Assembly (NCBI RefSeq): GCF_050920415.1
Contig: NZ_CP169309.1
Reading direction: 5' to 3' (one strand)
Source of the DNA: Escherichia coli
GTDB lineage: Bacteria; Pseudomonadota; Gammaproteobacteria; Enterobacterales; Enterobacteriaceae
DNA: 64,000 nt
Program-made: the position numbers and the translations under genes
Notes under the pieces: generated by a model
Database searches by the model: none
What the model saw: only the letters and a program-made list of their open reading frames with translations
Told to the model about the DNA's origin: nothing
In this document: piece by piece, positions 1 to 64,000 of the stretch
How positions within the stretch are numbered: the stretch's first letter is position 1
Layout of the letters: each line of letters starts with the position of its first letter

Positions 1-12
1 GGCAATGTAATC

Positions 13-915
13 ATGCGCTGGATTAAAACAGCCCGTGACCGTGATGAAATGGAAAGGCTAATGCAAGCGGCTTGCGATGCTTTCACGGAAGAAATACCCC
101 GAGCGGAGGCCGTGCCAGTGCCGGAAATTGATTTTCAAAAAAGTCTGGCCCTTTATCCGGTATTCGATTTGCATATAGGGGCGCTTGCTCATAAAGCTGA
201 GTGCGGCGAAAGCTACGACACCGGGATCGCTGAACGCGTGCTAAATGATTTCTTTGACTACGCGGTAGGCGCTGCGCCAATGTCTGAAAAGGCTGTTTTG
301 CTTCTCGGCGGTGATGTGCTTCACACTGACGGCCTGTTACCAGTGACGCCATCAAGTAATCACGTTTTAGATTGTGATTCACGCTACGCAAAACTGGTTT
401 ATGTGGCGATCCGGTCGGTCCGGCGTGCGGTCGGGAAGATGTTACTAAATCATAAGGATGTCGAGATCCAGGTATTATCCGGTAATCACGACCAATCAGG
501 TATGATCTGGCTACGTGCTGCGCTTGCGGCTTTTTACGAAGATGAGCCGCGTGTGACTGTTGACGTGTCACCTGCCATTGTCCACCACACACAGTACGGC
601 AAAACATTCCTTGCTTACCACCACGGGCACACTATCAAAAAGCCAGAAAATTTACTTTCTGCCTGCGTTTCTGACTGGCGGGAGGATTTCGGCAAGTCGT
701 CGGCGGTTTACGCTCATTGCGGGCACTGGCATCATCAACGGCTGATTGAATCATCGTTAGGCGTTGTCGAGTATCACGGCACATTAGCTGGCAAAGACGC
801 TTATTCAACGAATGGCGGCTGGCGGTCGCGGAGGCTGGCGGCGGTAATAATTTACAGTCCTGATCACGGGGAGATCGGGCGCTTTGTTTATTACCCTGAA
901 TATTCCATTTTGTAA
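13..915 (+). CDS. Calcineurin-like metallophosphoesterase-fold protein (phage-associated); may be 5'-truncated by the window edge
   Basis: Motifs DLHIG, GGDVLHTDG, GNHD, HHGH, GHWHH in the translation; reading frame is open back to position 1. Confidence 0.55.
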   Translation: MRWIKTARDRDEMERLMQAACDAFTEEIPRAEAVPVPEIDFQKSLALYPVFDLHIGALAHKAECGESYDTGIAERVLNDFFDYAVGAAPMSEKAVLLLGGDVLHTDGLLPVTPSSNHVLDCDSRYAKLVYVAIRSVRRAVGKMLLNHKDVEIQVLSGNHDQSGMIWLRAALAAFYEDEPRVTVDVSPAIVHHTQYGKTFLAYHHGHTIKKPENLLSACVSDWREDFGKSSAVYAHCGHWHHQRLIESSLGVVEYHGTLAGKDAYSTNGGWRSRRLAAVIIYSPDHGEIGRFVYYPEYSIL

Positions 916-933
916 ACCTGAGGAAATACCATA

Positions 934-2355
934 ATGGTGACTGAGCAAGTAAACTCATTACGCCAGGAACGGGAAGCTGCTGTGATAGGTGGACTCCTGT
1001 TAGGCGGGCTTACTCCTAACGCGCAAGATGTTCTTGCTACGCTCGATCCTGAAGTCTTCACCATTCCACTATATAAACGAGCGTTTGAGATCATCCGGGC
1101 GCAAGCCAGAAACAGAAACCTTATTGACGCGCTGATGGTCGGTGATGAAATCGGTAACGAAAATTTTGTCCCGCTAATGCAAACTGCGCGATCGTGTCCA
1201 TCTGCCGCCAACCTGAAGGGGTACGCCGCGCTATTGCAGGAGGAATATCAGCGGCGGCAAATGCTGGAACTAATGGACGATATACGCTACAACCTGGAAA
1301 CCGGGACACTTGAATCTGTCAGGGAGACGATGAAATATTTTGATTCCCGGTATTCAAAATTAAAGGTAACAAAAGATCAGATTATCCCGGTGCTGTTGCG
1401 CGATGCTGTCCAGGAATACACGGAAGTGCTAAGTAAACGCATGGAGTGTGGCGTGAACTCTGACAACATCAAAACAGGGATTGACCCACTCGACGAAATG
1501 TTAGGCGGCATTAACGCTACTGATCTGGTGCTTATAGCTGGACGCCCAGGGTCTGGTAAATCTGCGTTGGCGTTGGCAATTGCCCGCGCGGCGGCTGAAC
1601 GTCCATACCCTGGCAGCGAAGGTCAACGGGTCGGCGTTTTGCTGTTCACGCTTGAAATGTCGCTCGATCAGATGACTGAACGAGCTATCGCTGGCGCTGG
1701 GAATTTATCAACGGATTGCCTACGTAATCCGGTAAAACTGGATGACGAAGGATGGGCGCACGTTGCCCAGGGGATGAGCGCCCTTGCCGATCTCGATGTG
1801 TGGATTGTTGACGCATCGCAGTTAACGGTTGAGGAAATACGCGCCACCGTCGAACGGATGAAACAGGACCATCCTAATCTTGGAATGGTGATGATTGACT
1901 ACATCGGGTTAATGAAACTGGCTAAGGCCGAACGTCATGATCTCGCCGTAGGGCAATTGTCGTGGTCATTGAAAATGATGGCGAAAGAGTTGCGCGTGCC
2001 AGTGGCGGCGCTGGCGCAATTATCCCGCCGCGTTGAAGAACGACCGAACAAGCGCCCGAACAATTCTGATCTGCGTGATTCCGGTAATCTTGAACAAGAC
2101 GCAGACCGGATCATCATGGTCTACCGCGACGGCTACTACAACGAACAATCAGTTGCCCGCGAATACATGGAGATCATCGTTTCAAAAAACCGTCACGGGA
2201 AAACGGGGACTGTTTACCAGCGGTTTGACGATAACGGCAACATCATTCCATGCGACCAGGCTCGCGCGGCGTCCGCCTGCATCCAGTCAATGCAACAACG
2301 TCCGGCAGCAAGCCGATTCTCCCCACGAAATAACCAGAATAACTCATCCTTTTAA
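934..2355 (+). CDS. DnaB-like replicative DNA helicase (phage type)
   Basis: 473 aa; Walker A motif GRPGSGKSALALAIA and DnaB-like N- and C-terminal regions; GAGGA ribosome-binding site before the ATG. Confidence 0.8.
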   Translation: MVTEQVNSLRQEREAAVIGGLLLGGLTPNAQDVLATLDPEVFTIPLYKRAFEIIRAQARNRNLIDALMVGDEIGNENFVPLMQTARSCPSAANLKGYAALLQEEYQRRQMLELMDDIRYNLETGTLESVRETMKYFDSRYSKLKVTKDQIIPVLLRDAVQEYTEVLSKRMECGVNSDNIKTGIDPLDEMLGGINATDLVLIAGRPGSGKSALALAIARAAAERPYPGSEGQRVGVLLFTLEMSLDQMTERAIAGAGNLSTDCLRNPVKLDDEGWAHVAQGMSALADLDVWIVDASQLTVEEIRATVERMKQDHPNLGMVMIDYIGLMKLAKAERHDLAVGQLSWSLKMMAKELRVPVAALAQLSRRVEERPNKRPNNSDLRDSGNLEQDADRIIMVYRDGYYNEQSVAREYMEIIVSKNRHGKTGTVYQRFDDNGNIIPCDQARAASACIQSMQQRPAASRFSPRNNQNNSSF

Positions 2356-2434
2356 TTAACTTGAGCAAACGGCTTACCGGAAAGTTGATCTCTTTCTGGT
2401 GGCTGTTTTCGCGCTTAAAACGAGGCGAAAAACA

Positions 2435-2992
2435 ATGAGCATTGAACTTGAAACAAAAGTTATCAATATCCTTGAACTGGACGGCATCGCAACAATGCAC
2501 CAGCTACGCCAGAAAACCGGATTATCAGCGGAATATGACGAAGCCGGATGTTTGCCTGAGACAATTAAACACTTGATTGATACTGGTATTGTCGAGCGTG
2601 TATATACATATTTCGGACCGCGCCGCAGATTATTGGGGTATCGAATTAAATATTTGTATGCACAACGTCGTGATCGTGTGGCGGCGTTATTTAGTGACTA
2701 CAGCGTTAAGAAGCGTATGCGTGACATTAGCGCGGAAACTGGTATCCCGTGGAATTACCTGTCGCGCACGCTGCGTTTAATGGTACTTGATGAAACGCTT
2801 TGCATAGACACCAATAAACACGGCCTTAACTTTTACTCACTGTTTAAACCTGGTCGCTTTGGTCACGCTAATGATCTCGCGTTTGATTTTGACAGCCGCC
2901 TGAATGAATACCGGAAAAATAACGGCCTGTTACCGGATAAACCAGTATTTGAGATCGAAAAACTTAACGGTGAAACGGGGTTAGAATTATGA
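2435..2992 (+). CDS. Hypothetical phage protein with an N-terminal winged-helix-like segment
   Basis: ORF 2399-2992; start chosen at MSIELETKV after a GAGG ribosome-binding site; no recognised family. Confidence 0.45.
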   Translation: MSIELETKVINILELDGIATMHQLRQKTGLSAEYDEAGCLPETIKHLIDTGIVERVYTYFGPRRRLLGYRIKYLYAQRRDRVAALFSDYSVKKRMRDISAETGIPWNYLSRTLRLMVLDETLCIDTNKHGLNFYSLFKPGRFGHANDLAFDFDSRLNEYRKNNGLLPDKPVFEIEKLNGETGLEL

Positions 2993-3195
2993 GACGGGTA
3001 ATCTTTTATTCAGTTGAAACGTTTGTCGACGATACGCGCGTTTATTATCCGTGGGAAGTATACGACGCAAAGGTGTATACACCGCCACTGATGCGGAAAT
3101 ATAAACACGTAAAATTTAACCGGGTTTTTGTGCCAATGCGCGATGCATTGCGGGCGCTGCGCGGGGAATTACGAAACACAATGCGGATTGTGTAA
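2989..3195 (+). CDS. Hypothetical small phage protein (68 aa)
   Basis: ATGA start/stop overlap with the upstream ORF suggests translational coupling; no recognisable motif. Confidence 0.35.
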   Translation: MRRVIFYSVETFVDDTRVYYPWEVYDAKVYTPPLMRKYKHVKFNRVFVPMRDALRALRGELRNTMRIV

Positions 3196-3205
3196 GGAGG
3201 GGATT

Positions 3206-3403
3206 ATGAACAAGGATTTAGAATTGACCGTGGAGGATTTAAGCACGATTGCGGAATACATGCGCGGCGATGATCCTGATAAACCTGTCACTGTTGACAT
3301 GAAATATTTAAAAGGCGCTTACATGACAAGCTCGCGGCTAATTTCTTTGCAGGCGATTATGTATGCGCGGGCGCAATGGAAAAATAGCAACGGTGTATTA
3401 TGA
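3206..3403 (+). CDS. Hypothetical small phage protein (65 aa)
   Basis: Strong Shine-Dalgarno AAGGAGG 6 nt upstream of the ATG at 3206; stop overlaps the NinB-like start. Confidence 0.45.
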   Translation: MNKDLELTVEDLSTIAEYMRGDDPDKPVTVDMKYLKGAYMTSSRLISLQAIMYARAQWKNSNGVL

Positions 3404-3831
3404 GGCAAATTAGATTTGAAGTAGTTAATGACGCCGTGAAAGAAAATGCTATCAGGCAGATAAGGGAAATACAGCCTGATAGCAAAAGCCCGCTGATAAT
3501 TACCATCCAGGAGAAAACCCGCTCACTAAGCCAAAATGCGTTGCTTTGGGCGCTGCTAACCGACATTAGCGATCAGGTTAATTGGTACGGCAAGAAGCTG
3601 TCTCCGGAAGACTGGAAAGCGGTATTCACTGCCGGACTTAAGAAATATGGCGTCGTCCCTAACCTGGATAAATCCGGCTTCGTTGTATTGGGAACGTCTA
3701 CAAGCCGGATGAGCAAATCGGAATTCAGTGAACTAATCGAATTAATTTACTCGTTCGGTGCTGAACATAATGTCCAATGGTCGGGTGATACGAAATTAAA
3801 TGAGGAATTCATAAAACGCTGGGGGCAATAA
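3400..3831 (+). CDS. NinB-like recombination protein (lambda Orf/NinB family)
   Basis: 143 aa; pattern IQEKTRSLSQNALLWALLTDISDQVNWYGKKLSPEDWKAVFTAGL resembles lambda NinB as recalled from memory. Confidence 0.7.
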   Translation: MRQIRFEVVNDAVKENAIRQIREIQPDSKSPLIITIQEKTRSLSQNALLWALLTDISDQVNWYGKKLSPEDWKAVFTAGLKKYGVVPNLDKSGFVVLGTSTSRMSKSEFSELIELIYSFGAEHNVQWSGDTKLNEEFIKRWGQ

Positions 3832-4007
3832 TGGCGCGTTATTATATGGCTAAACCTACCGGAATTTTGTATAAGGTTGATGGCGAATACGTTTTTTATT
3901 TTCACAACCAGGCGCGAGAGTGGCGATTGTGTCACGCGCACTTTCAGCACGAAATAGAAAACCACCCTGAATATTTTATTAAGGTTGACAATGTAACGGT
4001 GGCGTAA
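3831..4007 (+). CDS. Hypothetical small phage protein (58 aa)
   Basis: ATG overlaps the NinB-like stop by 1 nt (TAATG); translation MARYYMAKPTGILYKVDGEYVFYFHNQAREWRLCHAHFQHEIENHPEYFIKVDNVTVA; below the ORF-track length cut-off. Confidence 0.35.
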   Translation: MARYYMAKPTGILYKVDGEYVFYFHNQAREWRLCHAHFQHEIENHPEYFIKVDNVTVA

Positions 4008-4022
4008 CTGAGGATAGGCAAA

Positions 4023-4667
4023 ATGAATAAACTTAAAGCAATTGGCGTAATTCGCCATCGTGTAGACCCGGACTACCCTTCTTTTGAGGTTGCCACATAC
4101 CGCAACGAATACCAATATGGATCATCTTTCCTTGTGGGTGTTCGCGCTGATACTGGCGGCACTTATTCAGTTATGGCGGCTTCATGTGTTTTTGAAGAAT
4201 ATAAAAATATAGATGATGACGGCATGAATAAAGAAAGCGAAATTATTGATGAATTAATCGAAGATGAGCGGCATGATTGCGATGCGCCGAAAGTCACGGA
4301 ATGGAAACCAGGAGAAAAGCCTCCGTGCGGCGTGTGGCTTGATTGTTATTATCCTGATGGCTATCACATTGGGATTTTAATGTTTAAATTTATCGGTGAT
4401 AAATACGGGGTATACACAGAAAAAGGCAGTATACAGAAAGAAAATGCTATTGAATGGGGTTTTTATAATTATTATTTATACGTTGATCCGAAAGAAAAAG
4501 CACTGGCACAAATTGCGTTTGCGTTGGCTGCTAAGGTTATTGGTGAGGATGCGGCAGGAGAAATAAATTTCAATCGTGATAATGATTATTCGCGTGATTA
4601 TCGGAATATGGCAAAAGCCATTATTAATGGGGATATCCCGCTAACTAAATATAACGGGGATAAGTGA
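4023..4667 (+). CDS. Hypothetical protein, AT-rich cargo ORF (214 aa), function unknown
   Basis: GAGGA ribosome-binding site; markedly lower GC than flanking genes; acidic stretch followed by a Cys/His-containing segment (HDCDAPKVTEWKPGEKPPCGVWLDCYYPDGYH). Confidence 0.5.
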   Translation: MNKLKAIGVIRHRVDPDYPSFEVATYRNEYQYGSSFLVGVRADTGGTYSVMAASCVFEEYKNIDDDGMNKESEIIDELIEDERHDCDAPKVTEWKPGEKPPCGVWLDCYYPDGYHIGILMFKFIGDKYGVYTEKGSIQKENAIEWGFYNYYLYVDPKEKALAQIAFALAAKVIGEDAAGEINFNRDNDYSRDYRNMAKAIINGDIPLTKYNGDK

Positions 4668-4897
4668 TGGATAAAACCGCGACATTGTTATTGACTACGG
4701 CACGAATAAGGGAAATGCTCGGAGGAATAAGTAGGACAACATTCAGAGTATGGAAAATGAAATGGGAAGCGGCTGGAACACCATTTCCTGAACCGCTTCA
4801 CGAATTATCAACTACGTCGCGCCCTGTATATCGTTATCAAGATGTAATGCAGTTCTTTAAGTCAGTAGGCTTGCTTTCTGATACTGATAAAACGTAA
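4664..4897 (+). CDS. Putative excisionase / AlpA-family DNA-binding protein
   Basis: 77 aa; helix-turn-helix-like TTARIREMLGGISRTTFRVWK; lies next to the integrase; start overlaps the upstream stop (ATGA). Confidence 0.45.
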   Translation: MMDKTATLLLTTARIREMLGGISRTTFRVWKMKWEAAGTPFPEPLHELSTTSRPVYRYQDVMQFFKSVGLLSDTDKT

Positions 4898-6057
4898 TTA
4901 GCCCATAATTCCGCAGCGTCTTTCTGTTCTTCTACATAATCATATCTGTCATAAACTCCTAATACTCCGCCCAGGGTATGGCCCAACATTTTTTCGGCTA
5001 CCTGGGCGGTCACGCCTAATGCCGCTAAATGCGTGCGGCACGTCCGGCGCAAATCATGCGCAGTAAAACCCGCCTTAAATCCAATTTCATTACTAAGCCT
5101 TGTCGCTAGTCTTGTGCACACAGCTTTATCCATTGGTTTACCATCCAGCGACAATACCGCAGGGAAAACTATGTCGAAGTTGTGACAATTAAACATCATG
5201 CTTAATAGCTCGACGCTTAACGTTGACAGGCCGCGCGTAAACCGCTTTTTGTTTTTGGATAGTTCCGCAGGAATATTCCATACCCTGTTATTGAGATCAA
5301 AATGTTCACGCTTTGCTAGCCTCAATTCTACCGTCCTGCATCCTGTTAATAGCAGTAGTCTGAAGAATGTCATATTGGCCTTAGACATAAAATCGCCAGT
5401 CGTAAAACGCCAGAATTCCCCTACTTCCTCGCCAGATAAATATCTGTCGATCTTGCGCGGCGGTTTGCCAACGTCTTCCACTCGCAACAAGCGGATCTCG
5501 TTGTCTTTTACTATCCCTTTCCTTTGCGCCATAGCGACAATGGATTTCATGCGTCGTAACATCGCGCCAGCCTGTACCGGATGGCCCGCTTTCGTTATCT
5601 CTGAGAATATTGCCTCCCACGCCCTTGCGTTAATGTCATCCACAATAAAATCGCCATACCTCTTGATTATGTGCTTTTGTAAGTTTTGCTTGATCTCTTT
5701 GTATCCCTTAATTTCCCTGGTCGTCTGTTTATTAAGATAGTTGTTAACGATATCGCTAACGGTTGCTCTCGCCCTCGCCTCTTCAATGCGCTGCTTCTTA
5801 GCAAGTCCGGGATCTTTGCCGTCTGCTAATATCGCCTTGCACTCAATTACCGCTAGCCTGGCTTCCTTTAGCGTCATTATGCCATAGTTGCCTAGCTTCA
5901 TTCTTTTAGGCTTCCCGTCATACCTGTAGCGATACTGAAACGTAATTACGCCTTTCGGGCTTACCCTTACTGACAGACCGCCGCCATCCGGGATCTCGAC
6001 CGGACCATCATAACTTTTACCGTGGATGCTTCTTAACTTAGTGTCAGATAACGCCAT
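4837..6057 (-). CDS. Site-specific tyrosine integrase (P4 family)
   Basis: 406 aa; N-terminal arm-binding-type region (GLSVRVSPKGVITFQYRYRYDGK), C-terminal catalytic signature HDLRRT...LGH...YDRY. Confidence 0.85.
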   Translation of the reverse strand: MALSDTKLRSIHGKSYDGPVEIPDGGGLSVRVSPKGVITFQYRYRYDGKPKRMKLGNYGIMTLKEARLAVIECKAILADGKDPGLAKKQRIEEARARATVSDIVNNYLNKQTTREIKGYKEIKQNLQKHIIKRYGDFIVDDINARAWEAIFSEITKAGHPVQAGAMLRRMKSIVAMAQRKGIVKDNEIRLLRVEDVGKPPRKIDRYLSGEEVGEFWRFTTGDFMSKANMTFFRLLLLTGCRTVELRLAKREHFDLNNRVWNIPAELSKNKKRFTRGLSTLSVELLSMMFNCHNFDIVFPAVLSLDGKPMDKAVCTRLATRLSNEIGFKAGFTAHDLRRTCRTHLAALGVTAQVAEKMLGHTLGGVLGVYDRYDYVEEQKDAAELWANYVLSVSESKPTDLKNCITS

Positions 6058-6464
6058 AATCGCCCCTTATTTGGTGCACAACATGGTACACAAATCATGG
6101 TTTACGCAATATAACGCAAAAGCGCGCTTGTTTACAGCGAAAACCAGTAAATCTACTAAATTCATGGCGTTAGGGGTGATTTTGCTTGCGTATGTTTACG
6201 CTTGTGCGCGGTATGTAGCATTAGAAAGAGAAATGCTGCTGACCAACAGCGCACAACACGTGACTGAAACAGAGTGCTTCATAAGTTACCCTCAAACCTG
6301 CGTTAATAATCATGCGTAATTATTTGTTTCGCCTTAAAGAAATGCAAACAACTTCCGGCAAAAAAGTGATACGAGATCGATAACATAGCGTTGAAGAAAA
6401 GGATTTGATAATCCGCAAAATTTGCACAACACTGCCTGTAATACTTCCTGAACCAGAGACGATC

Positions 6465-7193
6465 ATGACCGTAACTCGCCCACGCGCCGAACGCGGCGCA
6501 TTTCCGCCCGGTACAGAACATTACGGACGTTCATTATTGGGCGCGCCTTTGATCTGGTTTCCGGCCCCAGCCGCCAGTCACGAAAGTGGTTTGATTCTGG
6601 CTGGCACCCACGGTGATGAAAACTCTTCGGTCGTGACCCTCTCCTGTGCTCTGCGGACATTGACACCTTCTTTGCGCCGCCATCATGTGGTGCTGTGTGT
6701 GAATCCTGACGGCTGCCAGTTAGGGTTACGGGCCAATGCTAATGGCGTGGATTTAAATAGAAACTTTCCGGCAGCAAACTGGAAGGAAGGTGAAACGGTT
6801 TATCGCTGGAACAGCGCCGCTGAAGAACGTGATGTCGTTTTACTGACAGGTGACAAACCTGGCTCCGAACCTGAAACTCAGGCGCTGTGCCAGCTTATAC
6901 ATCGCATTCAACCTGCCTGGGTGGTCTCATTCCACGATCCACTGGCCTGTATTGAAGACCCCAGACACAGCGAATTAGGTGAATGGCTGGCCCAGGCGTT
7001 TGAATTGCCACTGGTAACCAGCGTCGGTTATGAAACGCCTGGCTCTTTCGGCAGTTGGTGTGCAGATCTGAACTTGCATTGCATCACCGCAGAGTTTCCG
7101 CCCATCTCCTCCGACGAAGCCAGCGAAAAATATCTCTTTGCGATGGCAAACTTGCTGCGCTGGCATCCTAAAGATGCAATTCACCCGTTGTGA
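6465..7193 (+). CDS. mpaA: Murein peptide amidase A (gamma-D-Glu-Dap amidase)
   Basis: Translation MTVTRPRAERGAFPPGTEHYGRS...; 242 aa from the internal ATG, matching the known length. Confidence 0.85.
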   Translation: MTVTRPRAERGAFPPGTEHYGRSLLGAPLIWFPAPAASHESGLILAGTHGDENSSVVTLSCALRTLTPSLRRHHVVLCVNPDGCQLGLRANANGVDLNRNFPAANWKEGETVYRWNSAAEERDVVLLTGDKPGSEPETQALCQLIHRIQPAWVVSFHDPLACIEDPRHSELGEWLAQAFELPLVTSVGYETPGSFGSWCADLNLHCITAEFPPISSDEASEKYLFAMANLLRWHPKDAIHPL

Positions 7194-8133
7194 ACTGAAG
7201 CGCCGGTTCCACATCTACCGCCAGCCAGGTCGGTCCGTCAAGATCGGCGAAACTGACCTGCGGCACCAGCGGTAAAGCGGCGCTAATGGCACGAGAGGTA
7301 CACAACATGCAGCCCAGCATCAGACTAAAACCTTGTGCACGTGCTTCAGTCGCCAGCGCCAGCGCTTCCGTCAGGCCACCCGTTTTATCGAGCTTAATGT
7401 TAACCATCTCATAGCGCCCTTGCAGCGCCTTCAGATTGCTACGAGTATGACAACTTTCATCTGCACAAATCGGTAACGGATGAATAAAATTCTCCAGTGC
7501 CGCATCGTCCTGCGCAGGAAGCGGTTGTTCAAGCATCGCAACGCCTAAATCCGCCAATAGCTGGCAACGCGCCGCCAACCCTTCTGAACGCCAGGATTCA
7601 TTTGCATCAACGATCAGCGTCGCATCGGGCACAGCTGTGCGAATTGCCACCATCCGCTCACTGATAAGATGGTTATCCAGCTTCACTTTCAGTAATTTCG
7701 CGCCTGCCTGCCAGAGTGTTGATGCACTATTGGCCATCTGATCAGGCGTACCGATGACTACCGTCTGGGCAGTGGTGACTGTCTCGGGAAGCGTTATGCC
7801 GATCAAATCAGCCAGCGATTGCTGCTGTTTTCGCGCCGCCAGATCCCACAATGCACAATCCAGCGCATTACGTGCTGCGCCGGCAGGGAGAATTTTTTGC
7901 AACTCCTCCCGTGTCAGCCCTTTCTCTAATTGCGGCACGACGCTCATAATTTGCGCCATTACCGAGGCATCACTTTCTCCATAACGCGGATACGGCGTGC
8001 ATTCACCGGTGCCTTTAATACCTTCTTCTTCCAGTTCAACCACCACCACGCGCGCTTCACTACGACTTCCCCGAGCAATCACAAACGGGGTATGTAAGGG
8101 CCAGGCTTCCTCAAATACCTTAACGGTTCTCAT
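7168..8133 (-). CDS. ycjG: L-Ala-D/L-Glu epimerase
   Basis: Enolase-superfamily translation MRTVKVFEEAWPLHTPFVIARGSR...; 321 aa; 3' end overlaps mpaA convergently. Confidence 0.85.
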   Translation of the reverse strand: MRTVKVFEEAWPLHTPFVIARGSRSEARVVVVELEEEGIKGTGECTPYPRYGESDASVMAQIMSVVPQLEKGLTREELQKILPAGAARNALDCALWDLAARKQQQSLADLIGITLPETVTTAQTVVIGTPDQMANSASTLWQAGAKLLKVKLDNHLISERMVAIRTAVPDATLIVDANESWRSEGLAARCQLLADLGVAMLEQPLPAQDDAALENFIHPLPICADESCHTRSNLKALQGRYEMVNIKLDKTGGLTEALALATEARAQGFSLMLGCMLCTSRAISAALPLVPQVSFADLDGPTWLAVDVEPALQFTTGELHL

Positions 8134-8251
8134 CTTTACTCCTTGTTGTCGCGGTGGTCTGCAGATTAAGCGCAAATAGCGTTTGCTGTGTTATTGACAG
8201 TTAGCATAAACTAGGTGTGACGTTAACTATATGTAAACAGGAAAGATAATC

Positions 8252-8758
8252 ATGTCACAAACCGTTCATTTCCAGGGCAACCCGGTTACAGTCGCCAATT
8301 CCATCCCGCTGGCGGGTAGCAAAGCGCAGACTTTTACTCTCGTGGCAAAAGATCTGTCTGACGTCACCCTCGGTCAGTTTGCGGGTAAACGCAAAGTGCT
8401 GAACATTTTCCCGAGTATTGATACCGGTGTTTGCGCCGCATCAGTACGTAAGTTTAACCAACTGGCAACCGAGATCGACAACACCGTTGTGCTGTGTATC
8501 TCTGCTGATCTGCCGTTCGCCCAGTCTCGTTTCTGCGGCGCAGAAGGTCTGAACAACGTTATCACCCTCTCCACTTTCCGTAACGCTGAATTCCTGCAAG
8601 CCTACGGTGTGGCAATTGCTGATGGCCCACTGAAAGGTCTGGCAGCGCGTGCCGTTGTGGTTATCGATGAAAATGACAATGTGATTTTCAGCCAGCTGGT
8701 TGATGAAATCACCACCGAGCCGGATTACGAAGCAGCTCTGGCTGTACTGAAAGCATAA
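8252..8758 (+). CDS. tpx: Thiol peroxidase
   Basis: 168 aa; [28 protein letters not shown]... Confidence 0.92.
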
Positions 8759-8762
8759 GTTA

Positions 8763-8795
8763 ATATGCCTGATGGTGTTGCACCATCAGGCATAT
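8763..8795. terminator. Hairpin between convergent tpx and tyrR (putative bidirectional terminator)
   Basis: Perfect 15-bp inverted repeat atatgcctgatggtg / caccatcaggcatat with a 3-nt loop. Confidence 0.55.
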
Positions 8796-8801
8796 TCGCG
8801 C

Positions 8802-10343
8802 TTACTCTTCGTTCTTCTTCTGACTCAGACCATATTCCCGCAACTTATTGGCAATCGCGGTATGCGAAACGCCGAGACGTTTTGCCAGTTTGCGCGTGCT
8901 GGGATAATTGCGATAAAGCTGACTTAATACCGAGCGTTCAAAACGGCTGGTAATTTCGTCCAGCGAACCTTCCATCGCATCTTCGCCCACGGCTACCGTT
9001 GCGGCGTCATAATCCGGCAACAAAATATCCTGAGGACGCAGCTCATAGCCGTCCAGTTGTGTCAGTGCGCGATAGATAGCGTTCTTTAACTGCCGCACAT
9101 TTCCCGGCCACGCATAACGCGTAAGTACAGTATTCAGGTCAGCGGCCAGTTTCGGACGCGGCACGCCCTGCTCGTCGGCAAAGCGGGCGACGAACAGCTC
9201 GGTTAACGGCATGATGTCCTGCGGACAGTCACGTAACGGCGGCAGATTGAGCGTCAACACGTTCAGACGATAATAGAGATCTTCACGGAACACGCCTTTT
9301 TGCACCAGTTCGACCAAATTCTTCTGCGTAGCGCAAATAACCCTTACATCGACATGCACTTCATGATCTTCACCAACTCGACGGAAAGTACCATCATTAA
9401 GGAAACGCAGTAATTTCGCCTGCATCCTTGGCGACATCTCGCCTATCTCATCTAACAGCACCGAACCACCGTTCGCCTGCTCAAAGAACCCTTTTTTACC
9501 TTCCGGAGCATGACCAAACAGTTCACTCTCGACCGCATCTTCCGGTATAGACGCGCAGTTCAGCGCCAGATAAGGTTTGCCCGCTCGTGGGCTTGCCTGA
9601 TGGCAGGCGTAGGCAAAGAGATCTTTACCTGTACCGGTGTCACCCGTAATCAGCAACGGCGCGCTTAGCATCGCCAGTTTCTGCGCCTGTTCGACAACAT
9701 GCTTCATTTTCGGGCTGACGGCGACAATTTGACTGAAGGCACTGACGTCCTGTGCAGCGACATTCTGCAACTGACGACCCATACGAATCGTCGAGCGCAA
9801 CATCACCACCGCACCGGTCAGAACGTGTTGATCATTTTCATCCTGAAGATAAACAGGCGTAATCTCCATCAGGAAATTCTGCCCATTAATAACGACATGC
9901 TCGTTATGCGAGTCTTGCGGTTCGCTTTCCAGCCAGCGTAAAAAATTAAAGCCGTTAATTAATTGCGCGGCGGTATGGTTGCGCAGGCGATCCAATTTTT
10001 GCCCAAAAAGCTGACAGCTCGCCGGGTTCGCCATATCCACTTTGCTTTTCATATCAACAGAAAGCACAGGCTCAGGCAACGCCTCCAGTAACGCGCTCAA
10101 CGCCAGATGCTCACGTTCGGAAGGCATCCACGGAACAGTGCGCACATCGGTAACACCTGCAATACGGCGTATTTCGGCCATCAGACTGCTGAAACTTTCA
10201 AATTCCAGTTCGGCAAAATTGAGGTAGATTCGCCCAATGGGGTCAATCTCAATACCGCGTAAATCAATACCTCTTAGCACGAGTAGATCGAGTAATTCGC
10301 GGGTCAGACCGAGTCGGTCTTCACAAAAGACTTCCAGACGCAT
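8802..10343 (-). CDS. tyrR: Transcriptional regulator TyrR (sigma54-type AAA+ fold)
   Basis: MRLEVFCEDRLGLTRELLDLLVLRGIDLRGIEIDPIGRIYLNF...; 513 aa from the internal ATG. Confidence 0.9.
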   Translation of the reverse strand: MRLEVFCEDRLGLTRELLDLLVLRGIDLRGIEIDPIGRIYLNFAELEFESFSSLMAEIRRIAGVTDVRTVPWMPSEREHLALSALLEALPEPVLSVDMKSKVDMANPASCQLFGQKLDRLRNHTAAQLINGFNFLRWLESEPQDSHNEHVVINGQNFLMEITPVYLQDENDQHVLTGAVVMLRSTIRMGRQLQNVAAQDVSAFSQIVAVSPKMKHVVEQAQKLAMLSAPLLITGDTGTGKDLFAYACHQASPRAGKPYLALNCASIPEDAVESELFGHAPEGKKGFFEQANGGSVLLDEIGEMSPRMQAKLLRFLNDGTFRRVGEDHEVHVDVRVICATQKNLVELVQKGVFREDLYYRLNVLTLNLPPLRDCPQDIMPLTELFVARFADEQGVPRPKLAADLNTVLTRYAWPGNVRQLKNAIYRALTQLDGYELRPQDILLPDYDAATVAVGEDAMEGSLDEITSRFERSVLSQLYRNYPSTRKLAKRLGVSHTAIANKLREYGLSQKKNEE

Positions 10344-10413
10344 GGGAACCTTCACCTGAAAAAAGAACAATTAATATGATGATATGACACTATTTGGATA
10401 GCAGGAAGGTTTC

Positions 10414-10431
10414 TGTCAACAATCATTGACA
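10414..10431. promoter_or_regulatory. TyrR-box-like palindrome in the tyrR upstream region
   Basis: tgtcaacaatcattgaca = TGTCAA-N6-TTGACA, close to the TyrR box consensus TGTAAA-N6-TTTACA. Confidence 0.4.
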
Positions 10432-10490
10432 CAAAGACGGAAAAACGGGCACTTCGGCGTAAAGATATCCGGTCAGCACCCGATATTGCA

Positions 10491-11552
10491 TTATTTTTCG
10501 CTGGGCGTTTTGCCTTTTTGCAGCGTCTCTTTCACCTGACCGATAAGCTGACGACGGAAATCCCCGAGGCGAGGTTTGTCATCGTCAATCCACGGCAGCG
10601 GGCGGCAAAGCTCCATAGCTTTAATCCCCAGTCGTGCCGTCAGAAGTCCAGCACCAATTCCCTGAGCTGCGCGGGTAGACAAACGCGCAGCGAGATCTTG
10701 CGACATCCAGTCCATCCCCACTTCGCGCACCAATTCGCTGGCTCCGGCAAAAGCGATATTCAGCAATACCAGCTTAAACAGGCGCAAACGGCTGTAATAT
10801 CCCAGTTCAATGCCATACAGCGTGGCGATGCGATTGATCAAACGCAGATTGCGCCAGGCGATAAATGCCATATCCACCAGCGCCAGCGGGCTAACGGCGA
10901 TCATTAACGTTGATTCCGCCGCTGAGCGACTGATTTCGCGCCGCGCCTGGGCATCTAAAACCGGCTGGACCAGATGAGCATACAGGCTGACCACTTCACG
11001 ATCGTTCTGCGTTTCATGGATTGAGGCATACCAGCGTTGCAGTGCCGGATGCGACTGGTCGATGCCCGCCTGCTGCGCCAGTTTTTCGCAGAATGCACGG
11101 CCTTTACCCGTGCCGTGGCTGTGCAACAAATCGCGCGCTTCGTCGCGTTCATGGGCGCGCTGTCGCAAGCGCCATAAGCGCCGCCACTCTGTTACCACAG
11201 AACCTACGCCAGCGCCGATAATCAATGCCCCAGCGGCACAGCCGCCCAGGGCCACCCAGTCCTGAGTTTGCCAGGCGTTCATCGTCCACTGCACACCCTG
11301 ACCAACAACGCTTGCACCAAACAGAGCCAACCCGCCCATCACCATTTTGCGCCACAGGCTGCGTTTCGGACGTAACGCTGCGTCCATCACCGCTTCAACT
11401 TGCCCCTCTTCTTCCTGCGCTTCGTCGAGCGTGGCCGGGGCAAAATTTTGCGCCTGATTTTCGTCAAAGGTCTGCTGCGCCCTGAATTTTGGATTCTGAT
11501 CGACCTCCAGTGGACCGTCGAAATCAATACGTGGTTTTAACGGTTCGGTCAT
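10491..11552 (-). CDS. ycjF: Inner membrane protein YcjF (DUF697-type)
   Basis: 353 aa; hydrophobic core segments; 4-nt overlap with ycjX. Confidence 0.8.
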
Positions 11553-12946
11553 CGCAATTTATCTCCTATTAAAAATTCCAGCGCAGCATCAAGGCGAATA
11601 TGCGGCAACGGTTTGTCGACATCCATTACCTGCGGGCGAAACGCCTCAAACTGGAAGCCTTGCTTATCCCAGAACGCCTGGCCAGGCAAACGTGCGGGAA
11701 CTTCGCCAGGATACACAGTGAGCGGTGCGCCATCGCTGAGTCGATTACCGCGCAGCGCCGGGATTTTCTCACCGTTAACATCAATAATGCCGCTGGTGGT
11801 CGCCTGAACTGACGCCAGCCCCAGGCAGTCCATGCTGATCCCTTCGAACGCCGCATTTTGCCAGGCATCCTGAATCAGTTGTTGCAGTAATGAAACCATA
11901 TTGGCGTGCTGATCGATGGTCACATGATCCGCTTTAGTGGCAGCAAACAATAGCTTATCGATAACCGGCGAAAACAAGCGCCGGAACAAGGTACGCTGCC
12001 CGTAGTGGAAGCTTTGCATCAGCTGCGTCAGCGCCAGACGCATATCATTGAATGCTTGTGGTCCACTGTTGAGAGGTTGCAGGCAATCCACCAGCACAAT
12101 CTGCCGATCAAAGCGCAGAAAATGATTTTTATAGAATCCCTTCACCACTTTCTCGCAGTAATAATTAAATCGTTCGCGCAGCATTCCGGCATTGGTGTGC
12201 TTGTCGGCTTGTGCTAGTTTTGATTCGCCCCAGGCATCGACATCTGGCCACGGGAAGAATTGCAGCGCGGGCGCACCTGCCATATCGCCCGGCAAGACAA
12301 AACGCCCAGGCTGAATAAAGTGCAGCCCCTGCTGTTTGCAGTGGTGGAGATAATCGGTCCATGCGGCAGCAATGTCTGCAAGACGGTTTTCGTCGGCAGG
12401 TGCTAGTGGGTCCAGCCCTTCGCACATCATTCGCCATTTTGCCGACCATTCGCCGCGCTGACCATTGAGTAAGCCCGTCATCTGGCGCGACCAGCTTAAA
12501 TAGTCCTGCGCCAACATCGGCAAGTCGAGTAACCATTCGCCAGGATAATCCACTATCTCCAGATACAACGTGGAAGTGTCTTTGAAGTGACGCAACAGCG
12601 AATCGTTCGATTTATAGCGTAGCGCCAGGCGAATCTCACTGACGCCGCGTGTTGGGGTTGGCCAGGCGGGAGGATCGCCATATAACTGCGCCAGCCCTTC
12701 ATCGTAGGTGAAGCGCGGAATGCCAAAGTCACGCTGGGGAATGCGTTTTACGCCCAGCAGGCGCTCTTCACGCACCGCACTTAATAGCGGCAAGCGTGCT
12801 CCGGCATGAATATTGAGCAACTGATTGACCATCGCAGTGATAAACGCGGTTTTGCCGCTGCGGCTAAGTCCGGTTACAGCGAGGCGCAGATGTCTGTCGA
12901 CACCCCGATTCACCAGCGCATTAAGTTCATTTTTAAGTCGCTTCAT
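11549..12946 (-). CDS. ycjX: P-loop NTPase YcjX (DUF463-type)
   Basis: [35 protein letters not shown]... (Walker A GLSRSGKT); 465 aa from the internal ATG. Confidence 0.8.
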
Positions 12947-13090
12947 TGCTGTCCTGTGGACCAGAAAAAAATCATTCGTAAGGATATGAATGTGGGGGCC
13001 ATGCCCTTGATTATCAACTGCCCGTGTTGTCATCTTGAGGCGAACTCCATAAGATGTGCAGCATTCACGTTCGGACGGAGTTCCTGACCT

Positions 13091-14089
13091 ATGTCCCCTA
13101 CTATTTATGATATTGCCAGGGTTGCCGGCGTATCAAAATCCACCGTATCACGCGTGCTGAATAAGCAAACCAATATCTCCCCGGAAGCGCGCGAAAAAGT
13201 GTTACGGGCCATTGAAGAATTACAGTATCAGCCAAATAAACTGGCCCGCGCGCTGACCTCTTCGGGCTTTGATGCCATTATGGTGATTTCTACCCGCTCG
13301 ACCAAAACTACGGCGGGTAACCCGTTTTTCTCCGAAGTTTTGCATGCCATTACCGCCAAAGCGGAAGATGAGGGTTTCGACGTGATATTGCAGACGTCGC
13401 ACAACCCGGCTGAAGACTTACAAAAATGTGAAAGCAAAATTAAGCAGAAAATGATTAAAGGCATTATTATGCTAAGTTCGCCAGCAGATGAGTCTTTTTT
13501 CGCCCAACTCGATAAATACGATATTCCGGTGGTAGTAATTGGCAAAGTTGAAGGTGAATATGCCCATGTTTATTCTGTCGATACCGATAATTTTGGCGAC
13601 AGTATTGCGCTGACCGATGCATTAATTGAAAGTGGACATAAAAATATTGCCTGCCTGCATGCTCCGCTTGATGTTCATGTTTCGGTTGATCGCGTTAATG
13701 GCTATAAGCAAAGTCTGGAAGATCATAATATTGCAGTGCGCAGTGAGTGGATCGTTGACGGCGGTTATACCCATGAGACAGCATTAAAAGCCGCACGGCA
13801 ATTATTAAGTCAGTCACCGTTGCCTGAGGCAGTGTTTGCTACTGACAGCCTGAAATTAATGAGCATTTATCGTGCGGCGGCAGAGAAAAACATTGCTATT
13901 CCGCAGCAGTTAGCGGTGGTGGGTTATAGTAATGAAACGCTGTCGTTTATATTAACGCCTGCACCGGGCGGCATCGATGTTCCGACGCAGGAGTTAGGTC
14001 AACAAAGCTGCGAGTTATTATTCCGCTTAATTGCCGGAAAACCGTCACCACAAAATATTACCGTTGCCACGCATATGTCGTTGAAATAA
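13091..14089 (+). CDS. ycjW: LacI-family transcriptional regulator
   Basis: 332 aa; N-terminal helix-turn-helix [24 protein letters not shown]. Confidence 0.85.
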
Positions 14090-14103
14090 ATGCCAGCTAC
14101 GTT

Positions 14104-14188
14104 GCCTGAATGCCGGATGCGATGCTGGCGCATCTTATCCGGCCTACATTTATAAACCGGATAAAGTACTCGCGCCGCATCCGGCAAT
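14104..14188. repeat. REP/BIME-type palindromic repeats
   Basis: gccggatgcgatgctggcgcatcttatccggcctac and an inverted ccggataaag...cgccgcatccggca copy. Confidence 0.5.
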
Positions 14189-14199
14189 TTAGCACATTA

Positions 14200-15105
14200 T
14201 CAGAACGCGTAATTCACACCGACACCTGCATAATGGAATTTATCGCTGTCGCCTTCATCGTGATCCTGCCACTCAAACGCGTATTCCAGCGAAACGGAAA
14301 GACCATTCTGGAAATCATAACCGTAAAACAAACCAAGACGGTTAAAATCATGGCCTTCACGTTCGATATCATCCTGCCAGTCCCAGTTACTCCAGCGATC
14401 CAACCCAATGCGCGTATACGGTGTTACCGAGTGATTGCCGAGCGTCAGCGGTAAATAGGCGCGAATTTCTTGCGTGGAGAATTCACCGTTATTGCGGCTG
14501 TCGTCCATATTGAAGCCGCGCTCGAGATAATAGTTCACCCGCAAGGCAACCGTTTCGTTGAAGGTATATTGCAGACCCGTTTCCGTTTCGACACGGGTAT
14601 CAGCATAACCGGTCGTATTCAGATCGTTGGCAAATTTATACATCGACAGCCAACCGTTGAAACGTAAATCGTCAGTCAGTTTCACATCCCAGTCTGGCGC
14701 GATTTTCCAGCGCTGCATATTTGCCGTGTCTTTACCCGGTTCATCAACGTAGTGATAACCATAGTTACGGAAACCACCGGTCAGGCCGAAACTGAAATCA
14801 TCGCTTTCGAGAAACTGATAATGCACTTCCAGTTCCGGGCGATCAAACCAGGTTCCACGTTTACCCGCGCTATAATCTACCGGCCCTTCCTGGTAATAAG
14901 CCAGCGATATTCTCCACGGCCCATTGGCAGCATTAAAATAGACGGAAGGCTCCGCCAGCCCGTCCATATCTTCGCCATAACCCTCAACGTTTTCTATTTC
15001 GTACATCGCGCCGATATTAAAGTGCCAGTCTTTTTTTTCCTCAGCCTGTGCGCAGGCCATTCCCGCACACATCACCAGTGCGGTACAGGGTAATAACTTT
15101 TTCAT
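14200..15105 (-). CDS. ompG: Outer membrane porin OmpG
   Basis: 301 aa; signal peptide MKKLLPCTALVMCAGMACA; beta-barrel sequence ending ...GVGVNYAF. Confidence 0.9.
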   Translation of the reverse strand: MKKLLPCTALVMCAGMACAQAEEKKDWHFNIGAMYEIENVEGYGEDMDGLAEPSVYFNAANGPWRISLAYYQEGPVDYSAGKRGTWFDRPELEVHYQFLESDDFSFGLTGGFRNYGYHYVDEPGKDTANMQRWKIAPDWDVKLTDDLRFNGWLSMYKFANDLNTTGYADTRVETETGLQYTFNETVALRVNYYLERGFNMDDSRNNGEFSTQEIRAYLPLTLGNHSVTPYTRIGLDRWSNWDWQDDIEREGHDFNRLGLFYGYDFQNGLSVSLEYAFEWQDHDEGDSDKFHYAGVGVNYAF

Positions 15106-15149
15106 TATTGTTCCTTGTATTATCCTGGGGGAATGCCTTCCCCCTGTAT

Positions 15150-16232
15150 TTAGCGAATTGCTATTTCCGTTTCTGCATCAAAGAAATGACATTTGGTCAT
15201 ATCAAAATGAATAGTGACGTTTTCTCCTGCATGATAATCATTTAACGCACCGGCACGGACCACCAGCTCGTGCCCCCCAACCGTGGTGTAGAGCATAAAT
15301 TCCGCACCGGTTAATTCCGCCACGCTAATTTTGGCGGAAATGTTATTTTCCTCTTGCGCATCCGGATGAATATCCTCCGGGCGTATTCCCATCACGATGG
15401 GTTTATGCAAACTTTCCTGCGTTTTCAGAACGGCTAATTTATCTTCGGGAATGGTTAATTTAAGCGTTTCCGTAACGAATTTATCGCCATCGATCGTGCC
15501 GCGAATAAAATTCATTGCTGGTGACCCAATAAATCCGGCAACAAACATATTCGCCGGTTGGTTATAGACCGTTTTCGGCGCACCGACCTGCTGAACAATC
15601 CCATCCTTCATAATGACAATCCGCGTCGCCATGGTCATCGCTTCGGTCTGATCGTGGGTCACGTAGATCATGGTGGTGTTCAGTTTCTGATGCAGCTTGC
15701 TGATTTCCGCGCGCATTTGTACGCGCAGCTTGGCATCCAGGTTAGAGAGCGGTTCATCCATCAAAAACACGCCCGCTTCACGCACAATCGCCCGTCCGAG
15801 CGCCACACGCTGGCGTTGCCCGCCGGAAAGCGCCCCCGGCTTGCGTTTCAGGTACTCACGCAGGCCGAGGATTTGCGCCGCCCAGTTAACCCGCTCATCA
15901 ATCACCTCTTTGGCGATTTTTTGCATCTTCAGGCCAAACGCCATGTTGTCGTAGACCGTCATATGCGGATACAGCGCGTAGTTCTGGAAAACCATCGCAA
16001 TATTGCGCGCTTTGGCCGGAACGTCATTCATTCGTTTGCCGTCGATCAACAGATCGCCGCCGCTGATCTCCTCAAGCCCGGCAATCATACGCAGCGTCGT
16101 CGATTTACCGCAGCCCGACGGACCGACAAACACGATGAACTCTTTATCGGCAATCTCCAGGTTGAAGTCCTTCACCACATGCACCTGGTTATCGTAGATC
16201 TTTTGAATATGTTGTAACGAAAGCTGTGCCAT
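15150..16232 (-). CDS. ycjV: ABC transporter ATP-binding protein (MalK-like), intact
   Basis: 360 aa with Walker A GPSGCGKST, signature LSGGQRQR and Walker B FLMDEPLSNLD; uninterrupted frame. Confidence 0.85.
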   Translation of the reverse strand: MAQLSLQHIQKIYDNQVHVVKDFNLEIADKEFIVFVGPSGCGKSTTLRMIAGLEEISGGDLLIDGKRMNDVPAKARNIAMVFQNYALYPHMTVYDNMAFGLKMQKIAKEVIDERVNWAAQILGLREYLKRKPGALSGGQRQRVALGRAIVREAGVFLMDEPLSNLDAKLRVQMRAEISKLHQKLNTTMIYVTHDQTEAMTMATRIVIMKDGIVQQVGAPKTVYNQPANMFVAGFIGSPAMNFIRGTIDGDKFVTETLKLTIPEDKLAVLKTQESLHKPIVMGIRPEDIHPDAQEENNISAKISVAELTGAEFMLYTTVGGHELVVRAGALNDYHAGENVTIHFDMTKCHFFDAETEIAIR

Positions 16233-16245
16233 GTTGATTCCTTTG

Positions 16246-16905
16246 CTATACGTTTTGCCAGAAGGCCGATAACCGCGGCCAGGTCAGAGATTCCGTTGAG
16301 GGCAGCAACAGTTGCGCCCCGGTTAAGCTCGTGCCGATCCCCACCGAGCGCATACCGCTGGCGTTAATGGCGTCAATGCCCGCCTGCGCATCTTCAATGC
16401 CAATGCAGGCCTGTGGAGGCACGCCCAGCCCGGCACAGGCGGCGAGAAAGATTTCCGGATCCGGTTTCGAGTGTTTAAGTTGGGAAGCGTCCGCGCAGAA
16501 GGTGAAAAACTCGCGCAGCTCCAGCGCCGCTAAAATTGTTGGGGCATTCAGAGAGACGGAGGCCAGCCCTACCGGGATGCCTTGCGCCCGAAGATCTGCC
16601 AGCAAAGGCCGAATTCCCGGCAGAACAGCGTTAACCGTCAGTTCGCGCAGTGAGTGGACGTAGAGCAGATTTTTGCGATACGCCAGTTGCGCCCGCTCTT
16701 GCACGTTAAAGTCGCCCTCTTTGCCCCCGTGTTGCAGAATGCGCCGCAGGGACTCATCGCGGCTGATCCCTTTTAACGTCTCGTTAAATTGCGCATCGAT
16801 GCTGATGCCGATTTCGGCGGCAATCTGCTGCCATGCCTGGAAGTGCAGATGTGCGGTGTCGGTGATCACGCCATCCAGATCGAAAATTACCCCTTGTAGT
16901 TTCAT
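16246..16905 (-). CDS. ycjU: Beta-phosphoglucomutase (HAD family)
   Basis: 219 aa; [20 protein letters not shown] motif. Confidence 0.85.
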
Positions 16906-19169
16906 TCATCCTCCTGATGTTTGGTAGCGGTCCCATTGAAGGGCAAAATAAAATCACCCAAACAGAAAACAGATTCTTCAGTCACGGAAATAAGCTGACC
17001 GTTCAACCGCATTGAAACGGGCGCAGAAGTTCGAATCGCAATACGCTGCGCGTCGAGAGTGACCTGTAATTCGCAGCCCTGCCAGAACAAAGGGAAAGAT
17101 AACTGTTGCCACTGCTCAGGTAACGCTGGGTTCAGATGTAATTCGCCGTCGCGCACGCTGACTCCGGCAAAACCCTGAATCGCCCCCAGCCAGATAGCGC
17201 CAGTTGCGGCGGCATGGATACCGTCATCGCAGCTATGCGGATCAGCACCAAGATCGATTTCACTCCCCTCGCGCCAGAACGGGTAACTCTGCGCAAGCAA
17301 GCCACAACGCGCGGCAACAATGCCGTGGATCGCTTTACTCAATGACGAGTCGTGAATGGTGCGCGGTTCATAAAATTGCAGATTGGCGAGACAAGAGGCC
17401 GCTGAAAATTGTTCTGGTAGCATGTAATTGAGCATCACCACATCGGCCTGCTTGAGGATCTGCATCTCGTTCACTTCTGCGCGTGAATAATCCAGCAGAA
17501 TGGTTTGTTTGCCTGCCGCCGCTTTGTATTTCGCCAGATCTATCGCCGGTTTCGCCATAAACGAATCATCCTGCGGCAAAACGCCGTCGGGCTGAATTTC
17601 TGGCATCCACAGCTCTTTGAGGAACATGTCGGCACGATGAATAAACGCATCGTCGCTACAGCCAAACTGGCGAGCAATATTCAGTGCCTGTTGGACGTTG
17701 TAGCAGGCCATATAACTTGTGTATGCGTTATTGTTAACGTGTTCGGTATATTCGTCTGGCCCAATAACATCATGAATTTCCAGACGATCGTTAACCCTTA
17801 CCGCGCGGCTAATCCAGAACTTTGCGGTCTCCAGCAGTAGCGCCATGCCTTCGTGAGCAACGAAGCTTTCATCCCCCGTTACCTGCCAGTATTGAATAAC
17901 CGCCCAGGCGATATCGGCAACCAGATGATGTTCCGCCTGCGCTGAGGCCACTTTTTGCCGTAGCCCGGTACGAATGTTTATGGCGGCAAATTCCGGGGTC
18001 TCTTCTTCGCCGCTGCGTGCGCTTTCCCACGGAAATAGCGCGCCCTGCCAGCCATTGCGTCGCGCTTTCTCCTGCGCCCCCGGTAAGTTGTGCCAGCGAT
18101 AGCGCAGCAAACTCCGGGCAATCGTCGGTTCGCTAAACAGATGGAACGGCAGCAGGAACACTTCCGTATCCCAGAAAACATGGCCTTTGTAGCCTTCCCC
18201 GGTTAAGGCTTTTGCCGCAATGCTGCTACGCTCGTCGTGGGCGGGCGTCATAATACGCAAATGATAAAGCGCATAGTCTAACGCCCGCTGATCGTGCGTA
18301 TCGCAACTCTTTACCGTGATACGACGTTTCTGCCACCATTGCTGCCAGTTTTCTGTCGATGCTGCAAGAAGTTGGTCATAACTCTGTTGTGTACACATTT
18401 CAAGCTGGCGAAGCGACGCACTGCCCCACTCGTCTAAAGCGGCTTGTCGGTCATCCCGCCAGTCAATCCACACCCGCTTTTGCAAGGTCAGTGTTTCACC
18501 TGTGCGAAGTTGCGCGCTGGTATGTTGCAGCAAACGGCGCTCTTTGGCGGTATAGCACTGCTGAACGTCACCACTCGCCTGACAGTGACAACTGATTGCC
18601 ACATCACTGCGCCCATCCTGGGTGGTGTAGATCCCCTGCATCAAATGCTGACCAAACACCCGGACCTGGGTTTCATCCAGATGCTGGCGACCGTGGTTGG
18701 TTTGCGTGGCGTTAATGCCTGTTGAGATCAGCACTGATGCCTCGGCGTCCAGCGGGGTAATACTGATTTCCAGCGCGATCAGCGGCAGTTGATCTGTCGA
18801 AACAAAACGACGACTTGCAAGGGTAAACCGTGCGCCGTCGCTGCTGCGCCAGATAACACTGCGGCGTAATTCTCCACTGGCAAAGTCAAGCTCACGCTGC
18901 CACGCTTCGCGGGATAACGAAAAAATCTCGCCGTTTAGGGTAATTTCCATTCCCACCACGTCTGGCAGATTCACCAGTTCGTTGATTTCTCCTTTCCCGG
19001 CTCGATGATAAAGCCCTGCCAGATACATGCCGCGCGTCTGCCGCGTGTAATCTTCTTCATGGCTGGCACGAAGCCCAAGATAGCCGTTCCCCTGCGCCAT
19101 TAATGAGGCATATTTATTCAGGGTATGCTGGCTGAATTGGGGTTCCGTTAATGTTACTGGCCTGGTCAT
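16902..19169 (-). CDS. ycjT: Glycoside hydrolase family 65 phosphorylase (kojibiose phosphorylase)
   Basis: 755 aa; overlaps ycjU and ycjS by 4 nt. Confidence 0.85.
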
Positions 19170-20221
19170 AATTCCACACGCATCCCTGTTTCTGCGGATT
19201 GATACAGCGCCGCCACCAGTTGCTGGATGATGTACCCTTGCTCGGCGTCGGCAATCATCACAGGCTTGCCCTGTACGTGATTGATAAAGGCTTCCATGCT
19301 GCGCAAATGACGGTTGTCGTCGGCCAGTTCCCGTTGCATCAGCGTCATTAATTCACCGTTGTTATCGGTGTAGATATGCGCCGGAAACAGCGTGGCTCCC
19401 GCTTTATCGCCGCAAAAGCTGACGTTCATCATCGACTGTTCGCGGATGTTGAGTGCAAATGATGTCTCCAGCAAAAGAATGCCGCCGTTATGAAATTCAA
19501 TGGTGCCAAACAGCGAATCTTCGACGCTGTAGGTTGCCGGGTCCCACTCACCAAATTGACCACAGCTCTTTTGAGTACCTATTTTCTGAAAGCTGTGCGC
19601 CGTGACGCTTTTCACCGCCGGAAAGCCCAGCACATACATCGCGGCATCCAGCATATGAATGCCAATGTCGATCAGCGGGCCGCCACCCTGCAGTTCTTTA
19701 TTGGTAAAGACACCCCAGCCGGGAACGCCGCAGCGACGCAGGGCGCGGGCGGTCGTGACGTAAATCTCACCCAAAACGCCGTTGGTCACCTGTTCACGCA
19801 ATTGTTGCGTATCAAGGGCAAAACGATGGTGAAAGTCGTAGGCCAGCACCTTGCCCCGTTTGCGCGCGGTATCACACATCTCCCGCGCCTGTTCTGGTGT
19901 CATGGCGGGCGGTTTCTCGCACATCACATGGCAGCCTGCCTCCAGCGCCATCAGGGTATGCTCGTAATGAAAACGGTTAGGTGAACAGACGCTTACCACG
20001 TCAGGTTTTACCGCCAGCAGCATGGCCTGCGGATCGTCCCACACGGATGCGTTCCCGTATTTCTCTGCCAACGCCTGCGCCTGGGAAAGGCGGCTGTCAC
20101 AGACAGCCACCAGTTCCAGATCGTTGCGGGTGCAGTAGTACGAAGCATGAACCTTATCCGCCACCTGGCCCGCGCCTATTATCGCGACCCGCAGCGGAGA
20201 GCTTGTCATTGCACTTTTCAC
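19166..20221 (-). CDS. ycjS: Gfo/Idh/MocA-family NAD-dependent sugar dehydrogenase
   Basis: 351 aa; Rossmann motif VAIIGAGQVADKVH. Confidence 0.85.
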   Translation of the reverse strand: MKSAMTSSPLRVAIIGAGQVADKVHASYYCTRNDLELVAVCDSRLSQAQALAEKYGNASVWDDPQAMLLAVKPDVVSVCSPNRFHYEHTLMALEAGCHVMCEKPPAMTPEQAREMCDTARKRGKVLAYDFHHRFALDTQQLREQVTNGVLGEIYVTTARALRRCGVPGWGVFTNKELQGGGPLIDIGIHMLDAAMYVLGFPAVKSVTAHSFQKIGTQKSCGQFGEWDPATYSVEDSLFGTIEFHNGGILLLETSFALNIREQSMMNVSFCGDKAGATLFPAHIYTDNNGELMTLMQRELADDNRHLRSMEAFINHVQGKPVMIADAEQGYIIQQLVAALYQSAETGMRVEL

Positions 20222-20230
20222 AAAGACCTC

Positions 20231-21019
20231 TTAGCAGGTGCGCAACCAGGCCAAAGAATCACGGTACGCCTGAGCAGGATCTTCTGCCCGAATGCGCCCT
20301 TCATACACCACATAGCCCTGATAGTTATCGGCGCGCAGCTGTTCAAACAGCGCGTGGAAATCGAGGGTGCCGCTGCCCGGCTGATAGCGATGGTTATCGG
20401 CAATATGCACATGACCAAGCAGGTCACGGTTGTCATGCAGCGCCTGCGCCAGGTTATCCTCTTCGATGTTCATGTGATAGAAATCGCCGATAATCTGCAC
20501 ATGTTTAAGGTTGTTTTCGACGATGTAACGACGAGCATCGGCGAGCGTGTTGATCATGTGGTCCTGATAGCGGTTTAGCGGTTCGAGATACACCACCGTT
20601 CCGGTACGCGCGGCCACCTTTTCCAGGAAACGCAGGGAATCGCTCACCATTTGACGATCGCCGTCCAGGCTGCGCGGTGAGGTCATCGGCGGTAAGCGGA
20701 AGGTAAACATGCCCCACGCAGCCGGAACGACAATACCTTTACCGCCCACTTCCGCCAGCGCCTCAAGAATGCGCTCGATCTGCTTTAAACCATTAAGACG
20801 ACGCTCTTCGATAAAGTCGCCAATCCAGCCGTCATAGCCGCCGCAGGCGGTGGTCACCGGTAAACCGGTTTCTTTGATCGCTGCTTTGACTTCTTCGAGA
20901 TTGTTGACCAGCAGTTTGCCGTCAATCTCAAAACCATCAAAACCCATCTCTTTGATATAACGAAATTTCTCCAGAATATTTTCCGGAAAGAAGGCCTGAT
21001 TCTGTGTGCCGATTTTCAT
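20231..21019 (-). CDS. ycjR: Sugar phosphate isomerase/epimerase (TIM barrel)
   Basis: 262 aa; MKIGTQNQAFFPENILEKFRYIKEMGFDGFEI. Confidence 0.85.
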   Translation of the reverse strand: MKIGTQNQAFFPENILEKFRYIKEMGFDGFEIDGKLLVNNLEEVKAAIKETGLPVTTACGGYDGWIGDFIEERRLNGLKQIERILEALAEVGGKGIVVPAAWGMFTFRLPPMTSPRSLDGDRQMVSDSLRFLEKVAARTGTVVYLEPLNRYQDHMINTLADARRYIVENNLKHVQIIGDFYHMNIEEDNLAQALHDNRDLLGHVHIADNHRYQPGSGTLDFHALFEQLRADNYQGYVVYEGRIRAEDPAQAYRDSLAWLRTC

Positions 21020-21035
21020 TTTTCCGTCCTTAGAA

Positions 21036-22088
21036 TTAAAAAGTTACGCCCATTTTGATGCTCTGTTCCGGATGCTGGTCGACATACTGCATGTAGCTTT
21101 CCGGGCTGTTAGCAAAGGTCACCACCGGGTCGATTAAATCTTCACAATTGAGATAACCGTTCATCAGCAGTTCCCAGCAGGTTTCTTCAATACGCTTGCG
21201 GCTCCAGCGCGGATAATCCGGGTTCGGTTCACTGCACGCACGAGAGAAGACAATTTTGGCGTTGTTGAAATGCGCTTCGCGTCCGAGGTTAAAACCTTCG
21301 GCAAATGGTTTGGCAAATGCGACATACGAGATGGTGCCGCCATAAGCCAGGCCGCGCAGTGCCGATTGCAGCGCGTCGGCGTAGCCGCTGGTTTCGATAA
21401 TCACATCGGCACCCTGCTTGCCGGTCAGCGTTTTAATCTCTTTGCCTACATCCGTGCCAATGGGGTTAAGGCAGAAATCCGCCCCGTGGCGACGGGCAAT
21501 ATCACAGCGATGAGCGATAGGATCGACACCAATCACCACCGACGCGCCAGCGCGTTTTGCCAGTTGAATGGCAATTTGACCAATCGCGCCAAGCCCGACT
21601 ACCACCACAAAATCGCCCACACGCACGTTGGCATCGCGCACGCCGCTCATGGCAAACTGCGCCGGGTCGTAACAGACGGCGTTTTTCCACGAGCTACCTT
21701 GCGGCATTTTGCGCAGTTTGTAGTTATTCACCGCGTTAATGATGACCGTTTCGGAAAGCGGGCCGTAGCCGCATACGCTGTCGCCCACCGCGTAGTCGGT
21801 AACCTCGCTGCCGCACTCGATAATGTCGCCAACCACCATGTTGCCAAGCTGGAACTTGCCAAACTCAATGCCGCGCGGCGCATCTGCCGGACGGGGGGTG
21901 AACATCTGCCATTCGCCATTAAAGTCTTCATTAATAAACGGGCTGGCGGCGCGGAAATCGACCACTTCCGTCCCGTGTTTCGGCGCGCCGAACCGCACGC
22001 GGATCTTCACTTCATTGGCTGAAATCGCCCTGTCTTCATACTCCACCAACGCGGCAACGCGCGGTGCTGTGGCTACTAACTTTTTCAT
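21036..22088 (-). CDS. ycjQ: Zn-dependent medium-chain dehydrogenase
   Basis: 350 aa; GVDPIAHRCDIARRHGAD region typical of MDR dehydrogenases. Confidence 0.85.
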   Translation of the reverse strand: MKKLVATAPRVAALVEYEDRAISANEVKIRVRFGAPKHGTEVVDFRAASPFINEDFNGEWQMFTPRPADAPRGIEFGKFQLGNMVVGDIIECGSEVTDYAVGDSVCGYGPLSETVIINAVNNYKLRKMPQGSSWKNAVCYDPAQFAMSGVRDANVRVGDFVVVVGLGAIGQIAIQLAKRAGASVVIGVDPIAHRCDIARRHGADFCLNPIGTDVGKEIKTLTGKQGADVIIETSGYADALQSALRGLAYGGTISYVAFAKPFAEGFNLGREAHFNNAKIVFSRACSEPNPDYPRWSRKRIEETCWELLMNGYLNCEDLIDPVVTFANSPESYMQYVDQHPEQSIKMGVTF

Positions 22089-22118
22089 GTAAAACTCCTT
22101 GTCAAGAAACTGGCCGCT

Positions 22119-22961
22119 TTAGCCCTTCACGCCACCGGCGGTCAAACCACTCTTAATAAAACGTTCCGAAAGTGCATACATAATCACCACCGGCAATGCG
22201 GTCACCAGCGAGGCCGCCATCATTCGGCCCCAGATGTAATCAGGGGTACTGAACAGCGCGTTCAGGCCTACCGGTAAAGTGAAATTGCTGGCGCTGGAGA
22301 GGAAAATCGAGGCAAACAGATAGTCGTTCCACGCCACCATAAAGCAGTAGACGAACACGGATATCAGCCCGGACATCGCCAGCGGTACCGTGATGCGGAA
22401 GATGATTTGCAGCCGGTTGAGGCCATCCATCATCGCCGCTTCTTCGATTTCATCGGGGATGGTGTCGAAGTAGCTTTTCAGCATAAACACAGCGGTAGGC
22501 AGGGTTTGCGTCACCATGGTGATGATCAGCGCCATCTCGGTGTCATAAACGCCAAGCGCGGTGATGATTTTGAACAGCGGCACCACCAGCAAAATGCCGG
22601 AGAACATGTACACCGTGTAAAAGCTGGCGTTGATGGTCATTCGCCCTTTAAAGCGCAGGCGGGAAAGCGCGTAAGCCCCGAGAATGCCGAGAAATACTGC
22701 TATCACGGATGAAACTACCGACACCACCAGGCTGTTACGGAAATAATCGACAAACGGGAAAATCACCGGGTTAAAAATGTCGACGTAATGCTCCAGCGTC
22801 CACTGCTGTGGCAGCAGCGTAGGATGCAGCGAGATCGCCTCTTTCGCGCTTTTGAACGAGGTCATCAGCATCACAAAAAAGGGAAACAGCGTGATGATGA
22901 GAAACAGCGCCAGCCCGCAGTAAAAACCGATGCGACTGAGTGTGCGTTTATTTGTTGCCAT
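22119..22961 (-). CDS. ycjP: ABC transporter permease
   Basis: 280 aa; multi-pass hydrophobic sequence; overlaps ycjO. Confidence 0.85.
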   Translation of the reverse strand: MATNKRTLSRIGFYCGLALFLIITLFPFFVMLMTSFKSAKEAISLHPTLLPQQWTLEHYVDIFNPVIFPFVDYFRNSLVVSVVSSVIAVFLGILGAYALSRLRFKGRMTINASFYTVYMFSGILLVVPLFKIITALGVYDTEMALIITMVTQTLPTAVFMLKSYFDTIPDEIEEAAMMDGLNRLQIIFRITVPLAMSGLISVFVYCFMVAWNDYLFASIFLSSASNFTLPVGLNALFSTPDYIWGRMMAASLVTALPVVIMYALSERFIKSGLTAGGVKG

Positions 22962-23829
22962 TGAGGTTCACCCGTTTTCTGGTCAGCAGAATGACAGCGA
23001 AAATAATGATGAAGAGCACCACTGAGATCGCCGCCGCTTTCCCTAAGTCATTAAAGGCAAAGGCGGTTTTGTAGAGATAGACGCCGAGAATATCGACCTT
23101 GGTCGTCAGCAAATAAACGTCAGCGAACATGTAGAACATCCAGATGGTACGCAGAGTCACCACCGTCGCCAGGACCGGCATAATCGCGGGCAGCGTGACG
23201 ATGCGAAACCGTTGCCAGGCATTCGCGCCGTCCATCTCTGCCGCTTCGTACAGCGATTTATCAATGGTCTGCAAAATCGCCAGAAACGAGATAAAGGCAT
23301 ACGGGAAGTAGCGCCAGATGGCGAACAGCACCACCAGCACAAAACTACTGCCCGGGTTATCGAACCACAGCGGCGCCTGCTCATAGAGATGCAGAAGATC
23401 GACGCCGAGGTAGTTCACAATGCCGTAGCCGTTGTTGAACATGTATTTCCAGGCGAACACCAGCGAAATGGACGGCGTTACGTAGGAGAGGATTACCAAC
23501 GAACGCGCGGTTTTGCGCAGGCGAAACTCGCGGTTGAAAAACATCGCCACCGCCAGGCCGAGCACGGTGCTACCTGCCACCACCAGCGCGGTATACCAGA
23601 CCGTCATCCACAGCGAGTGCCAGAAGCCGGGATCGGAGAGAATACGCACATAGTTGCTCACCCCAACAAACGTTGCCTCGATGTTGGGATTGAGCGGCAG
23701 ACGTAAAAAACTAATTTCGATATTCGACACCATTGGCCACGCCACCAGACCGCCCAGCAGTAATAAGCTGGGCGCGAGAAGCAGCAGCGCAAAGGGCATA
23801 TCGGAACGACCTGAAAAAAGCCTGTTCAT
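22948..23829 (-). CDS. ycjO: ABC transporter permease
   Basis: 293 aa; MalF/G-like membrane protein. Confidence 0.85.
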   Translation of the reverse strand: MNRLFSGRSDMPFALLLLAPSLLLLGGLVAWPMVSNIEISFLRLPLNPNIEATFVGVSNYVRILSDPGFWHSLWMTVWYTALVVAGSTVLGLAVAMFFNREFRLRKTARSLVILSYVTPSISLVFAWKYMFNNGYGIVNYLGVDLLHLYEQAPLWFDNPGSSFVLVVLFAIWRYFPYAFISFLAILQTIDKSLYEAAEMDGANAWQRFRIVTLPAIMPVLATVVTLRTIWMFYMFADVYLLTTKVDILGVYLYKTAFAFNDLGKAAAISVVLFIIIFAVILLTRKRVNLNGNK

Positions 23830-23849
23830 TGCGGATTCCTGTCCTGGGA

Positions 23850-25142
23850 TTAGTGCTGTTCGATCAGTTCATCCAGCTTTTTCTGGCTCGCTTGCAGCGT
23901 GGTTGAGAGATCGGCTTTCCCCACGGTGACGTTATGCACCATTGAACTCACCACACCAGACCCCGTCACATCGCCCATGCGGGTAAAGTTTTTGTCCCCT
24001 ACCGCACCAAAGACCTGAATGTTTGGCAGTTCGCTAATCAACTGATTCGGCAAGTCTCCCAGCGCCTTAATCACGTCGTTATCTTTCCAGGTGGCAGTCG
24101 TCACAACCGCTTTGTTCACCGGCAGCGCCGCGCCTGGCGACATCATCACCCAGTCGGCAATGTTGTCCGCCTGCTCCATAAAGGTGACAAATTTTTCTGC
24201 CGCTTCCGTCTCTTCGCTCTTTTGCCCGGCGGTAATGGTCAGCGAGGTCAACATGCCGTAGACCGCCGAGTTTTTCTCGGTTGGCACCACGAAACCGACA
24301 TTTTTCGGGTCACCTTCTTTAATCACAGCCGGAAGGATATAGGTGGAGTAAATCGCCATCGGCGCGGTGCCGTTCATAAAGGCGTCTTTCACTTCCATAA
24401 TGTCGTTAGAACCCGGCATGGTGTTGGCAGCAAGGTCGCGGTAATAGGTCAGCGCCTGCATCATCTCCGGCGTATCAAGGGTGATTTTGCCTTCGGCGTT
24501 AAAAACGTTGGCCTGATTGGATAACGCAAACTGAGAGAACGATTGTTCCGTCAGTACGCTTTCTGCCGTCGGCAGTGCAATACCGTATTTTTTATTCGCC
24601 GGATCGTTCAGTTTCTGTGCGACATCCAGCAACTGTTGCCAGTTTTTCGGCTCATCCAGCCCGGCTTTTGCCAGCACATCTTTGCGATACCAGATACCGC
24701 CAATCCATGCGCTGACAGGAACACCGGTCCAGGCGCTACCATCTTCGGTGCGCACAATCCGCAGAACGCCGTCATAAAACGCGCCTTCACCGACATTACT
24801 GATGACCGTAGCAACCGCTTTGCGATCGATAAGCTGTTCTTTGTCCATCACTTTCGCGTAGTCATGGCTGGTTTCGATCACTTCCGGCAGCGAGCCGCTA
24901 CGGGAAAGGGTGATGACTTTGGTGTTATAGGCATCTTCTTCCACCGGCACTTGTTTAACAGTGATGCCTGGGTTTTCTTTTTCAAAACGCGCAATTAAAT
25001 GACTAATTACCGCCTGGCGTTCCTGTTCCACCGAAGAATGCATAAACTCGATGGAAACATTCGTTTTATTTTCTTCTTTACAACCTGAAATCAGGGCGCA
25101 GGAAACCAGTGCTGATAACAGCACGATTTTTGATTTAATCAT
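23850..25142 (-). CDS. ycjN: ABC transporter periplasmic sugar-binding lipoprotein
   Basis: 430 aa; lipobox MIKSKIVLLSALVSCALISGC. Confidence 0.85.
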   Translation of the reverse strand: MIKSKIVLLSALVSCALISGCKEENKTNVSIEFMHSSVEQERQAVISHLIARFEKENPGITVKQVPVEEDAYNTKVITLSRSGSLPEVIETSHDYAKVMDKEQLIDRKAVATVISNVGEGAFYDGVLRIVRTEDGSAWTGVPVSAWIGGIWYRKDVLAKAGLDEPKNWQQLLDVAQKLNDPANKKYGIALPTAESVLTEQSFSQFALSNQANVFNAEGKITLDTPEMMQALTYYRDLAANTMPGSNDIMEVKDAFMNGTAPMAIYSTYILPAVIKEGDPKNVGFVVPTEKNSAVYGMLTSLTITAGQKSEETEAAEKFVTFMEQADNIADWVMMSPGAALPVNKAVVTTATWKDNDVIKALGDLPNQLISELPNIQVFGAVGDKNFTRMGDVTGSGVVSSMVHNVTVGKADLSTTLQASQKKLDELIEQH

Positions 25143-25155
25143 GAGATGTTCCTTT

Positions 25156-26835
25156 TTATTTAATCCACATAACCTGCCAGGGGCGCAGCGTTATTTCATT
25201 ATCCACTATATCAACTTCACTAATCAGATCCCGACCGTGCAGGTCAGTAATATTTATATGCAGAATATTTTCACTGACATTAAACAACCCCGTCAGACAA
25301 TCACCAGTTGCAGTGCTTCTTCGAATACGCATTACAGATGAATTAACCGTATCGATGGTAAAACTATTATCCGGATGAAATTCTTTATGCCGGCGACGAA
25401 GCGTAATTAAATGCGACAACTGATGATATACTGCGTGCCTGAGTGTCGTTTCATCGTTCAGTTCACTGGCTATCTCTTCACTACGATATTTCTTACGGTT
25501 AATCGCACGGTTATATCCCGGCTTTTCGACACCAGCGTAATCATTACGTGAACCCAGAATACTTTGAATATAGACAGCAGGCACACCGGGAAAGGTTAAC
25601 AATATGGCATGAGCAAGAATAAACCGGGCACAGCGTTCTTCGTCACTGCAATCGCGATGGCTCAATGCGTCCATGTAGGTCACATTCATTTCATACGGAC
25701 TGCGCGTACCATCGGGATTATTTTTCCAGTTTACTAATGCCCCTTCCTGCTGTAACGCCTCGACTAGCGCTAATATCTCGCTTTCAGGCAACAAGCCTCG
25801 CAGTGGGTTAAGTCCAATACCATCATGAGACGCGAGGAAGTTAAACCAGGTGGTTTTGCTGGAAGGCAACGTCAGACTTTGCGCCCACTGGCACAGCGCC
25901 TGGACGTTCTGTTTTTGCACCGCATGTAACACCAGCGGCGGCAGTGAGAACTGGTACACCATATGCGCTTCGTCATCGCCGTTGCCAAAGTAAGCAATGT
26001 TGTCTTTATGCGGGACATTGGTCTCAGTAATGATGACCGTCCCCGGCGCGACGCTGTCAGTAATGGCGCGTAACAGTTTGATAATTTGATGTGTTTTATC
26101 CAGGTGGATGCAACTCGTTCCCGGCTCTTTCCACATAAAGCCAACGGCATCCAGACGGACATACTCTGCGCCTTTTTCCAGGTAACACATCAGCACATCT
26201 ACCATCGCCAGTAATACATCTGGGCTGCGATAATTGAGGTCAATTTGATCGTCGCTAAAGGTCGTCCATAAATGGCGCATTGAATTATCGTGCATTTTAA
26301 ACGGCGTTAATAAGGGTAACGCGCGTGGGCGAGTGACGGCGCTAAGATCGGTTTGCGGGTCAACAGCAATGAAAAAGTCTTCAAAGCCTGGCTTTTGTTG
26401 TAAATAGTTTTTAAACCATTCACTTTTAGCCGACATGTGGTTGCAGACAAAATCAAACATTAAATGACTGCATTCACCGAGTTGCTGAATATCCTGCCAC
26501 TCCCCCGCTTCACTGGCGACCTGATGATAATCAATTACCGAAAAGCCATCATCAGATGACCATGGATAAAACGGCAATAAATGAACATGTGAAAAAATGC
26601 TTTGCAGCCAGTGATGGTAAAACTGATTAAATGTGGGTAGTGGTTTTAAATCATTACTGTGAAATTGATCGGCATAGGTAATTAACACGACATCACTTTC
26701 ATCCCAGTGTTTTTTACGTCGCTGTGTAATTAATCTTTTCGCACTCTCAAGACGCGTTACAAGTTTCTGTAAATGAGTCGCGGTAAATGTTCCACCGTAG
26801 ATTTCGTCCAGGTAATCCGTAATTTTCTGTTTCAT
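25156..26835 (-). CDS. ycjM: GH13 sucrose-phosphorylase-like glycoside phosphorylase
   Basis: MKQKITDYLDEIYGG...; 559 aa from the internal ATG. Confidence 0.85.
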   Translation of the reverse strand: MKQKITDYLDEIYGGTFTATHLQKLVTRLESAKRLITQRRKKHWDESDVVLITYADQFHSNDLKPLPTFNQFYHHWLQSIFSHVHLLPFYPWSSDDGFSVIDYHQVASEAGEWQDIQQLGECSHLMFDFVCNHMSAKSEWFKNYLQQKPGFEDFFIAVDPQTDLSAVTRPRALPLLTPFKMHDNSMRHLWTTFSDDQIDLNYRSPDVLLAMVDVLMCYLEKGAEYVRLDAVGFMWKEPGTSCIHLDKTHQIIKLLRAITDSVAPGTVIITETNVPHKDNIAYFGNGDDEAHMVYQFSLPPLVLHAVQKQNVQALCQWAQSLTLPSSKTTWFNFLASHDGIGLNPLRGLLPESEILALVEALQQEGALVNWKNNPDGTRSPYEMNVTYMDALSHRDCSDEERCARFILAHAILLTFPGVPAVYIQSILGSRNDYAGVEKPGYNRAINRKKYRSEEIASELNDETTLRHAVYHQLSHLITLRRRHKEFHPDNSFTIDTVNSSVMRIRRSTATGDCLTGLFNVSENILHINITDLHGRDLISEVDIVDNEITLRPWQVMWIK

Positions 26836-27048
26836 GTTGCCTTTCCGTGGTAGCGGTCCCATGAGACGAGAGACTACTCCGCAGAAAATAAACTGTCAAT
26901 TGAGCACAAGGGTTTTAGTCACGCAGGAAATCATTTTTTACCAGGGAAAAAGCGTATTTGTGAACTGACGCAAATAATCTATGGGGATGTAAATAAGGTG
27001 TGACAGAAAAAGTAAACGGCGCATAAGCGCCGCTTAGGGGGGATTCTT

Positions 27049-27363
27049 TTAACCTTTGACCTTCGGCATTGCGATGTCTTTCAGGCCGCCAGCGTTCTCA
27101 ACGTGGGTATATCCCATCTCGCTAAGGATCTCTTTTGCCTGCCCTGACTGGCGTCCGGCATTGCAATACACTTTCACGGTGTCGTTTTTATCCGGAACGG
27201 CGGTGGCAATGCGCTCTTTCACTTCCTTCAGGGGAATATTGATGGCTCCCTGAACGTGCTCTTGCTGATACTGCTCTGGAACACGAACATCGATCCAGTG
27301 TTCAGCGGCGAAAACGGGCAGTGAAAACACCAGTGTCAGAGCAAGTAAGCCTTTTTTAAACAT
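27049..27363 (-). CDS. pspE: Thiosulfate sulfurtransferase (rhodanese) PspE
   Basis: 104 aa; signal peptide plus rhodanese motif VKVYCNAGRQSGQA. Confidence 0.9.
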   Translation of the reverse strand: MFKKGLLALTLVFSLPVFAAEHWIDVRVPEQYQQEHVQGAINIPLKEVKERIATAVPDKNDTVKVYCNAGRQSGQAKEILSEMGYTHVENAGGLKDIAMPKVKG

Positions 27364-27437
27364 GTAAGCGTCCTTCTATGGATGAAAATTGCCATCCATA
27401 ATACGCCTTAGCTTTAACAATTTTTGCGAAACTCCCC

Positions 27438-27659
27438 TCACCTTTTATAACGCTGCGCCAGTTTATTGGCAGCCCGACTTAACAGCGGTTCCAGCGCCAC
27501 GGCCAGCAACATTTTCAGCGGTCGGCGAGCAACTGATTTTATCGCCCAGCCAGCTACACCTGCCGGGCCATAGCGCAGTGCGGTAAGAAGTACCAGCTTG
27601 CCTGCTAATTTGAAACCAGGCTTCACCTTTTGCCCGGCCTGTTGCCAGCGAGTATTCAT
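27438..27659 (-). CDS. pspD: Phage shock protein D
   Basis: [22 protein letters not shown]...; 73 aa. Confidence 0.85.
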
Positions 27660-27667
27660 AACTTTCC

Positions 27668-28027
27668 TCACAGTTGACGGAAACGGCTACGTAACGTGAA
27701 AGTATCGGAAGTGACATAACGTTCCATCTCGCGTAAACGCGTTTCACTTGCCGCCAGTTCACGGTCGACATCATCCAGCAATTCGCTGCTGGAAGGTAGC
27801 TGCTCACCAAAGGCCATGTTGTCCGGCATTGGATCAAGCGCAAATGACAAAATGATGTAAGCAACCAGGGTAAACAGCGCCAGGCCGAAGAAAATCGACA
27901 GCACCACCAGGATACGTACCAGTTTTACCGGTACATCAAAATAGTTGGCAATCCCGGCGCAGACGCCACGTACCATGCCCTGCTGTGGAATACGCCATAA
28001 TTTTTTATTGAGATTAATACCCGCCAT
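27668..28027 (-). CDS. pspC: Phage shock protein C
   Basis: 119 aa; [30 protein letters not shown]. Confidence 0.9.
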
Positions 28028-28251
28028 TAGCGATCCCTCCAGTTCGGATGTTCTGCATCAAGAATGGATTCCAGTGCCTGAATACGTTCGCGCATCCGTT
28101 TTGCTTCATCAGCCAGTTGCGCTAATCGTTGCTGCTCACTTTGCGACAATTCACCGCGACCGGAACGATTGCTGTAATGCAGCCATAACCAGATCGGTAA
28201 AACAAACAGCACAAAAATGGTTAACGGAATAGCCAGAAATAGCGCGCTCAT
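28027..28251 (-). CDS. pspB: Phage shock protein B
   Basis: 74 aa; MSALFLAIPLTIFVLFVLPIWLWLHY. Confidence 0.9.
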   Translation of the reverse strand: MSALFLAIPLTIFVLFVLPIWLWLHYSNRSGRGELSQSEQQRLAQLADEAKRMRERIQALESILDAEHPNWRDR

Positions 28252-28304
28252 AAGGACTCCTTAGACGATGAGCGGCGGCGCGTTCGGACGCCGCCTGGAT
28301 GTTA

Positions 28305-29045
<741 letters not shown>

Positions 29046-29139
29046 TTATCTTTTTGATTTATAAAGATCTGATTGAAGAATCAACAGCAACATGCCAGGA
29101 TGAGTTAGCGAATTACACTAACAAGTGGCGAATTTCATC

Positions 29140-30117
29140 ATGGCAGAATACAAAGATAATTTACTCGGTGAGGCGAACAGCTTTCTCGAAGTGCTGGAAC
29201 AGGTTTCGCATCTCGCACCGCTGGACAAACCGGTGCTCATCATCGGCGAGCGCGGCACAGGTAAAGAGCTGATTGCCAGCCGTCTGCATTATCTCTCCTC
29301 CCGTTGGCAGGGGCCGTTTATTTCCCTTAACTGCGCGGCGTTAAATGAAAATCTGCTGGATTCCGAACTGTTTGGTCACGAAGCGGGCGCGTTTACCGGT
29401 GCGCAAAAACGTCATCCAGGGAGATTTGAACGTGCCGACGGCGGTACGCTATTTCTTGATGAACTCGCTACGGCACCGATGATGGTACAGGAGAAATTAT
29501 TGCGCGTGATTGAGTACGGTGAACTGGAGCGCGTTGGCGGCAGCCAGCCATTGCAGGTGAATGTGCGGTTGGTATGCGCGACGAATGCCGATCTCCCGGC
29601 GATGGTCAATGAAGGTACTTTTCGCGCTGACCTGCTCGACCGGCTGGCTTTCGATGTAGTGCAACTGCCGCCCCTGCGCGAGCGCGAAAGCGACATTATG
29701 CTGATGGCAGAACACTTTGCCATTCAGATGTGTCGGGAAATCAAGCTGCCTCTGTTCCCGGGTTTTACGGAGCGCGCCAGAGAAACATTGCTGAATTATC
29801 GCTGGCCAGGAAATATTCGTGAATTGAAAAACGTGGTGGAACGTTCGGTGTATCGCCACGGCACCAGCGATTATCCGCTTGATGACATTATTATTGATCC
29901 CTTTAAACGGCGTCCGCCTGAAGACGCTATCGCCGTTTCAGAAACCACCTCGCTTCCAACGCTGCCGCTGGATTTACGTGAGTTTCAGATGCAGCAGGAA
30001 AAAGAGTTGCTGCAACTCAGTTTGCAACAAGGGAAATATAACCAGAAGCGCGCGGCTGAATTACTGGGGTTAACCTATCATCAGTTCCGCGCGTTGTTGA
30101 AAAAGCACCAGATTTAG
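29140..30117 (+). CDS. pspF: Sigma54-dependent transcriptional activator PspF
   Basis: MAEYKDNLLGEANSFLEVLEQVSHLAPLDKPVLIIGERGTGKELIA...; 325 aa; AAA+ domain plus C-terminal helix-turn-helix. Confidence 0.9.
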   Translation: MAEYKDNLLGEANSFLEVLEQVSHLAPLDKPVLIIGERGTGKELIASRLHYLSSRWQGPFISLNCAALNENLLDSELFGHEAGAFTGAQKRHPGRFERADGGTLFLDELATAPMMVQEKLLRVIEYGELERVGGSQPLQVNVRLVCATNADLPAMVNEGTFRADLLDRLAFDVVQLPPLRERESDIMLMAEHFAIQMCREIKLPLFPGFTERARETLLNYRWPGNIRELKNVVERSVYRHGTSDYPLDDIIIDPFKRRPPEDAIAVSETTSLPTLPLDLREFQMQQEKELLQLSLQQGKYNQKRAAELLGLTYHQFRALLKKHQI

Positions 30118-30138
30118 CGAAGTTGGGCAATACAACTT

Positions 30139-30220
30139 GCCGGATGCGGCGTGAACGCCTTATCCGGCATACATAATGAATACGTCGTTTGCAGGCCTGA
30201 TAAGCGCAGCGCATCAGACA
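30139..30220. repeat. REP/BIME-type palindromic repeats
   Basis: tgccggatgcggcgtgaacgccttatccggcatac and caggcctgataagcgcagcgcatcagaca. Confidence 0.5.
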
Positions 30221-30236
30221 TTATTGCGTTGGGCTA

Positions 30237-31502
30237 TTAATCGCTCAGCGCATCCTGCAATATTTTCATTGCCGCATCGAATTGCGCATCCGGGATGGTC
30301 AGCGGATACAGGAAGCGAATCACGTTGCCGTATGCACCACAGGTCAGCAGGAGCAGCCCCTGCGCCAGCGCGCGTTGCTGGATTTTCTGTGCAATCGCCG
30401 CTGACGGCTCGCCCGTTTGCGGATCGTTAAACTCTGCCGCAATCATCGACCCCAGACCGCGTACCGCCGCGATGGCCGGAACGCTTTCTTTGGCATCAAT
30501 CAACGTATTTGTCAGACGCTGGCCCAGTTGATTAGCGCGTTCACAGAGTGATTCTTTGTCGATAATGTTGAGCACCGCGTGCGCGGCAGCCACCGCCAGC
30601 GGGTTCCCGGCGTAGGTACCACCAAGTCCGCCCGGCGCGGGCGCGTCCATAATATTCGCGTTACCGACCACGCCCGAAAGCGGCATCCCGCCCGCGAGGC
30701 TTTTCGCCATTGTCATTAAGTCCGGCTTATCGGCGTAGTGATCCATGGCAAACAGTTTACCGGTACGCGCAAAGCCGCTTTGCACTTCATCGGCAATCAT
30801 CACAATACCGTGCTCGTCGCACAGGCGGCGAATGGCGGCAACCAGCTCTTTTGGCGCAACGTTGAAACCGCCTTCGCCCTGCACCGGTTCGAAAATAATC
30901 GCCGCCACCTGCTTCGCTTCAATGTCCGATTTAAACAAGCGTTCGATGGCATCGAGGGAGTCCTGCGTTGAAACGCCATGTAAATCTGACGGATAAGGTA
31001 CGTGATACACCGAACCGGGGAACGGGCCGAAGCCGATTTTGTACGGCGCGACCTTTCCGGTCAGCGCCATGGTCATATATGTACGACCGTGGAAGCCGCC
31101 GCTAAACGCAATCACGCCAGGGCGTCCGGTATGGGCGCGGGCGATTTTCACCGCGTTCTCCACCGCTTCCGCATCGGTGGTGAAGAACGCGGTTTTAGCC
31201 TGCCCGCTCACCGGGGCAAGGGCGTTGATTTTCTCCGCCAGGGTGACGTAGCTTTCGTACGGCACAATCTGATACGCCGTGTGGGTAAACTGTTGCAATT
31301 GCTGCTCCACCGCCGCGACCAGATCAGGGTGGCGATGCCCGGTATTCAGCACCGCAATGCCTGCGGCGAAATCGATATATTCGTTGCCCTCTACATCCTT
31401 CAGCGTGGCGTTTTCTGCCGACTGGGCGAAGAAGTTACACATCACGCCAACCCCGCGTGGGGTAGCAGAAAGACGACGCTGATGGAATTCATTGTTGCTC
31501 AT
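30237..31502 (-). CDS. puuE: 4-aminobutyrate aminotransferase
   Basis: 421 aa; class-III PLP aminotransferase sequence. Confidence 0.88.
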   Translation of the reverse strand: MSNNEFHQRRLSATPRGVGVMCNFFAQSAENATLKDVEGNEYIDFAAGIAVLNTGHRHPDLVAAVEQQLQQFTHTAYQIVPYESYVTLAEKINALAPVSGQAKTAFFTTDAEAVENAVKIARAHTGRPGVIAFSGGFHGRTYMTMALTGKVAPYKIGFGPFPGSVYHVPYPSDLHGVSTQDSLDAIERLFKSDIEAKQVAAIIFEPVQGEGGFNVAPKELVAAIRRLCDEHGIVMIADEVQSGFARTGKLFAMDHYADKPDLMTMAKSLAGGMPLSGVVGNANIMDAPAPGGLGGTYAGNPLAVAAAHAVLNIIDKESLCERANQLGQRLTNTLIDAKESVPAIAAVRGLGSMIAAEFNDPQTGEPSAAIAQKIQQRALAQGLLLLTCGAYGNVIRFLYPLTIPDAQFDAAMKILQDALSD

Positions 31503-31539
31503 GTTTCACACCTTTTGACTCTTCACTGTTAATCGGAAA

Positions 31540-32820
31540 TTAAACGCCCAGACGATCGCGCAGGCTGTAATAAGCCGCGCCCATCGCGGTAAATGGCACG
31601 CGCAGCGTGCGCCCGCCGGGGAACGGGTAATGCGGCAGATTGGCGAAGGCGTCGAAGCGTTCGGCGTCACCGCGCAGCAGTTCAGCAATCAAACGCCCGG
31701 CAAGATGGGTACAGGTGACGCCGTGGCCGCTGTAACCCTGCATGTAATAGATGTTGGTATCAAGGCGATCGAACTGCGGCATGCGCGACAAGGTCAGCAG
31801 GAAGTTGCCCGTCCAGCGGTAATCAATTTTCACGCCCTTCAGCTGCGGGAAGGTTTTCAGCAGTTTCGGCACCACAAGACGCTCAACGTCATCCGGGTCG
31901 CGCGCGCCGTAGACCACGCCGCCGCCGTACAGCAGGCGGTTATCGGCAGTCAGGCGGTAGTAATCAAGAAGATAGTTACAGTCTTCCACACAGTAGTTTT
32001 TCGGGATCAGCGAACGGGCTAAATCTTCCGACAGCCGCTCGGTGGTGATCACCTGCGTGCCGCACGGCATGCTGCGTTTCGCCAGTTCCGGCTCTACTTT
32101 ATCGCCCAGATACGCATTCCCGGCGACAATCACATACTTCGCCGTCACCTGACCATTGGCAGTCCGCACCACGGCTGGCGTGGTGTGCTGGATATGCGTC
32201 ACGGCGGAAAGCTCATACACGCGCCCGCCGTTCAGGCGAATGGCATCGGCTTCACCAATGGCGAGGTTTAGCGGATGAATATGCCCACCGCTGTGATCCA
32301 GCAGCGCACCAGTGTAGCGATCGCTGGCGACCTCGCGGCGAATAGCGTTGGCGTCCAGCAGCTCCAGCTGTTTATTGCCGTAGCGTTCCCAGTTCTCTTT
32401 CTGCTCTTCGAGTGTGGCGAGTTGTTTATCATTCATCGCCACAAACAGGCCGCCGGGGCGATAGTCGCAGTCAATCTGATAACGTTTGATACGTTCGCGG
32501 ATGATCTCGCCACCCTCGAACATCATGCTGCCGAGCATACGGGCGGTATCCATGCCGTAGCTTTTTTCGATAACGTCGATGTCGCGGCTGTAGGAGTTCA
32601 CAAGCTGCCCGCCGTTGCGTCCGCTTGCGCCGAAGCCGATGCGTGAGGCTTCAAGAACCACCACGTCAAAGCCCGCTTCCGCCAGATGCAGCGCGGAGGA
32701 AAGCCCGGTATAGCCGCCGCCGACCACGCAAACGTCGCAGGAAATCGACTCATTCAGCGTGTCGAATGGCGCGTATTTATTCGCACTGGCGGCGTAATAA
32801 CTGCTGGTATGTTCGGTCAT
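31540..32820 (-). CDS. puuB: Gamma-glutamylputrescine oxidase (FAD-dependent)
   Basis: 426 aa; FAD-binding motif VCVVGGGYTGLSSAL. Confidence 0.88.
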   Translation of the reverse strand: MTEHTSSYYAASANKYAPFDTLNESISCDVCVVGGGYTGLSSALHLAEAGFDVVVLEASRIGFGASGRNGGQLVNSYSRDIDVIEKSYGMDTARMLGSMMFEGGEIIRERIKRYQIDCDYRPGGLFVAMNDKQLATLEEQKENWERYGNKQLELLDANAIRREVASDRYTGALLDHSGGHIHPLNLAIGEADAIRLNGGRVYELSAVTHIQHTTPAVVRTANGQVTAKYVIVAGNAYLGDKVEPELAKRSMPCGTQVITTERLSEDLARSLIPKNYCVEDCNYLLDYYRLTADNRLLYGGGVVYGARDPDDVERLVVPKLLKTFPQLKGVKIDYRWTGNFLLTLSRMPQFDRLDTNIYYMQGYSGHGVTCTHLAGRLIAELLRGDAERFDAFANLPHYPFPGGRTLRVPFTAMGAAYYSLRDRLGV

Positions 32821-32821
32821 T

Positions 32822-34309
32822 TCAGGCCTCCAGGCTTATCCAGATGGTTTTCAGTTCGGTGAATTTTTCAAGGGCGTGCAGGGATTTGTCGCGACCGTTG
32901 CCGCTCTGCTTATAGCCGCCAAACGGCACGGTCATATCACCGTCGTTGTAGTTATTGACGAAGACGGAACCGGCTTTCAGGCGGCGACTCATGCGGTGCG
33001 CGCGGGAGAGGTCGCGTGTCCATACCGCCGCGCCAAGTCCGTACTGGCTGTCGTTGGCAAGCTGTAGCGCCTGTTCTTCTGATGTGAAACGCGTGACCAC
33101 CAGCACCGGACCGAAAATCTCTTCGCGGCTTAAGGACGCATTCGGGTCTACATCTACAAAGATGGTCGGGCCGATGGCGGCAGCCAGCTCGGCGTTACGG
33201 CCATCCAGCAGCAGTTGCCCTTTGCTTTCGCCTTCCCGAATAAAGCTATGGACCGAGTCGGCGTGGGCGCAGTCGATTAAGGTGCCCATGGTGGTTGCGG
33301 GATCAAGTGGATGGCCCGGCTGCCAGTTTTGCGCCTGCTGTTTTAACAGGGCTAAGAACTCATCGGCAATGCTCTCTTCCAGCAACAAACGCGTTCCGGC
33401 GATGCACACCTGGCCCTGGTTATAGAAGATACCTGCAGCGGTGGCACTCGCGGCTTTTTGCAGATCCGGGCAGTCAGCGAAAACGATGTTGGCGCTTTTG
33501 CCGCCCGCTTCCAGCCAGACGCGTTTCATGTTGCTGTCGCCTGCATCTTTCAGCAGCTGTTTCCCGGTACGGGTCGAACCGGTAAAGGCGATGGCATCGA
33601 TATCGTTATGACGCGACAGCGCCTGCCCCGCTTCATGACCAAAACCCGTCACCACGTTCAACACGCCATCCGGCAGACCTGCTTCTTTCGCCAGCCCGGC
33701 GAGACGAATCGCGCTAAGCGGTGATTTTTCCGACGGCTTCAGGACGACACTGTTCCCTGACGCCAGCGCCGGGCCGAGTTTCCAGCAGGTCAGCAGCAGC
33801 GGGAAGTTCCACGGTACAATGGCAGCAATCACGCCCACCGGTTCACGCACGATCATCGCCAGGTCATTGCTACTGGTGGTCGCCACTTCGCCATACACTT
33901 TGTCGATTGCTTCGGCGTACCAGCGAATGGCGCGCGCCGCGCCGGGAATATCATCACGCAGACTGTGACGAATCGGTTTGCCGGTGTCGAGCGTTTCCAG
34001 CAGTGCCAGCTCTTCGGCGTTGGCTTCCATTAAATCGGCGAGTTTATTCAGTACCGCTTTACGTTTTGCCGGAGAAGAGAGTGACCAGTCGCCGCGTTCA
34101 AATACGCCGCGTGCTGCGCTCACCGCACGGTCGATATCGACGCTCTTGCCGCGGGCAATTTTCGCCAGCGGTGCCTGGGTGACCGGATCAACGGTTTCAA
34201 AAGTTTCATTTTCCGCCGCAGCAGTATATTCACCGTTAATAAATAAGCGGGTTTCAATGGCGAGACTTAACGTTTTATCCTGCCAGTAAGCCAGATGATG
34301 AAAATTCAT
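32822..34309 (-). CDS. puuC: Gamma-glutamyl-gamma-aminobutyraldehyde dehydrogenase
   Basis: MNFHHLAYWQDKTLSLAIETRLFINGEY...; 495 aa from the internal ATG preceded by AGGAG; aldehyde dehydrogenase family. Confidence 0.85.
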   Translation of the reverse strand: MNFHHLAYWQDKTLSLAIETRLFINGEYTAAAENETFETVDPVTQAPLAKIARGKSVDIDRAVSAARGVFERGDWSLSSPAKRKAVLNKLADLMEANAEELALLETLDTGKPIRHSLRDDIPGAARAIRWYAEAIDKVYGEVATTSSNDLAMIVREPVGVIAAIVPWNFPLLLTCWKLGPALASGNSVVLKPSEKSPLSAIRLAGLAKEAGLPDGVLNVVTGFGHEAGQALSRHNDIDAIAFTGSTRTGKQLLKDAGDSNMKRVWLEAGGKSANIVFADCPDLQKAASATAAGIFYNQGQVCIAGTRLLLEESIADEFLALLKQQAQNWQPGHPLDPATTMGTLIDCAHADSVHSFIREGESKGQLLLDGRNAELAAAIGPTIFVDVDPNASLSREEIFGPVLVVTRFTSEEQALQLANDSQYGLGAAVWTRDLSRAHRMSRRLKAGSVFVNNYNDGDMTVPFGGYKQSGNGRDKSLHALEKFTELKTIWISLEA

Positions 34310-34458
34310 TATGACTCCTGTTTCACGTGTATCAGATATATGCAGTTTGTGAACGTCAGGGCGCAGAGATCCCCGGGCCGTATGCCCGTTTATTTCTGGC
34401 GACATTCTTTATGGATTGCCGGGCGCATTGCGCTTACCCGGCTTACAGAACAAAAAGA

Positions 34459-35016
34459 TTAAAACGTGGTGGGCGTATGGGCGCTGATAATTCGGCAAAT
34501 ACCTGCCGACGTATTACTGAAACTGTGCGGGATGCCGGTATTAATGGCATAACTTTGCCCCGCGACGAGGTGGTAATCCTGACCATTAATCGTCAGAACA
34601 ATTTCACCTTCCAGTACAGTGCCTATTTCCTCACCCTGATGCTTAATTCTTTCCCCAGTGGTTGTGCCCGGCTGGTAAGTTTCAAAGATCATCGCCAGCG
34701 TGCGATTCGGGTTACCGTTATGAACCAGCTTCATTGACACACCCTGACTGCCCATCTCAATTAAGTCGTCCTGATTAATGACGACCTGTGGCTCATCAGG
34801 TTTTTCCGGCTCGGAAAAGAATTCCGAGAGTGACAGACCATACACCTTCAGCAGCTTTTGCAGCGTACTGATGGCAGGGCTGACTTTATCTTGTTCTATC
34901 GTACTGATAGCACTGTGAGTCAGCCCGGAGAGTTCGGCGGCACGACGTTGTGAAAGCCCCTGCTGCTGGCGGATTTCCGACAAGCGTTTTCCTGGCGCCA
35001 GTCCCTCATCACTCAT
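34459..35016 (-). CDS. puuR: HTH/cupin transcriptional repressor PuuR
   Basis: 185 aa; helix-turn-helix LSQRRAAELSGLTHSAISTIEQDKVSP. Confidence 0.88.
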   Translation of the reverse strand: MSDEGLAPGKRLSEIRQQQGLSQRRAAELSGLTHSAISTIEQDKVSPAISTLQKLLKVYGLSLSEFFSEPEKPDEPQVVINQDDLIEMGSQGVSMKLVHNGNPNRTLAMIFETYQPGTTTGERIKHQGEEIGTVLEGEIVLTINGQDYHLVAGQSYAINTGIPHSFSNTSAGICRIISAHTPTTF

Positions 35017-35042
35017 ATTTGCATTTCCTTAAACTGTAGTGG

Positions 35043-35807
35043 TCAGAGTCGCTGTTTTTCAGCGATATGGTGCTGACAAGCGGTGATAAAGCCCTCGAAC
35101 AATATACGCGAAAGCGCGTACTCGCTACTGTTCCATTCCGGGTGCCACTGTACGCCCAGCGCAAAAGGATGATTGATGACGCTAACCGCCTCAACTAAGC
35201 CATCCGGCGAGCGAGCTTCAACACGCAACCGTGGGCTAACGACCTTCGCCCCTTGTCCATGCAGAGAGTTTACCCAAAAGTTGCTACATTCAGGTAACAG
35301 TGCAGACAGCAATCCCCCCTCTTCAACCTGAACTTCATGCGACGGTGCATATTGCTGTTCCACCGGCAGTTCGGGATCTTCCCGATGTTCCAGCAATTCA
35401 GGCTGTTCGCACAGCTTGCGATGCAACGAACCACCGGTTGCCACCACCAGTTCCTGTAAACCCCGGCAGATGGCGAAAATGGGGATGCGCCTTTCGAGTG
35501 CGGCATTAATTAACGCCATGCTCAGAAGATCACGCCCGGGATCGGCGTCAGGCTCATCGCCGTTTTCACCATATAGGTGCGGCTGCACATTGCTGGGACT
35601 ACCAGGAAGATAAATACCATCGAGTTTCGGCAAAAGTTGTTCAAGTAATGACGGTTCCGCCAGCGCATGTGGCAGCGCAATTGGCAAGCCGCCTGCGTGG
35701 ATGATGGCATTCAGGTACTTTTCTTGCAGAGTCTGGGTCGCATGACCCTTAAGCCTGTTCCTGCACATTACGACACCGATAACCGGATTGTTCATTATAT
35801 TTTCCAT
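35043..35807 (-). CDS. puuD: Gamma-glutamyl-GABA hydrolase (class I glutamine amidotransferase)
   Basis: MENIMNNPVIGVVMCRN...; 254 aa. Confidence 0.85.
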   Translation of the reverse strand: MENIMNNPVIGVVMCRNRLKGHATQTLQEKYLNAIIHAGGLPIALPHALAEPSLLEQLLPKLDGIYLPGSPSNVQPHLYGENGDEPDADPGRDLLSMALINAALERRIPIFAICRGLQELVVATGGSLHRKLCEQPELLEHREDPELPVEQQYAPSHEVQVEEGGLLSALLPECSNFWVNSLHGQGAKVVSPRLRVEARSPDGLVEAVSVINHPFALGVQWHPEWNSSEYALSRILFEGFITACQHHIAEKQRL

Positions 35808-35976
35808 GCTCAATCTCACAAAGTGGACTAAATTATCGCCATTACTGCGCTTTAAATGACCTTTATGTTCAATATTTTTTCAATTTAGCAGCGGGTTTTC
35901 ATTTTTGCAAACTCAATTTAACATTTGACAAACATTTAGTTTGCATACAGATTCGAATGGTGGTCATTATATTTTA
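35790..35976. promoter_or_regulatory. puuD-puuA divergent control region with three copies of a PuuR-box-like motif
   Basis: gttcattatatttt (35790-35803), tgttcaatatttttt (35866-35880) and ggtcattatatttta (35962-35976) share the core TCATTATATTTT; the first overlaps the puuD start. Confidence 0.5.
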
Positions 35977-36018
35977 CGCTTTGATAACGAGCGGAAAACA
36001 AACCAAAGGCGAAGAATC

Positions 36019-37437
36019 ATGGAAACCAATATCGTTGAAGTAGAGAACTTTGTTCAGCAGTCAGAAGAGAGGCGGGGTAGCGCCTTTACGCAGGAAGTGA
36101 AACGCTACCTGGAGCGCTACCCGAATACGCAATATGTTGATGTTTTACTTACCGATCTGAATGGTTGTTTTCGTGGGAAACGTATTCCTGTTTCAAGCCT
36201 GAAGAAGCTCGAGAAAGGGTGTTATTTCCCGGCCTCGGTGTTTGCAATGGATATTCTGGGCAACGTAGTAGAAGAAGCGGGCCTGGGTCAGGAAATGGGC
36301 GAGCCGGATCGTACCTGTGTTCCTGTTCTCGGTTCCTTAACCCCATCTGCTGCAGATCCTGAGTTTATCGGTCAGATGCTCCTGACCATGGTCGATGAAG
36401 ATGGCGCTCCCTTTGACGTTGAGCCGCGGAACGTTCTTAACCGCCTGTGGCAGCAGCTACGCCAGCGCGGATTGTTCCCGGTTGTAGCGGTAGAGCTGGA
36501 GTTCTATTTACTGGATCGCCAGCGCGACGCTGAAGGGTATCTGCAACCGCCCTGCGCGCCCGGCACCGATGACCGCAATACACAAAGTCAGGTTTACTCC
36601 GTTGATAACCTCAACCACTTCGCCGACGTGCTCAATGATATTGATGAGCTGGCGCAGTTACAGCTGATTCCGGCAGATGGCGCGGTCGCCGAGGCCTCGC
36701 CAGGTCAGTTTGAAATCAATCTTTACCATACCGATAACGTGCTGGAAGCTTGCGATGATGCGCTGGCACTAAAACGCCTGGTGCGTCTGATGGCAGAAAA
36801 GCATAAGATGCACGCCACTTTTATGGCGAAGCCGTATGAAGAGCACGCGGGCAGCGGGATGCATATCCATATCAGTATGCAAAATAATCGTGGCGAGAAC
36901 GTGCTTTCTGACGCGGAAGGCGAAGATTCGCCGCTGCTGAAAAAGATGCTCGCCGGGATGATTGACCTGATGCCGTCATCAATGGCGTTGCTGGCACCAA
37001 ACGTGAACTCGTATCGCCGCTTCCAGCCGGGGATGTATGTACCGACGCAGGCGTCGTGGGGCCATAACAACCGCACCGTCGCCCTGCGTATTCCCTGCGG
37101 CGATCGCCATAATCACCGCGTGGAATATCGCGTGGCGGGTGCCGATGCCAACCCGTATTTGGTGATGGCAGCGATTTTTGCCGGTATTTTGCACGGTCTT
37201 GATAACGCGCTGCCGTTGCAGGAAGAAGTCGAAGGCAACGGGCTGGAGCAGGAAGGCTTACCCTTCCCGATTCGCCAAAGCGATGCCCTGAGTGAGTTTA
37301 TCGAGAACGATCATCTACGCCGCTATTTAGGTGATCGCTTCTGCCATGTCTATCACGCCTGTAAAAATGATGAGCTGTTGCAGTTTGAGCGCCTCATCAC
37401 AGAAACAGAAATTGAGTGGATGCTCAAAAACGCGTAA
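36019..37437 (+). CDS. puuA: Glutamate-putrescine ligase (glutamine-synthetase family)
   Basis: METNIVEVENFVQQSEERRGSAF...; 472 aa. Confidence 0.88.
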   Translation: METNIVEVENFVQQSEERRGSAFTQEVKRYLERYPNTQYVDVLLTDLNGCFRGKRIPVSSLKKLEKGCYFPASVFAMDILGNVVEEAGLGQEMGEPDRTCVPVLGSLTPSAADPEFIGQMLLTMVDEDGAPFDVEPRNVLNRLWQQLRQRGLFPVVAVELEFYLLDRQRDAEGYLQPPCAPGTDDRNTQSQVYSVDNLNHFADVLNDIDELAQLQLIPADGAVAEASPGQFEINLYHTDNVLEACDDALALKRLVRLMAEKHKMHATFMAKPYEEHAGSGMHIHISMQNNRGENVLSDAEGEDSPLLKKMLAGMIDLMPSSMALLAPNVNSYRRFQPGMYVPTQASWGHNNRTVALRIPCGDRHNHRVEYRVAGADANPYLVMAAIFAGILHGLDNALPLQEEVEGNGLEQEGLPFPIRQSDALSEFIENDHLRRYLGDRFCHVYHACKNDELLQFERLITETEIEWMLKNA

Positions 37438-37438
37438 T

Positions 37439-37462
37439 ACCCCTTACGGGGTTGTTTCATCG
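37439..37462 (+). terminator. Putative rho-independent terminator after puuA
   Basis: ccccttacgggg hairpin followed by ttgtttc. Confidence 0.5.
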
Positions 37463-37739
37463 GCCTGAGCGGAGCCAGGCCTGACATTTGCTGGTAATCC
37501 AGACATTTCCCGGATGTCGCGTTATGGAGCGCAGGCGGCAACGGGCTTCCGTTAACGATTAAGACTGTGACGAGGAAATGAGATGATGCCGATGATTAAA
37601 TCCCCGCATGGCGAGGGAGGCTGCGTATGCGCCCCTCCTGCGACTGACTGGACTCCGCCCCCTTTGCTTCCCTTGCTAAACAGGTTTGATTTCAGGTCGA
37701 TACGACCGCAAACCTTATTACGCAGGGGAGGCAGCAATT

Positions 37740-39125
37740 ATGGCTATTAATTCACCACTGAATATTGCTGCGCAACCCGGCAAAACCCGTCTGCGAAAAT
37801 CACTGAAATTGTGGCAGGTGGTGATGATGGGTCTGGCCTATCTCACGCCGATGACTGTGTTCGATACCTTTGGCATTGTTTCCGGCATTAGCGACGGTCA
37901 CGTTCCGGCGTCCTATTTGCTGGCGCTGGCGGGTGTGCTGTTTACCGCGATCAGCTACGGCAAACTGGTTCGCCAGTTTCCGGAGGCCGGTTCGGCCTAT
38001 ACCTACGCGCAAAAGTCGATTAACCCGCACGTCGGATTTATGGTCGGCTGGTCATCGCTGCTGGATTATCTCTTTTTGCCGATGATCAACGTTTTGTTGG
38101 CGAAAATCTATCTCTCCGCCCTCTTCCCGGAAGTGCCGCCGTGGGTGTGGGTGGTAACCTTCGTCGCCATTTTAACCGCCGCGAATCTGAAGAGTGTCAA
38201 CCTGGTCGCTAACTTCAATACCCTGTTTGTGCTGGTGCAGATTTCCATCATGTTGGTGTTTATCTTCCTGGTGGTTCAGGGGCTGCATAAAGGAGAAGGC
38301 GTTGGCACCGTCTGGTCACTTCAGCCGTTTATCAGCGAGAACGCGCACCTGATCCCGATTATTACCGGGGCGACGATTGTCTGTTTCTCGTTCCTCGGTT
38401 TCGATGCGGTGACCACGCTTTCGGAAGAGACGCCGGACGCCGCACGCGTGATCCCGAAAGCCATCTTCCTGACGGCGGTATACGGCGGCGTTATCTTTAT
38501 CGCGGCGTCGTTCTTTATGCAGCTGTTCTTCCCGGATATCAGCCGCTTTAAAGATCCGGACGCCGCACTGCCGGAAATCGCACTGTACGTTGGCGGCAAG
38601 TTGTTCCAGTCGATTTTCCTCTGCACGACGTTTGTGAACACGTTAGCGTCTGGCCTGGCGTCACATGCCAGCGTGTCGCGTCTGCTGTATGTGATGGGGC
38701 GCGACAATGTGTTTCCGGAACGCGTGTTTGGCTATGTGCATCCGAAATGGCGGACTCCGGCACTGAATGTCATTATGGTCGGGATTGTCGCGTTGTCAGC
38801 GCTGTTCTTTGATTTAGTCACCGCGACAGCATTGATTAACTTCGGTGCTCTGGTGGCGTTTACCTTTGTGAATCTGTCGGTGTTTAATCATTTCTGGCGG
38901 CGTAAAGGAATGAATAAAAGCTGGAAGGAGCACTTCCACTATTTGCTGATGCCGCTGGTTGGCGCGCTGACGGTGGGTGTGCTGTGGGTTAACCTCGAGT
39001 CAACGTCACTGACACTCGGTCTGGTATGGGCTTCATTAGGCGGCGCATATTTGTGGTATCTGATCCGCCGCTATCGCAAAGTGCCGTTGTATGATGGTGA
39101 CAGAACGCCGGTGAGCGAAACGTAA
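37740..39125 (+). CDS. puuP: Putrescine importer (APC family)
   Basis: [34 protein letters not shown]...; 461 aa. Confidence 0.88.
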
Positions 39126-39134
39126 TAGTCGGAT

Positions 39135-39173
39135 GCGCGGCGCATTATCCTGCCTGAGGGTAATGCGCCGCGC
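39135..39173. terminator. GC-rich palindrome after puuP (terminator or REP-like)
   Basis: gcgcggcgcattatcc / gggtaatgcgccgcgc inverted repeat with a 7-nt loop; no clear T-tract. Confidence 0.35.
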
Positions 39174-39258
39174 CATTAACTATAAAAAGATGTATGACCC
39201 GGATCACGAGTGCTATCATCCGCCCTTATGCTTAGCGCATTAACCCCAGGGGCAAATA

Positions 39259-39504
39259 ATGAACCACGATATCCCGCTAAAATATTTTGATATTGCCGAT
39301 GAGTACGCGACCGAATGCGCAGAGCCTGTCGCAGACGCTGAACGCACACCGCTGGCCCACTACTTCCAGTTACTGCTCACCCGTTTGATGAACAATGAAG
39401 AGATCAGCGAAGAAGCCCAACATGAAATGGCTGCTGAAGCGGGGATTAATCCCGTACGCATTGATGAGATCGCAGAGTTTTTGAATCAATGGGGTAATGA
39501 GTAA
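39259..39504 (+). CDS. ymjA: Small protein YmjA
   Basis: 81 aa; [23 protein letters not shown]... Confidence 0.8.
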
Positions 39505-39538
39505 TTATTTCATTGCAGACGCTCGGTCAGTATCGTTG

Positions 39539-39568
39539 CCCGGATAAAGCGTTCACGCCGCATCCGGC
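39539..39568. repeat. REP-type palindromic element
   Basis: gcccggataaagcgttcacgccgcatccggc. Confidence 0.45.
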
Positions 39569-39816
39569 TAAAAATGACACGCACTGCAGCGTGCTTTAAT
39601 GGGTTTCTCACGATCGTACCGCTCTGCTCCTCGCTAAGTTGTTCTGTGAGTTATAGTTATAGAGAAATCACGGGTACGAATGTTGAACAGATGGCGACGT
39701 CACCTGTTCAACGACCAACCACACGGCCCTCATTACGACCCCTGAACACAAACGGTAATGGCAAATGTCATTAAATATTAGTAAGATAGCCTCTTTACAT
39801 AAAATCCCTTAATATT

Positions 39817-41460
39817 ATGCGCCAGGTATTATCGTCTCTTTTGGTGATTGCTGGACTTGTGAGTGGTCAGGCAATCGCCGCGCCTGAATCCCCCCCGCAT
39901 GCTGATATCCGCGACAGCGGTTTTGTCTATTGCGTCAGCGGGCAAGTCAACACCTTTAACCCATCCAAAGCGAGCAGTGGGTTAATTGTCGATACCCTTG
40001 CCGCCCAGTTTTATGATCGACTCCTGGATGTCGATCCCTATACCTATCGCCTGATGCCGGAACTTGCCGAAAGCTGGGAAGTGCTCGACAACGGCGCGAC
40101 CTATCGCTTCCACCTGCGTCGCGATGTTCCGTTTCAAAAAACCGACTGGTTTACTCCCACTCGTAAAATGAATGCCGACGATGTGGTGTTTACCTTCCAG
40201 CGAATTTTTGACCGCAACAACCCGTGGCATAACGTCAACGGCAGCAACTTCCCCTACTTCGACAGCCTGCAATTTGCCGATAACGTGAAAAGCGTCCGCA
40301 AACTGGATAATCATACCGTTGAGTTCCGACTCGCCCAGCCGGATGCTTCTTTTTTGTGGCACCTGGCGACCCATTATGCATCGGTCATGTCGGCAGAATA
40401 TGCCGGGAAGTTAGAGAAAGAAGATCGCCAGGAGCAACTCGACCGTCAACCGGTTGGCACTGGACCGTATCAGTTGTCGGAATACCGCGCCGGGCAATTT
40501 ATTCGCCTACAACGTCATGATGACTTCTGGCGCGGCAAACCGTTAATGCCGCAGGTGGTGGTGGATTTAGGCTCCGGCGGTACCGGACGTCTGTCGAAAC
40601 TCCTGACCGGGGAGTGCGACGTTCTGGCCTGGCCTGCTGCCAGCCAGCTATCTATTTTGCGTGACGACCCACGCTTGCGTTTAACGCTGCGTCCAGGGAT
40701 GAATGTCGCCTATCTGGCATTTAACACCGCTAAACCGCCGCTAAATAATCCCGCCGTGCGCCATGCGCTGGCTCTGGCGATCAATAACCAACGCCTGATG
40801 CAATCCATCTATTATGGTACGGCTGAAACGGCGGCCTCTATTTTACCGCGCGCCTCGTGGGCCTATGACAACGAGGCTAAAATTACTGAATACAATCCGG
40901 CGAAATCGCGCGAACAGTTGAAGGCGTTAGGGCTGGAAAACTTAACTCTGAAACTTTGGGTGCCCACACGTTCGCAGGCGTGGAACCCCAGCCCACTGAA
41001 AACCGCCGAACTAATTCAGGCGGATATGGCGCAGGTTGGCGTAAAAGTGGTGATTGTGCCGGTAGAAGGTCGTTTTCAGGAGGCGCGGTTGATGGATATG
41101 AGCCATGATCTGACGTTATCCGGTTGGGCGACAGACAGTAACGATCCGGACAGTTTCTTTCGTCCGCTACTGAGCTGCGCAGCAATACATTCCCAGACCA
41201 ACCTCGCCCACTGGTGCGATCCGAAATTCGACAGCGTGTTGCGTAAGGCGCTCTCCTCGCAGCAGCTAGCGGCGCGTATTGAAGCCTATGACGAAGCGCA
41301 AAGTATTCTGGCGCAGGAATTGCCCATTTTGCCGCTGGCGTCGTCATTGCGCTTGCAAGCCTACCGTTACGATATCAAAGGGCTGGTTCTTAGCCCGTTT
41401 GGTAACGCCTCCTTTGCTGGTGTGTATCGCGAGAAACAGGATGAGGTGAAAAAACCATGA
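39817..41460 (+). CDS. sapA: Periplasmic peptide-binding protein SapA
   Basis: 547 aa; signal peptide; family-5 solute-binding protein. Confidence 0.9.
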
Positions 41461-42422
41461 TTATCTTCACCTTACGCCGCATTTTGTTATTGATTGTCAC
41501 CTTGTTCCTGCTGACGTTCGTTGGCTTTAGCTTGAGCTATTTCACCCCACATGCGCCGTTACAAGGCGCGTCACTGTGGAATGCCTGGGTGTTCTGGTTT
41601 AACGGCCTGATCCACTGGGATTTTGGTGTTTCCAGCATTAACGGTCAACCGATTGCCGAACAGTTAAAAGAGGTCTTCCCGGCGACGATGGAACTGTGCA
41701 TCCTCGCCTTCGGTTTTGCGCTGATTGCTGGCATCCCCGTAGGAATGATTGCCGGGATTACGCGCCATAAGTGGCAGGATAACTTGATCAACGCCATCGC
41801 CTTACTGGGCTTTTCAATCCCGGTGTTCTGGCTGGCGCTTCTGTTGACGCTGTTTTGTTCACTCACGCTAGGTTGGTTGCCCGTTTCAGGGCGTTTCGAT
41901 CTGCTCTACGAAGTGAAACCGATTACCGGTTTTGCGTTGATTGATGCCTGGCTTTCGGACTCACCGTGGCGGGATGAAATGATCATTAGCGCAATCCGTC
42001 ATATGGTATTGCCCGTGATCACCCTGTCGGTTGCGCCAACAACTGAAGTGATCCGACTAATGCGTATCAGCACTATCGAAGTGTATGACCAGAATTATGT
42101 AAAAGCGGCGGCGACCCGCGGTTTGTCACGCTTTACTATTTTGCGTCGCCACGTTCTGCATAACGCGTTACCTCCGGTTATTCCTCGCCTGGGCTTACAG
42201 TTTTCCACCATGCTGACGCTGGCAATGATCACCGAAATGGTCTTTAGCTGGCCGGGTTTAGGGCGCTGGTTAATTAACGCCATCCGCCAGCAAGATTACG
42301 CGGCCATTTCCGCCGGAGTGATGGTGTGTGGCTCACTGGTCATTATTGTTAACGTGATTTCTGATATTTTGGGTGCCATGGCTAACCCTCTGAAACATAA
42401 GGAATGGTATGCCTTACGATAG
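41457..42422 (+). CDS. sapB: ABC permease SapB
   Basis: 321 aa; 4-nt overlap with sapA. Confidence 0.9.
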
Positions 42423-43299
42423 CGTATACAGCGAAAAGCGCCCGCCGGGCACGCTGCGTACCGCCTGGCGCAAATTTTATAGTGATGCCTCTGCGATGGT
42501 CGGTCTGTACGGCTGCGCGGGACTGGCTGTACTGTGTATTTTTGGCGGCTGGTTTGCGCCTTACGGCATCGATCAGCAATTTCTCGGCTATCAATTATTG
42601 CCGCCTTCATGGTCACGCTATGGCGAAGTTTCTTTCTTCCTGGGGACTGACGACCTCGGACGCGATGTTTTAAGTCGTTTACTGAGTGGAGCTGCACCAA
42701 CCGTGGGGGGGGCATTTGTGGTGACGCTTGCAGCGACAATCTGTGGCCTGGTACTTGGCACCTTTGCCGGGTCGACGCACGGTCTACGCTCAGCAGTACT
42801 AAACCATATTCTGGATACCTTACTGGCGATCCCTTCTCTGCTGCTGGCAATTATCGTTGTAGCGTTTGCCGGACCGAGTTTGTCGCACGCCATGTTTGCC
42901 GTCTGGCTGGCGCTGCTGCCTCGTATGGTACGTTCGATTTACAGCATGGTGCATGACGAACTGGAAAAAGAGTACGTTATCGCCGCCCGTCTGGATGGCG
43001 CATCAACGCTGAATATTCTCTGGTTTGCTGTGATGCCAAACATCACCGCCGGGCTGGTCACCGAGATCACCCGCGCACTTTCGATGGCAATTCTCGATAT
43101 CGCCGCGCTGGGCTTTCTCGATCTCGGCGCACAACTCCCCTCGCCTGAATGGGGAGCGATGCTCGGTGATGCGCTGGAACTGATTTATGTCGCCCCGTGG
43201 ACTGTCATGCTGCCAGGTGCGGCAATTATGATTAGCGTGCTGTTGGTTAACCTCCTTGGCGACGGTGTTCGTCGTGCAATTATTGCGGGGGTGGAATAA
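42409..43299 (+). CDS. sapC: ABC permease SapC
   Basis: 296 aa; overlaps sapB. Confidence 0.9.
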
Positions 43300-44291
43300 T
43301 GCCATTACTCGATATTCGTAACCTGACCATTGAATTTAAAACCGGTGATGAGTGGGTTAAAGCCGTCGACCGCGTAAGTATGACCTTAACCGAAGGTGAA
43401 ATCCGCGGTCTTGTTGGCGAATCCGGTTCCGGCAAAAGTTTGATTGCAAAAGCAATTTGTGGGGTGAATAAAGATAACTGGCGTGTTACTGCTGACCGTA
43501 TGCGTTTTGATGATATCGATTTGCTGCGTCTCTCCGCACGCGAACGGCGCAAGCTGGTTGGTCACAACGTGTCGATGATTTTCCAGGAACCGCAGTCGTG
43601 TCTTGACCCGTCAGAACGTGTGGGTCGCCAGTTGATGCAAAACATCCCAGCCTGGACCTATAAAGGCCGTTGGTGGCAGCGTTTTGGTTGGCGCAAACGT
43701 CGCGCTATTGAACTGTTGCACCGCGTGGGGATTAAAGATCACAAAGATGCGATGCGCAGTTTTCCCTATGAGTTGACAGAAGGTGAATGTCAGAAAGTGA
43801 TGATAGCCATTGCACTGGCGAATCAACCGCGTCTGCTGATTGCTGACGAACCGACCAACTCAATGGAGCCAACAACCCAGGCGCAAATTTTTCGCCTGTT
43901 GACGCGTCTCAACCAGAACAGCAATACCACTATTTTGCTTATCAGCCATGACTTACAAATGCTTAGCCAATGGGCGGATAAAATTAACGTGCTTTACTGC
44001 GGTCAAACGGTGGAAACCGCGCCAAGTAAGGAGTTGGTGACAATGCCACATCATCCTTATACCCAGGCGCTGATCCGCGCGATACCAGACTTCGGCAGCG
44101 CGATGCCGCATAAAAGTCGCCTCAATACGCTGCCCGGCGCTATCCCACTGCTGGAACAGTTACCGATTGGGTGTCGTCTGGGGCCGCGTTGCCCGTATGC
44201 ACAACGAGAATGCATTGTGACGCCACGTTTGACGGGGGCGAAAAATCATCTCTATGCCTGTCACTTCCCGCTGAACATGGAGAAAGAGTGA
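43299..44291 (+). CDS. sapD: ABC ATPase SapD
   Basis: 330 aa; Walker A GESGSGKS. Confidence 0.9.
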
Positions 44292-44292
44292 G

Positions 44293-45099
44293 ATGATCGA
44301 AACGCTGCTTGAAGTGCGTAATTTAAGTAAAACGTTCCGTTACCGGACCGGCTGGTTTCGTCGTCAGACCGTAGAAGCGGTAAAACCTTTGAGCTTTACG
44401 CTACGTGAAGGCCAGACACTGGCGATCATTGGCGAGAATGGTTCTGGTAAATCCACGCTGGCGAAAATGCTGGCGGGAATGATAGAACCGACCAGCGGCG
44501 AGTTATTGATTGACGATCATCCGCTGCATTTTGGCGATTATTCCTTCCGTAGTCAGCGTATTCGCATGATTTTTCAGGATCCTTCGACCTCGTTGAATCC
44601 CCGTCAACGTATCTCGCAGATTCTTGATTTTCCACTGCGCTTGAACACCGATCTGGAACCTGAACAGCGTCGGAAACAGATTATTGAAACGATGCGGATG
44701 GTTGGGCTGCTACCGGATCACGTCAGTTACTATCCGCATATGTTGGCACCCGGGCAAAAACAGCGTCTGGGGCTGGCGCGCGCGCTGATATTGCGCCCAA
44801 AAGTCATTATTGCCGATGAAGCCCTCGCCTCACTGGATATGTCGATGCGTTCGCAGTTGATTAATCTGATGCTGGAGTTACAGGAAAAACAGGGCATTTC
44901 GTATATTTATGTTACCCAGCATATTGGGATGATGAAGCACATTAGCGACCAGGTACTGGTGATGCATCAGGGCGAGGTTGTCGAGCGAGGTAGTACTGCG
45001 GATGTGCTCGCCTCTCCGCTGCACGACCTCACTAAACGACTGATTGCCGGTCATTTTGGCGAGGCATTGACGGCGGATGCGTGGCGTAAGGACCGTTAA
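44293..45099 (+). CDS. sapF: ABC ATPase SapF
   Basis: 268 aa; Walker A GENGSGKST. Confidence 0.9.
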   Translation: MIETLLEVRNLSKTFRYRTGWFRRQTVEAVKPLSFTLREGQTLAIIGENGSGKSTLAKMLAGMIEPTSGELLIDDHPLHFGDYSFRSQRIRMIFQDPSTSLNPRQRISQILDFPLRLNTDLEPEQRRKQIIETMRMVGLLPDHVSYYPHMLAPGQKQRLGLARALILRPKVIIADEALASLDMSMRSQLINLMLELQEKQGISYIYVTQHIGMMKHISDQVLVMHQGEVVERGSTADVLASPLHDLTKRLIAGHFGEALTADAWRKDR

Positions 45100-45169
45100 T
45101 TTTCTGAATCAAGCTTGCAGAATATTCACCTCATTCTGACAGGGAAATTCATCCTGTCAGAATGAAGGG

Positions 45170-45532
45170 ATGGATAAAATAAAAGCAAATGCCCGCGATT
45201 TAAGACGCAACCTCACCCCGCAGGAGCGAAAGTTCTGGCGATATCTTCGCAGCCGACGTTTTGCTGATTTCAAATTTCGCCGTCAACATCCGGTGGGGAA
45301 TTACATTCTCGATTTTGCCTGTTGCTCTGCACGTTTAGCGGTAGAGCTTGATGGTGGGCAACATGATTCAGCTATCGCGTATGATACCAGGCGCACGCGC
45401 TGGCTTGAGTCCCAGGGCTGGACCGTGCTGCGTTTCTGGAATAACGAGATCGATCATAATGAAGAGGCGGTTCTGGGGGAGATTCTGCAGGAACTGAGCC
45501 GCCGGTCACCCTCACCCCAACCCTCTCCCTGA
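45170..45532 (+). CDS. ycjD: DUF559-family (endonuclease-like) protein
   Basis: 120-aa ORF; MDKIKANARDLRRNLTPQERKFWRYLRSRRF...; the 3' end runs into a repeat region. Confidence 0.7.
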   Translation: MDKIKANARDLRRNLTPQERKFWRYLRSRRFADFKFRRQHPVGNYILDFACCSARLAVELDGGQHDSAIAYDTRRTRWLESQGWTVLRFWNNEIDHNEEAVLGEILQELSRRSPSPQPSP

Positions 45533-45737
45533 AAGGGCGAGGGGGCTGTATGTGCCTGTTTGTTGCTGCGCAGGCAAATGAACAAGCGGTGCCGGGGATC
45601 ATTCTGCAGGAACTGAGCCGCCTGTTACCCTCTCCCTGAAAGGGCATGGGGGCTGTATGTGCCTGTTTGTTGCTGGGGTGACAACGCGCACAATCGGTCC
45701 CCTCGCCCCTCTGGGGAGAGGGTTAGGGTGAGGGGAA
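45482..45737. repeat. Tandem partial duplication of the ycjD 3' end plus flanking inverted repeats
   Basis: attctgcaggaactgagccgcc occurs at 45482 and 45601; ccctctccctgaaagggc(g/at)ggggctgtatgtgcctgtttgttgctg at 45521 and 45628; ccctcaccccaaccctctccc (45508) is inverted at gggagagggttagggtgaggg (45714). Confidence 0.7.
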
Positions 45738-45888
45738 AAGCGCACACCCGTGCCCACATTCCTGCCAACTATAGCCACTCACACCCAGGTTGATTATAAT
45801 AACCGTTTATCTGTTCGTACTGTTTATTCAAACGACGAATCGCCTGATTTTCAGGCAACAACAAGCATCAACAATAAGGATTAAAGCT

Positions 45889-46677
45889 ATGGGTTTTCTT
45901 TCCGGTAAGCGCATTCTGGTAACCGGTGTTGCCAGCAAACTGTCCATCGCCTACGGTATCGCTCAGGCGATGCACCGCGAAGGAGCTGAACTGGCATTCA
46001 CCTACCAGAACGACAAACTGAAAGGCCGCGTAGAAGAATTTGCCGCTCAATTGGGTTCTGACATCGTTCTGCAGTGCGATGTTGCAGAAGATGCCAGCAT
46101 CGACACCATGTTCGCTGAACTGGGTAAAGTTTGGCCGAAATTTGACGGCTTTGTACATTCCATTGGTTTTGCACCGGGCGATCAGCTGGATGGTGACTAT
46201 GTTAACGCCGTTACTCGTGAAGGCTTCAAAATTGCCCACGACATCAGCTCCTACAGCTTCGTTGCAATGGCAAAAGCTTGCCGCTCCATGCTGAATCCGG
46301 GCTCTGCCCTGCTGACCCTTTCCTACCTTGGCGCTGAGCGCGCTATCCCGAACTACAACGTTATGGGTCTGGCAAAAGCGTCTCTGGAAGCGAACGTGCG
46401 CTATATGGCGAACGCGATGGGTCCGGAAGGTGTGCGTGTTAACGCCATCTCTGCTGGTCCGATCCGTACTCTGGCGGCTTCCGGTATCAAAGACTTCCGC
46501 AAAATGCTGGCTCATTGCGAAGCCGTTACCCCGATTCGCCGTACCGTTACTATTGAAGATGTGGGTAACTCTGCGGCATTCCTGTGCTCCGATCTCTCTG
46601 CCGGTATCTCCGGTGAAGTGGTCCACGTTGACGGCGGTTTCAGCATCGCTGCAATGAACGAACTCGAACTGAAATAA
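45889..46677 (+). CDS. fabI: Enoyl-ACP reductase (NADH)
   Basis: [40 protein letters not shown]...; 262 aa. Confidence 0.95.
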
Positions 46678-46694
46678 TCGTTCTGTTGGTCAAG

Positions 46695-46725
46695 ATGGGC
46701 GGCGTTCTGCCGCCCATTATCTCTG
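46695..46725 (+). terminator. Putative terminator after fabI
   Basis: atgggcggc gttct gccgcccat hairpin followed by a T-rich stretch. Confidence 0.45.
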
Positions 46726-46820
46726 TTATACCTTTCTGATATTTGTTATCGCCGATCCGTCTTTCTCCCCTTCCCGCCTTGCGTCAGGATAACGATTTCC
46801 TTCACGACCAAGGAGCGCCC

Positions 46821-47948
46821 ATGGAACAACGCCACATCACCGGCAAAAGCCACTGGTATCATGAAACGCAATCCAGTACTGCGGAGAATGACGTTCTGCC
46901 TCTGGTCCCGGAAGCCGCAAAGGTTCGCGATCCCTTTCTGCTCGACGTGATCCTTGATGAAGAAACGCTGGCCCCCTTCCTTTCATGGATGGTCCCGGCG
47001 CGCATTCTTGCAGCGGAGTTGTTCCCTGACCAGCTTACTGTGACCCGTTCACAGACCTTCACCGCTTATGAACGCTTGACGACGGCCCTGACGGTTGCTC
47101 AGGTTTGCGGCGTCCAGCGGTTATGTAACTACTATTCGGCGCGACTTACGCCGCTCCCCGGGCCTGATTCCTCCAGGGAAAGTAATCATCGGTTGGCACA
47201 AATCACGCAATATGCCCGCCAACTGGCCAGCTCGCCTTCTATTATCGACAACCGATCGCGCCAACATCTGAATGACGTCGGTCTTACTGCCTGGGACTGT
47301 GTGATAATCAACCAAATAATTGGTTTTATTGGCTTTCAGGCGCGGACAATTGCGACATTTCAGGCTTATCTCGGGCATTCGGTACGCTGGTTACCCGGTC
47401 TGGAGATACAAAACTACGCCGACGCGTCACTGTTTGCTGATGAATCAATACGCTGGCGAAGCAGCTATGAGGTGGAAAAACTACCTGAAGAGCACACAAA
47501 AAGTTCTAATGCAGAACTTTGCCAACTGACCGAAACACTCTCTCTCCACCCTATTTCACTTTCCCTTCTCGAAAAGTTGTTAAACAGCACACGGGTCAAT
47601 ACACAGCCGGATAATAAGCTTGCGGCGTTGTTATGCGCGCGTATTAATGGCAGTCCTGCCTGTTTTGCTGCCTGTATGAATTCATCAAATGAATATAAAA
47701 AAATCAGCCCCCTTCTGCGCAAGGGCGAAAATGAAATTAACCAATGGGCTGACCGTGATTCTGTTGAGCGCGCTACCGTTCAGGCGATACAATGGCTGAC
47801 CCGAGCACCCGATCGCTTTAGCGCCGCCCAGTTCAGCCCATTACTCGAACACGAAAAATCATCAACGCAGATTATTAATCTGCTGGTATGGAGCGGGCTG
47901 TGTGGCTGGATAAATCGCTTAAAAATCGCGTTGGGTGAGACATATTAA
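46821..47948 (+). CDS. yciW: Uncharacterised protein YciW
   Basis: [19 protein letters not shown]...; 375 aa from the internal ATG. Confidence 0.75.
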
Positions 47949-48015
47949 CCTTGCCGCGTCAGACAGATTCGCGTAAAACTGTCAGCCGCTCTAATGGCCA
48001 CCAAAATAGACAATT

Positions 48016-49950
48016 ATGTTTCAGGACAACCCGCTGCTAGCGCAGCTTAAACAGCAACTGCATTCCCAGACGCCACGCGCTGAAGGGGTGGTAAAAGCCA
48101 CAGAAAAAGGCTTTGGCTTCCTGGAAGTCGACGCGCAAAAAAGTTATTTCATTCCGCCGCCGCAGATGAAAAAAGTCATGCATGGCGACCGAATTATCGC
48201 GGTGATCCACAGTGAAAAAGAACGTGAATCCGCAGAGCCAGAAGAACTGGTTGAACCGTTTCTGACTCGTTTCGTGGGTAAAGTTCAGGGCAAAAATGAC
48301 CGTCTGGCCATCGTTCCTGATCATCCACTCTTAAAAGACGCCATTCCTTGCCGCGCAGCCCGTGGCCTGAACCACGAGTTTAAAGAAGGCGACTGGGCGG
48401 TTGCCGAAATGCGCCGTCATCCGCTGAAAGGCGATCGTTCTTTCTATGCTGAACTAACACAATACATCACTTTTGGTGACGACCACTTTGTACCGTGGTG
48501 GGTTACCCTGGCGCGCCATAACCTGGAAAAAGAAGCACCAGACGGCGTCGCTACCGAAATGCTCGATGAAGGTCTGGTTCGTGAAGATCTGACAGCGCTG
48601 GATTTTGTCACCATCGACAGTGCCAGCACTGAAGATATGGATGACGCCCTTTTCGCTAAGGCGTTGCCGGATGACAAACTTCAGCTGATTGTGGCGATTG
48701 CCGATCCAACCGCGTGGATTGCTGAAGGCAGCAAGCTGGACAAAGCCGCGAAAATTCGCGCATTCACCAACTATCTGCCTGGCTTCAACATCCCTATGCT
48801 GCCTCGCGAGCTTTCTGACGATCTCTGCTCACTGCGCGCCAATGAAGTCCGCCCGGTACTGGCATGCCGCATGACGCTCTCCGCTGATGGCACCATTGAA
48901 GATAATATCGAATTCTTTGCCGCCACCATCGAATCCAAAGCGAAGCTGGTGTATGACCAGGTCTCTGACTGGCTGGAAAATACCGGTGACTGGCAGCCTG
49001 AAAGTGAAGCAATTGCCGAACAAGTCCGTTTGTTAGCGCAAATTTGCCAACGCCGTGGCGAGTGGCGTAATAACCACGCACTGGTATTTAAAGATCGCCC
49101 GGATTACCGCTTTATTCTCGGTGAAAAAGGTGAAGTGCTGGATATCGTCGCCGAGCCTCGTCGCATTGCCAATCGTATCGTCGAAGAAGCGATGATTGCC
49201 GCTAACATTTGTGCGGCCCGCGTACTGCGCGATAAGCTCGGTTTTGGCATCTATAACGTGCATATGGGCTTTGATCCGGCGAATGCCGACGCGCTGGCGG
49301 CGTTGCTGAAAACCCATGGTCTGCATGTCGATGCCGAAGAAGTGCTCACGCTGGACGGTTTCTGCAAACTGCGTCGTGAACTGGATGCGCAACCAACTGG
49401 TTTCCTCGACAGCCGCATTCGTCGCTTCCAGTCATTTGCTGAAATTAGCACTGAACCCGGTCCTCACTTTGGCCTCGGTCTGGAAGCATACGCCACCTGG
49501 ACTTCGCCAATCCGTAAATATGGCGACATGATCAACCACCGTCTGCTGAAAGCGGTTATCAAAGGCGAAACTGCGACGCGTCCGCAGGATGAAATCACTG
49601 TCCAAATGGCCGAGCGTCGCCGTCTCAACCGAATGGCAGAACGTGATGTTGGCGACTGGTTATACGCACGCTTCCTGAAAGACAAAGCCGGGACCGACAC
49701 CCGTTTCGCGGCGGAAATTGTCGATATCAGCCGTGGCGGCATGCGTGTGCGTTTGGTTGATAACGGCGCTATCGCCTTTATTCCAGCACCTTTCTTACAC
49801 GCTGTGCGCGATGAACTGGTTTGCAGCCAGGAAAACGGCACTGTACAAATTAAAGGTGAAACGGCTTACAAAGTGACCGACGTTATTGACGTCACCATTG
49901 CCGAAGTCCGCATGGAAACCCGCAGCATTATTGCACGCCCGGTCGCGTAA
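48016..49950 (+). CDS. rnb: Exoribonuclease II
   Basis: 644 aa; [39 protein letters not shown]... Confidence 0.92.
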
Positions 49951-49959
49951 TCTCCTTTC

Positions 49960-49993
49960 ACGGCCCATTCCTCATGAATGGGCCGTTTATTTC
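49960..49993 (+). terminator. Rho-independent terminator after rnb
   Basis: acggcccattc ctcat gaatgggccgt hairpin followed by ttatttcc. Confidence 0.6.
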
Positions 49994-50184
49994 CCCGCTC
50001 CACCTTCGCCATATCCCGGCAGATTTTTAACTGACTTTCGTTTGAAAACTGGCGTTTTTCCAAAACTGGATTACAAATAAATAGATAAAAAAAACAATGC
50101 GTTTAGCCGCCGTTAATTTCATGTAAGTCATGTTGTTCCTTTTATTTAACCGCGAACTCCGCTGTTAACCGGAGGATATGCATC

Positions 50185-52170
50185 ATGAAAACCGTTAGGG
50201 AGTCCACAACGTTGTACAACTTTCTCGGATCGCACAATCCATACTGGCGGTTGACGGAAAGCAGCGATGTTTTGCGCTTTTCTACCACCGAAACCACAGA
50301 ACCTGAACGTACGTTGCAGTTATCTGCCGAACAGGCTGCTCGCATCAGGGAAATGACGGTCATCACTTCCAGCCTGATGATGAGTCTGACCGTCGATGAA
50401 AGCGATCTTTCTGTGCATCTGGTAGGACGAAAAATCAATAAACGGGAATGGGCTGGCAACGCGTCGGCATGGCATGACACACCGGCGGTTGCTCGTGATT
50501 TATCACACGGGCTTTCCTTTGCTGAGCAGGTAGTTTCTGAAGCACATTCCGCAATAGTGATTCTCGACAGTCGGGGGAATATCCAACGCTTCAATCGGTT
50601 ATGTGAAGATTACACAGGGTTGAAAGAACACGACGTCATTGGGCAAAGCGTGTTTAAACTGTTTATGAGCCGTCGTGAAGCTGCGGCATCCAGGCGCAAT
50701 AACCGTGTATTTTTTCGAAGCGGCAATGCATATGAAGTCGAACTGTGGATACCAACACGTAAAGGCCAGCGGCTGTTTCTGTTTCGCAATAAATTTGTCC
50801 ACAGCGGCAGTGGCAAGAACGAGATTTTTTTAATCTGTTCCGGCACCGACATTACCGAAGAGCGCCGCGCTCAGGAGCGACTGCGTATTCTGGCAAATAC
50901 CGACAGTATCACCGGACTGCCGAATCGTAACGCAATGCAGGAGTTAATCGATCACGCCATTAATCAGGCAGATAACAATAAAGTTGGGGTTGTGTATCTT
51001 GATTTGGATAATTTTAAAAAGGTCAACGACGCTTATGGGCATTTGTTTGGTGACCAGCTATTACGCGAAGTGTCATTGGCCATTTTAAGCTGTCTCGAAC
51101 ATGATCAGGTGTTGGCGCGTCCAGGTGGCGATGAGTTTCTGGTACTGGCATCCAATACCTCACAAAGCGCGCTGGAAGCAATGGCATCACGAATTTTGAC
51201 CCGCTTACGACTCCCCTTCCGCATTGGTTTAATTGAAGTTTATACCAGCTGTTCAGTGGGTATTTCACTCTCTCCCGAACATGGTTCGGACAGCGCGGCT
51301 ATTATTCGTCACGCCGACACAGCAATGTACACAGCGAAGGAAGGCGGACGAGGACAATTTTGCGTTTTTACCCCAGAAATGAATCAGCGGGTATTTGAAT
51401 ATCTCTGGCTGGATACCAACTTGCGTAAAGCACTGGAAAACGATCAGTTGGTTATTCACTATCAACCGAAAATCACTTGGCGTGGCGAAGTACGCAGTCT
51501 GGAAGCTTTAGTACGTTGGCAGTCACCTGAACGTGGGTTGATTCCACCGTTGGACTTTATTTCCTACGCCGAAGAGTCAGGGCTAATTGTGCCTTTAGGC
51601 CGTTGGGTGATTCTCGATGTCGTACGCCAGGTGGCGAAGTGGCGGGATAAAGGCATTAACCTGCGAGTGGCGGTAAACATTTCTGCACGTCAGCTCGCCG
51701 ATCAAACCATTTTCACCGCCCTGAAACAGGTTCTCCAGGAACTCAATTTTGAATACTGCCCTATTGATGTTGAACTGACGGAGAGCTGCCTGATTGAGAA
51801 TGATGAACTGGCACTGTCTGTTATTCAACAATTTAGCCAACTAGGTGCGCAAGTGCATCTGGACGATTTTGGTACCGGCTACTCTTCACTTTCGCAACTG
51901 GCGCGCTTTCCGATCGATGCGATTAAACTTGACCAGGTTTTTGTTCGAGATATTCACAAACAACCTGTATCGCAGTCGCTGGTCCGGGCGATCGTCGCTG
52001 TGGCCCAGGCATTGAATCTTCAGGTGATCGCTGAAGGAGTGGAGAGTAAAAAGGAAGATGCTTTTTTAACCAAGAACGGGATCAATGAGCGGCAAGGATT
52101 TTTGTTTGCCAAACCGATGCCCGCCGTCGCCTTCGAACGCTGGTATAAACGCTATCTGAAGCGCTCATAA
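50185..52170 (+). CDS. pdeR: Cyclic-di-GMP phosphodiesterase (PAS-GGDEF-EAL)
   Basis: 661 aa; degenerate GGDEF region and EAL-domain sequence (EALVRWQ). Confidence 0.88.
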   Translation: MKTVRESTTLYNFLGSHNPYWRLTESSDVLRFSTTETTEPERTLQLSAEQAARIREMTVITSSLMMSLTVDESDLSVHLVGRKINKREWAGNASAWHDTPAVARDLSHGLSFAEQVVSEAHSAIVILDSRGNIQRFNRLCEDYTGLKEHDVIGQSVFKLFMSRREAAASRRNNRVFFRSGNAYEVELWIPTRKGQRLFLFRNKFVHSGSGKNEIFLICSGTDITEERRAQERLRILANTDSITGLPNRNAMQELIDHAINQADNNKVGVVYLDLDNFKKVNDAYGHLFGDQLLREVSLAILSCLEHDQVLARPGGDEFLVLASNTSQSALEAMASRILTRLRLPFRIGLIEVYTSCSVGISLSPEHGSDSAAIIRHADTAMYTAKEGGRGQFCVFTPEMNQRVFEYLWLDTNLRKALENDQLVIHYQPKITWRGEVRSLEALVRWQSPERGLIPPLDFISYAEESGLIVPLGRWVILDVVRQVAKWRDKGINLRVAVNISARQLADQTIFTALKQVLQELNFEYCPIDVELTESCLIENDELALSVIQQFSQLGAQVHLDDFGTGYSSLSQLARFPIDAIKLDQVFVRDIHKQPVSQSLVRAIVAVAQALNLQVIAEGVESKKEDAFLTKNGINERQGFLFAKPMPAVAFERWYKRYLKRS

Positions 52171-52317
52171 GTAGATGAATATATATACTTAGCGATGTAT
52201 TCCGTCATTATATATCGTATTCCCGGATGATAATTAGCCGTTGCCGTTAAACACTTCTCTTTTAGCGGCAATTTTTGCATTATTCACTTTCCCCCTTTTG
52301 CTATAAGGATGTCCTTG

Positions 52318-52491
52318 ATGTCTGAATTTGATGCCCAGCGCGTTGCCGAACGTATTGATATTGTGTTAGATATCCTTGTGGCAGGCGATTACCACTCTGC
52401 GATCCATAATCTCGAGATACTTAAAGCAGAACTCTTGCGCCAGGTTGCTGAATCTACGCCAGACATCCCGAAGGCACCGTGGGAGATTTAA
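52318..52491 (+). CDS. yciZ: Small protein YciZ
   Basis: [43 protein letters not shown]...; 57 aa; AAGGA 9 nt upstream. Confidence 0.7.
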
Positions 52492-52580
52492 CAATCGTGC
52501 CTTCAGGTTTTCCTATTTGAGGATGCCCGGCGCGTCAGTATTTTTTTATTAAGTATTATAACGTTATAAGAATTACAGCG

Positions 52581-53330
52581 ATGAATTCCCGACAACAAAC
52601 TATTCTACAGATGGTCATTGACCAGGGTCAGGTTAGCGTAACCGATCTGGCAAAAGCCACTGGAGTTTCTGAAGTTACCATTCGCCAGGATCTCAACACC
52701 CTCGAAAAACTGAGTTACCTCCGCCGTGCACATGGCTTTGCAGTTTCGCTTGATAGTGATGACGTCGAAACCCGTATGATGAGCAACTATACACTGAAGC
52801 GTGAACTCGCCGAGTTTGCCGCGTCACTGGTTCAACCGGGCGAAACTATCTTTATCGAAAATGGCAGCAGCAATGCCCTACTCGCCCGGACTCTGGGCGA
52901 GCAGAAGAAAAACGTCACTATCATCACGGTCAGCAGCTATATTGCACATTTGCTGAAAGACGCGCCTTGTGAAGTCATTTTACTCGGTGGCGTGTACCAG
53001 AAAAAAAGCGAAAGTATGGTTGGCCCTTTGACACGTCATTGCATCCAACAGGTGCATTTCAGCAAGGCATTTATTGGTATTGATGGCTGGCAGCCTGAAA
53101 CTGGGTTTACCGGTCGCGATATGATGCGTACCGATGTGGTCAATGCCGTGCTGGAAAAAGAGTGCGAAGCGATAGTCCTGACTGACAGTTCGAAATTTGG
53201 TGCTGTACATTCATACTCCATCGGCCCCGTTGAGCGATTCAATCGCGTGATTACCGATTCGAAAATACGCGCCAGCGATCTGATGCATCTTGAGCACAGT
53301 AAACTCACCGTTCACGTCGTTGACATTTAA
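52581..53330 (+). CDS. yciT: DeoR-family transcriptional regulator
   Basis: 249 aa; helix-turn-helix [21 protein letters not shown]. Confidence 0.85.
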
Positions 53331-53598
53331 CCATTTCCCTTCTCTACGGATGATTTGCTGTTTTGCAAATCATCCGCTCTAAGATGATTCCTGGTTGATA
53401 ATTAAGACTATTTACCTGTTATTAACACTCTCAAGATATAAAATTATTATCAGCGATATAACAGGAAGTCATTATCACCTGCGTGATATAACCCTGCGCG
53501 CGAGCGGATTTCACGGAATAATTTCACCAGGCTTATTCTTAGCTATTATAGTTATAGAGAGCTTACTTCCGTGAATCATAAATTCAGGAGAGAGTATT

Positions 53599-53817
53599 AT
53601 GTTTGTAACGAGCAAAAAAATGACCGCGGCTGTTCTGGCAATTACCCTGGCAATGTCTCTGAGTGCCTGTTCTAACTGGTCTAAACGAGACCGTAACACC
53701 GCAATTGGCGCGGGCGCAGGTGCATTAGGCGGTGCAGTACTGACCGATGGCAGTACGCTGGGTACATTAGGTGGTGCAGCCGTCGGTGGTGTTATTGGTC
53801 ACCAGGTCGGTAAATAA
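53599..53817 (+). CDS. osmB: Osmotically inducible lipoprotein OsmB
   Basis: 72 aa; lipobox LSAC; Gly-rich GAGAGALGGAV. Confidence 0.92.
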   Translation: MFVTSKKMTAAVLAITLAMSLSACSNWSKRDRNTAIGAGAGALGGAVLTDGSTLGTLGGAAVGGVIGHQVGK

Positions 53818-53911
53818 TCGTAAATAAATGTCGATTATCGACTCGCAATTATAATACGCTTGATTCTGTTCAGTACGAAATAACTGAATAATACACACAG
53901 TAAAATATTCT

Positions 53912-53940
53912 AAAGCCACGGATATATCCGTGGCTTTTTA
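53912..53940. terminator. Bidirectional rho-independent terminator (osmB / yciH)
   Basis: aaagccacgga tata tccgtggcttttt. Confidence 0.65.
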
Positions 53941-53942
53941 TG

Positions 53943-54272
53943 TTAACCGCCGGCGAGTTTTACCTTCATCCCTTTCGCTTCAAGCAGTGATTTTAATAAA
54001 TCGCGCTTATCACCCTGGATTTCAATAATTCCATCTTTAACTGCCCCGCCGCAGCCGCATTTTTTCTTCAGTTCCGCTGCCAGTTTTGTCAGTTCGGCAT
54101 CATCGAGATCGACACCGGTAATCAAGCAAACGCCCTTACCTTTACGTCCACTGGTCTGACGCTGAATACGCACCACACCGTCGCCTTTAGGGCGTACAGG
54201 GGCCGCTTTTGGCTCATCAATACGTCCGGTTTCCGTTGAGTAGACCAGACGGCTGTTGGAATCACTCATCAT
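53943..54272 (-). CDS. yciH: SUI1/eIF1-family translation factor YciH
   Basis: 109-aa ORF; ...[22 protein letters not shown]... Confidence 0.85.
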
Positions 54273-55006
54273 GCACTCCGCTGTAAAGAGGCGTTGATCG
54301 CTTTCAGCGTTTGCGCTGGATCTACCGATTGCGTTACCGGGCGACCAATCACCATATAATCAACACCAGCCGCCAACGCCTGTTCTGGCGTCATAATGCG
54401 GCGCTGGTCACCAGCTTCACTCCCCTGCGGACGAATGCCCGGCGTAACCAGTTTGAACTCCTGACCGAATACCTGTTTAAAGCGCACAGCTTCCTGAGCA
54501 GAACACACCACACCATCAAGGCCACATTTTTGCGTCAGTGCCGCCAGACGTTCTGCATAATCTGCAGGTGACAGCGTCACGCCAAGATCGGCCAGGTCGC
54601 TGGCTTCCATGCTGGTCAACACCGTCACAGCAATCAAAAGCGGTGCATCTTTGCCAAACGGGACGAGTGCCTCACGCGCTGCGGTCATCATACGCGCCCC
54701 ACCGGAGGCGTGAACATTCACCATCCACACGCCTAAGTCAGCTGCAGCAGCGACAGCGTGCGCTGCAGTGTTGGGAATATCGTGAAATTTCAGGTCGAGG
54801 AAGATATCAAAACCACGCTGTTGAAGTTCGCGTACAAATTGAGGTCCAAACAGCGTAAACATCTCTTTGCCGACTTTCAGACGACAATCGCGTGGGTCGA
54901 TCTTGTCGACAAAGGCCAGCGCGGCATCACGATTATGATAATCAAGGGCAACAACCACAGGAGAATTCGTAACAGCGCGGGAAGAAGATGAAGCAGTTAA
55001 CGTCAT
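54269..55006 (-). CDS. pyrF: Orotidine-5'-phosphate decarboxylase
   Basis: [23 protein letters not shown]...; 245 aa; 4-nt overlap with yciH. Confidence 0.9.
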
Positions 55007-55197
55007 GACCAGACCTTCTTGATGATGGGCACCGGAAGTGGCGCGAAACAGGTAAACGGCGAGCATTCTACCCGTGGAAATAAAAAATTAACAGTTGCGA
55101 TTTCTCCCCTGGCAGGCTTTTCTGCGCCCGAGTTACCGGAGCACAATGGAACATTAATAATAAGTATGTTGTAACTAAAGTCGGATTTTTTTAAAAA

Positions 55198-56367
55198 TTA
55201 CAGGCCATCAAGACCGCGAATCGGTTTAATGGTTGACCAGGCCCGACAAGATGGACAATGCCAGTAGAGGGTGTATGCGGTAAAACCACATTTCTGGCAG
55301 CGATAACGAGGCTTACTACGCACCTTCTCGCCAACCATGTCACGCAGCACCATCAGACTCTCTTTGGCACGCCCTTCTTCCGCTTCATTTAAGTGGTAAT
55401 CCATTAGCTTATGGAACACACGCATGGTCGGATGACGCTGAAGCTGACGCGTAATATAGACCTGTGCGGCCTCACTACCGTCGCGCGCTTCGATGATGTC
55501 CGCAAGCATTAGTTCAGCATCGGCACCGGTGTTCTCTTCCACCGCGCGCTGCAGGAACTCAGCCCATTCGGCAGTTTTACCCAACTGCTGGTAGCAGGTT
55601 TGCAGCATTTCCAGCGTTTCGCTGACCAGTTCTCTGTCCTGGGATATCACGCGTTGCAAACTTTCGACGGCTTTGGCGTATTCTCCTTTCGCCATAAATA
55701 CGCGTCCCATCATGATGGATACGCGGGCGCTGTTTTTATCTGCCGCTGCACCTTTTTTTAACAAGGCCATGGCACGATCGAGATCGTCGCTGGCCATATG
55801 CTGTAGGGCTAACTCGCAGTAGAAATGAGCAATTTCGACGCGCTGCTTATCTTTACCCAGCTTCACCAGGCGTTCGGCAACATCAATTGCTTTCTGCCAC
55901 TCGCTGGTAGCCTGGTAGATTTGTAGCAGTTGTTGCAGCGCACCAATGCGGAAGTCAGTTTCATCGGTCAACTGATTGAACATGTCTTCCGCGCGGTCGT
56001 ATAACCCGGCGGCCATGTAATCACGCCCCAGTTGTTGAATCGCCAACAGACGCTGTTCATAGGTCAGCGAGGCGCTTTCCATTAGGGTCTGATGGATGCG
56101 AATAGCGCGATCAACTTCGCCACGCGAACGGAACAGGTTTCCGAGCGTAAGGTGGGCTTCAACGGTACCCGTATCCTCTTTAAGCATATCGAGAAACAGG
56201 TCTACCGCTTTATCCTGTTGATTACTAAGCAGAAAGTTAACCCCCGCTACGTAATCACGCGACAAGCGGTTGGCTTCATCTTGCTTGTTTTGTTGCGCAC
56301 TTCTGCGGCCCATATACCAGCCATAGGCAGCGGCTACAGGCAAAAGCAGAAACAACAACTCCAGCAT
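55198..56367 (-). CDS. lapB: LPS assembly protein LapB (TPR plus rubredoxin-like zinc finger)
   Basis: 389 aa; C-terminal CQKCGF...CPSC. Confidence 0.9.
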   Translation of the reverse strand: MLELLFLLLPVAAAYGWYMGRRSAQQNKQDEANRLSRDYVAGVNFLLSNQQDKAVDLFLDMLKEDTGTVEAHLTLGNLFRSRGEVDRAIRIHQTLMESASLTYEQRLLAIQQLGRDYMAAGLYDRAEDMFNQLTDETDFRIGALQQLLQIYQATSEWQKAIDVAERLVKLGKDKQRVEIAHFYCELALQHMASDDLDRAMALLKKGAAADKNSARVSIMMGRVFMAKGEYAKAVESLQRVISQDRELVSETLEMLQTCYQQLGKTAEWAEFLQRAVEENTGADAELMLADIIEARDGSEAAQVYITRQLQRHPTMRVFHKLMDYHLNEAEEGRAKESLMVLRDMVGEKVRSKPRYRCQKCGFTAYTLYWHCPSCRAWSTIKPIRGLDGL

Positions 56368-56373
56368 AGAAAG

Positions 56374-56682
56374 TTATTCCTTCGCCGCTGACGAATGCGG
56401 CGCTACAGCCACGTCAGTCGCGGGTGAAAGCTGGTTTTCCAGTCGCTTTATTTTACGTTCAGCGCGCGCCAGGGAAACACGAACTCGCAGCCAGAACAGG
56501 CCGCAAATCAGCCAACCGATAGCAAACCCCGCAGCAAACAATACCGCCAGCAATGTGGAAATACGGTACTCCCCTTGCGCTAACAGATAATTAAACGTCA
56601 CCTGTTGATCGTTCTGCGCACCCAACGTGACCGAAATCACGAAGATCGCTAACACCAGTAAGAAAATGAGTAAATATTTCAC
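56374..56682 (-). CDS. lapA: LPS assembly protein LapA
   Basis: 102 aa; MKYLLIFLLVLAIFVISVTLGAQNDQ. Confidence 0.88.
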   Translation of the reverse strand: MKYLLIFLLVLAIFVISVTLGAQNDQQVTFNYLLAQGEYRISTLLAVLFAAGFAIGWLICGLFWLRVRVSLARAERKIKRLENQLSPATDVAVAPHSSAAKE

Positions 56683-56830
56683 ATTACTTCCCGTTATGTG
56701 GTTAGAGCGAATAAATTATGGTCAACTTACCGCAATAGCCCTTTAAAGTACCATTTTCGCGCCGTCTGCGAAATGGCAACCACGCGCATTGTTGATGATT
56801 TAAGGGCTAAATTCAGAAAATCAACCAGCG

Positions 56831-57595
56831 TTAACTTTCTTGTTCTCGTTGTGCAATTTCGCGATTTTCTTCCGCAGGTGGTGTTAATGGCCCACAAATT
56901 CGTTGCGCAAGCCACGTTGCCACCGCCACCAGCGCCCACGAAATCAACGTAGCTACCACCAGATCGCGTGGCCAATGCATCCCGAGCAGCAGGCGGCTTC
57001 CCATGACTCCGGTTGCCCAGACCAGCAAGATAGCAATAGTTAACGTTCGCCGACGCGGCCATAGCAAACCAACGGCCAGCAGCGCCCAACTGGCAGCAAA
57101 CATCGTGTGACCGGAAGGAAAGGCAAACCCCGTCTCTTTCTGCCAGTGTGAACGCAAATATTGTGGGATATTATTCTCTTCAGCCAACTGTTCTTTCACT
57201 AAATTTCCGCGTTCTGCTCGCTTTAAAGTGTAGAACTCATCAACCGGAATATGATGTGTTTTTTCCAGCCAGATTACAAAAGGTCGTGGTTCCTGGACTT
57301 TGTCTTTGATCCAGGATTTAACGCCTTGTCCCACAAGGATTGCCGCCGCCAGAATGGCAAATAACATAATGGCAGCCTTAATGCGAAAACGCAGACACCA
57401 GAGAAACCAGCCGAATAAAATCAAATGTGTAATGACGCCCCAGGGCTGAGTGACAGTTTCAGTAACCCAAAAAGCCGCTTTTAGTAGCCAACTTTGTTCT
57501 CCAGGTTGCCAACGCCAGCCAGAAATCCATACGGCTACCGGCATAACAAGCAATAGTGCAGCTCCCACTGCGGTACGTCTGGCAATCGAACGCAT
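56831..57595 (-). CDS. pgpB: Phosphatidylglycerophosphatase B (PAP2)
   Basis: 254 aa; PAP2 motif SGH (FPSGHT). Confidence 0.88.
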   Translation of the reverse strand: MRSIARRTAVGAALLLVMPVAVWISGWRWQPGEQSWLLKAAFWVTETVTQPWGVITHLILFGWFLWCLRFRIKAAIMLFAILAAAILVGQGVKSWIKDKVQEPRPFVIWLEKTHHIPVDEFYTLKRAERGNLVKEQLAEENNIPQYLRSHWQKETGFAFPSGHTMFAASWALLAVGLLWPRRRTLTIAILLVWATGVMGSRLLLGMHWPRDLVVATLISWALVAVATWLAQRICGPLTPPAEENREIAQREQES

Positions 57596-57764
57596 GGCAT
57601 CTCCTTTTTGATAAGTCCCACAATCATAACTGAAAATGCCAGTTCCAGGAAAAATTGACAGATTTGTGCCATTCCGTGAACGATCGACGCGTCGTGATTA
57701 GGTGAACCCCTTCTCGTTATGGCAAAATAAGCCAATACAGAACCAGCATTATCTGGAGAATTTC

Positions 57765-58355
57765 ATGCAGCTTAAACGTGTGGCAGAAGCCAAACTGCCA
57801 ACCCCATGGGGCGATTTCCTGATGGTGGGATTTGAAGAACTGGCAACCGGACACGATCATGTCGCGCTAGTCTATGGCGATATTTCCGGGCATACCCCGG
57901 TACTTGCGCGCGTCCATTCCGAATGTCTGACCGGTGACGCCCTGTTCAGCTTGCGCTGCGATTGTGGCTTCCAGCTCGAAGCGGCACTGACGCAAATTGC
58001 CGAAGAAGGCCGTGGTATTTTGCTGTATCACCGTCAGGAAGGTCGTAACATTGGTCTGCTGAATAAAATCCGCGCTTATGCACTGCAGGATCAAGGTTAC
58101 GATACTGTAGAGGCTAACCACCAGTTAGGCTTCGCCGCTGATGAGCGCGACTTCACTCTTTGCGCTGATATGTTCAAACTCCTTGGCGTCAATGAAGTCC
58201 GCTTGTTAACCAACAACCCGAAAAAAGTCGAAATTCTGACCGAAGCAGGGATTAATATTGTTGAACGCGTACCGTTGATTGTAGGTCGTAACCCCAATAA
58301 CGAACATTATCTCGATACCAAAGCCGAGAAAATGGGTCATTTGCTGAACAAATAA
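57765..58355 (+). CDS. ribA: GTP cyclohydrolase II
   Basis: [26 protein letters not shown]...; 196 aa; [15 protein letters not shown] zinc site. Confidence 0.92.
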
Positions 58356-58375
58356 CCCTCTTGCATTGTTTAATT

Positions 58376-58413
58376 CATTTGCTTGCCGGAAGCAAAATAA
58401 CCGGCAAGCAAAT
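58376..58413. terminator. Hairpin between convergent ribA and acnA
   Basis: catttgcttgccgg / ccggcaagcaaat inverted repeat with an 11-nt loop. Confidence 0.5.
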
Positions 58414-58418
58414 ACTCG

Positions 58419-61094
58419 TTACTTCAACATATTACGAATGACATAATGCAAAATGCCGTCGTTCTGGTAGTAAGTCAACTCCGTCGCGGTGTCGATACGA
58501 CAACAGCAGGGTACGACTTCCTGGCTACCATCCGCGCGCGTAAACGTCACCGGAACCGTCGCACCGGGTTGTAGACTTTGCAGATCGACAATATCAATCT
58601 TCTCTTCCCCGATTAGCCCTAACGTTTTACGCGTCACGCCTAGCGGAAATTCCAGCGGCAGGATGCCCATGCCAATTAAATTCGAACGGTGAATTCGTTC
58701 AAACGATTCGGCAATCACAACACGAATACCAAGCAGACGCGGACCTTTTGCTGCCCAGTCACGGCTGGAGCCTGATCCATACTCTTTCCCGGCAATCACC
58801 GCCAGCGGCGTTTGCTCCTGCTTATAGCGCATCGCGGCATCATAAATAGAGACGACATCACTGTCAGGTAGATGCCGCGTCATCCCCCCTTCAACGCCAG
58901 GCACCATTTCATTACGAATGCGAATATTGGCGAAGGTGCCGCGCATCATCACTTCATGGTTACCACGCCGCGAACCGTAGGAGTTAAAGTCTTTGCGCTC
59001 AACACCCCGACCTTGTAGATATCGCCCCGCCGGGCTATCGGGCTTAATGCTGCCCGCCGGAGAAATGTGGTCAGTGGTAACCGAATCCCCCAGCATTGCG
59101 AGGATCCGCGCACCGTGAATATCTTCCACAGGTGCTGGTGTTGCCTGCATTTCATCAAAGAAAGGCGATAAGCGAATATAGGTTGAATCCTCCTGCCAAC
59201 CGTAGGTATCGGATCGCGCAACGTTAATCTCTTTCCATTCCGCCGTGCCTTCAAAAACTTCTGCGTACTCTTTGCGGAACATTTCTGTGGAGACTTGTTC
59301 TACCGCACGGGCAATTTCTTGTGCCGATGGCCAGATATCTTTCAGATATACCGGATCGCCTTTACGATCGTGACCAATAGGCTCAGAAGTGAGGTTAATA
59401 TTCATATTTCCCGCCAGCGCATAGGCAACCACCAGCGGCGGCGAGGCCAGCCAGTTAGTTTTAACCAGCGGATGGATACGGCCTTCAAAGTTACGGTTGC
59501 CGGACAGCACCGCACCGACGGTTAAATCGCCTTTTTTGATTGCCGTTTCGATAGGATCGGGCAATGGACCAGAGTTACCAATACAGGTGGTACAACCGTA
59601 TCCCACAAGGTTAAATCCCAGTTCATCCAGATACGGTGTCAGTTTCGCTTTTGCCAGATAATCAGAAACGACTTTCGAGCCTGGTGCCAGCGACGCTTTG
59701 ACCCACGGTTGCCGCTTGAGGCCCAGAGTTACAGCTTTTTTCGCCAGCAAACCTGCGGCCATCAGCACACTTGGGTTAGAGGTGTTGGTGCACGACGTTA
59801 TCGCAGCAATGACCACCGCGCCATCAGGTAACTGATACTGATGTCCGTTCATAACATAATCGACCGGCTGGCGATCTTTATGCGTGGCATTTACTTCCAG
59901 TTCGTTACTGGCGGCAAATGCTTTTGGTACATCGGGCAGTGCAACGCGATCCTGTGGGCGTTTTGGCCCTGCCAGGCTCGCTTCAACGTCATTCATATCC
60001 AGTTCTAACGTACTGGTAAAAATCGGTTCATCGCCCGGGTTACGCCACATGCCCTGCGCTTTGGCATATTTTTCGACCAACTCGACCTGATCTTCGCTGC
60101 GCCCGCTTAAACGCATGTAATCGAGGGTGACAGCATCGATTGGGAAGAAGCCACAGGTGGCACCATATTCTGGCGACATATTGGCAATGGTGGCGCGATC
60201 CGCCAGCGGTAGTGAATCCAGCCCATCACCATAAAATTCGACGAATTTCCCCACCACGCCATGTTTGCGCAGCATTTGGGTAACGGTGAGAACCAGGTCT
60301 GTGGCGGTAATACCTTCACGTAATTTTCCGGTGAGTTTAAAGCCCACTACGTCCGGGATAAGCATGGAAACCGGCTGGCCTAACATTGCGGCTTCGGCTT
60401 CGATCCCACCAACGCCCCACCCCAGCACGCCAAGGCCGTTGATCATGGTGGTGTGCGAGTCAGTACCAACGAGTGTATCCGGATAAGCAATCCATTCACC
60501 GTCCTGCAATTCGCTCCACACTGCTTTGCCGAGATATTCGAGGTTAACCTGATGGCAAATGCCTGTGCCTGGCGGCACGACGCTAAAACGACTGAACGCC
60601 TGCTTTCCCCATTTCAGGAACACATAACGTTCGTGGTTGCGCTCCATTTCCAGGCGCACGTTTTCTTCAAATGCCTCATCATCACCAAAACGATCGACGG
60701 TCACCGAGTGGTCAATGACCAGGTCGACCGGTGAGAGCGGGTTAACCTTTGCAGTATCGCCGCCGAGGCGTTTAACCGCTTCGCGCATTGCCGCCAGATC
60801 AACAACGGCAGGTACGCCGGTAAAGTCCTGCATCAGCACCCTTGCCGGGCGGTAGGCAATTTCACGGTCAGCATGGGCATTTTTCAGCCATCCCACCAGC
60901 GCGTAGATATCCTCTTCGGTAACCGAGTTACCATCCTGCCAGCGCAGCAGGTTTTCGAGCAAAACTTTGAGTGACTTAGGCAGACGGGTGATATCGCCCA
61001 GTGATTTGGCAGCAAGCGGCAGGCTGTAGTAGTGGTAAGTTTTATCTTTGGCCTGCAACGTGTCCTTACTGGCTTCTCGTAGGGTTGACGACAT
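58419..61094 (-). CDS. acnA: Aconitate hydratase A
   Basis: 891 aa; [34 protein letters not shown]... Confidence 0.95.
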
Positions 61095-61466
61095 AGCTCC
61101 TCCTTAATGACAGGGTTGCGAAGCCCTGATTCTCTTCAGGGTGAATATTAAAGATAACACAAACATTGCGTAACGATTTGATAACAACCCAAATTGATAA
61201 AAGAGGAGAAACCTTGTGGCAAAGCAAATGAAAACCCCGCCGCAGCGGGGTCAGGGATCAGTGAGTAATGATCCAGAGGAGTTCGGCCCAGAAGAGCATC
61301 GACAGAGAAAATGCGCCCATCCAGGACCAATATTTCATATTTGTGTTGATCATAGGCTACACCCTTAACGGTTATTACTTTGTGTTGAGATAACTCAACC
61401 TGTTATTGCTGCGGTGTATTAAAAGCCCTTTAATTCATTAAAAATGGGTAATAAGAATGATGATAA

Positions 61467-61634
61467 TTATTGTTTCGGCTGATCATCTTCAGCAAACAGT
61501 TCTATAAAGGCTTGCTGCTGCGTTGTTAGTTGCCAGTCGTCTGGAATAACGACGGAACATTCCCGTTTCGTTACTGGTTCATTGTCACTATGCTGACATA
61601 ATTGTGACGACTCCAGTTGCTCCTGACCGACCAT
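61467..61634 (-). CDS. yciX: Small protein YciX
   Basis: MVGQEQLESSQLCQHSDNEPVTKRECSVVIPDDWQLTT...; 55 aa from the internal ATG of ORF 61467-61655. Confidence 0.6.
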   Translation of the reverse strand: MVGQEQLESSQLCQHSDNEPVTKRECSVVIPDDWQLTTQQQAFIELFAEDDQPKQ

Positions 61635-61636
61635 AG

Positions 61637-61765
61637 TTATCCCCACACTTTCCAAATCAGCAGTGCGACAACCCCCCAGAAAAGTGCAGAACCAAGAAAT
61701 ACCGCTAGCCAGGCTTTGCGTTTTAATTCAGGGTCCCGGCGGGGTTCCTGATTTCCAGAAGGCAT
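61637..61765 (-). CDS. ymiA: Small membrane protein YmiA
   Basis: Manually translated as MPSGNQEPRRDPELKRKAWLAVFLGSALFWGVVALLIWKVWG (42 aa); sits immediately upstream of yciX. Confidence 0.55.
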   Translation of the reverse strand: MPSGNQEPRRDPELKRKAWLAVFLGSALFWGVVALLIWKVWG

Positions 61766-62095
61766 TGCTAACCTCATATAATCGCCATCACTTATCAGCA
61801 AGACGTTGAACGATTGGTGTAATTAATCATACGATGAGACAAATCCTAAAGAAACTTTAGTCAAAAATCCAGCGAATTTACGAATCGTCTCCAGTGAATA
61901 ATTCAATCTTTTGACCTGAAATAGATATTTGAAAACTGGAGTTTGCGAGGCGGGTAATTAGACACTACTTTACAGGTGATTTACCCTATAAATATGAGGG
62001 ATAAAAATATTGTGCACGGTATACAAATAAGCAACAAAAGAGAATATATTCCGGCACCTTCGCTACATAAAAGGTGCCGAAAATAACGCAAGAAA

Positions 62096-63094
<999 letters not shown>

Positions 63095-63226
63095 TCAGAA
63101 CATCGTTTTTTCGTCACACCTGGCGGGTGACTAATACGATTTAATAATAAAAAATGTGCTAACTATAACCACTATATCATTTATAGCCTTAGTGTATAGG
63201 TGTGAAGAAAAAATAATATGCAATAA

Positions 63227-63258
63227 AAAAGGGCCGCTTTCGCGACCCTTTGTTTATA
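63227..63258 (-). terminator. Putative rho-independent terminator after topA
   Basis: Minus-strand gggtcgcg aaa gcggccc hairpin followed by ttttttatt. Confidence 0.55.
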
Positions 63259-63279
63259 ATAACCTGACAGGATTAAAGG

Positions 63280-64000
63280 TTATTTTTTCCCTTCAACCCA
63301 TTTGCCATCAACATAAAATGCTGACCAGCCAGTCGCCTTTCCGTCTTTTTCCGAAGAGACATATTGCTGTTTGGTTTTACGGCTAAAGCGAACCATGGTC
63401 TTATTACCTTCCGGATCCTGCTGTGGCGCATCGGCCAGATAACGCAGTTTTTCCGGCAGACGGTCGCGGAAGCGATAAAGCTCTTCCACCAGTGGCGCAC
63501 GTGTTTCACGCGATTTCGGGAAGGTATTGGCCGCCAGGAACACACCGGCAGCACCGTCACGCAGCACGAAATAAGCATCTGATTTTTCGCACGGCAGCTC
63601 CGGTAATGGCACCGGATCTTCCTTCGGTGGTGCCACTTCGCCGTTACGTAAAATCTTACGTGTGTTTTTACACTCTTCGTTAGTGCAGGCCATGTATTTA
63701 CCGAAACGCCCCATTTTCAGGTGCATTTCAGATCCACATTTTTCACACTCAACGATCGGGCCGTCATAACCTTTAATGCGGAATTCGCCCTCTTCGATCT
63801 CGTAACCGTCGCAGGTTGGGTTATTACCACAGACATGCAACTTACGTTTCGGATCGATGAGATAGCTGTCCATCGCCGTGCCGCATTTCGGGCAACGACG
63901 TTTTGCGCGCAGCGCGTTGGTTTCAGCGTCTTCACCTTCCAGCACGTTTAGCACTTCGTTTTCCGGCACCAGGTTGATGGTGGTTTTGCAACGCTCTTTC
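63280..64000 (-). CDS. topA: DNA topoisomerase I, C-terminal part (5' end lies outside the window)
   Basis: Zinc-ribbon repeats (CPKCG...C..C, CEKCG...C) and C-terminus ...[16 protein letters not shown]; frame open to the window end. Confidence 0.9.

Follow-up and report, generated by a model that had tools for sequence, protein, structure and literature searches.

A probable mEpimmI-group prophage with a type III integrase inserted in mppA of Escherichia coli

We analysed a 64,000-nucleotide stretch of Escherichia coli DNA (the window) and found that positions 1-6223 are very probably the integrase-proximal end of a non-lambdoid mEpimmI (mEp021-like) temperate siphovirus of about 53-54 kb, which carries a type III integrase and is inserted in mppA. 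The mEpimmI group and its four integrase types, with mEp021 (about 54 kb) as archetype, were described recently and published as non-lambdoid (Negrete-Mendez et al. 2025, PMC11893012); the type III target mppA was published in 2025 from a single lysogen, E. coli O157:H7 LSU61 (PMC11893012, Table 2). The window opens inside the prophage and leaves the left ~47 kb and attL outside, so that the completeness of the prophage and the chimeric mppA discussed below are deduced from relatives. The window portion would comprise the late part of the rightward early/replication operon, a candidate Xis, Int and the P' arm. Ten intact phage ORFs occupy window 1-6057; nine lie on the + strand and are all aimed at int, and the last, a tyrosine integrase of P4 architecture, runs inward on the - strand:

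13-915 in the window (1..915), + strand: exonuclease-like ORF of the replication module, metallophosphoesterase / 'DNA repair exonuclease'-like (PHROG 704, 1e-122)
934-2355, + strand: DnaB-family replicative helicase (PHROG 19, 2.6e-110; TIGR00665, 1.6e-97), intact in relatives
2435-2992, + strand: MarR/Lrp-like winged-helix protein, 185 aa (PHROG 1687, 2e-8); homologues are named Lrp/AsnC family regulators in RefSeq
2989-3195, + strand: small conserved ORF, 68 aa, kept in relatives
3203-3403, + strand: small conserved ORF, 66 aa, kept in relatives
3400-3831, + strand: NinB/Orf recombination mediator (PHROG 72, 7e-44; PF05772 on the homologue in related locus L010)
3831-4007, + strand: 58-aa ORF (ORF listing, comparison with relatives)
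4023-4667, + strand: 214-aa accessory ORF (ORF214), the lowest-GC stretch of the region (0.38-0.42)
4664-4897, + strand: 77-aa HTH-like protein, candidate excisionase (PHROG 4745 'DNA binding protein', 8e-9)
4837-6057, - strand: tyrosine integrase, mEpimmI type III by sequence, 406 aa (PF13356, PF22022 and PF00589; PHROG 1, 2e-66)
6058-6223, - strand: phage P' arm of attR, from the core to the int ATG (95.6% identity with the phage contig up to 6234)
6224-6231, - strand: crossover core TCTCTTTC, mppA codons 18-20, common to attB, attR, attL and attP
6196-6282, - strand: orphan hybrid ORF, native mppA head (20 codons, MKHSVSVTCCALLVSSISLS) running into the phage tail NATYRAQA-stop (sequence comparison)
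6283-6464, no strand: native divergent mppA-mpaA intergenic region, host DNA (100% identity with MFDS1022581)
6465-7193, + strand: mpaA, murein tripeptide amidase, 729 bp, untouched host gene (ATG at 6465; RefSeq gene)

A preliminary description of this DNA had placed a putative excisionase, an AT-rich ORF, the NinB-like gene, small ORFs, the helicase and a phosphoesterase-fold protein at positions that our ORF listing reproduced throughout, together with their transcription towards an inward-running integrase. It had also put a P4-family integrase about 400 bp from mpaA; all three Pfam domains were found, and 407 bp separate the two start codons. That the element continues past the window start was equally borne out. 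The exonuclease-like gene has its 3' 300 codons in the window and begins some 204 nt ahead of the window edge when compared with its full-length homologues (1119 bp, 19797-20915 in both L001 and L002). This ORF had no Pfam match, its translation displays DxH, GDxxH, GNHD and GHxH metallophosphoesterase motifs, and the protein is 96-99.7% identical across four relatives.

Comparison with isolated phages supported the prophage assignment. Window 1-4346 shares 84-93% DNA identity with seven of them (mEp021, mEp010, mEp013, mEp044, mEp515, mEp554 and MagusPhagus). The replication/NinB module is 84-86% identical and alike in layout both in mEp021, mEp515 and mEp554 (type I integrase, dgcM/ydaM site) and in mEp010, mEp013 and mEp044 (type II integrase, abgT site), whereas the window integrase is just 47-49% identical to their type I/II integrases and the att sites differ. 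Between the exonuclease-like gene and int, the type III prophage of LSU61 agrees with the window in the order and direction of its genes, and its attR is identical, but overall DNA identity is about 91% and the N-terminal part of ORF214 differs. The layout is not that of a lambdoid phage: in the lambdoid order (att-int-xis-...-N-cI-cro-O-P-...-Q) int is transcribed towards att, whereas here transcription of int leaves att behind and meets the oncoming replication operon.

In the preliminary description this layout had suggested a mosaic or remnant element. If the element were a defective remnant, just the few kb next to int would survive and the orientation would stem from rearrangement. In favour of this reading, the window starts within the element and shows no sequence leftward of the exonuclease-like gene. 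ORF214 varies more than any other gene of the module and, set against LSU61 and GF66.2, has a mosaic structure (window 4008-4211 is unmatched in both). However, the convergent order is standard in viable phages of the mEpimmI group, and gene order and orientation are exactly those of mEp021, including a 61-bp convergent overlap of int and the HTH gene. All ten ORFs are free of frameshifts and colinear with full-length relatives at 95-100% protein identity, and a single mosaic accessory gene is normal among phages. In the two complete-genome relatives with a type III int, LSU61 and GF66.2, attL and attR stand about 53 kb apart, and the prophages between them include modules for lysis and replication. 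The LSU61 annotation lists genes for capsid, tail and terminase; that of GF66.2, in the part examined, lists tail-fibre and host-specificity genes. The other members of the 50-gene mEpimmI core, among them a CI-like repressor, the N-like antiterminator Gp17 and the structural and lysis genes, would lie to the left of the window and are present in both relatives. The closest integrase (99%) lies within a 54.5-kb viral contig. We therefore consider a remnant unlikely and favour the integrase-proximal end of a full-length mEpimmI phage.

The integrase matched PF13356 (Arm-DNA-bind_3, 4e-19), PF00589 (Phage_integrase, 3e-16) and PF22022 (Phage_int_M), and its translation contains the catalytic R...HxxR...H...Y pattern (TGCRTVE, AHDLRRT, GHTLGG, VYDRYDY). 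The NCBIfam model PRK09692 gave 88 bits, far below its cut-off of 434 bits. At the amino acid level the protein is 98% identical to the integrases of LSU61 and GF66.2 and 99% to those of the IMG/VR contig and of contig ERZ1034969. Judged by this identity to the published LSU61 example, it is the rare mEpimmI type III integrase, present in just 2 of the 5,426 complete E. coli genomes.

P4-type (Arm-DNA-bind_3 / DUF4102) tyrosine integrases share with it the three-domain architecture and direct arm-type repeats on both att arms. With a small HTH gene adjoining int and a helicase close by, this architecture could also suit a phage satellite or a P4/PICI-like island (P4-type int, AlpA-like HTH and helicase) instead of a full phage. 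Such an island is extremely improbable: window 1-4346 is syntenic with complete, plaque-forming phages of 53-55 kb, and the helicase belongs to a phage replication operon and is of DnaB type, unlike the alpha-type primase-helicase of P4. Relatives that share the type III int are 53-54.5 kb long, and genes for head, tail and lysis were read in the LSU61 prophage, the one examined in full; judged from these relatives, the element is neither ~10-15 kb in size nor devoid of virion genes, as a satellite would be. In contrast to P4-type integrases, the integrase here belongs to a full-size phage and targets a protein-coding 5' region, not a tRNA gene.

The 77-aa HTH protein had been called a putative excisionase. 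Its ORF and the 3' end of int overlap at the same place as in mEp021, and the protein is 97-99% conserved in four relatives. When tested for membership of the excisionase/AlpA family, it had no Pfam match at E <= 0.001, no NCBIfam match and no PDB sequence match. An AlphaFold2 (AF2) model (pLDDT 68) displayed a beta-alpha-alpha...beta-alpha topology, and the top Foldseek matches were MerR-family wHTH proteins, RacA and the excisionase RdfS, all at E > 0.6 and not significant. Position beside int, conservation and a faint fold resemblance are consistent with the earlier label, but the family match is missing; we regard the protein as a candidate recombination directionality factor, or excisionase. 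Its synthesis would await derepression of the rightward early operon, which would give excision its directionality.

The attachment sites demonstrate that the phage entered host mppA by site-specific recombination, with the crossover at the 8-bp core in codons 18-20, in the signal-peptide region of a periplasmic murein-tripeptide binding protein. The attR of the window reads mppA promoter and first 20 codons, core, phage P' arm and int, and is identical in five lysogens (the window, LSU61, GF66.2, metagenome contig ERZ1034969 and Logan contig SRR5939826_53). As the window starts inside the prophage, attL is known from relatives. It was read in LSU61 and GF66.2. The 54.5-kb viral contig IMGVR_UViG_3300045988_060283 contains an intact attP whose sequence is precisely the hybrid that had been predicted, and unoccupied attB sites are found in MFDS1022581 and K-12; the element had correctly been described as absent from K-12. 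Alignment of attB, attP, attL and attR left TCTCTTTC as the single common core. The arm-type repeat TGTGYRCCA occurs twice on each arm: on the P' arm as TGTGTACCA (6092-6084) and TGTGCACCA (6080-6072), with the P-arm copies in attP and attL.

These sites correct the boundaries given in the preliminary description. It had extended the element over 1-6464 and placed it next to mpaA, but phage DNA stops at 6223/6231 and the insertion point lies inside mppA, not in an intergenic region. The remaining 6232-6464 is host DNA, namely the first 17 mppA codons and the mppA-mpaA intergenic region. What had been treated as one junction (6058-6464) is a composite of phage P' arm, 8-bp core, orphan mppA head and native intergenic region. 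The 8-bp core at attR (6224-6231) recurs at attL of LSU61 and GF66.2.

In K-12, ymjC-ymjD-ycjY-pgrR lie between mpaA and mppA, as the preliminary description had stated for ymjC/ycjY, and it had seen the prophage in their place. The gene loss is unrelated to the prophage: the short mppA<>mpaA arrangement without pgrR-ycjY-ymjD-ymjC occurs in 173 of the 5,426 complete E. coli genomes, and mppA stands back-to-back with mpaA because the host lineage lacks this block. In LSU61 the block is present, whereas in the window host the prophage abuts mpaA. One could suppose that the prophage first stood beside pgrR, as in LSU61 and GF66.2, and that a later short-repeat deletion of the block brought mpaA adjacent. 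In long-form genomes the 4-kb block is flanked by an imperfect direct repeat, AAATRCAAACAACTTCC...AAAGTGAYAC, which makes such a deletion mechanistically possible. This order of events is nonetheless very improbable, given how many genomes already have the short form and given MFDS1022581, a short-form genome with an unoccupied mppA site and 100.0% identity to window 6232-31000 (24.8 kb). The short form is therefore older than the insertion in the window lineage. What had looked like a replacement of ymjC/ycjY reflects a host indel polymorphism unconnected with the prophage.

Integration at this site affects mppA itself. In the phage, attP lies inside a 27-codon ORF (MNKIMIYISFLPLCIMSLS-NATYRAQA-stop), so that at attL of related lysogens mppA remains full-length and in frame, with its first 19 codons supplied by the phage. 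RefSeq annotates a 1611-bp mppA, not a pseudogene, at attL of both complete lysogens, LSU61 and GF66.2. The phage head has a basic N-terminal end and a hydrophobic core comparable to that of the native head, and keeps the native SLSYA|A end; the three head alleles differ by two synonymous and three conservative changes with the frame unbroken. Such a head arose in 0.3% of shuffled P arms, by criteria set after the sequence had been seen. It is not a generic by-product of integration, because type Ib relatives cut dgcM without supplying an in-frame start. From its sequence, the head resembles a signal peptide and may act as a Sec signal peptide, in which case MppA would still be made and exported. 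The paper that defined the group and the mppA site gives the locus and does not mention an in-frame phage-encoded mppA head (PMC11893012).

Prophages that rebuild the gene they enter are familiar. Examples are e14 and phage 21, which act on the 3' end of icd, and prophages of Streptococcus pyogenes that replace 5' ends. As in these prophages, attP here carries a surrogate gene end that keeps the target ORF open. What differs here is that the surrogate is a 5' head for a putative signal peptide, with almost no sequence similarity to the native head, and that the native promoter is left aimed into int.

A sigma-70-like site on the - strand (6348-6319) in the native mppA-mpaA intergenic region now faces int. 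The stretch from the core to the int ATG (6058-6223) contains no terminator-like site; the sole - strand terminator call (6250-6235) lies inside native mppA coding sequence. The promoter search called no consensus sigma-70 site ahead of the chimeric mppA; a candidate (TTGYGY-16-TATTAT) scored 8/12, under the tool threshold, and the Shine-Dalgarno sequence is poor. The chimeric gene may be weakly expressed or silent. We infer that integration swaps promoters: the native mppA promoter would read toward int, and mppA would rely on a phage promoter, weak and overlapping the Int arm sites. Somewhat tentatively, at a little less than even chances, we propose that the type III att cassette is a 'gene-head prosthesis with promoter exchange', which would provide a Sec head, place MppA under a phage promoter and capture the native promoter for int. 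Lysogeny would then yield a phage-headed, functional periplasmic MppA.

The element is a further member of a phage family defined in 2025, at an attachment locus already reported, and its main value is the correction of the annotation. Our analysis provides the first explicit attB/attP/attL/attR set for the type III site, with an 8-bp core and arm-type repeats, and, counting the window and the loci assembled in this work, five type III lysogens are now known where there had been one. If the head swap is functional, the prophage keeps its target gene alive after entry at the 5' end, which would be incremental and not a new kind of system; both int and a peptidoglycan-recycling gene would then be re-wired by the prophage. 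If the proposed exchange of head and promoter is true, it would make clear why insertion at the 5' end of a useful gene is affordable for a phage, and the supply of integrase would be tied to host cell-wall turnover signals through the promoter of a peptidoglycan-recycling locus.

The end of the prophage that lies in the window carries ten ORFs, and every gene named in the preliminary description was recovered in our ORF list at the same position:

13-915, + strand, exonuclease-like gene, truncated, 3' part (PHROG 704 'DNA repair exonuclease', 1e-122)
934-2355, + strand, DnaB-type helicase (PHROG 19, 3e-110; TIGR00665, 2e-97)
2435-2992, + strand, MarR/Lrp-like protein
2989-3195, 3203-3403 and 3831-4007, + strand, three small ORFs
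3400-3831, + strand, NinB (PHROG 72, 7e-44)
4023-4667, + strand, ORF214, 214 aa, the region's lowest-GC stretch (0.38-0.42)
4664-4897, + strand, helix-turn-helix (HTH) ORF, 77 aa
4837-6057, - strand, tyrosine integrase (Int), 406 aa (Arm-DNA-bind_3, Phage_int_M and Phage_integrase domains)

DNA of the region 1-4346 was 84-93% identical to that of seven isolated coliphages of 53-55 kb (mEp021, mEp010, mEp013, mEp044, mEp515, mEp554 and MagusPhagus). Their family has been described as the mEpimmI group, which is non-lambdoid and Nus-dependent (Negrete-Mendez et al. 2025, PMC11893012). Starting from int, mEp021 is annotated with an HTH gene that converges on int and shares 61 bp with it, then with a hypothetical gene of 654 bp, NinB, small ORFs, and genes for a MarR-like protein, DnaB, an exonuclease-like protein, a replication protein, a Cro-like protein and the repressor; the window shows the same order and orientation from int to the exonuclease-like gene. 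Thus, the convergence of the phage genes on int, previously read as the mark of a mosaic or remnant element, is normal for the mEpimmI family. That the element is a remnant is also improbable because all ten visible ORFs are intact. Since the window begins inside the prophage, we infer its completeness and its left junction (attL) from relatives.

Four integrase types have been defined for mEpimmI, with the prophage of E. coli O157:H7 LSU61 as the sole example of type III (PMC11893012). Int of the window showed 98% protein identity to the enzymes of both LSU61 and GF66.2, versus only 47-49% to type I and II enzymes. Among 5,426 complete E. coli genomes, these two lysogens were the only carriers of a type III int.

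A Pfam search with the exonuclease-like ORF gave no match; its translation contains readable metallophosphoesterase motifs (DxH, GDxxH, GNHD and GHxH), which together with PHROG 704/284 point to a putative metallophosphoesterase. ORF214 stands out in the module as hypervariable (59-88% amino acid identity versus mostly 95-100% for its neighbours), and its family is almost confined to mEpimmI-type phages (9 clusters in 1.84 billion). The protein is segmented: its N-terminal and middle barrels vary, whereas the acidic linker between them (DDDGMNKESEIIDELIEDERHDCD) and the helical tail are conserved; comparison of the predicted model, which comprises two small beta-barrels, the linker and the helical tail, returned generic structural matches only. 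The 77-aa HTH ORF had been labelled a putative excisionase. Its position beside int and its conservation (97-99%) agree with this label, but the Pfam test failed and the hint of a MerR-type winged-helix fold was non-significant. With NCBIfam, a PDB sequence search, a homologue search (3 matches) and AF2 with Foldseek also taken into account, the case for this candidate excisionase is suggestive at best. The ORF overlaps int convergently by 61 bp (4837-4897). An overlap of equal length is annotated in mEp021, although the two int genes share only 47% identity. It may therefore be the overlap that is conserved, perhaps serving antisense control or control by transcriptional interference.

The insertion had been placed next to mpaA. 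The int start codon indeed lies 407 bp from that of mpaA (ATG at 6465), but the site itself is inside mppA. Comparison with strains in which mppA and mpaA stand back to back, including MFDS1022581, identified 6214-6520 as native host DNA. On the minus strand, mppA starts at 6282-6280 and runs for 20 native codons (MKHSVSVTCCALLVSSISLS), after which the frame leaves the gene as NATYRAQA and stops at 6196. The unoccupied attB of MFDS1022581 and K-12 reads ...TCTCTTTC GTATGCTGCAGAAGTT..., and at attL of LSU61 and GF66.2 phage DNA is joined as ...TTGCATAATA TCTCTTTC GTATGCTGCAG... The predicted attP, ...TTGCATAATG TCTCTTTC TAATGCTACATACC..., was found intact in contig IMGVR_UViG_3300045988_060283 (54.5 kb), where an int of 99% identity lies 170 bp downstream of it. 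Four-way alignment reduced the core common to all site types to 8 bp, TCTCTTTC, at 6224-6231 (mppA codons 18-20). This is the boundary of the element, which consequently does not extend to 6464 as first proposed. A tRNA target was rejected, since 1-12000 contains no tRNA or tmRNA genes.

The same attR string (CAGCATTTCTCTTTCTAATGCTACATACC) was present in five independent lysogens, namely the window, LSU61, GF66.2, the metagenome contig ERZ1034969 NODE-2007 and the Logan contig SRR5939826_53. For this prophage we expect an attL of the form ...TTGCCACTTTGCRTAATR TCTCTTTC GTATGCTGCAGAAGTTCCG, fused to the mppA body. Scanning IMG/VR with the exact attP pattern from the LSU61 alleles gave no match, and the attP contig (attP string ...GCATAATGTCTCTTTCTAATGCTACATA...) was recovered there with a degenerate pattern. 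In metagenomes, the P-arm pattern had no match and the P'-arm pattern revealed one additional lysogen; a scan of GTDB species representatives gave no match. Each att arm carries two direct repeats TGTGYRCCA; those in the window, at 6092-6084 and 6080-6072, come immediately before the int ribosome-binding site. These repeats are the likely arm-type Int sites.

K-12, with the order mpaA-ymjC-ymjD-ycjY-pgrR-mppA, does have ymjC and ycjY at this position, as had been stated, but their absence from the window is unrelated to the phage. Besides the window, 173 of the 5,426 complete E. coli genomes lack the ~4-kb pgrR-ycjY-ymjD-ymjC block. In one of these, MFDS1022581, the mppA site is unoccupied and the DNA corresponding to window 6232-31000 is 100.0% identical. 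The absence is therefore an indel polymorphism of the host, older than the arrival of the phage. In genomes with the block, an imperfect direct repeat (AAATRCAAACAACTTCC...AAAGTGAYAC; window 6300-6400, and 26340-26377 and 30333-30370 at the locus of a long-form relative) bounds it, which suggests loss or gain by recombination between short repeats. A 33-bp overlap (6340-6372) between the matches for the prophage end and for the region upstream of mpaA was considered as att core or secondary attB and rejected. Because 6214-6520 is native in the back-to-back genomes, this repeat bounds the pgrR-ymjC indel and not the prophage.

In MFDS1022581, whose attB is unoccupied and whose flank matches that of the window at 100% identity, mppA (2457-4069 of its locus) is annotated as frameshifted, so that lineage may be losing the gene or be able to do without it. 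Across 6232-31000, the majority of complete E. coli genomes, 4,983 records, showed only 90-95% identity, and just four reached at least 99%. The host would seem to come from a lineage that is uncommon; alternatively, the ycj region is locally divergent. The enterobacterial sRNA STnc180 (61224-61426, - strand, 203 bits) was the sole Rfam match at gathering threshold in the 64-kb window.

In the free phage, attP sits in a 27-codon ORF (MNKIMIYISFLPLCIMSLSNATYRAQA*). In LSU61 and GF66.2, this phage-encoded head is in frame with the mppA body, giving a 536-aa MppA that RefSeq annotates as intact. The N-end of the head (MNKIMIYI(L/S)FLPLC(I/V)(I/M)SLSYA|AEVP across alleles) is basic, its hydrophobic core is comparable to the native one, and the native SLSYA|A end is kept; two synonymous and three conservative changes distinguish the three alleles. 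When P arms were shuffled, just 0.3% combined an ATG in frame with an uninterrupted reading frame, a hydrophobic core and a basic N-end, by criteria fixed after the sequence had been seen. The head would act as a Sec signal peptide and preserve MppA function. A literature search returned no relevant precedent for the exchange of a signal peptide at an attachment site.

Head replacement as a habit of the whole family was rejected, since type Ib relatives just cut dgcM and supply no start. In STEC308, the type Ib core is ~CTGTCTGGAT, at dgcM codons ~15-18 (2296-2480 and 4381-4800 of the two dgcM-site loci). RefSeq lists an 'intact' 398-aa DgcM for this strain, with a non-canonical ATC start directly after an in-frame TGA; this entry is probably an artefact, the gene being disrupted.

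On the attL side, a strong terminator follows the tail-fibre gene, so chimeric mppA would depend on a weak promoter candidate (TTGYGY-16-TATTAT) that falls below the scanner threshold and overlaps the P-arm repeats. A promoter-like site in the native mppA promoter region (6348-6319) is now aimed through the 28-codon orphan ORF into int, and no terminator was predicted between core and int. A lysogen may therefore make Int from the host mppA promoter, in which case the 77-aa HTH protein, encoded last in the rightward early operon, would act as the gate for excision.

The finding is real but ordinary: the element joins a phage family that has already been described, at an attachment locus that is likewise in print. 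To the published record we add, modestly, a complete set of att sites, the attP of a free phage and four further lysogens, together with an in-frame surrogate head for mppA and the promoter exchange that it implies.

Follow-up and report, generated by a model that had tools for sequence, protein, structure and literature searches.

The first 915 nucleotides of the window (a 64,000-nucleotide stretch of Escherichia coli DNA, contig NZ_CP169309.1) hold the 3' part of a prophage gene for a calcineurin-like metallophosphoesterase (MPE). Judged by sequence, this gene is a copy of a widespread and already catalogued phage family, PHROG 704 ("DNA repair exonuclease"). On balance, the protein is probably an accessory DNA nuclease of early phage DNA metabolism, tethered by a helix-turn-helix (HTH) domain. 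The prophage type (mEpimmI/mEp021-like) also has been described before; the paper on mEpimmI does not discuss the MPE gene.

A first-pass annotation of the same DNA had noticed the MPE motifs just upstream of a phage helicase, and had proposed a nuclease- or phosphatase-type replication initiator or helicase loader. Its fallback, a putative accessory or defence-related enzyme that is co-expressed with replication genes, is the best fit to the data.

For this window the gene is of little importance, being a routine, near-identical copy of a catalogued family. The family, by contrast, merits bench work: with 2,044 phage records (therapeutic-type Klebsiella, Salmonella, and E. coli phages among them) and 4,334 clusters at 50% identity it is very common, and in phage Bas1 its orthologue both is toxic and sets how sensitive the phage is to the DRT7 defence system. 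Knowledge of the substrate would clarify both the handling of host DNA by T1-like phages and the trigger for DRT7.

Gene extent, active site, and fold

On the + strand, frame 1 is open from base 1 (GNVIM...) to a TAA stop at 913-915. The previously listed ORF, 13..915, is a 300-aa piece, and its ATG at 13 is internal Met73 of the full-length protein. (Full-length residue numbers are those of this ORF plus 72.) The gene is 1,119 nt long in every relative aligned, and window base 1 corresponds to its base 205; in locus coordinates, the gene starts at base 6001 and window base 1 aligns to base 6205. All relatives carry 68 more N-terminal codons (204 nt), which encode the HTH. These codons lie outside the window, because its first base falls at gene base 205 and because the PHROG 704 match of the 300-aa window part (E=1.2e-122) begins at profile position 91. 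Thus the suspected N-terminal truncation is real, as judged from the 372-aa proteins of the relatives: the ORF is cut by the window edge and does not start at 13. One such relative is a 372-aa RefSeq protein from an E. coli GF66.2 prophage (L001:11797-12915), whose residues 69-372 are identical at 300/304 positions; the remaining 4/304 differ. In the full-length protein, residues 4-368 span positions 2-387 of the 390-position PHROG 704 profile (E=2.1e-138). When P0128, a distant family representative, served as scan query, no matches resulted.

Table 1. Features at the left edge of the window. Residue numbers are those of the full-length protein.
Feature	Position	Strand	Basis or remark
HTH-MPE gene, 3' 915 nt (codons 69-372 + stop)	1..915	+	frame open from base 1; alignment to relatives
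MPE motif I, FDLHIG (D124, H126)	163..180	+	D and H invariant, 65 homologues
MPE motif II, GGDVLHTDG (G172, D173 invariant; H176, D178 in at least 90%)	307..333	+	65 homologues
MPE motif III, SGNHDQ (N230, H231 invariant)	478..495	+	65 homologues
MPE motif IV, YHHGH (H276, G277 invariant)	616..630	+	65 homologues
MPE motif V, CGHWHH (G309, H312 invariant; H310 in at least 90%)	718..735	+	65 homologues
Spacer of 18 nt, MPE stop to helicase start, with Shine-Dalgarno GAGGA at 920-924	916..933	+	sequence
DnaB-family replicative helicase, 473 aa	934..2355	+	PHROG 19 E=2.6e-110; TIGR00665 E=1.6e-97; TIGR03600 phage_DnaB E=2.5e-84

All five motifs of the calcineurin-like superfamily (DxH, GD, GNH[D/E], H, and GHxH) are found at nt 163-735. 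The seven canonical metal and catalytic ligands are retained in 65 homologues of 30-57% identity: residues D124, H126, D173, N230, H231, H276, and H312 are invariant, and H310 is present in at least 90%. Because the ligands are invariant or nearly so across these homologues, the motifs are not a chance occurrence. Generic searches are less informative. The Pfam profiles Metallophos (PF00149) and Metallophos_2 give no match to the window ORF even at E <=10, and among 65 family members PF00149 matches 9 at E <=1e-3 and 20 at E <=0.1. Single-sequence searches (Pfam, NCBIfam, and PDB phmmer) returned nothing useful for the MPE domain.

Structure prediction, which the first-pass annotation had suggested as a means to identify the fold, gives an AlphaFold (AF2) model with mean pLDDT 93.1. 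The MPE domain is a two-sheet β-sandwich, nearest to PolD DP1, SbcD, and Mre11 and not to PPP/NinI phosphatases. The N-terminal part is modelled as three helices (8-16, 21-28, and 32-44) followed by a β-hairpin. The three-helix unit, which lies beyond the window, is weakly assigned as an HTH; E-values for this sequence are weak (GerE, E=0.008; PHROG 3855, E=6e-5), and HTH matches in Pfam among family members are to Sigma70_r4_2, GerE, and HTH_1. A profile search against the PDB likewise gives weak HTH matches, along with Thermotoga maritima Mre11 at E=0.2-0.6.

Gene neighbourhoods

The MPE and helicase genes belong to the right end of a temperate prophage of the mEp021-like (non-lambdoid) type, and the first 2.4 kb of the window are 94% identical to phage MagusPhagus. 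The DnaB-like helicase directly downstream of the MPE gene, as first reported, is real: its relatives in RefSeq are annotated as replicative DNA helicase, and its PHROG 19, TIGR00665, and TIGR03600 matches all fall below the curated cutoffs. To call the two genes translationally linked was an overstatement, since the helicase has its own GAGGA and the stop and start do not overlap across the 18-nt spacer. Co-transcription nevertheless is likely from the sequence, because the gap contains no promoter-like or terminator-like site.

The same spacing (7119 to 7138) recurs in mEp021-like IMG/VR loci, except where an HNH gene interrupts it, as also happens in three further annotated mEp phages. In total, DnaB adjoins the MPE gene in 45/45 mEp021-like loci (43 from IMG/VR, plus annotated L001 and L002). 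Immediately upstream in the relatives, beyond the window edge, are genes for a small wHTH protein and a Lin1244/O-like protein (matches to Lin1244_N, E=2.8e-9; PHROG 345/428, "replication initiation O-like"; and PHROG 4617). The idea that the MPE ORF stands in place of an O-type initiator or loader is therefore inaccurate. In the annotated relatives, neither a DnaC- or P-like loader nor a polymerase gene was seen.

Whether homologues co-occur with DnaB, a check proposed at the outset, has a divided answer: they do in all 45 mEp021-like loci and in none of about 190 others. Specifically, no DnaB lies within 5-6 kb of the gene in 37 T1-like loci, nor in 136 loci of Webervirus, T1-like, Jersey-like, and environmental origin, and the Bas01 genome (50 kb scanned) has no DnaB match. 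Carriers of the T1-like and Jersey-like types use other machinery for replication, and their MPE gene lies beside lysis or tail genes.

In other lineages the gene either is flanked by HNH homing endonucleases or precedes two genes: one for a HAD phosphatase homologous to the 3'-phosphatase domain of T4 Pnkp; and one for a P-loop protein that matches dNMP kinase (PHROG 139) and not polynucleotide kinase. This order is seen in Era103 (where a DNA ligase follows), OzMSK, 38 Webervirus-type loci, and Thermus phage Lalka27a. A Ruegeria phage has a dNMP phosphatase near the MPE gene. These HAD and kinase-like neighbours act on DNA ends or on DNA-breakdown products. They are missing from the mEp021 lineage. 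Unbiased clustering of neighbouring ORFs recovered mostly shared Drexlerviridae synteny (helicase, VRR-NUC, and lysis genes), and no new partner beyond the HAD and dNMP-kinase-like pair (two clusters) and HNH genes. An SbcC/Rad50 partner was not found at E <=0.01 when E. coli SbcC was compared by phmmer with 5,163 ORFs from 86 loci, extending up to 6 kb on each side of IMG/VR matches.

Function and competing explanations

The fold, active-site conservation, family, gene order, and distribution described above come from this analysis. The 372-aa protein has two parts: an N-terminal HTH with its β-hairpin; and a C-terminal binuclear MPE domain. The latter most likely hydrolyses DNA phosphodiesters with the help of metal ions, as an exo- and/or endonuclease; the HTH would keep it on DNA, where it would cut or resect ends with no Rad50/SbcC-type partner. 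Its substrate could be host DNA, supplying dNMPs, and/or phage replication or recombination intermediates. (We infer the DNA substrate, the metal requirement, and the physiological role.) In the early rightward operon of mEp021-like phages, the gene stands after the initiator genes and before dnaB, and probably is co-transcribed with the helicase. Since close orthologues work in T1-like phages that lack DnaB, the MPE is not dependent on the helicase.

Biological evidence on the Bas1 orthologue is taken from the literature. When expressed in E. coli, Bas01_0050 proves toxic. Phages with missense or frameshift changes in this gene are viable, forming plaques and escaping DRT7 defence (bioRxiv 10.64898/2026.02.16.706125). 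Phage lambda escapes DRT7 through gam. Precedent for a stand-alone phage MPE that acts on DNA is provided by A10ZJ24 gp48, an active phosphodiesterase by which the host genome is disrupted (PMC12287305).

Three counterpoints bear on this proposal. Beyond short motif matches, sequence profiles do not tie the family to SbcD, Bxb1 gp47, or T5 A1. The E-values behind the HTH are weak for this sequence, and the domain lies beyond the window edge. Furthermore, lysogeny would be at odds with an enzyme that degrades host DNA and is encoded in a temperate phage's early operon. Given this conflict, and the lack of HAD and dNMP-kinase-like neighbours in the mEp021 lineage, the salvage role that such neighbours suggest may not apply there.

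The MPE gene always lies 18 nt before dnaB in the 45 mEp021-like loci, as might be expected for a replisome-associated exonuclease that edits or processes 3' ends, in the manner of PolD DP1 or of the role proposed for Bxb1 gp47. Such an enzyme would join the replisome on phage DnaB, trim 3' ends or flaps, and count, in the mEp021 lineage, as a genuine factor of replication. This is unlikely: Bas1 orthologue missense and frameshift mutants still plaque; T1-like and Jersey-like phages, whose replication machinery is different, carry the gene beside lysis or tail genes; the N-terminus is an HTH plus hairpin, not an OB fold or polymerase-binding domain; and hhalign assigns a probability of 17% against gp47.

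In all mEp021-like loci the MPE gene sits between initiator-like genes and dnaB, at the place that P takes in lambda. This, the absence of a DnaC- or P-like loader from annotated relatives, and an HTH that could bind an origin are the attractions of the main idea in the first-pass annotation, namely that the MPE initiates replication or loads phage DnaB in a non-lambdoid module. Nonetheless, that role is very unlikely, and several observations leave it unsupported. The initiator slot is already filled, by a small initiator-type wHTH protein together with an O-like/Lin1244_N protein. Co-occurrence with DnaB is not obligate: T1-like phages that lack a DnaB-like ORF nearby have orthologues of 53-66% identity, and in about 190 non-mEp021 loci no such ORF lies within 5-6 kb. 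HNH genes can interrupt the MPE gene-dnaB junction; the catalytic residues, which a loader does not need, are conserved; and the Bas1 mutants are viable. The protein has no similarity to initiator or loader families in PHROGs, Pfam, or NCBIfam. No literature on a metallophosphoesterase helicase loader was found.

The neighbours in other lineages raise a different question. In several of these, the gene is accompanied by a Pnkp-type 3'-phosphatase and a kinase-like P-loop protein (plus a ligase in Era103), and this accessory gene does interact with a defence system. The MPE might then be a counter-defence phosphoesterase for nucleotides or RNA ends. It would hydrolyse cyclic (oligo)nucleotide immune signals or, together with these neighbours, heal 2',3'-cyclic-phosphate ends, as the Clostridium thermocellum Pnkp does with its MPE domain. 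This seems distinctly improbable. A fused HTH is hard to square with a hydrolase of soluble nucleotides, the toxicity seen in E. coli without infection suggests a macromolecule of the cell as target, and the P-loop neighbour matches a dNMP kinase. The MPE protein matches neither PADLOC, which also speaks against a component of a defence system, nor other known anti-defence families.

A NinI-type (lambda PP-like) Ser/Thr protein phosphatase would share the superfamily and the status of phage early gene, but is effectively refuted. Of the PPP signatures GDxVDRG and GNHE, the first is absent (motif II reads GDVLHTDG instead), Pfam Metallophos does not match the window ORF, and profile similarity is lacking (hhalign probability 0.8%; family HMM -2.5 bits).

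A broader formulation of the preferred nuclease reading is more speculative, and as a whole rather doubtful. The HTH-MPE family would be the DNA-attacking early function of T1-like and related siphophages: a partner-less Mre11/DP1-like nuclease making DNA ends and dNMPs for the adjacent Pnkp-type phosphatase and dNMP kinase, where present. Its activity, like the interference of lambda Gam with RecBCD, would be sensed by the DRT7/UG10 reverse-transcriptase defence. The mEp021-like phages would have recruited it into their replication operon, perhaps restrained by the HTH.

Comparison with known systems

Hhalign and hmmsearch comparisons with single sequences pick up short motif stretches, and neither establish nor exclude clade-level relatedness: E. 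coli SbcD, probability 2.4% with motif III alone aligned, and 1.3 bits with the family HMM; Bxb1 gp47, 17.5% (E=1.4e-3) over 90 columns spanning motifs III-V, and 7.7 bits; and T5 A1, 16% over 19 columns (motif III), 2.7 bits, and no Pfam match. Lambda NinI shares the superfamily only, and is not kin at the family level.

Motif II, GGDVLHTDG, resembles AGDVFDTG of E. coli SbcD. However, SbcD, Mre11, and T4 gp47 have a capping domain, whereas the prophage protein ends at residue 372, just after the core, and has an N-terminal HTH instead. Without a capping domain, an SbcC partner, or profile similarity, it is not a member of the SbcCD/Mre11-Rad50 group. The archaeal PolD small subunit DP1, a proofreading 3'-5' exonuclease, has an OB-fold and a DP2 partner. 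The phage protein has neither; its N-terminal three helices and single β-hairpin are not a five-stranded OB barrel, and no polymerase gene accompanies it in annotated relatives. It thus falls outside the DP1 group as well.

The mycobacteriophage MPE Bxb1 gp47 is a recombination directionality factor that also is needed for phage DNA replication. The sequence scores relating it to the MPE family are not significant. Both it and A10ZJ24 gp48 (cluster A) are 255 aa long with motif I near residue 10, and lack the HTH. Moreover, Bxb1 pairs gp47 with a serine integrase, whereas the window prophage has a tyrosine integrase.

Phage T5 needs A1 to degrade host DNA, and Dmp then breaks down the dNMPs released. 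A1 is a putative MPE by its motifs, read by eye (DIH, SNHD, HGH, and GHTH); no literature on T5 pre-early metallophosphatases was found. The T5 pair ties a nuclease-type early protein to a HAD dNMP phosphatase, and several MPE-family lineages also pair with a HAD phosphatase. The mEp021 lineage differs in having no HAD partner, and T5 A1 is not a detectable member of the family.

The closest known counterpart is the "putative phosphoesterase" of T1-like phages (T1 p16; Bas01_0050 of AugustePiccard). This protein belongs to the same family and has the same HTH, hairpin, and MPE layout in about 372-376 aa; identity over the full length is 53% to Bas01_0050 and 66% to Tempevirinae proteins. Gene position is what distinguishes the two settings. 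In T1-like phages, which have no DnaB, the MPE gene comes after a helicase-VRR-NUC-methylase block and ahead of the lysis genes; in the window prophage, which is of a temperate phage, its neighbours are the initiator genes on one side and dnaB on the other.

A metallophosphoesterase gene cut by the window edge

The first-pass annotation described an ORF with a full set of metallophosphoesterase (MPE) motifs, translationally linked to a phage DnaB-like helicase. Its MPE motifs are all present (nt 163-735), and the helicase directly downstream is real. The ORF, however, is not complete. Frame +1 has no stop codon between base 1 (GGC AAT GTA ATC ATG...) and a TAA at 913-915, and the start of the listed 300-aa ORF is merely the first ATG, base 13. 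The corresponding gene in relatives spans about 1,119-1,131 nt (372-376 aa), with window base 1 equivalent to gene base 205; the window's 304 residues agree at 300 positions with residues 69-372 of the counterpart in the E. coli GF66.2 prophage. The possible N-terminal truncation raised in that annotation is therefore genuine: the window edge removes 68 residues. The match of the 300-aa ORF to PHROG 704 begins only at position 91 of the 390-position profile, but the full-length protein covers that profile end to end (E=2.1e-138). Coupling was overstated as well, given the 18-nt spacer. That spacer contains no promoter-like or terminator-like site.

The 68 residues outside the window (MSQRKISDEQLIAEHNNGLTYKQIAEKYGMAKRNVERLGARLAKRG...) form a predicted helix-turn-helix (HTH): three helices in the AlphaFold2 model, with matches to GerE (E=0.008) and PHROG 3855 (E=6e-5). 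Family members match Sigma70_r4_2, GerE, and HTH_1.

Features of the window and of retrieved loci (L-handles) carrying the MPE gene
Feature	Position	Strand	Basis or source
MPE motif FDLHIG	163-180	+	sequence
MPE motif GGDVLHTDG	307-333	+	sequence
MPE motif SGNHDQ	478-495	+	sequence
MPE motif YHHGH	616-630	+	sequence
MPE motif CGHWHH	718-735	+	sequence
Spacer, MPE stop to dnaB ATG 934	18 nt, GAGGA at 920-924	+	sequence
DnaB-family helicase, 473 aa	934-2355	+	PHROG 19, TIGR00665, TIGR03600
MarR/Lrp-AsnC-like wHTH protein	2399-2992	+	PHROG 1687, E=1.7e-8
214-aa ORF between ninB and integrase end	4023-4667	+	'hypothetical protein' in RefSeq relatives
77-aa DNA-binding ORF	4664..4897		convergent with integrase
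Tyrosine integrase, prophage right end	4837..6057	-	PHROG search
HNH gene mEp021_10	L003:7907-8410		mEp021
HNH gene gp48	L005:7172-7672		wksl3
HNH gene	L006:7208-7717
HNH gene bas01_0051	L088:39208-39693		Bas01
HNH genes upstream of MPE gene	L059, L060, L063, L066
495-aa HNH endonuclease upstream of MPE gene	L003:5266-6753		mEp021
MPE, HAD, P-loop, then ATP-dependent DNA ligase	L093:3998-7200		Erwinia podophage Era103
MPE, HAD, P-loop	L094:4001-6233		Escherichia phage OzMSK
MPE, HAD, P-loop	L098:2992-5226		Klebsiella Webervirus
MPE, 'nucleotidase', dNMP kinase in order	L092:3689-6378		Thermus phage Lalka27a
dNMP 5'-phosphatase one gene from MPE	L097:2686-5479		Ruegeria phage V16

Window 1 to ~6214 holds the right end of a temperate, mEp021-like siphophage. 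These phages are termed 'mEpimmI', and are non-lambdoid and Nus-dependent (PMC11893012). Megablast against 5,426 complete E. coli genomes places the region in 34; seven phages also carry it, namely MagusPhagus (94% identity) and mEp013, mEp044, mEp554, mEp515, mEp010, and mEp021 (84-87%). Chromosomal homology (mppA 3' end, mpaA, ycjG) starts again at ~6214, and window 1-9000 contains no tRNA gene. E. coli GF66.2 carries a related prophage near the same region, with IS1, pgrR, and ycjY between prophage and mpaA. The integrase 3' end overlaps the 77-aa ORF by 61 nt; PHROGs, NCBIfam, and PADLOC gave no match for the 214-aa ORF.

The window DnaB matches PHROG 19 (E=2.6e-110), TIGR00665 (E=1.6e-97), and TIGR03600 phage_DnaB (E=2.5e-84), with all scores below NCBI equivalog cutoffs. 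Its weak PADLOC match to 'mad8' (E=1.6e-9, residues 193-339) probably reflects a shared RecA/P-loop core rather than a defence function.

Fold and family

The AlphaFold2 model, built with a 65-sequence alignment (mean pLDDT 93.1), establishes the fold: HTH, residues 8-44; β-hairpin, 56-80; helix, 82-97; and MPE core, 117-365. Its nearest structural relatives are PolD DP1, SbcD, and Mre11. Compared with other MPE structures it scores 14.3 against MJ0936, 13.7 against LpxH, and only 9.0 against PP5, a ranking with which Foldseek agrees. Such comparison of a model distinguishes nucleases from small-molecule phosphodiesterases weakly.

Active-site conservation is likewise established. Among the 65 aligned sequences (30-57% identity to the query), D124, H126, G172, D173, R196, N230, H231, H276, G277, G309, and H312 are invariant, and H176, D178, and H310 are kept in at least 90%. 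Judged from this alignment, the complete predicted ligand set is under purifying selection.

At the level of sequence profiles the family stands alone. Comparison by hhalign gave 0.8% for lambda NinI, 2.4% for E. coli SbcD, 17% for Bxb1 gp47, and 16%, over 19 columns, for T5 A1; with the family HMM each scored below 8 bits. Pfam Metallophos missed the window sequence and matched 9 of 65 members, and neither NCBIfam nor PADLOC has a model for the family.

The family is abundant. It matched 2,044 phage records by tblastn, and 4,334 50%-identity clusters at E<=1e-3 (905 at E<=1e-30) in a 1.84-billion-protein library. Carriers include Drexlerviridae, Jerseyvirus, Webervirus, Dhillonvirus, an SP6-like podovirus, and Vibrio, Rhodobacter, Ruegeria, and Thermus phages. 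Database names vary: 'putative phosphoesterase', 'DNA repair exonuclease', 'metallophosphoesterase', and 'DNA polymerase II small subunit'. The window gene differs little from other copies of this already catalogued family, and its phage group has been described before; interest attaches to the family, abundant and linked to the DRT7 defence system, and not to this locus.

Neighbours of the gene

Gene order and distribution were established from the ORFs of 80 IMG/VR loci that the protein retrieved, together with annotated relatives, searched with the window DnaB and other neighbours. The MPE gene precedes dnaB in all 43 mEp021-like IMG/VR loci (89-100% identity) and in the annotated relatives. 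Their 18-nt spacing is constant except in three IMG/VR loci and in mEp021, mEp010, and mEp515, all of which have an HNH endonuclease gene between the two. Downstream of dnaB, each mEp021-like locus examined carries the MarR/Lrp-like wHTH gene, in synteny with the helicase as tight as that of the MPE gene.

Among the loci examined, co-occurrence with DnaB-like helicases did not extend beyond this lineage. No DnaB-like ORF lies within 6 kb in any of the 37 T1-like loci (57-67% identity), or within 5 kb in 136 further loci that orthologues from Webervirus and Jerseyvirus retrieved; Bas01 has no DnaB match in 50 kb scanned. In T1-like phages the MPE gene lies after a helicase-VRR-NUC-methylase block and before holin and endolysin genes; in Jersey-like phages it lies between tail genes. 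Adjacency to dnaB is thus one lineage's way of arranging a mobile early gene, and is not a functional coupling that the MPE protein requires.

Two neighbour types do recur across distant lineages. HNH-AP2 homing endonuclease genes directly flank the MPE gene, upstream or downstream, in mEp021-type phages, wksl3, a Vibrio phage, Bas01, and several IMG/VR loci; in mEp021 there are endonuclease genes on both sides. The three proteins compared are homologous (wksl3 43% and Vibrio 32% identical to that of mEp021). The conserved MPE gene looks like a repeated target of homing. In some phages the MPE gene is represented by two or three successive ORFs or by short fragments of ~100-310 aa (loci L174, L187, and L231; phiJLA23; Salmonella phage 36; RDJL Phi 1); these could be split or frameshifted, possibly after endonuclease insertion.

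The other type is a pair directly downstream: a HAD phosphatase, then a P-loop protein. The HAD protein (PHROG 415) matches the 3'-phosphatase domain of T4 Pnkp (1ltq, E=8e-5) and Pnkp1 (4xrp, E=1e-6); the P-loop protein is PHROG 139, 'dNMP kinase'. The pair occurs in 38 of 80 loci retrieved with the Webervirus orthologue and in one Jersey-like contig. The mEp021 lineage lacks HAD and dNMP-kinase-like genes around the MPE gene; Bas01 has its kinase-like gene 8 kb away. Together the three genes might form a module for end processing or nucleotide salvage.

Candidate functions and known systems

We consider it somewhat better than an even bet, from model, sequence, and analogy, that the protein is an HTH-tethered DNA phosphodiesterase. 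The HTH would tether the MPE domain, whose binuclear metal site would cleave DNA phosphodiesters. Acting early in infection on DNA ends or host DNA, it would need no SMC partner (86 loci contain no SbcC/Rad50-like ORF near the gene), and would play an auxiliary part in replication, recombination, or nucleotide supply. That DNA is the substrate, that metal is required, and what the protein does during infection are all inferred. Indiscriminate degradation of host DNA would sit badly with a temperate lifestyle.

The first-pass annotation also weighed a replication initiator or helicase loader. Despite the invariable dnaB neighbour in mEp021-like phages, this is very improbable. In relatives, the early rightward operon, divergent from a LexA-like repressor gene, runs: an 80-aa wHTH protein; a 350-aa Lin1244/Lin1753 protein; optional insertions; HTH-MPE; optional HNH; dnaB; and the MarR/Lrp-like wHTH. 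For the 80-aa protein, the matches are to the N-terminal ends of three 'replication initiation' PHROGs (4617, 1032, and 270); for the 350-aa protein, they are to Pfam Lin1244_N (E=2.8e-9) and to PHROG 345/428, named 'replication initiation O-like'. The initiator slot is thus already filled just outside the window; moreover, the loci examined from other lineages have no DnaB-like ORF within 5-6 kb. A replisome-associated editing exonuclease is unlikely. A nucleotide or RNA-end phosphoesterase serving counter-defence, for which the Pnkp-like HAD neighbour and the DRT7 link may be considered, is quite unlikely. The protein is indeed an MPE, and to a NinI-like protein phosphatase, which shares that description and little of the profile, we give almost no credence.

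Experimental information is available for an orthologue, Bas01_0050 of phage AugustePiccard, 53% identical over its full length (E=2e-147). Phages with missense or frameshift changes in Bas01_0050 are viable and escape DRT7, the cloned gene is toxic in E. coli, and lambda escapes DRT7 via gam (bioRxiv 10.64898/2026.02.16.706125). Thus the mutants still plaque, the protein harms the cell, and the gene exposes the phage to defence. A10ZJ24 gp48, a stand-alone phage MPE with phosphodiesterase activity, disrupts host genome integrity (PMC12287305).

T5 A1 (L099:1706-3376, the T5 locus), a pre-early protein that T5 requires to degrade host DNA, has no Pfam match; by eye, its C-terminal half carries the MPE-like series YGDIH, HDVHD, ESNHD, VHGH, and GHTH. 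It has been described as a metallophosphatase. In T5, this host-DNA-degradation protein is paired with a HAD dNMPase, Dmp.

Follow-up and report, generated by a model that had tools for sequence, protein, structure and literature searches.

A conserved block of small genes, probably part of the distal early operon of an mEp021-like prophage in Escherichia coli

Positions 2435–4007 of a 64,000-nucleotide stretch of E. coli DNA (contig NZ_CP169309.1; hereafter the window) most probably belong to the distal early replication and recombination operon of an mEp021-like temperate phage integrated at mppA, a reading to which we assign a probability of roughly 0.7. One transcript would run through the gene for a DnaB-type helicase into five further genes, four ORFs of 185, 68, 65 and 58 codons and a NinB gene, which would be translated by way of closely spaced or overlapping start/stop junctions. 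The genes of this region of the window are arranged as follows.

Cut by the window start, + strand: exonuclease-like gene (phrog_704), upstream of DnaB
934–2355, + strand: DnaB-type replicative helicase (PF03796, 1e-75; PF00772, 9e-12), the upstream neighbor, assigned to the same operon
2435–2992, + strand: ORF185, homolog of mEp021 gp08, predicted tandem winged-helix protein
2989–3195, + strand: ORF68, homolog of mEp021 gp07, basic orphan protein (pI 10.2)
3194–3200, + strand: AAGGAGG, Shine-Dalgarno of ORF65, read from the sequence
3206–3403, + strand: ORF65, homolog of mEp021 gp06, mildly acidic small protein (pI 5.1)
3400–3831, + strand: NinB/Orf recombination mediator (PF05772, 8e-47)
3831–4007, + strand: ORF58, conserved small protein
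4023–4667, + strand: ORF214, homolog of mEp021 gp03, acidic and highly variable, next in the operon
4664–4897, + strand: 77-aa helix-turn-helix (HTH) protein, AlpA/excisionase-like candidate, last gene of the operon (phrog_4745, 8e-9)
4837–6057, − strand: tyrosine integrase (PF13356 and PF00589), convergent with the operon, at the end of the prophage

An earlier, sequence-only reading of this DNA had placed ORFs of 185, 68, 65 and 58 aa around NinB, joined by ATGA and TAATG overlaps and by a strong AAGGAGG, and all of these coordinates, overlaps and motif positions were verified in the sequence. The ATG of ORF68 at 2989 overlaps the ORF185 TGA (ATGA), the AAGGAGG lies 5 nt 5′ of the ORF65 ATG and overlaps the ORF68 TAA, ORF65 and NinB share a second ATGA, and NinB and ORF58 are joined by TAATG. 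Weaker Shine-Dalgarno-like G-runs precede ORF185 (GAGG, 2422–2425), ORF68 (GGGG, 2977–2980), NinB (GGTG, 3392–3395) and ORF58 (GGGGG, 3821–3825). An alternative ORF185 start at GTG 2399, which would give a protein of 197 aa, was discarded, since in some relatives an in-frame stop occurs at that place. The junction geometry (−4, +9/10, −4 and −1) is kept among about 46 related loci, in most of which ORF68 and ORF65 lie 9–10 nt apart. A consensus scan of the + strand from 1 to 6000 found no σ70-like site, and the block is therefore most simply taken to be read from an upstream early promoter. The conserved overlaps and the lack of a + strand promoter-like site inside the block bear out the earlier proposal of a co-translated module, in that the genes form a tightly coupled, co-directional block. 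This coupling is real but ordinary, since the lambda and P22 nin regions are equally packed with overlapping junctions, and it reflects how compactly phage early operons are usually built.

Positions 1–6057 make up the right end of a prophage, with the host genes mpaA and ycjG lying beyond the integrase. The 3′ end of the 77-aa HTH gene overlaps the convergent integrase gene; its product, which PGAP names a helix-turn-helix protein, gave a weak match to Xis_Gifsy_1 (0.06). When the four ORFs were searched by tblastn against about 50,000 phage genomes, matches were confined to seven phages (mEp010, mEp013, mEp021, mEp044, mEp515, mEp554 and MagusPhagus), always in the same order. In the mEp021 record (GenBank MH706966), gp08, gp07 and gp06 correspond to ORF185, ORF68 and ORF65, and gp04 is NinB; ORF58 is encoded in mEp021 yet carries no annotation there. 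Protein identity to mEp021 is 88% for gp08, 71% for gp07, 81% for gp06, 97% for NinB and 91% for the ORF58 counterpart. The mEp021 genes also agree in order and junctions, and their operon is likewise closed by an HTH gene with a convergent integrase, but a DNA methyltransferase is inserted between gp06 and NinB in mEp021, an insert that the window lacks, and the window integrase is of type III (mppA) whereas type I (ydaM) is reported for mEp021. The mEp021 counterparts of these genes are still called hypothetical in the literature.

E. coli STEC308 and M15 carry the same prophage with its full layout visible. Reading rightward, a cI-like repressor gene, a cro-like gene and genes for a replication protein, the exonuclease-like protein and DnaB are followed by the block, the HTH gene and int, and genes for Erf, SSB, NinG, RusA and a Q-like antiterminator lie in an operon of opposite direction. 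The gene layout recurs in a further 43 IMG/VR loci. The integrase region is 96% identical at the DNA level to the LSU61 prophage, and the host flank is mppA/mpaA/ycjG; LSU61 has a type III integrase and occupies mppA (PMC11893012). Phages of the mEpimmI group, described as Nus-dependent and non-lambdoid, use ydaM, abgT or mppA as their integration site, depending on the type of integrase (PMC11893012), and that paper on mEpimmI phages contains nothing specific on the gp08–gp06 and ORF58 genes. On the basis of conserved core-gene synteny, the element is assigned to the mEpimmI (mEp021-like) group, and by the identity of its integrase region and host flank its integration site is mppA. The sequence-only reading had missed that the block is the gp08–gp06/NinB segment of this described group. 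The group is common in the human gut.

Like the nin regions of lambda and P22, the block is a run of small, overlapping, mostly uncharacterized delayed-early genes, NinB included, that follows the replication genes. NinB is the only gene homologous between them: it is 51–52% identical to lambda and P22 NinB and scores 158.7 bits against a PF05772 gathering cut-off of 23.8, and 3400–3831 is the only ORF of the block to pass. Homology to Ren- or Nin-type proteins, named in the earlier reading as evidence that would count against it, was found for none of the four ORFs by blastp, hhalign and HMMs with lambda and P22; in a 22-protein database, blastp and the family HMMs gave nothing better than an E-value of 0.1. 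In contrast to lambda and P22, the genes for NinG, RusA and the Q-like antiterminator lie here in the opposite-direction operon, and the + strand operon has xis/int at its end, not Q. With Erf and SSB in that operon as well, the region corresponds only in part to a lambda-type nin region. The block is an ordinary set of early genes, conserved but uncharacterized, from a phage group already described; its importance goes little further than annotation, and ORF185 is the one feature worth follow-up.

The coding status of the ORFs was assessed with the 43 IMG/VR loci plus E. coli and phage loci, about 46 in all. All four ORFs are intact and syntenic in nearly all of these loci, the exceptions being ORF68 in locus L031, ORF65 in L046 and ORF58 in L004. 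Pooled Nei–Gojobori dN/dS was 0.31 for ORF185, 0.19 for ORF68, 0.17 for ORF65 and 0.14 for ORF58, compared to 0.07 for NinB and 0.29 for ORF214, and variable sites in the block ORFs are in excess at third codon positions. In a six-frame test, the annotated frame had the lowest omega for each ORF, and stops interrupt all other frames but two, which run antisense across ORF65 and ORF58. These antisense ORFs were rejected on account of an omega above that of the sense frame; in the −1 frame the excess is only modest, and we take the open antisense frames to be mirror-frame artefacts, an expected mirror effect. A divergent phage contig, L050, has the whole block in order plus one extra 61-aa gene, at identities of 57% for DnaB, 70% for NinB, 29% for ORF185, 40% for ORF68, 39% for ORF65 and 36% for ORF58. 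ORF214, which had no family match in Pfam or NCBIfam, is 50–82% identical among relatives. Because the four small ORFs are intact and syntenic in about 46 loci and L050, have low dN/dS and are best in the sense frame, they are, by these comparative measures, genuine protein-coding genes.

Family searches characterized the three smallest proteins as follows. Among the seven phages ORF68 is 71–100% identical; its N-terminal strand region is conserved, a YTPPLMRKY motif is invariant, and the middle of the protein is hypervariable. When 1.84 billion representatives were searched exhaustively with an ORF68 profile, its own family and two distant small proteins came up; matches of the profile to eukaryotic SRCR proteins were repeat-summed and were discarded as spurious. 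ORF65 matched phrog_21123, a family with no assigned function, at 1.7e-10 and is 44% identical to Eta_0038 of the virulent Serratia phage Eta, and its C-terminus varies, with 65-aa versus 70/75-aa alleles. Word-indexed searches with ORF65, and with an ORF65 profile to which the Eta and L050 homologs had been added, found close, unnamed E. coli and phage relatives only. ORF58 is 90–98% identical in the mEp phages and has divergent alleles at 55–67% identity. The haemolysis-inducing protein Ipe of mEp021 was compared by length as a possible identity for one of these ORFs; the reported 83, 82, 77 and 72 aa are a mismatch, and the identity is doubtful. No match to ORF68, ORF65 or ORF58 was found in Pfam, NCBIfam or PADLOC, and judged from these searches the three are narrow orphan families. 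They are probably independent small accessory early proteins that act on the DNA metabolism of phage or host, or on host defences, in a modulating role.

That ORF68, ORF65 and ORF58 are chance ORFs or annotation noise is scarcely credible. ORF68 carries no PGAP annotation in STEC308 or M15, ORF58 is absent from the annotation of the mEp021 record, and all three lack a known domain, but they are intact in nearly all 46 loci despite 20–45% protein divergence, have dN/dS values of 0.14–0.19 with the sense frame best, and are kept in L050 at 36–40% identity. Thus gp06–gp08 and the ORF missing from the mEp021 record are confirmed as genuine conserved genes, and the 68-aa gene has been missed by RefSeq annotation in at least two genomes. 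The sequence-only reading had also noted that 2989–3195 and 3206–3403 are of a size suited to a toxin–antitoxin-like or regulatory pair. For such a pair, in which a basic toxin would be held by an acidic neutralizer or the two proteins would regulate each other, one can cite the adjacency and similarly small size of ORF68 and ORF65, their opposite charges (pI 10.2 versus 5.1), the tight spacing with a strong Shine-Dalgarno, and their joint presence in the whole mEpimmI group and L050. In searches of Pfam, NCBIfam and PADLOC, however, neither protein matches a toxin–antitoxin or defence family, and the partners occur apart: a relative of ORF65 is found without ORF68 in Serratia phage Eta, where it adjoins an unrelated membrane protein, and a relative of ORF68 in locus L052 heads an operon without ORF65. 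Their alleles also reassort freely. Each adjacent gene pair, ORF68/ORF65 included, shows all four possible combinations of alleles across 43 distinct haplotypes, indicating that the genes recombine independently. The consensus scan (+ strand, 1–6000) found no promoter-like site belonging to the pair, which lies inside a lytic early operon rather than in a lysogen-expressed moron, and an AF2 model of ORF68 fused through a linker to ORF65 was poor and showed no confident complex (pTM 0.40, pLDDT 54.7, with the ORF65 half at 41–54). We consider a paired function very improbable and have removed the speculative toxin–antitoxin call.

ORF185, in which a possible winged helix had been noticed from the sequence, is modeled by AF2 with two in tandem. 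The alignment supplied to AF2 was shallow, with 18 sequences in two clades, and the model has a pLDDT of 77 and comprises the following parts.

aa ~3–71: first winged-helix domain (WH1), AF2 model
aa ~85–136: second winged-helix domain (WH2), AF2 model
aa 156–185 (nt 2900–2989, + strand): conserved C-terminal tail, LNEYRKNNGLLPDKPVFEIEKLNGETGLEL

Both domains have the H-H-H-strand-strand topology of solved winged-helix domains and are followed by two low-confidence helices (pLDDT 46–68 in the tail); as modeled, ORF185 folds as two winged-helix domains plus a short helical tail. Foldseek returned the multi-winged-helix scaffolds ScpB, ESCRT-II, RPC34/62 and TFIIIC and, among viral models, mEp021 gp08 followed by hypothetical proteins of 156–157 aa from Vi II-E1-type phages. 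Identity to tandem winged-helix proteins (SelB WH3–4, ScpB, ESCRT-II subunits and RPC34) is just 10–18%, they share no family profile with ORF185, and ORF185 adds the conserved 30-residue tail. A tandem winged-helix fold by itself does not tell DNA from RNA or protein binding. The Vi II-E1 proteins resemble ORF185 in size and tandem winged-helix layout (Foldseek E-value 6e-7), and ORF185 matches phrog_1687 over its full length at 1.7e-8, although the likely Vi II-E1 counterpart does not adjoin replication genes. The name of phrog_1687, ‘MarR family transcription regulator’, was given automatically, and MarR dimerization helices are absent from ORF185. Assignment to the MarR family (PF01047) was rejected, as there was no MarR match in Pfam and two tandem winged-helix domains are modeled instead; the only Pfam matches were marginal HTH ones (HTH_24 and AbiEi_4, E-value 0.035). 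A word-indexed search found only close E. coli and phage relatives, all unnamed, a profile search of PDB sequences gave nothing significant, and rescanning IMG/VR with a divergent alignment of ORF185 yielded no new loci.

ORF185 proteins come as two alleles, one of 185 aa and one of 175 aa, which are about 36% identical over aa 1–155 and have in common a near-invariant 30-residue C-terminal tail, whose motif YRK..L.P...FE.EKLN is retained in L050. Omega in the tail is 0.08 at a pS of 0.25, compared to 0.23–0.46 in the rest of the protein, indicating that the constraint is on the protein and not on the DNA. Because alleles so divergent over aa 1–155 share a tail that is kept in L050, ORF185 is probably a nucleic-acid-binding adaptor in which an exchangeable tandem winged-helix cassette would give recognition and the invariant C-terminal 30 residues would dock onto a conserved partner. 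In its fuller form, which we offer tentatively as a possibility rather than an expectation, ORF185 would be a specificity adaptor whose swapped cassette retargets a nucleic acid or host factor and whose tail tethers it to the helicase, NinB or a defence component, and its hypervariable small neighbors ORF68, ORF58 and ORF214 would, under diversifying exchange, serve in counter-defence or host takeover. The swapped domains and fixed tail of ORF185 could reveal a new recruitment interface within the replication/recombination module of these phages.

Two other roles for ORF185 draw on its position. It could act as an accessory replication protein whose tail serves to recruit the phage DnaB helicase to the origin or to load it there, as the place of its gene right after DnaB within the replication module, the conservation of the tail beside a highly conserved helicase (92–99% identical) and a modular design recalling the N-terminal and C-terminal domains of lambda O would suggest. 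A search for iterons and palindromes near ORF185 found chance two-copy repeats alone, however, and there is no co-variation between the winged-helix allele and the allele of the gp13 replication protein, both of which argue against an origin-specific role; in addition, P22 lacks such a gene despite having a 57%-identical helicase (gp12). Helicase loading by ORF185 is thus unlikely in our estimation. The same position, directly downstream of the last replication gene, is that of lambda Ren, and ORF185 could be a functional counterpart of Ren, shielding the phage against an exclusion system or a defence system. High allelic diversity, typical of host-interaction genes, would fit such a role, and residues 95–141, on WH2, gave a weak match to phrog_142 (‘Ren-like exclusion protein’, E-value 1.3e-3). 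Yet no stretch of that match passes alone, blastp finds no similarity between ORF185 and Ren, hhalign gives a probability of 3% and the ORF185 family HMM scores Ren at an E-value of 0.12 (2.9 bits), a similarity no greater than any two winged helices would give. Ren is, moreover, a single domain of 96 aa, as opposed to a tandem winged helix with a tail, and we regard this equivalence as distinctly unlikely.

The 79-nt gap between DnaB and ORF185 is predicted to fold with a minimum free energy of −27.5 kcal/mol (z = −4.2) and contains two elements.

2368–2407, + strand: conserved intergenic RNA hairpin, a 16-bp stem followed by GUUUUCG
2408–2429, + strand: small second hairpin, covering the GAGG Shine-Dalgarno of ORF185

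Rfam gave no RNA family in 1–7000, and the larger hairpin is missing in the divergent relative L050. Among 17 distinct sequences, the stems are conserved and the loop is variable; changes in the stem are all one-sided and wobble-compatible, with zero compensatory pairs, and covariation is therefore no proof of the structure. A terminator-like match spans 2374–2402, and the hairpin is possibly a weak terminator or attenuator or an mRNA-stability element. Lying just past the last replication gene, like the terminator annotated directly behind the P22 helicase gene, it resembles in position the ‘L2’ terminator inside ninA of P22.

Two of the small early genes that flank NinB are missing from some existing annotations. 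The 68-aa gene (ORF68), which is under clear purifying selection, was located at the following positions in the window and in two related loci:

2989-3195, window, 68-aa gene (ORF68)
20690-20896, L001, the same gene
8690-8896, L002, the same gene

PGAP did not annotate this gene in E. coli STEC308 or M15, both of which carry the same prophage layout, and the GenBank record of mEp021 lacks the 58-aa gene. The ORF65 frame is open for a further 26 codons upstream, from a TTG at 3128 (3128-3205), and this extension overlaps the end of ORF68. In P0133, one of the database variants of ORF68, the protein is frameshifted into this upstream-open ORF65 frame; nothing in the analysis pointed to a function for the extension.

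The junctions on either side of NinB serve as insertion points for additional genes, with inserts in mEp021, L043, and L030. In mEp021, an N4/N6 DNA methyltransferase gene lies between gp06 and NinB (L003 6978-7715), and L043 likewise carries a 724-nt insert between its ORF65/gp06 homolog and NinB (about 4766-5492). The 450-nt insert of L030 (about 5385-5834) is downstream of NinB.

Between the helicase gene and ORF185, we found a strong RNA hairpin that is kept among relatives (within 2368-2429; z = -4.2), with conserved stems and a variable loop. The Shine-Dalgarno sequence of ORF185 is paired within a second, small hairpin in this region. The strong hairpin may act as a nin-type terminator, or as an attenuator, for the N-like Gp17 system.

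The genes discussed below occupy these window positions:

13-915, first ORF, C-terminal part of a phrog_704 'DNA repair exonuclease' protein
4023-4667, ORF214, homolog of gp03
4664-4897, 77-aa HTH gene, candidate excisionase
4837-6057, integrase gene, convergent with the HTH gene

The first ORF is truncated by the window start and retains 300 C-terminal residues of a protein of approximately 370 aa; this protein had no match in Pfam or NCBIfam, although it is the product of a core gene adjoining the helicase gene. A family match was also sought for ORF214, and none was found. ORF214 is strongly acidic (net charge about -12) and varies more than any other protein in the block (50-82% identity), but its dN/dS is nonetheless 0.29.

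The 77-aa HTH gene and the convergent integrase gene share 61 nt at the 3' end of the latter, and mEp021 has the same arrangement of these two genes. In the integrase region (within window 4837-6404), identity to the LSU61 and GF66.2 prophages is 96%; both of these have a type III integrase and mppA as insertion site (PMC11893012). A segment at ~6214-6369 has matches at the prophage end in LSU61/GF66.2 and, in E. coli lacking the prophage, at the mppA-mpaA junction. This segment probably contains the att core together with the displaced start of mppA.

Follow-up and report, generated by a model that had tools for sequence, protein, structure and literature searches.

Near one end of a prophage in the 64,000-nucleotide stretch of Escherichia coli DNA analysed here (the window) lies an open reading frame of 214 codons, ORF214, which raises two questions: whether it is cargo picked up by the phage or a part of the phage itself, and what its product may do. 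The first ~6 kb of the window are one prophage arm, after which the E. coli genes mpaA, ycjG, tpx and tyrR follow. An earlier note on this DNA had located the frame between a nin-like region and xis/int, and this placement is correct, with ninB and ORF58 upstream and an xis-like gene and int downstream. The features of the arm are listed below.

13-915, exonuclease
934-2355, DnaB-type helicase
2399-2992, + strand, MarR/Lrp-AsnC-like gene, counterpart of mEp021 gp08
Between the MarR/Lrp-like gene and ninB, two small genes
3400-3831, + strand, recombination mediator of the ninB/orf family (phrog_72, E 7e-44), upstream neighbour of ORF214 in the same operon
3831-4007, + strand, ORF58, a small gene; its start codon and the ninB stop codon overlap (TAATG)
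4010-4014, + strand, Shine-Dalgarno-like GAGGA, 8 nt 5' of the ORF214 ATG, read from the sequence
4023-4667, + strand, ORF214, an intact 214-aa ORF with an ATG start, homologue of mEp021 gp03
4667-4897, + strand, xis/AlpA-like winged-helix gene (phrog_4745; weak Xis_Gifsy_1 match)
4837-6057, - strand, tyrosine integrase gene int (phrog_1, E 2e-66), convergent with xis, 61-bp overlap

A genuine gene and a core gene of mEp021-type phages

An ORF214-type frame of 214-220 aa is intact in all 46 related loci, one of which is cut by the contig end. Codon analysis (pN/pS) of 36 distinct genes of the family gave a pN/pS of 0.04 at a pS of 0.34 for aa 67-81, and so low a ratio beside synonymous diversity of 0.34 means that selection acts on the protein and not on the DNA. 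Every module of the protein shows a dN/dS of 0.10-0.35 when sequences of the same allele class are compared. ORF214 is a genuine gene and no chance ORF, and the view of the earlier note that it is a real gene with no assigned function holds, as it is intact and constrained across the 46 loci and annotated as hypothetical. Its product is an acidic (pI 4.7), soluble cytoplasmic protein of 214 aa.

DNA and protein searches assign the prophage to the mEp021 group, temperate coliphages that are non-lambdoid and Nus-dependent; the group has been named 'mEpimmI' and was reported to equal lambdoid phages in frequency in a human-gut coliphage collection (PMC11893012). Homologues of ORF214 with 51-62% amino acid identity over their full length are mEp021 gp03 (mEp021_03, AXN54122.1) and its counterparts in mEp010, mEp013, mEp044, mEp515, mEp554 and MagusPhagus; by tblastn, the seven phage isolates match 98-100% of the ORF214 query at 51-62% identity. 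These genes occupy the same place, between ninB and the xis-like gene, and are annotated only as 'hypothetical protein', and the paper describing the mEpimmI group does not discuss the gene (PMC11893012). A total of 413 homologues of ~215 aa were found, all of them from E. coli or its phages and with 51-100% identity; they form an orphan family confined to mEpimmI phages.

The dnaB-ninB backbone (by megablast) and ORF214 (by sensitive blastn) were both searched against 5,426 complete E. coli genomes. The backbone was found in 34 of these and ORF214 likewise in 34, in a single copy each and always annotated 'hypothetical protein'; all 34 backbone-carrying genomes have the gene, at the same position, as do all seven backbone-matching phage isolates. 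It was further found on 41 IMG/VR contigs. Given its presence in every carrier of the backbone, in one copy and at a fixed position, ORF214 is not a horizontally acquired 'moron', as the earlier note had proposed; the absence of a promoter or terminator of its own and its coupling to xis, described below, speak against that proposal as well. ORF214 is a core gene of mEp021-type (mEpimmI) phages with a fixed slot, not sporadic cargo.

The allele combination in the window is absent from the 5,426 complete E. coli genomes, where the best match has 80-82% DNA identity, and an exact-sequence lookup of the protein returned no record on contigs. Many homologues lie on contigs of 51-57 kb, approximately the size of a whole phage genome, and nearly all clusters of homologues at 90% identity have one member; both observations agree with a phage population that is widespread and very diverse in the sequenced samples. 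Many phages in IMG/VR encode a large terminase (~67-70% identity) or an Erf (~55-57%) related to those of mEpimmI phages (loci L134-L166 and L209-L247), and none of these contigs is among the 41 found with ORF214.

Position in the early operon

The order ninB, ORF58, gp03, xis-like gene and convergent int is the same in RM9245, STEC308, mEp021, mEp013, MagusPhagus, LSU61 and the 53-kb mEp-like contig L047. The neighbourhood analysis of homologues that the earlier note had called for finds conservation and one fixed slot across the group. The stop codon of ORF214 and the ATG of xis overlap (TGATG), and in 42 of 44 loci the xis start falls between -8 and +4 nt from the ORF214 stop; ORF214 is translationally coupled to the xis-like gene. 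By consensus scan, the + strand has no sigma-70-like promoter between 2300 and ORF214, and no convincing terminator lies in the flanks of the gene, the nearby terminator-like matches being weak and inside the gene. Promoter-like sites in the region are fewer than the shuffle means, and terminator-like sites are near them. Two antisense (- strand) pairs of sigma-70-like hexamers occur within ORF214 in AT-rich sequence, at 4374-4402 and 4585-4614, and are probably chance matches, as the region stays below its shuffles in promoter-like sites.

A string of co-directional genes starts at a Cro-like gene beside the repressor and extends through ORF214, which is packed tightly with the replication and recombination genes in the same direction. 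With no promoter or terminator of its own and with overlapping stop and start codons, ORF214 reads as a cistron of the early operon, the penultimate one of a long co-directional unit, early timing being taken from the gene order. The small gene immediately upstream, ORF58, is present in 45 of 46 related loci with 55-100% identity and is β-rich; it was left unannotated in the mEp021, RM9245 and LSU61 records, and PHROGs, PADLOC and NCBIfam returned no match for it.

Convergent xis and int genes with overlapping 3' ends are also present in mEp021 (gp02/gp01), STEC308, mEp013, MagusPhagus and L047, and in this arrangement transcription of the early operon would enter int in the antisense direction. 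The int gene of the window has 94.5% DNA identity to the end of the LSU61 prophage, whose integrase is of type III according to the mEpimmI paper (PMC11893012). This homology ends at ~6369, and the window passes straight into mpaA (region ~6058-6462); LSU61 instead runs on into a QueH fragment and pgrR. From the comparison of the two junctions, the pgrR-ycjY-ymjC stretch seems to be missing beside this prophage, and a similar deletion of ~7 kb has been noted for the MLI107 prophage (PMC11893012).

Elsewhere in the arm, the MarR/Lrp-AsnC-like gene is very variable among the group (34-99% identity, three classes), and a terminator-like hairpin (2374-2402) lies just 5' of it. An HNH homing endonuclease gene is located between the exonuclease gene and dnaB in some members (locus L003 at 4645-5148 and 7655-8392; the mEp010 and mEp515 records), and an N4/N6 DNA methyltransferase gene just before ninB in mEp021, both being absent from the window. 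Such cases indicate that the early arm accepts insertions at several points while ORF214 stays fixed. No Rfam match at E <= 1 was obtained in positions 1-7000, and no meaningful repeats were found in 3700-6500.

Base composition

GC content falls along the arm from 51% in the exonuclease gene and dnaB to 42-46% from the marR-like gene to ORF58 and 39.7% in ORF214 (GC3 32.6%), then rises through xis (41.9%) and int (46.0%) to 52-54% in the host genes. The earlier note had reported a sharp drop of GC across the ORF. Low GC is real when the gene is set against its immediate neighbours (39.7% vs 42-46%), and the change along the arm is a gradient; the truly sharp drop covers 147 nt only, gene nt 319-465 (window 4341-4487), with 29.3% GC. 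This segment encodes the cassette described below, whose allele class in the window has 29-33% GC, the other classes having 35-42% and one of them 50%. The low GC thus lies mainly in one internal cassette allele and is not a property of ORF214 as a unit.

Architecture of the ORF214 protein

An AlphaFold2 (AF2) model of ORF214, computed from a 28-sequence alignment (mean pLDDT 74.8), together with the alignment divides the protein into four parts.

4023-4208, + strand, module N (aa 1-62), small β-barrel A; modelled strands within aa 8-59, pLDDT 74-85
4209-4340, + strand, acidic segment (aa 63-106, net charge -9) with the near-invariant core DDDGMNKESEIIDELIEDERHDC (aa 64-86)
4341-4487, + strand, hypervariable cassette (aa 107-155), second SH3/Tudor-like β-barrel B; pLDDT 79-92, strands between aa 105 and 152
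4488-4664, + strand, conserved C-terminal helical domain (aa 156-214); modelled helices 156-173, 175-178 and 188-201

In the acidic core the columns D64-E71, I75, E77-I79, D81, E82, D85 and C86 are invariant. The segment contains an amphipathic helix (aa 75-83), in which the hydrophobic residues I74, I75, L78 and I79 are flanked by Asp and Glu, and AF2 models aa 63-87 as disordered (pLDDT <50). A core that is near-invariant yet disordered in the model is typical of a motif that folds on binding. An internal duplication as the origin of the two barrels was considered and rejected, as hhalign gave E 0.2-0.9 and only a short W-x-F/Y motif is common to both. No silent copies of the cassette were found elsewhere in the window.

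ORF214 has no sequence-profile match in Pfam, PHROG, NCBIfam, PADLOC or PDB, and a PHROGs search repeated at E <= 5 with eight diverse family members still returned nothing. No PADLOC-DB family was matched at E <= 0.1 by ORF214 or by five neighbouring proteins. The earlier note had asked for sensitive profile searches, and these recovered only the gene's own family: a search of 1.84 billion (1.84e9) representative proteins gave nine entries, comprising two full-length clusters at 50% identity, fragments and one short form of 127 aa (P0127). In the short form, module N runs straight into the C-terminal domain, with neither acidic segment nor cassette between them. It fills the ORF214 slot in contig L047, behind an Ant-like anti-repressor gene (L047 4517-5637; phrog_1726, E 3.5e-29) inserted between ninB and the short form. 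Structural matches were weak and generic (TM 0.2-0.3); the resemblance to small β-barrel domains of the SH3, Tudor, KOW and WYL-like kinds is of this generic sort, and ORF214 differs from them in that it lacks an HTH or WCX partner domain and has no sequence motifs in common with them. ORF214 encodes no recognisable enzymatic domain, and its product most likely acts by binding other proteins.

The earlier note had also pointed to an acidic patch followed by Cys/His motifs that could bind metal. The peptides it quoted are present at aa 84-115. As a site, the Cys/His cluster is not conserved: of 149 distinct proteins of the family, 147 retain C86, 109 retain H84, 126 C102, 136 C108 and 84 H115. 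C102 and C108 are missing from whole cassette classes, H84 and H115 are also replaced in whole allele classes, and H84 and C86 fall in the segment that AF2 models as disordered. As there is no invariant set of three to four ligands and C86 alone is near-invariant, we rejected a metal-binding Cys/His protein.

Mosaic evolution of the modules

The same 149 distinct proteins of the family were clustered module by module at 65% identity. This analysis revealed two classes of module N, eight of the cassette (a count that we give as at least seven) and two of the C-terminal module, which occur in mixed combinations, four of the cassette classes pairing with both N classes. At finer clustering in a set of 44 loci, module N falls into three classes, the third being minor. 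Mean pairwise identity is 0.62 for N (aa 8-62), 0.83 for the acidic segment (aa 63-106), 0.42 with a minimum of 0.14 for the cassette (aa 107-155) and 0.83 for the C-terminal domain (aa 156-214). For the whole protein it is 0.67, as against 0.94-0.95 for DnaB, NinB and the repressor at the same loci. Within classes, dN/dS is 0.23-0.24 for N, 0.15-0.35 for the cassette and 0.10-0.22 for the C domain, and between cassette classes pS is saturated at 0.68.

The gene of the window is itself a mosaic of two partial megablast matches, nt 1-323 resembling STEC306-308 (96%) and nt 190-608 resembling E21845 (93%); the stretch common to both, nt 190-323, is the region coding for the acidic segment. On these sequence patterns, the modules of ORF214 reassort by recombination, and the cassette shows old functional allele classes that recombination has shuffled and that are each under purifying selection. 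Allelic diversity of this kind is as expected of a gene in genetic conflict. Deep, purified allele classes could also arise by drift and recombination in a tolerant domain, without a polymorphic ligand. An unchanging acidic segment combined with swappable variable pieces suggests a protein that binds other proteins in early infection.

Search for a co-varying partner

Several candidate partners within the phage were considered. Cassette class showed adjusted mutual information of 0.05 with xis type and 0.00 with integrase type, and a link of the cassette to integrase or xis specificity was rejected, the cassette classes occurring with all three xis types and with all int types. Values of 0.23-0.28 were obtained with the Cro-like gene and the replication initiator; these reflect clonal groups, and the cassette class of the window occurs with three initiator and four Cro-like classes, so this link was rejected as well.

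For a genome-wide test of co-variation we used 33 non-redundant, near-complete IMG/VR phage genomes of ~54 kb each, tiled from four anchors (ORF214, Erf, large terminase and J), and scored six-frame peptide 6-mers present in >=75% of the genomes of a class and in <=10% of the others, exact 21-mers being too strict. Class-specific peptides mapped to ORF214 itself for the cassette classes (n=8, 13, 6 and 3) and the N classes (n=12 and 19). Two clusters, both trivial, fell outside it: one cassette class had 11 aa elsewhere in the genome, and another had the 3' end of the neighbouring ORF58. For class 2 of the C module (n=4) hits were scattered, and the genomes are too few to separate clonal relatedness from a real link. 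No second phage locus tracking the variable modules of ORF214 was found in the 33 genomes. Docking of the acidic segment on ORF58 or Xis was not favoured either: when ORF58, ORF214 and Xis were joined by linkers and modelled as one fusion in AF2 from a paired alignment, the segment remained unordered (pLDDT 28-51, pTM 0.29), which we count as a weak negative.

Possible functions of ORF214

The reading that we tentatively place first, as a working proposal, is that ORF214 may be an early-made adaptor or inhibitor serving host takeover or counter-defence. The invariant amphipathic acidic helix would dock onto a conserved partner and fold in doing so, the partner being a protein of the host or one of the core proteins of the phage, and the two β-barrels would give allele-specific recognition of a second, polymorphic ligand. 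Given that no phage locus co-varies with the modules, this ligand would be encoded outside the phage genome, by the host or by a rival mobile element. The protein would be made early after infection or induction. The adaptor mechanism is drawn from the architecture and the evolutionary pattern, and the early timing from the order of the genes.

HsdS-type specificity subunits have variable recognition modules that alternate with conserved linkers, and recombination in the conserved parts yields new combinations. By analogy, ORF214 might be a polymorphic, non-enzymatic specificity protein in which the barrels are exchangeable cassettes and the acidic helix couples them to a conserved cellular machine, different alleles neutralising or recruiting different variants of a host defence or a rival element; recombination in the conserved linker would then let the phage population switch specificity. 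In this elaborated form we regard the idea as improbable. The analogy to HsdS is one of layout only, since ORF214 has no Pfam match, is half the size, is acidic and has no partner enzyme genes nearby.

Among the rival explanations, a modulator of the lysis-lysogeny decision is a possible, if rather doubtful, one. ORF214 would be the counterpart of the proteins of the lambda exo-xis region such as Ea22, made very early from a leftward-type operon and biasing development through its binding of a host protein. Lambda Ea22 is reported to be highly diverse in sequence and preserved in role; it acts early, and its conserved mobile element has been proposed to bind a host protein (PMC7093339; PMC10834534). 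In position and evolutionary behaviour this region, and Ea22 especially, is the nearest analogue of ORF214. In favour of such a role, ORF214 lies between recombination genes and xis in an early operon, as lambda ea22 and ea8.5 do, the mobile element parallels the invariant disordered acidic segment, and in one relative, contig L047, the slot has taken up the Ant-like anti-repressor gene. Homology of ORF214 to these proteins was nevertheless rejected, with hhalign probabilities of 0.3% for Ea22 and 0.1% for Ea8.5 and no match in PHROGs or Pfam. The folds and oligomer architectures also differ, ORF214 having β-barrels where Ea22 has a coiled coil and an α/β C-terminal domain. Ea22 has no reported internal allele cassette, and a role of this kind alone would leave the hypervariable cassette with its at least seven allele classes unexplained.

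The earlier note had further held that the position of the gene suits defence, anti-defence or superinfection exclusion, and a form of this is that the prophage expresses ORF214 as a defence or exclusion protein whose variable barrels sense proteins of incoming phages. Hypervariability and module shuffling do resemble those of sensors in conflict systems, and the gene is near the prophage end, adjoining the integration module, so that this part of the claim stands. The rest fares less well: no PADLOC model was matched, the protein has no recognisable effector domain, and the gene is universal in a fixed slot and not one of several alternative hotspot genes. It has no upstream promoter-like site on its strand and is embedded in the early lytic operon. 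The exclusion demonstrated experimentally in these phages is due to Lpp lipoproteins encoded elsewhere (PMC11893012). Because ORF214 sits inside the long co-directional early operon, prophage-expressed defence or exclusion is less likely than an early-lytic role, and we hold it to be unlikely.

An accessory or regulatory role in excision and integration, for instance by sequestering Xis or Int through the acidic, DNA-like segment, would agree with the constant location of ORF214 directly 5' of xis and with the stop/start overlap in 42 of 44 loci, and such a segment could act as a DNA mimic towards a basic DNA-binding protein. We give this role little credence, as there is next to no association of cassette class with the three types of xis or with the types of integrase (adjusted mutual information 0.05 and 0.00), the fusion model with ORF58 and Xis was a weak negative (pLDDT 28-51, pTM 0.29), and stop/start overlaps are common in phage operons regardless of function. 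A replication or recombination accessory acting with NinB, the exonuclease or the DnaB-type helicase is equally improbable: the gene is adjacent to theirs in the same operon and its invariant motif could dock onto these highly conserved neighbours (0.90-0.95 identity), but a housekeeping accessory is not expected to bear a cassette whose alleles are 14-42% identical, no co-variation with the initiator holds up (the cassette class of the window occurs with three initiator classes), and ORF214 resembles no replication or recombination family.

Implications

Most early genes of mEpimmI phages are still without an assigned function. ORF214 is kept by every member examined and yet is among the most diverged genes of its genome arm, and its modular layout makes it a well-defined experimental target. 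If the cassette does not set specificity, ORF214 would be one more conserved orphan early gene; if it is true that the cassette sets specificity for host strains or defence systems, the gene would show, in compact natural form, how recognition can be switched by exchanging modules.

Follow-up and report, generated by a model that had tools for sequence, protein, structure and literature searches.

Tail-to-tail overlap of a probable excisionase gene and an inverted integrase gene in an mEpimmI prophage of Escherichia coli

In a 64,000-nucleotide stretch of Escherichia coli DNA (contig NZ_CP169309.1; hereafter the window), an integrase gene and a small Xis-like open reading frame converge and share their 3' ends on opposite strands. 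This arrangement raises the question of whether convergent overlapping transcription couples the expression of the two recombination-directionality functions, as a first-pass annotation had suggested, or whether, as it had suggested alternatively, the small frame is not a true excisionase gene. The reading that we favor, with a probability of about 0.65, is that the locus is a site-specific recombination module in which int and xis are uncoupled as in phage Φ24B, and that their overlap results from tight packing and is tolerated.

Anatomy of the overlap and of the prophage

The int gene (4837..6057, minus strand) starts with ATG and encodes a 406-aa tyrosine integrase of the mEpimmI 'type III' with an N-terminal Arm-DNA-bind_3 (P4-type) domain, and xis (4667..4897, plus strand) encodes a 76-aa winged-helix protein (pI 9.6), a probable excisionase/RDF. 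The map of open reading frames showed that the two genes overlap tail to tail by 61 bp on both strands (4837..4897), between the int stop codon (TGA, 4837-4839, with an in-frame TAA just behind it at 4834-4836) and the xis stop codon (TAA, 4895-4897). Since the overlap runs from one stop codon to the other, start-codon choice has no bearing on it. The 61-bp convergent overlap described in the first-pass annotation is thus confirmed, and it also stands against the concern that the true int stop or Xis boundary might abolish it. Within the overlap, residues 58-76 of Xis lie opposite residues 388-406 of Int, and the two frames are in register at their third codon positions. Given the stop frequencies of the prophage's own genes, an antisense frame of the same phase has a probability of ~0.44 of running through 19 or more codons without a stop; the length of the overlap is within chance, whereas the recurrence of the arrangement in relatives is beyond chance. 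A plus-strand frame of 180 aa that lies antisense to int (5198..5740) was rejected as spurious, since the open run in that phase is not conserved and reaches only 70 codons in mEp021 and KKa019.

By its domains, Int is classed as a P4-type tyrosine recombinase: both Arm-DNA-bind_3 (PF13356; 1.8e-19, 70.1 bits, cut-off 27) and Phage_integrase (PF00589; 7.7e-18, 65.3 bits, cut-off 27.1) scored above the curated Pfam thresholds, and the protein matched the PHROG 1 integrases at 2e-66. It is 98% identical to the Int of LSU61 and 34% identical to that of Φ24B (E 2e-71, N-terminus near-identical). Residues R241, K268, H334, R337, H360 and Y369 were invariant in an alignment of 12 sequences that included the functional Φ24B Int, the catalytic R-K-H-R-H-Y roles being assigned by motif position.

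Synteny with mEp021, mEp010 and LSU61, a NinB protein that is 97-99% identical and a junction inside mppA mark the element as an E. coli prophage of the mEpimmI group (mEp021-like), inserted within mppA at its 5' end. Its integrase is assigned to type III, the class in which the LSU61 integrase has been placed (PMC11893012). Identity with the phage extends to 6231 and identity with the host begins at 6224. When the window was compared with attP (L015) and with an empty attB (L097), the prophage-host junction proved to be an exact attP/attB hybrid at a common core, GAAAGAGA (6224..6231), located at codons ~19-21 of mppA; catalysis of the attP x attB reaction by Int is predicted. Another candidate core, CAAACAACTTCC (6345-6356), which came from the comparison with LSU61, was discarded, as it marks only the divergence of two E. 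coli lineages upstream of mppA.

The Int-proximal attP arm (6058..6223, minus strand) contains three type-specific GTTTAC(G/A)(C/G) repeats (at 6100, 6130 and 6194) and a TGGTACACA element (6084-6092), and it must hold the 5' leader of int and any phage-borne int promoter. These elements may serve as promoter and binding sites. TGGTACRC was not significantly enriched as an arm motif in the window (6 found vs 3 expected), and a promoter scan gave only weak consensus matches for an int promoter. Because int points from the att site into the prophage, its transcription should be independent of the early operon; the start could lie within the 166 bp of the att arm or, in this lysogen, at the host mppA promoter, which is now situated upstream of int.

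The small gene and its protein

An in-frame GTG at 4664 offers an alternative xis start that would give 77 aa. Because all homologues begin with MDK or MNK at an ATG, the start at ATG 4667 (76 aa) is almost certainly the real one. This ATG takes its A from the TGA stop codon (TGATG) of the upstream gene (4023..4667, plus strand), which encodes 214 aa and whose function is unassigned; therefore, xis would be the last gene of a co-directional early gene array. The same junction is a 1-nt overlap or a 3-nt gap in LSU61, mEp010, KKa019, MagusPhagus, mEp021 and STEC308, and the early array of LSU61 begins next to a divergent LexA-family repressor gene. A mosaic breakpoint between the window and LSU61 lies at about 4620-4680, i.e. 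at the start of xis.

Substitutions in xis follow a coding pattern, with third-position changes dominant in both the xis and the int frames, and its product is a small basic protein encoded beside the integrase. Moreover, Xis co-diverges with the integrase type, whereas neighboring genes do not. Identity of Xis is 88-100% within integrase types and 39-58% between them (86-98% and 46-50%, respectively, for Int); NinB, unlike Xis and Int, is 97-99% identical throughout, and the upstream gene shows a different mosaic.

Similarity searches with the 76-aa protein against Pfam, NCBIfam and PHROGs returned generic or sub-threshold HTH matches only. Phage_AlpA matched two of the 16 family members (best E 0.2) and HTH_17 matched four (best E 0.035), none of them at the gathering threshold, and the best Pfam matches of the family were to the generic HTH_23, HTH_28 and HTH_29. 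NCBIfam Xis_Gifsy_1 reached E 0.088 and 12.9 bits against a cut-off of 60, a PDB sequence search with the family profile gave no significant match (AlpA 7xya, E 0.56), and the only database name is 'helix-turn-helix domain-containing protein'. With 28 representative clusters in a set of 1.84 billion proteins, the family is a narrow one, and its invariant motif is MLGG-S...W..GTPFP...RY..V..F. On the other hand, the structure model of Xis adopts a winged helix-turn-helix fold of the AlpA/excisionase/MerR type, its Foldseek E-values being weak, and the family profile aligned with Φ24B Xis by hhalign with a probability of 82% (E 1e-5, 53 columns, 32% identity), a suggestive value that is under the usual 95% level. 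Similarity to AlpA/Xis-type excisionases was thus seen in the predicted fold and suggested by the profile alignment, but did not reach curated thresholds.

These generic matches could also mean that the main role of the 76-aa protein is in transcription control, e.g. as an AlpA-like factor that activates or represses int or other phage genes, with the true RDF elsewhere in the phage. The AlpA-family and MerR-like proteins do include pure regulators, and homologues exist without an adjoining int. However, this is hard to reconcile with the tight co-divergence of Xis and integrase type, with the placement of the gene behind recET or the ea genes in lambdoid relatives, where xis classically lies, and with the suggested profile-level homology to the proven Φ24B Xis; in addition, many RDFs regulate transcription too, and the two roles are not exclusive. 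We therefore regard a purely regulatory protein as doubtful. The 76-aa protein is very probably the excisionase of this prophage, and the suspicion that the frame is not a true excisionase gene is not supported by its coding pattern, its co-divergence with integrase type, its winged-helix model or its resemblance to Φ24B Xis.

Conservation and evolution of the overlapped tails

The convergent xis/int overlap was present in all six related phage or prophage records examined, in one Rac-like prophage, and in Salmonella phage Oslo and Proteus phage Pm34; its carriers include mEp021, mEp010 and MagusPhagus. The viral collection supplied 102 relatives; among the 50 IMG/VR loci with enough downstream DNA to be counted, 44 carried the overlap, as did one more with a frameshifted int. 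The arrangement spans integrase types I, II and III and lambdoid phages of Salmonella and Proteus. In the Rac-like prophage, the small gene occupies the xis position after recE-recT, and CPZ-55-like and Klebsiella-type family members have no adjoining int. Overlap lengths in the family were 25, 37, 43, 46, 55 or 61 bp, all of which are 1 mod 3. Such strict conservation of overlap and phase in every lineage could reflect selection for the overlap.

Conservation bears first on whether the overlap is an artefact (sequencing error, pseudogene or spurious ORF), with one of the frames not expressed to its annotated stop. RefSeq leaves the small ORF unannotated in strain LSU61, the gene is mis-annotated in phage Oslo, and the frameshifted int of one IMG/VR locus could be read in the same way. 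However, overlaps identical or homologous to this one recur across dozens of independent assemblies, those of plaque-purified phages among them, third-position changes prevail among the substitutions of both frames, and the overlap is set by stop codons and not by debatable starts. An artefact is thus very improbable.

The pattern of change within the overlap points to a tolerated arrangement. Observed/expected substitutions were 3.0 for changes silent in both frames, 3.1 for those silent in Xis and changing Int, 1.25 for those changing Xis and silent in Int, and 0.25 for those changing both, in a test whose sequence pairs are non-independent and whose counts are small (24 against 13). By these classes, Int-only changes in the overlap were tolerated at the same rate as silent ones. 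The third-position rate was 0.097 in the overlap vs 0.14, which is about what dual coding alone predicts. Past the invariant A386, the Int tail varies from 7 to 20 residues among the aligned Ints, and the type Ia Int is without the last 8 residues. As to whether the Int C-terminus is conserved through the overlap, a point raised by the first-pass annotation, conservation holds for the first ~6-8 overlap residues but not beyond. In the AF2 models, pLDDT was <50 at Int 397-406 and Xis 73-76, the last ten residues of Int being predicted to be disordered, and the Int tail looks dispensable. Furthermore, Xis helix 57-67 faces this Int tail (397-406), and the Xis tail (73-76) faces the end of Int helix 375-394.

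These features suggest how the overlap may have arisen and been kept. Tight packing would put the xis stop inside the last helix of Int, and the Int frame would continue through xis antisense until the codons of Xis Y57-Q58 (TAT CAA) yield its TGA; the codons of Xis R56-Y57 (CGT TAT; both residues family-invariant) would give a back-up TAA directly beyond. The structured part of each protein would lie mainly opposite the dispensable tail of its partner, and both frames are cheap to keep because their third codon positions coincide. Most likely, the overlap has no function of its own and is probably neutral.

A different interpretation is that the overlap is a selected cis-antisense device. Antiterminated early transcription would cross int and lower Int once Xis is made, through polymerase collision or RNase III cleavage of an int/xis duplex, in place of the lambda sib function; conversely, int transcripts entering xis would damp leaky Xis in lysogens. 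Several observations speak for it. First, the overlap is found in every int-adjacent member of the family with an invariant phase. Second, no terminator lies between xis and int or just past them on either strand, a scan of both strands over 4700-5000 having detected no terminator-like site at the overlap; therefore, a complementary stretch of 61 nt or more must be present in the two mRNAs. Third, mEpimmI phages have the N-like antiterminator Gp17 and a nutL site (PMC11893012), and therefore read-through across int would be likely. Finally, an RDF can reduce integrase expression in KplE1 and P4 (PMC2951348).

However, RNA structure at the overlap is neither conserved nor unusually stable (z 0.06 and 0.93), an Rfam search around it gave no match, and its third-position rate is close to the dual-coding expectation. 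Overlap length is variable, with 17 bp in Φ24B and 61 bp in the present prophage, and the overlap itself is not required for an antisense mechanism, because convergent genes yield antisense RNA whether or not their coding regions overlap. In addition, int is reported to be expressed constitutively in the Φ24B study, which mentions no antisense effects (PMC3064807). The region immediately past the 3' end of int also lacked the conserved hairpin (RNase III-type) or terminator that would be expected for sib-type retroregulation. A weak candidate hairpin (GAAGCGG...CCGCTTC followed by a U-rich run; 4748..4795, minus strand) is located 42-90 nt beyond the int stop, in the xis core. It was not flagged by the terminator scan, its counterparts in other lineages lie elsewhere, and some hairpins beyond the int stop are due simply to complementary Pro and Gly codons in the PPKGG motif; a role as an int 3'-end element is speculative. 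The coupling of the two functions by convergent transcription, as proposed in the first-pass annotation, likewise gained no support from the terminator, Rfam and folding results, from the shifting position of the hairpin or from the neutral behavior of Int-only changes. On balance, a selected antisense device at this locus seems unlikely, and slightly less likely still is its extension to a phase-locked antisense switch that replaces lambda sib across the whole inverted-integrase family, including Φ24B-like Stx phages.

A recombination module of the Φ24B type and its relation to known systems

With the overlap taken as a by-product of packing, the module would work through separate transcription of its two genes. 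The 76-aa Xis would be the cognate winged-helix RDF, and its gene, translationally coupled and placed at the end of the early array, would be under repressor control; the timing of xis transcription would therefore set directionality. Int alone would bring about integration, and Int together with Xis would bring about excision after derepression, as has been shown experimentally for the homologous inverted-int module of Φ24B (PMC3064807).

The analysis names a probable excisionase for the mEpimmI phages; the paper describing these phages mentions none (PMC11893012). These coliphages are reported to be as common as lambdoid phages in human faecal isolates and not to be inducible by UV. Because xis overlaps int, annotation pipelines often miss or mis-call it. 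Our results also tie the mEpimmI phages to the Φ24B paradigm, in which multiple lysogeny by Shiga-toxin phages rests on an inverted integrase that is independent of the repressor; should this logic apply here too, integrase may be expressed constitutively in mEpimmI lysogens as well. The overlap itself probably matters little for function, and it offers a compact natural test case for antisense effects on recombination directionality.

Among known systems, lambda resembles the present module in that xis is distal in an early operon controlled by repressor and N, and the Int:Xis ratio sets directionality. Unlike here, lambda xis and int are co-directional and co-transcribed, with xis overlapping the 5' end of int, whereas int is inverted in the prophage and the overlap is 3'-3'; lambda int is also modulated by the 3'-end sib/RNase III mechanism, for which no hairpin of this kind was found here. 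In KplE1/HK620 (IntS-TorI; Panis et al. 2010, PLoS Genet, PMC2951348), int reads away from att and the RDF is a small AlpA-type winged-helix protein, as here; the int promoter region falls within a recombination arm and int and RDF transcription are uncoupled, as is proposed for the present module. However, the KplE1 RDF gene is at the opposite end of the prophage, hence there is neither convergence nor overlap, and the negative autoregulation of int by Int and RDF that has been demonstrated there is only a conjecture for the present module. Compared with AlpA-family and other winged-helix excisionases (GIsul2 excisionase 8c3t, RdfS 8dgl, TorI and P4 Vis), the Xis family lies below Pfam thresholds and has its own motif.

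The closest parallel is Φ24B (vB_EcoP_24B), whose P4-type Int is homologous to that of the prophage. In both, int runs opposite to its lambda counterpart and converges on a small xis, the distal gene of the early operon, which has the same orientation as that operon. Inversion frees Φ24B int from repressor control and uncouples it from xis (Fogg et al. 2011, NAR, PMC3064807): 5'-RACE and qPCR showed that int has its own promoter and is expressed in lysogens independently of CI, whereas xis is under pL control and is required for excision (PMC3064807). The words 'overlap' and 'convergent' are absent from the main text of that paper (PMC3064807), and we found no convergent overlapping int/xis pair described as such in the literature; the Φ24B precedent comes only from its GenBank coordinates, which place int at 236..1405 (plus strand) and xis at 1389..1571 (minus strand) with a convergent overlap of 17 bp, compared with 61 bp in another phase here. 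Φ24B Xis, likewise hard to recognize in ordinary searches, has 60 aa, whereas the 76-aa protein has insertions (WEAAGT and a longer wing). Unlike Φ24B, the present element is a non-lambdoid mEpimmI siphovirus in mppA, and its module is known from sequence. The overlap described here represents, in condensed form, a gene arrangement for which the Shiga-toxin phage Φ24B already provides the example.

Convergent overlap and its conservation

The small plus-strand ORF xis (4664..4897) and the minus-strand int (4837..6057), which encodes a 406-aa P4-type tyrosine integrase, were found to have 61 bp in common at their 3' ends (4837-4897), as the first-pass annotation had proposed and as both the ORF list and the sequence agreed. 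Each end of the overlap is a stop codon, TGA at 4837-4839 for int (with a second in-frame TAA directly behind it) and TAA at 4895-4897 for xis; thus, reassignment of starts cannot abolish it. All homologues begin with MDK or MNK at the ATG 3 bases past GTG 4664, so translation of xis most likely starts at ATG 4667 and would yield 76 rather than 77 aa. With the start revised and the stops in place, it is hardly credible that the overlap is an artefact. The A of the xis ATG is also the last base of the TGA that ends the 214-aa ORF upstream (TGATG), a junction typical of translational coupling. The TGA closing the Int frame lies opposite the Xis Y57-Q58 codons (TAT CAA), and the back-up TAA comes from the R56-Y57 codons (CGT TAT), both R56 and Y57 being invariant within the family. 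An antisense reading frame would remain open over 19 or more codons with a probability of about 0.44, and therefore the overlap length requires no special explanation.

Overlaps with int were also present in related phages and prophages: 61 bp in mEp021 (gene 02, 'putative helix-turn-helix protein') and STEC308, 43 bp in mEp010 and MagusPhagus, 37 bp in KKa019, 46 bp in a Rac-like prophage (gene after recE-recT-DUF4060) and Salmonella phage Oslo, and 25 bp in Proteus phage Pm34. Among 80 IMG/VR loci, 50 had sufficient downstream DNA, and 44 of these contained a convergent integrase-size ORF overlapping xis by 25, 37, 43, 55 or 61 bp; in a 45th, int was frameshifted and the overlap was still 61 bp. 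Every overlap length in these pairs equals 1 mod 3. Thus, the two frames keep a single phase relative to each other, one in which their third codon positions coincide. This conserved, phase-locked 3'-3' overlap, documented here with its evolutionary pattern, is new.

We also observed that xis was frequently overlooked or mis-called (L001 7263-7493; L004 5272-5502; L094 3443-3695; many IMG/VR loci, e.g. L014, L017 and L019). It was missing from the LSU61 RefSeq annotation and annotated with a truncated start in STEC308, and in phage Oslo a short incorrect ORF took its place; many IMG/VR prophage predictions ended exactly at its stop codon, cutting off the integrase.

Coding status and probable identity of the small protein

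When 40 unique sequences were compared in pairs, substitution frequencies at codon positions 1, 2 and 3 were 0.015, 0.009 and 0.141 for xis outside the overlap, 0.037, 0.009 and 0.138 for int just outside it, and 0.014, 0.016 and 0.097 within it (xis numbering). Thus, the small ORF is a protein-coding gene under purifying selection. Identity of Xis was 88-100% within and 39-58% between the integrase types (I, II and III) of the mEp021-like (mEpimmI) coliphages, and that of Int was 86-98% and 46-50%, respectively. Unlike Xis and Int, NinB was 97-99% identical throughout; the gene just upstream of xis had a different mosaic pattern, and the mosaic breakpoint between the window and the LSU61 prophage coincided with the xis start. 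In lambdoid relatives, the gene occupies the xis position, last in the recET or ea-gene operon.

The 76-aa product (pI 9.6) had no match at threshold to any curated excisionase family; its family profile aligned to the experimentally proven Xis of the Stx phage Φ24B (hhalign probability 82%, E 1e-5), a suggestive similarity. Databases name it only as an HTH protein, which would suit a regulator that is not a recombination directionality factor (RDF), and the first-pass annotation had allowed that the ORF might not be a true excisionase. The coding pattern, the co-variation with Int type and the Φ24B Xis alignment oppose this, and we regard a regulator as clearly unlikely. Judged from these comparisons, the small protein is probably an excisionase. 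Weighing against this, the family is small (28 representative clusters among 1.84 billion proteins), and the word 'excisionase' is absent from the main text of the mEpimmI paper (PMC11893012). The probable excisionase of this group and of related Salmonella/Proteus phage modules is new.

Some family members lacked an adjacent integrase (L007-L010, gene 4001-4237; L011; L033-L036), among them a 71-aa Klebsiella form. In a CPZ-55-like prophage, a 78-aa form that is very common in E. coli lies one gene from the end on the eutA side, which would place it across the att site from an integrase at the other end, as in TorI/IntS. The genes between ninB and xis, encoding 58 aa (3831-4007, +) and 214 aa (4023-4667, +), had no match in Pfam, PHROG or NCBIfam, and the latter was highly mosaic (51-83% identity) among otherwise near-identical phages, uncorrelated with integrase type.

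Constraint and RNA-level features of the overlap

The first-pass annotation had asked whether the int C-terminus is conserved through the overlap. Conservation reached the invariant A386 and then faded within 6-8 residues, with tails beyond A386 of 7 (Pm34, L052) to 20 residues (window); type Ia Int lost its last 8 residues via a single Xis E-to-Q change making TGA. The last predicted helices span Int 375-394 and Xis 57-67, and Int 397-406 (AlphaFold) and Xis 73-76 had pLDDT<50, so the folded part of each protein would lie mostly opposite the other's tail. Observed/expected ratios against mutational expectation were 3.0 for overlap substitutions silent in both genes, 3.1 for those silent in Xis and changing Int, 1.25 for those changing Xis and silent in Int, and 0.25 for those changing both, which suggests, from small counts in non-independent pairs, a nearly neutral Int tail and a constrained Xis. 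A 180-aa plus-strand ORF antisense to int in the xis phase (5198-5740) most likely reflects the scarcity of stops in the shared-wobble frame, because open runs reached only 70 codons in mEp021 and KKa019; LSU61 had 261 stop-free codons in this phase.

The int and xis mRNAs must share a complementary stretch of at least 61 nt, and early transcription probably continues antisense through int in this group, which encodes an N-like antiterminator and has nutL (PMC11893012). A selected antisense switch would fit such transcription. At the overlap, we found no Rfam match and ordinary folding energies (z-scores 0.06 and 0.93), and a terminator scan gave no site within or just past it on either strand. 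A minus-strand hairpin with a U-rich tail within xis (4795-4748) could end int transcripts, and its counterparts differ in place among other lineages. Thus, a selected switch appears rather unlikely, and we favor the view that the overlap results from tight packing and is tolerated in a permissive shared-wobble phase (probability roughly 0.65).

Insertion site, expression and relation to Φ24B

Upstream of xis on the same strand are a replicative helicase gene, ninB (Pfam E 8e-47) and small genes that are barely separated or overlap. DNA searches assigned the region to mEpimmI, a temperate, non-lambdoid, Nus-dependent coliphage group (PMC11893012). The window Int and the integrase of the E. coli O157:H7 LSU61 prophage, which is type III and acts at mppA (PMC11893012), were 98% identical, and the chromosomal flank was E. 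coli (strain MFDS1022581, 100% identical). When the window was compared with both a free-phage attP (IMG/VR locus L015) and an empty site (L097), the junction mapped to an 8-bp core, GAAAGAGA (6224-6231), within mppA codons ~19-21; thus, int borders the prophage end, and its transcription runs away from the junction into the prophage.

The prophage cuts mppA after about 20 codons (window 6224-6400, - strand; L097 6824-7066; L015 4536-4600). The mppA promoter region and first codons (28-aa ORF from 6282, - strand) are directly upstream of int and co-oriented, so transcription from this host promoter could extend into int in the lysogen; between them lies a hairpin with a T-run (6250-6235, - strand). 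In the window lineage, as in MFDS1022581, the divergent genes mppA and mpaA are directly adjacent (window 6232-6465 vs L001 8966-13052 and L097). The pgrR-ycjY-ymjC block found between them in LSU61 is missing, and in LSU61 a sequence nearly identical to that upstream of mppA (AATACAAACAACTTCCGGCAAAAAAGTGATAC) also precedes mpaA.

In the 166-bp att arm between int and the junction (6058-6223), GTTTAC is repeated three times and a TGGTACACA element is present. Each integrase type had its own thrice-repeated int-proximal motif (window; L002 7665-7849; L003 5697-5845; L015 4568-4760): GTTTAC(G/A)(C/G) in type III, CTGAACGGA-like in type I and GACACGATAG-like in type II. Close to the start of int, types I and III have the TGGTACACA element in common; it is similar to sequence preceding Φ24B int, and it occurs twice more in the far attP arm. 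The motifs and this element are candidate arm-binding sites for Xis and Int that would overlap the region of the int promoter; within the window alone, they lacked statistical support. In the proposed mechanism, int would be expressed independently of xis, possibly from the att arm or alternatively from the mppA promoter in the lysogen, and xis would be produced only upon derepression of the early operon; Int alone would then integrate, and Int plus Xis would excise.

This inverted-integrase logic is not new, having been established for Φ24B, in which int is transcribed from its own promoter, is on in lysogens without CI repression, and excision needs the adjacent small pL-controlled ORF (Fogg et al., PMC3064807). 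The words 'overlap' and 'convergent' are absent from the main text of that paper. In the Φ24B GenBank record, int (236..1405, +) and xis (1389..1571, -) are likewise convergent, with a 17-bp overlap vs 61 bp in the window, and the two Int proteins were 34% identical (E 2e-71), the alignment stopping at window residue 390. Based on this homology and layout, the window module appears to be a diverged member of a functionally characterised arrangement.
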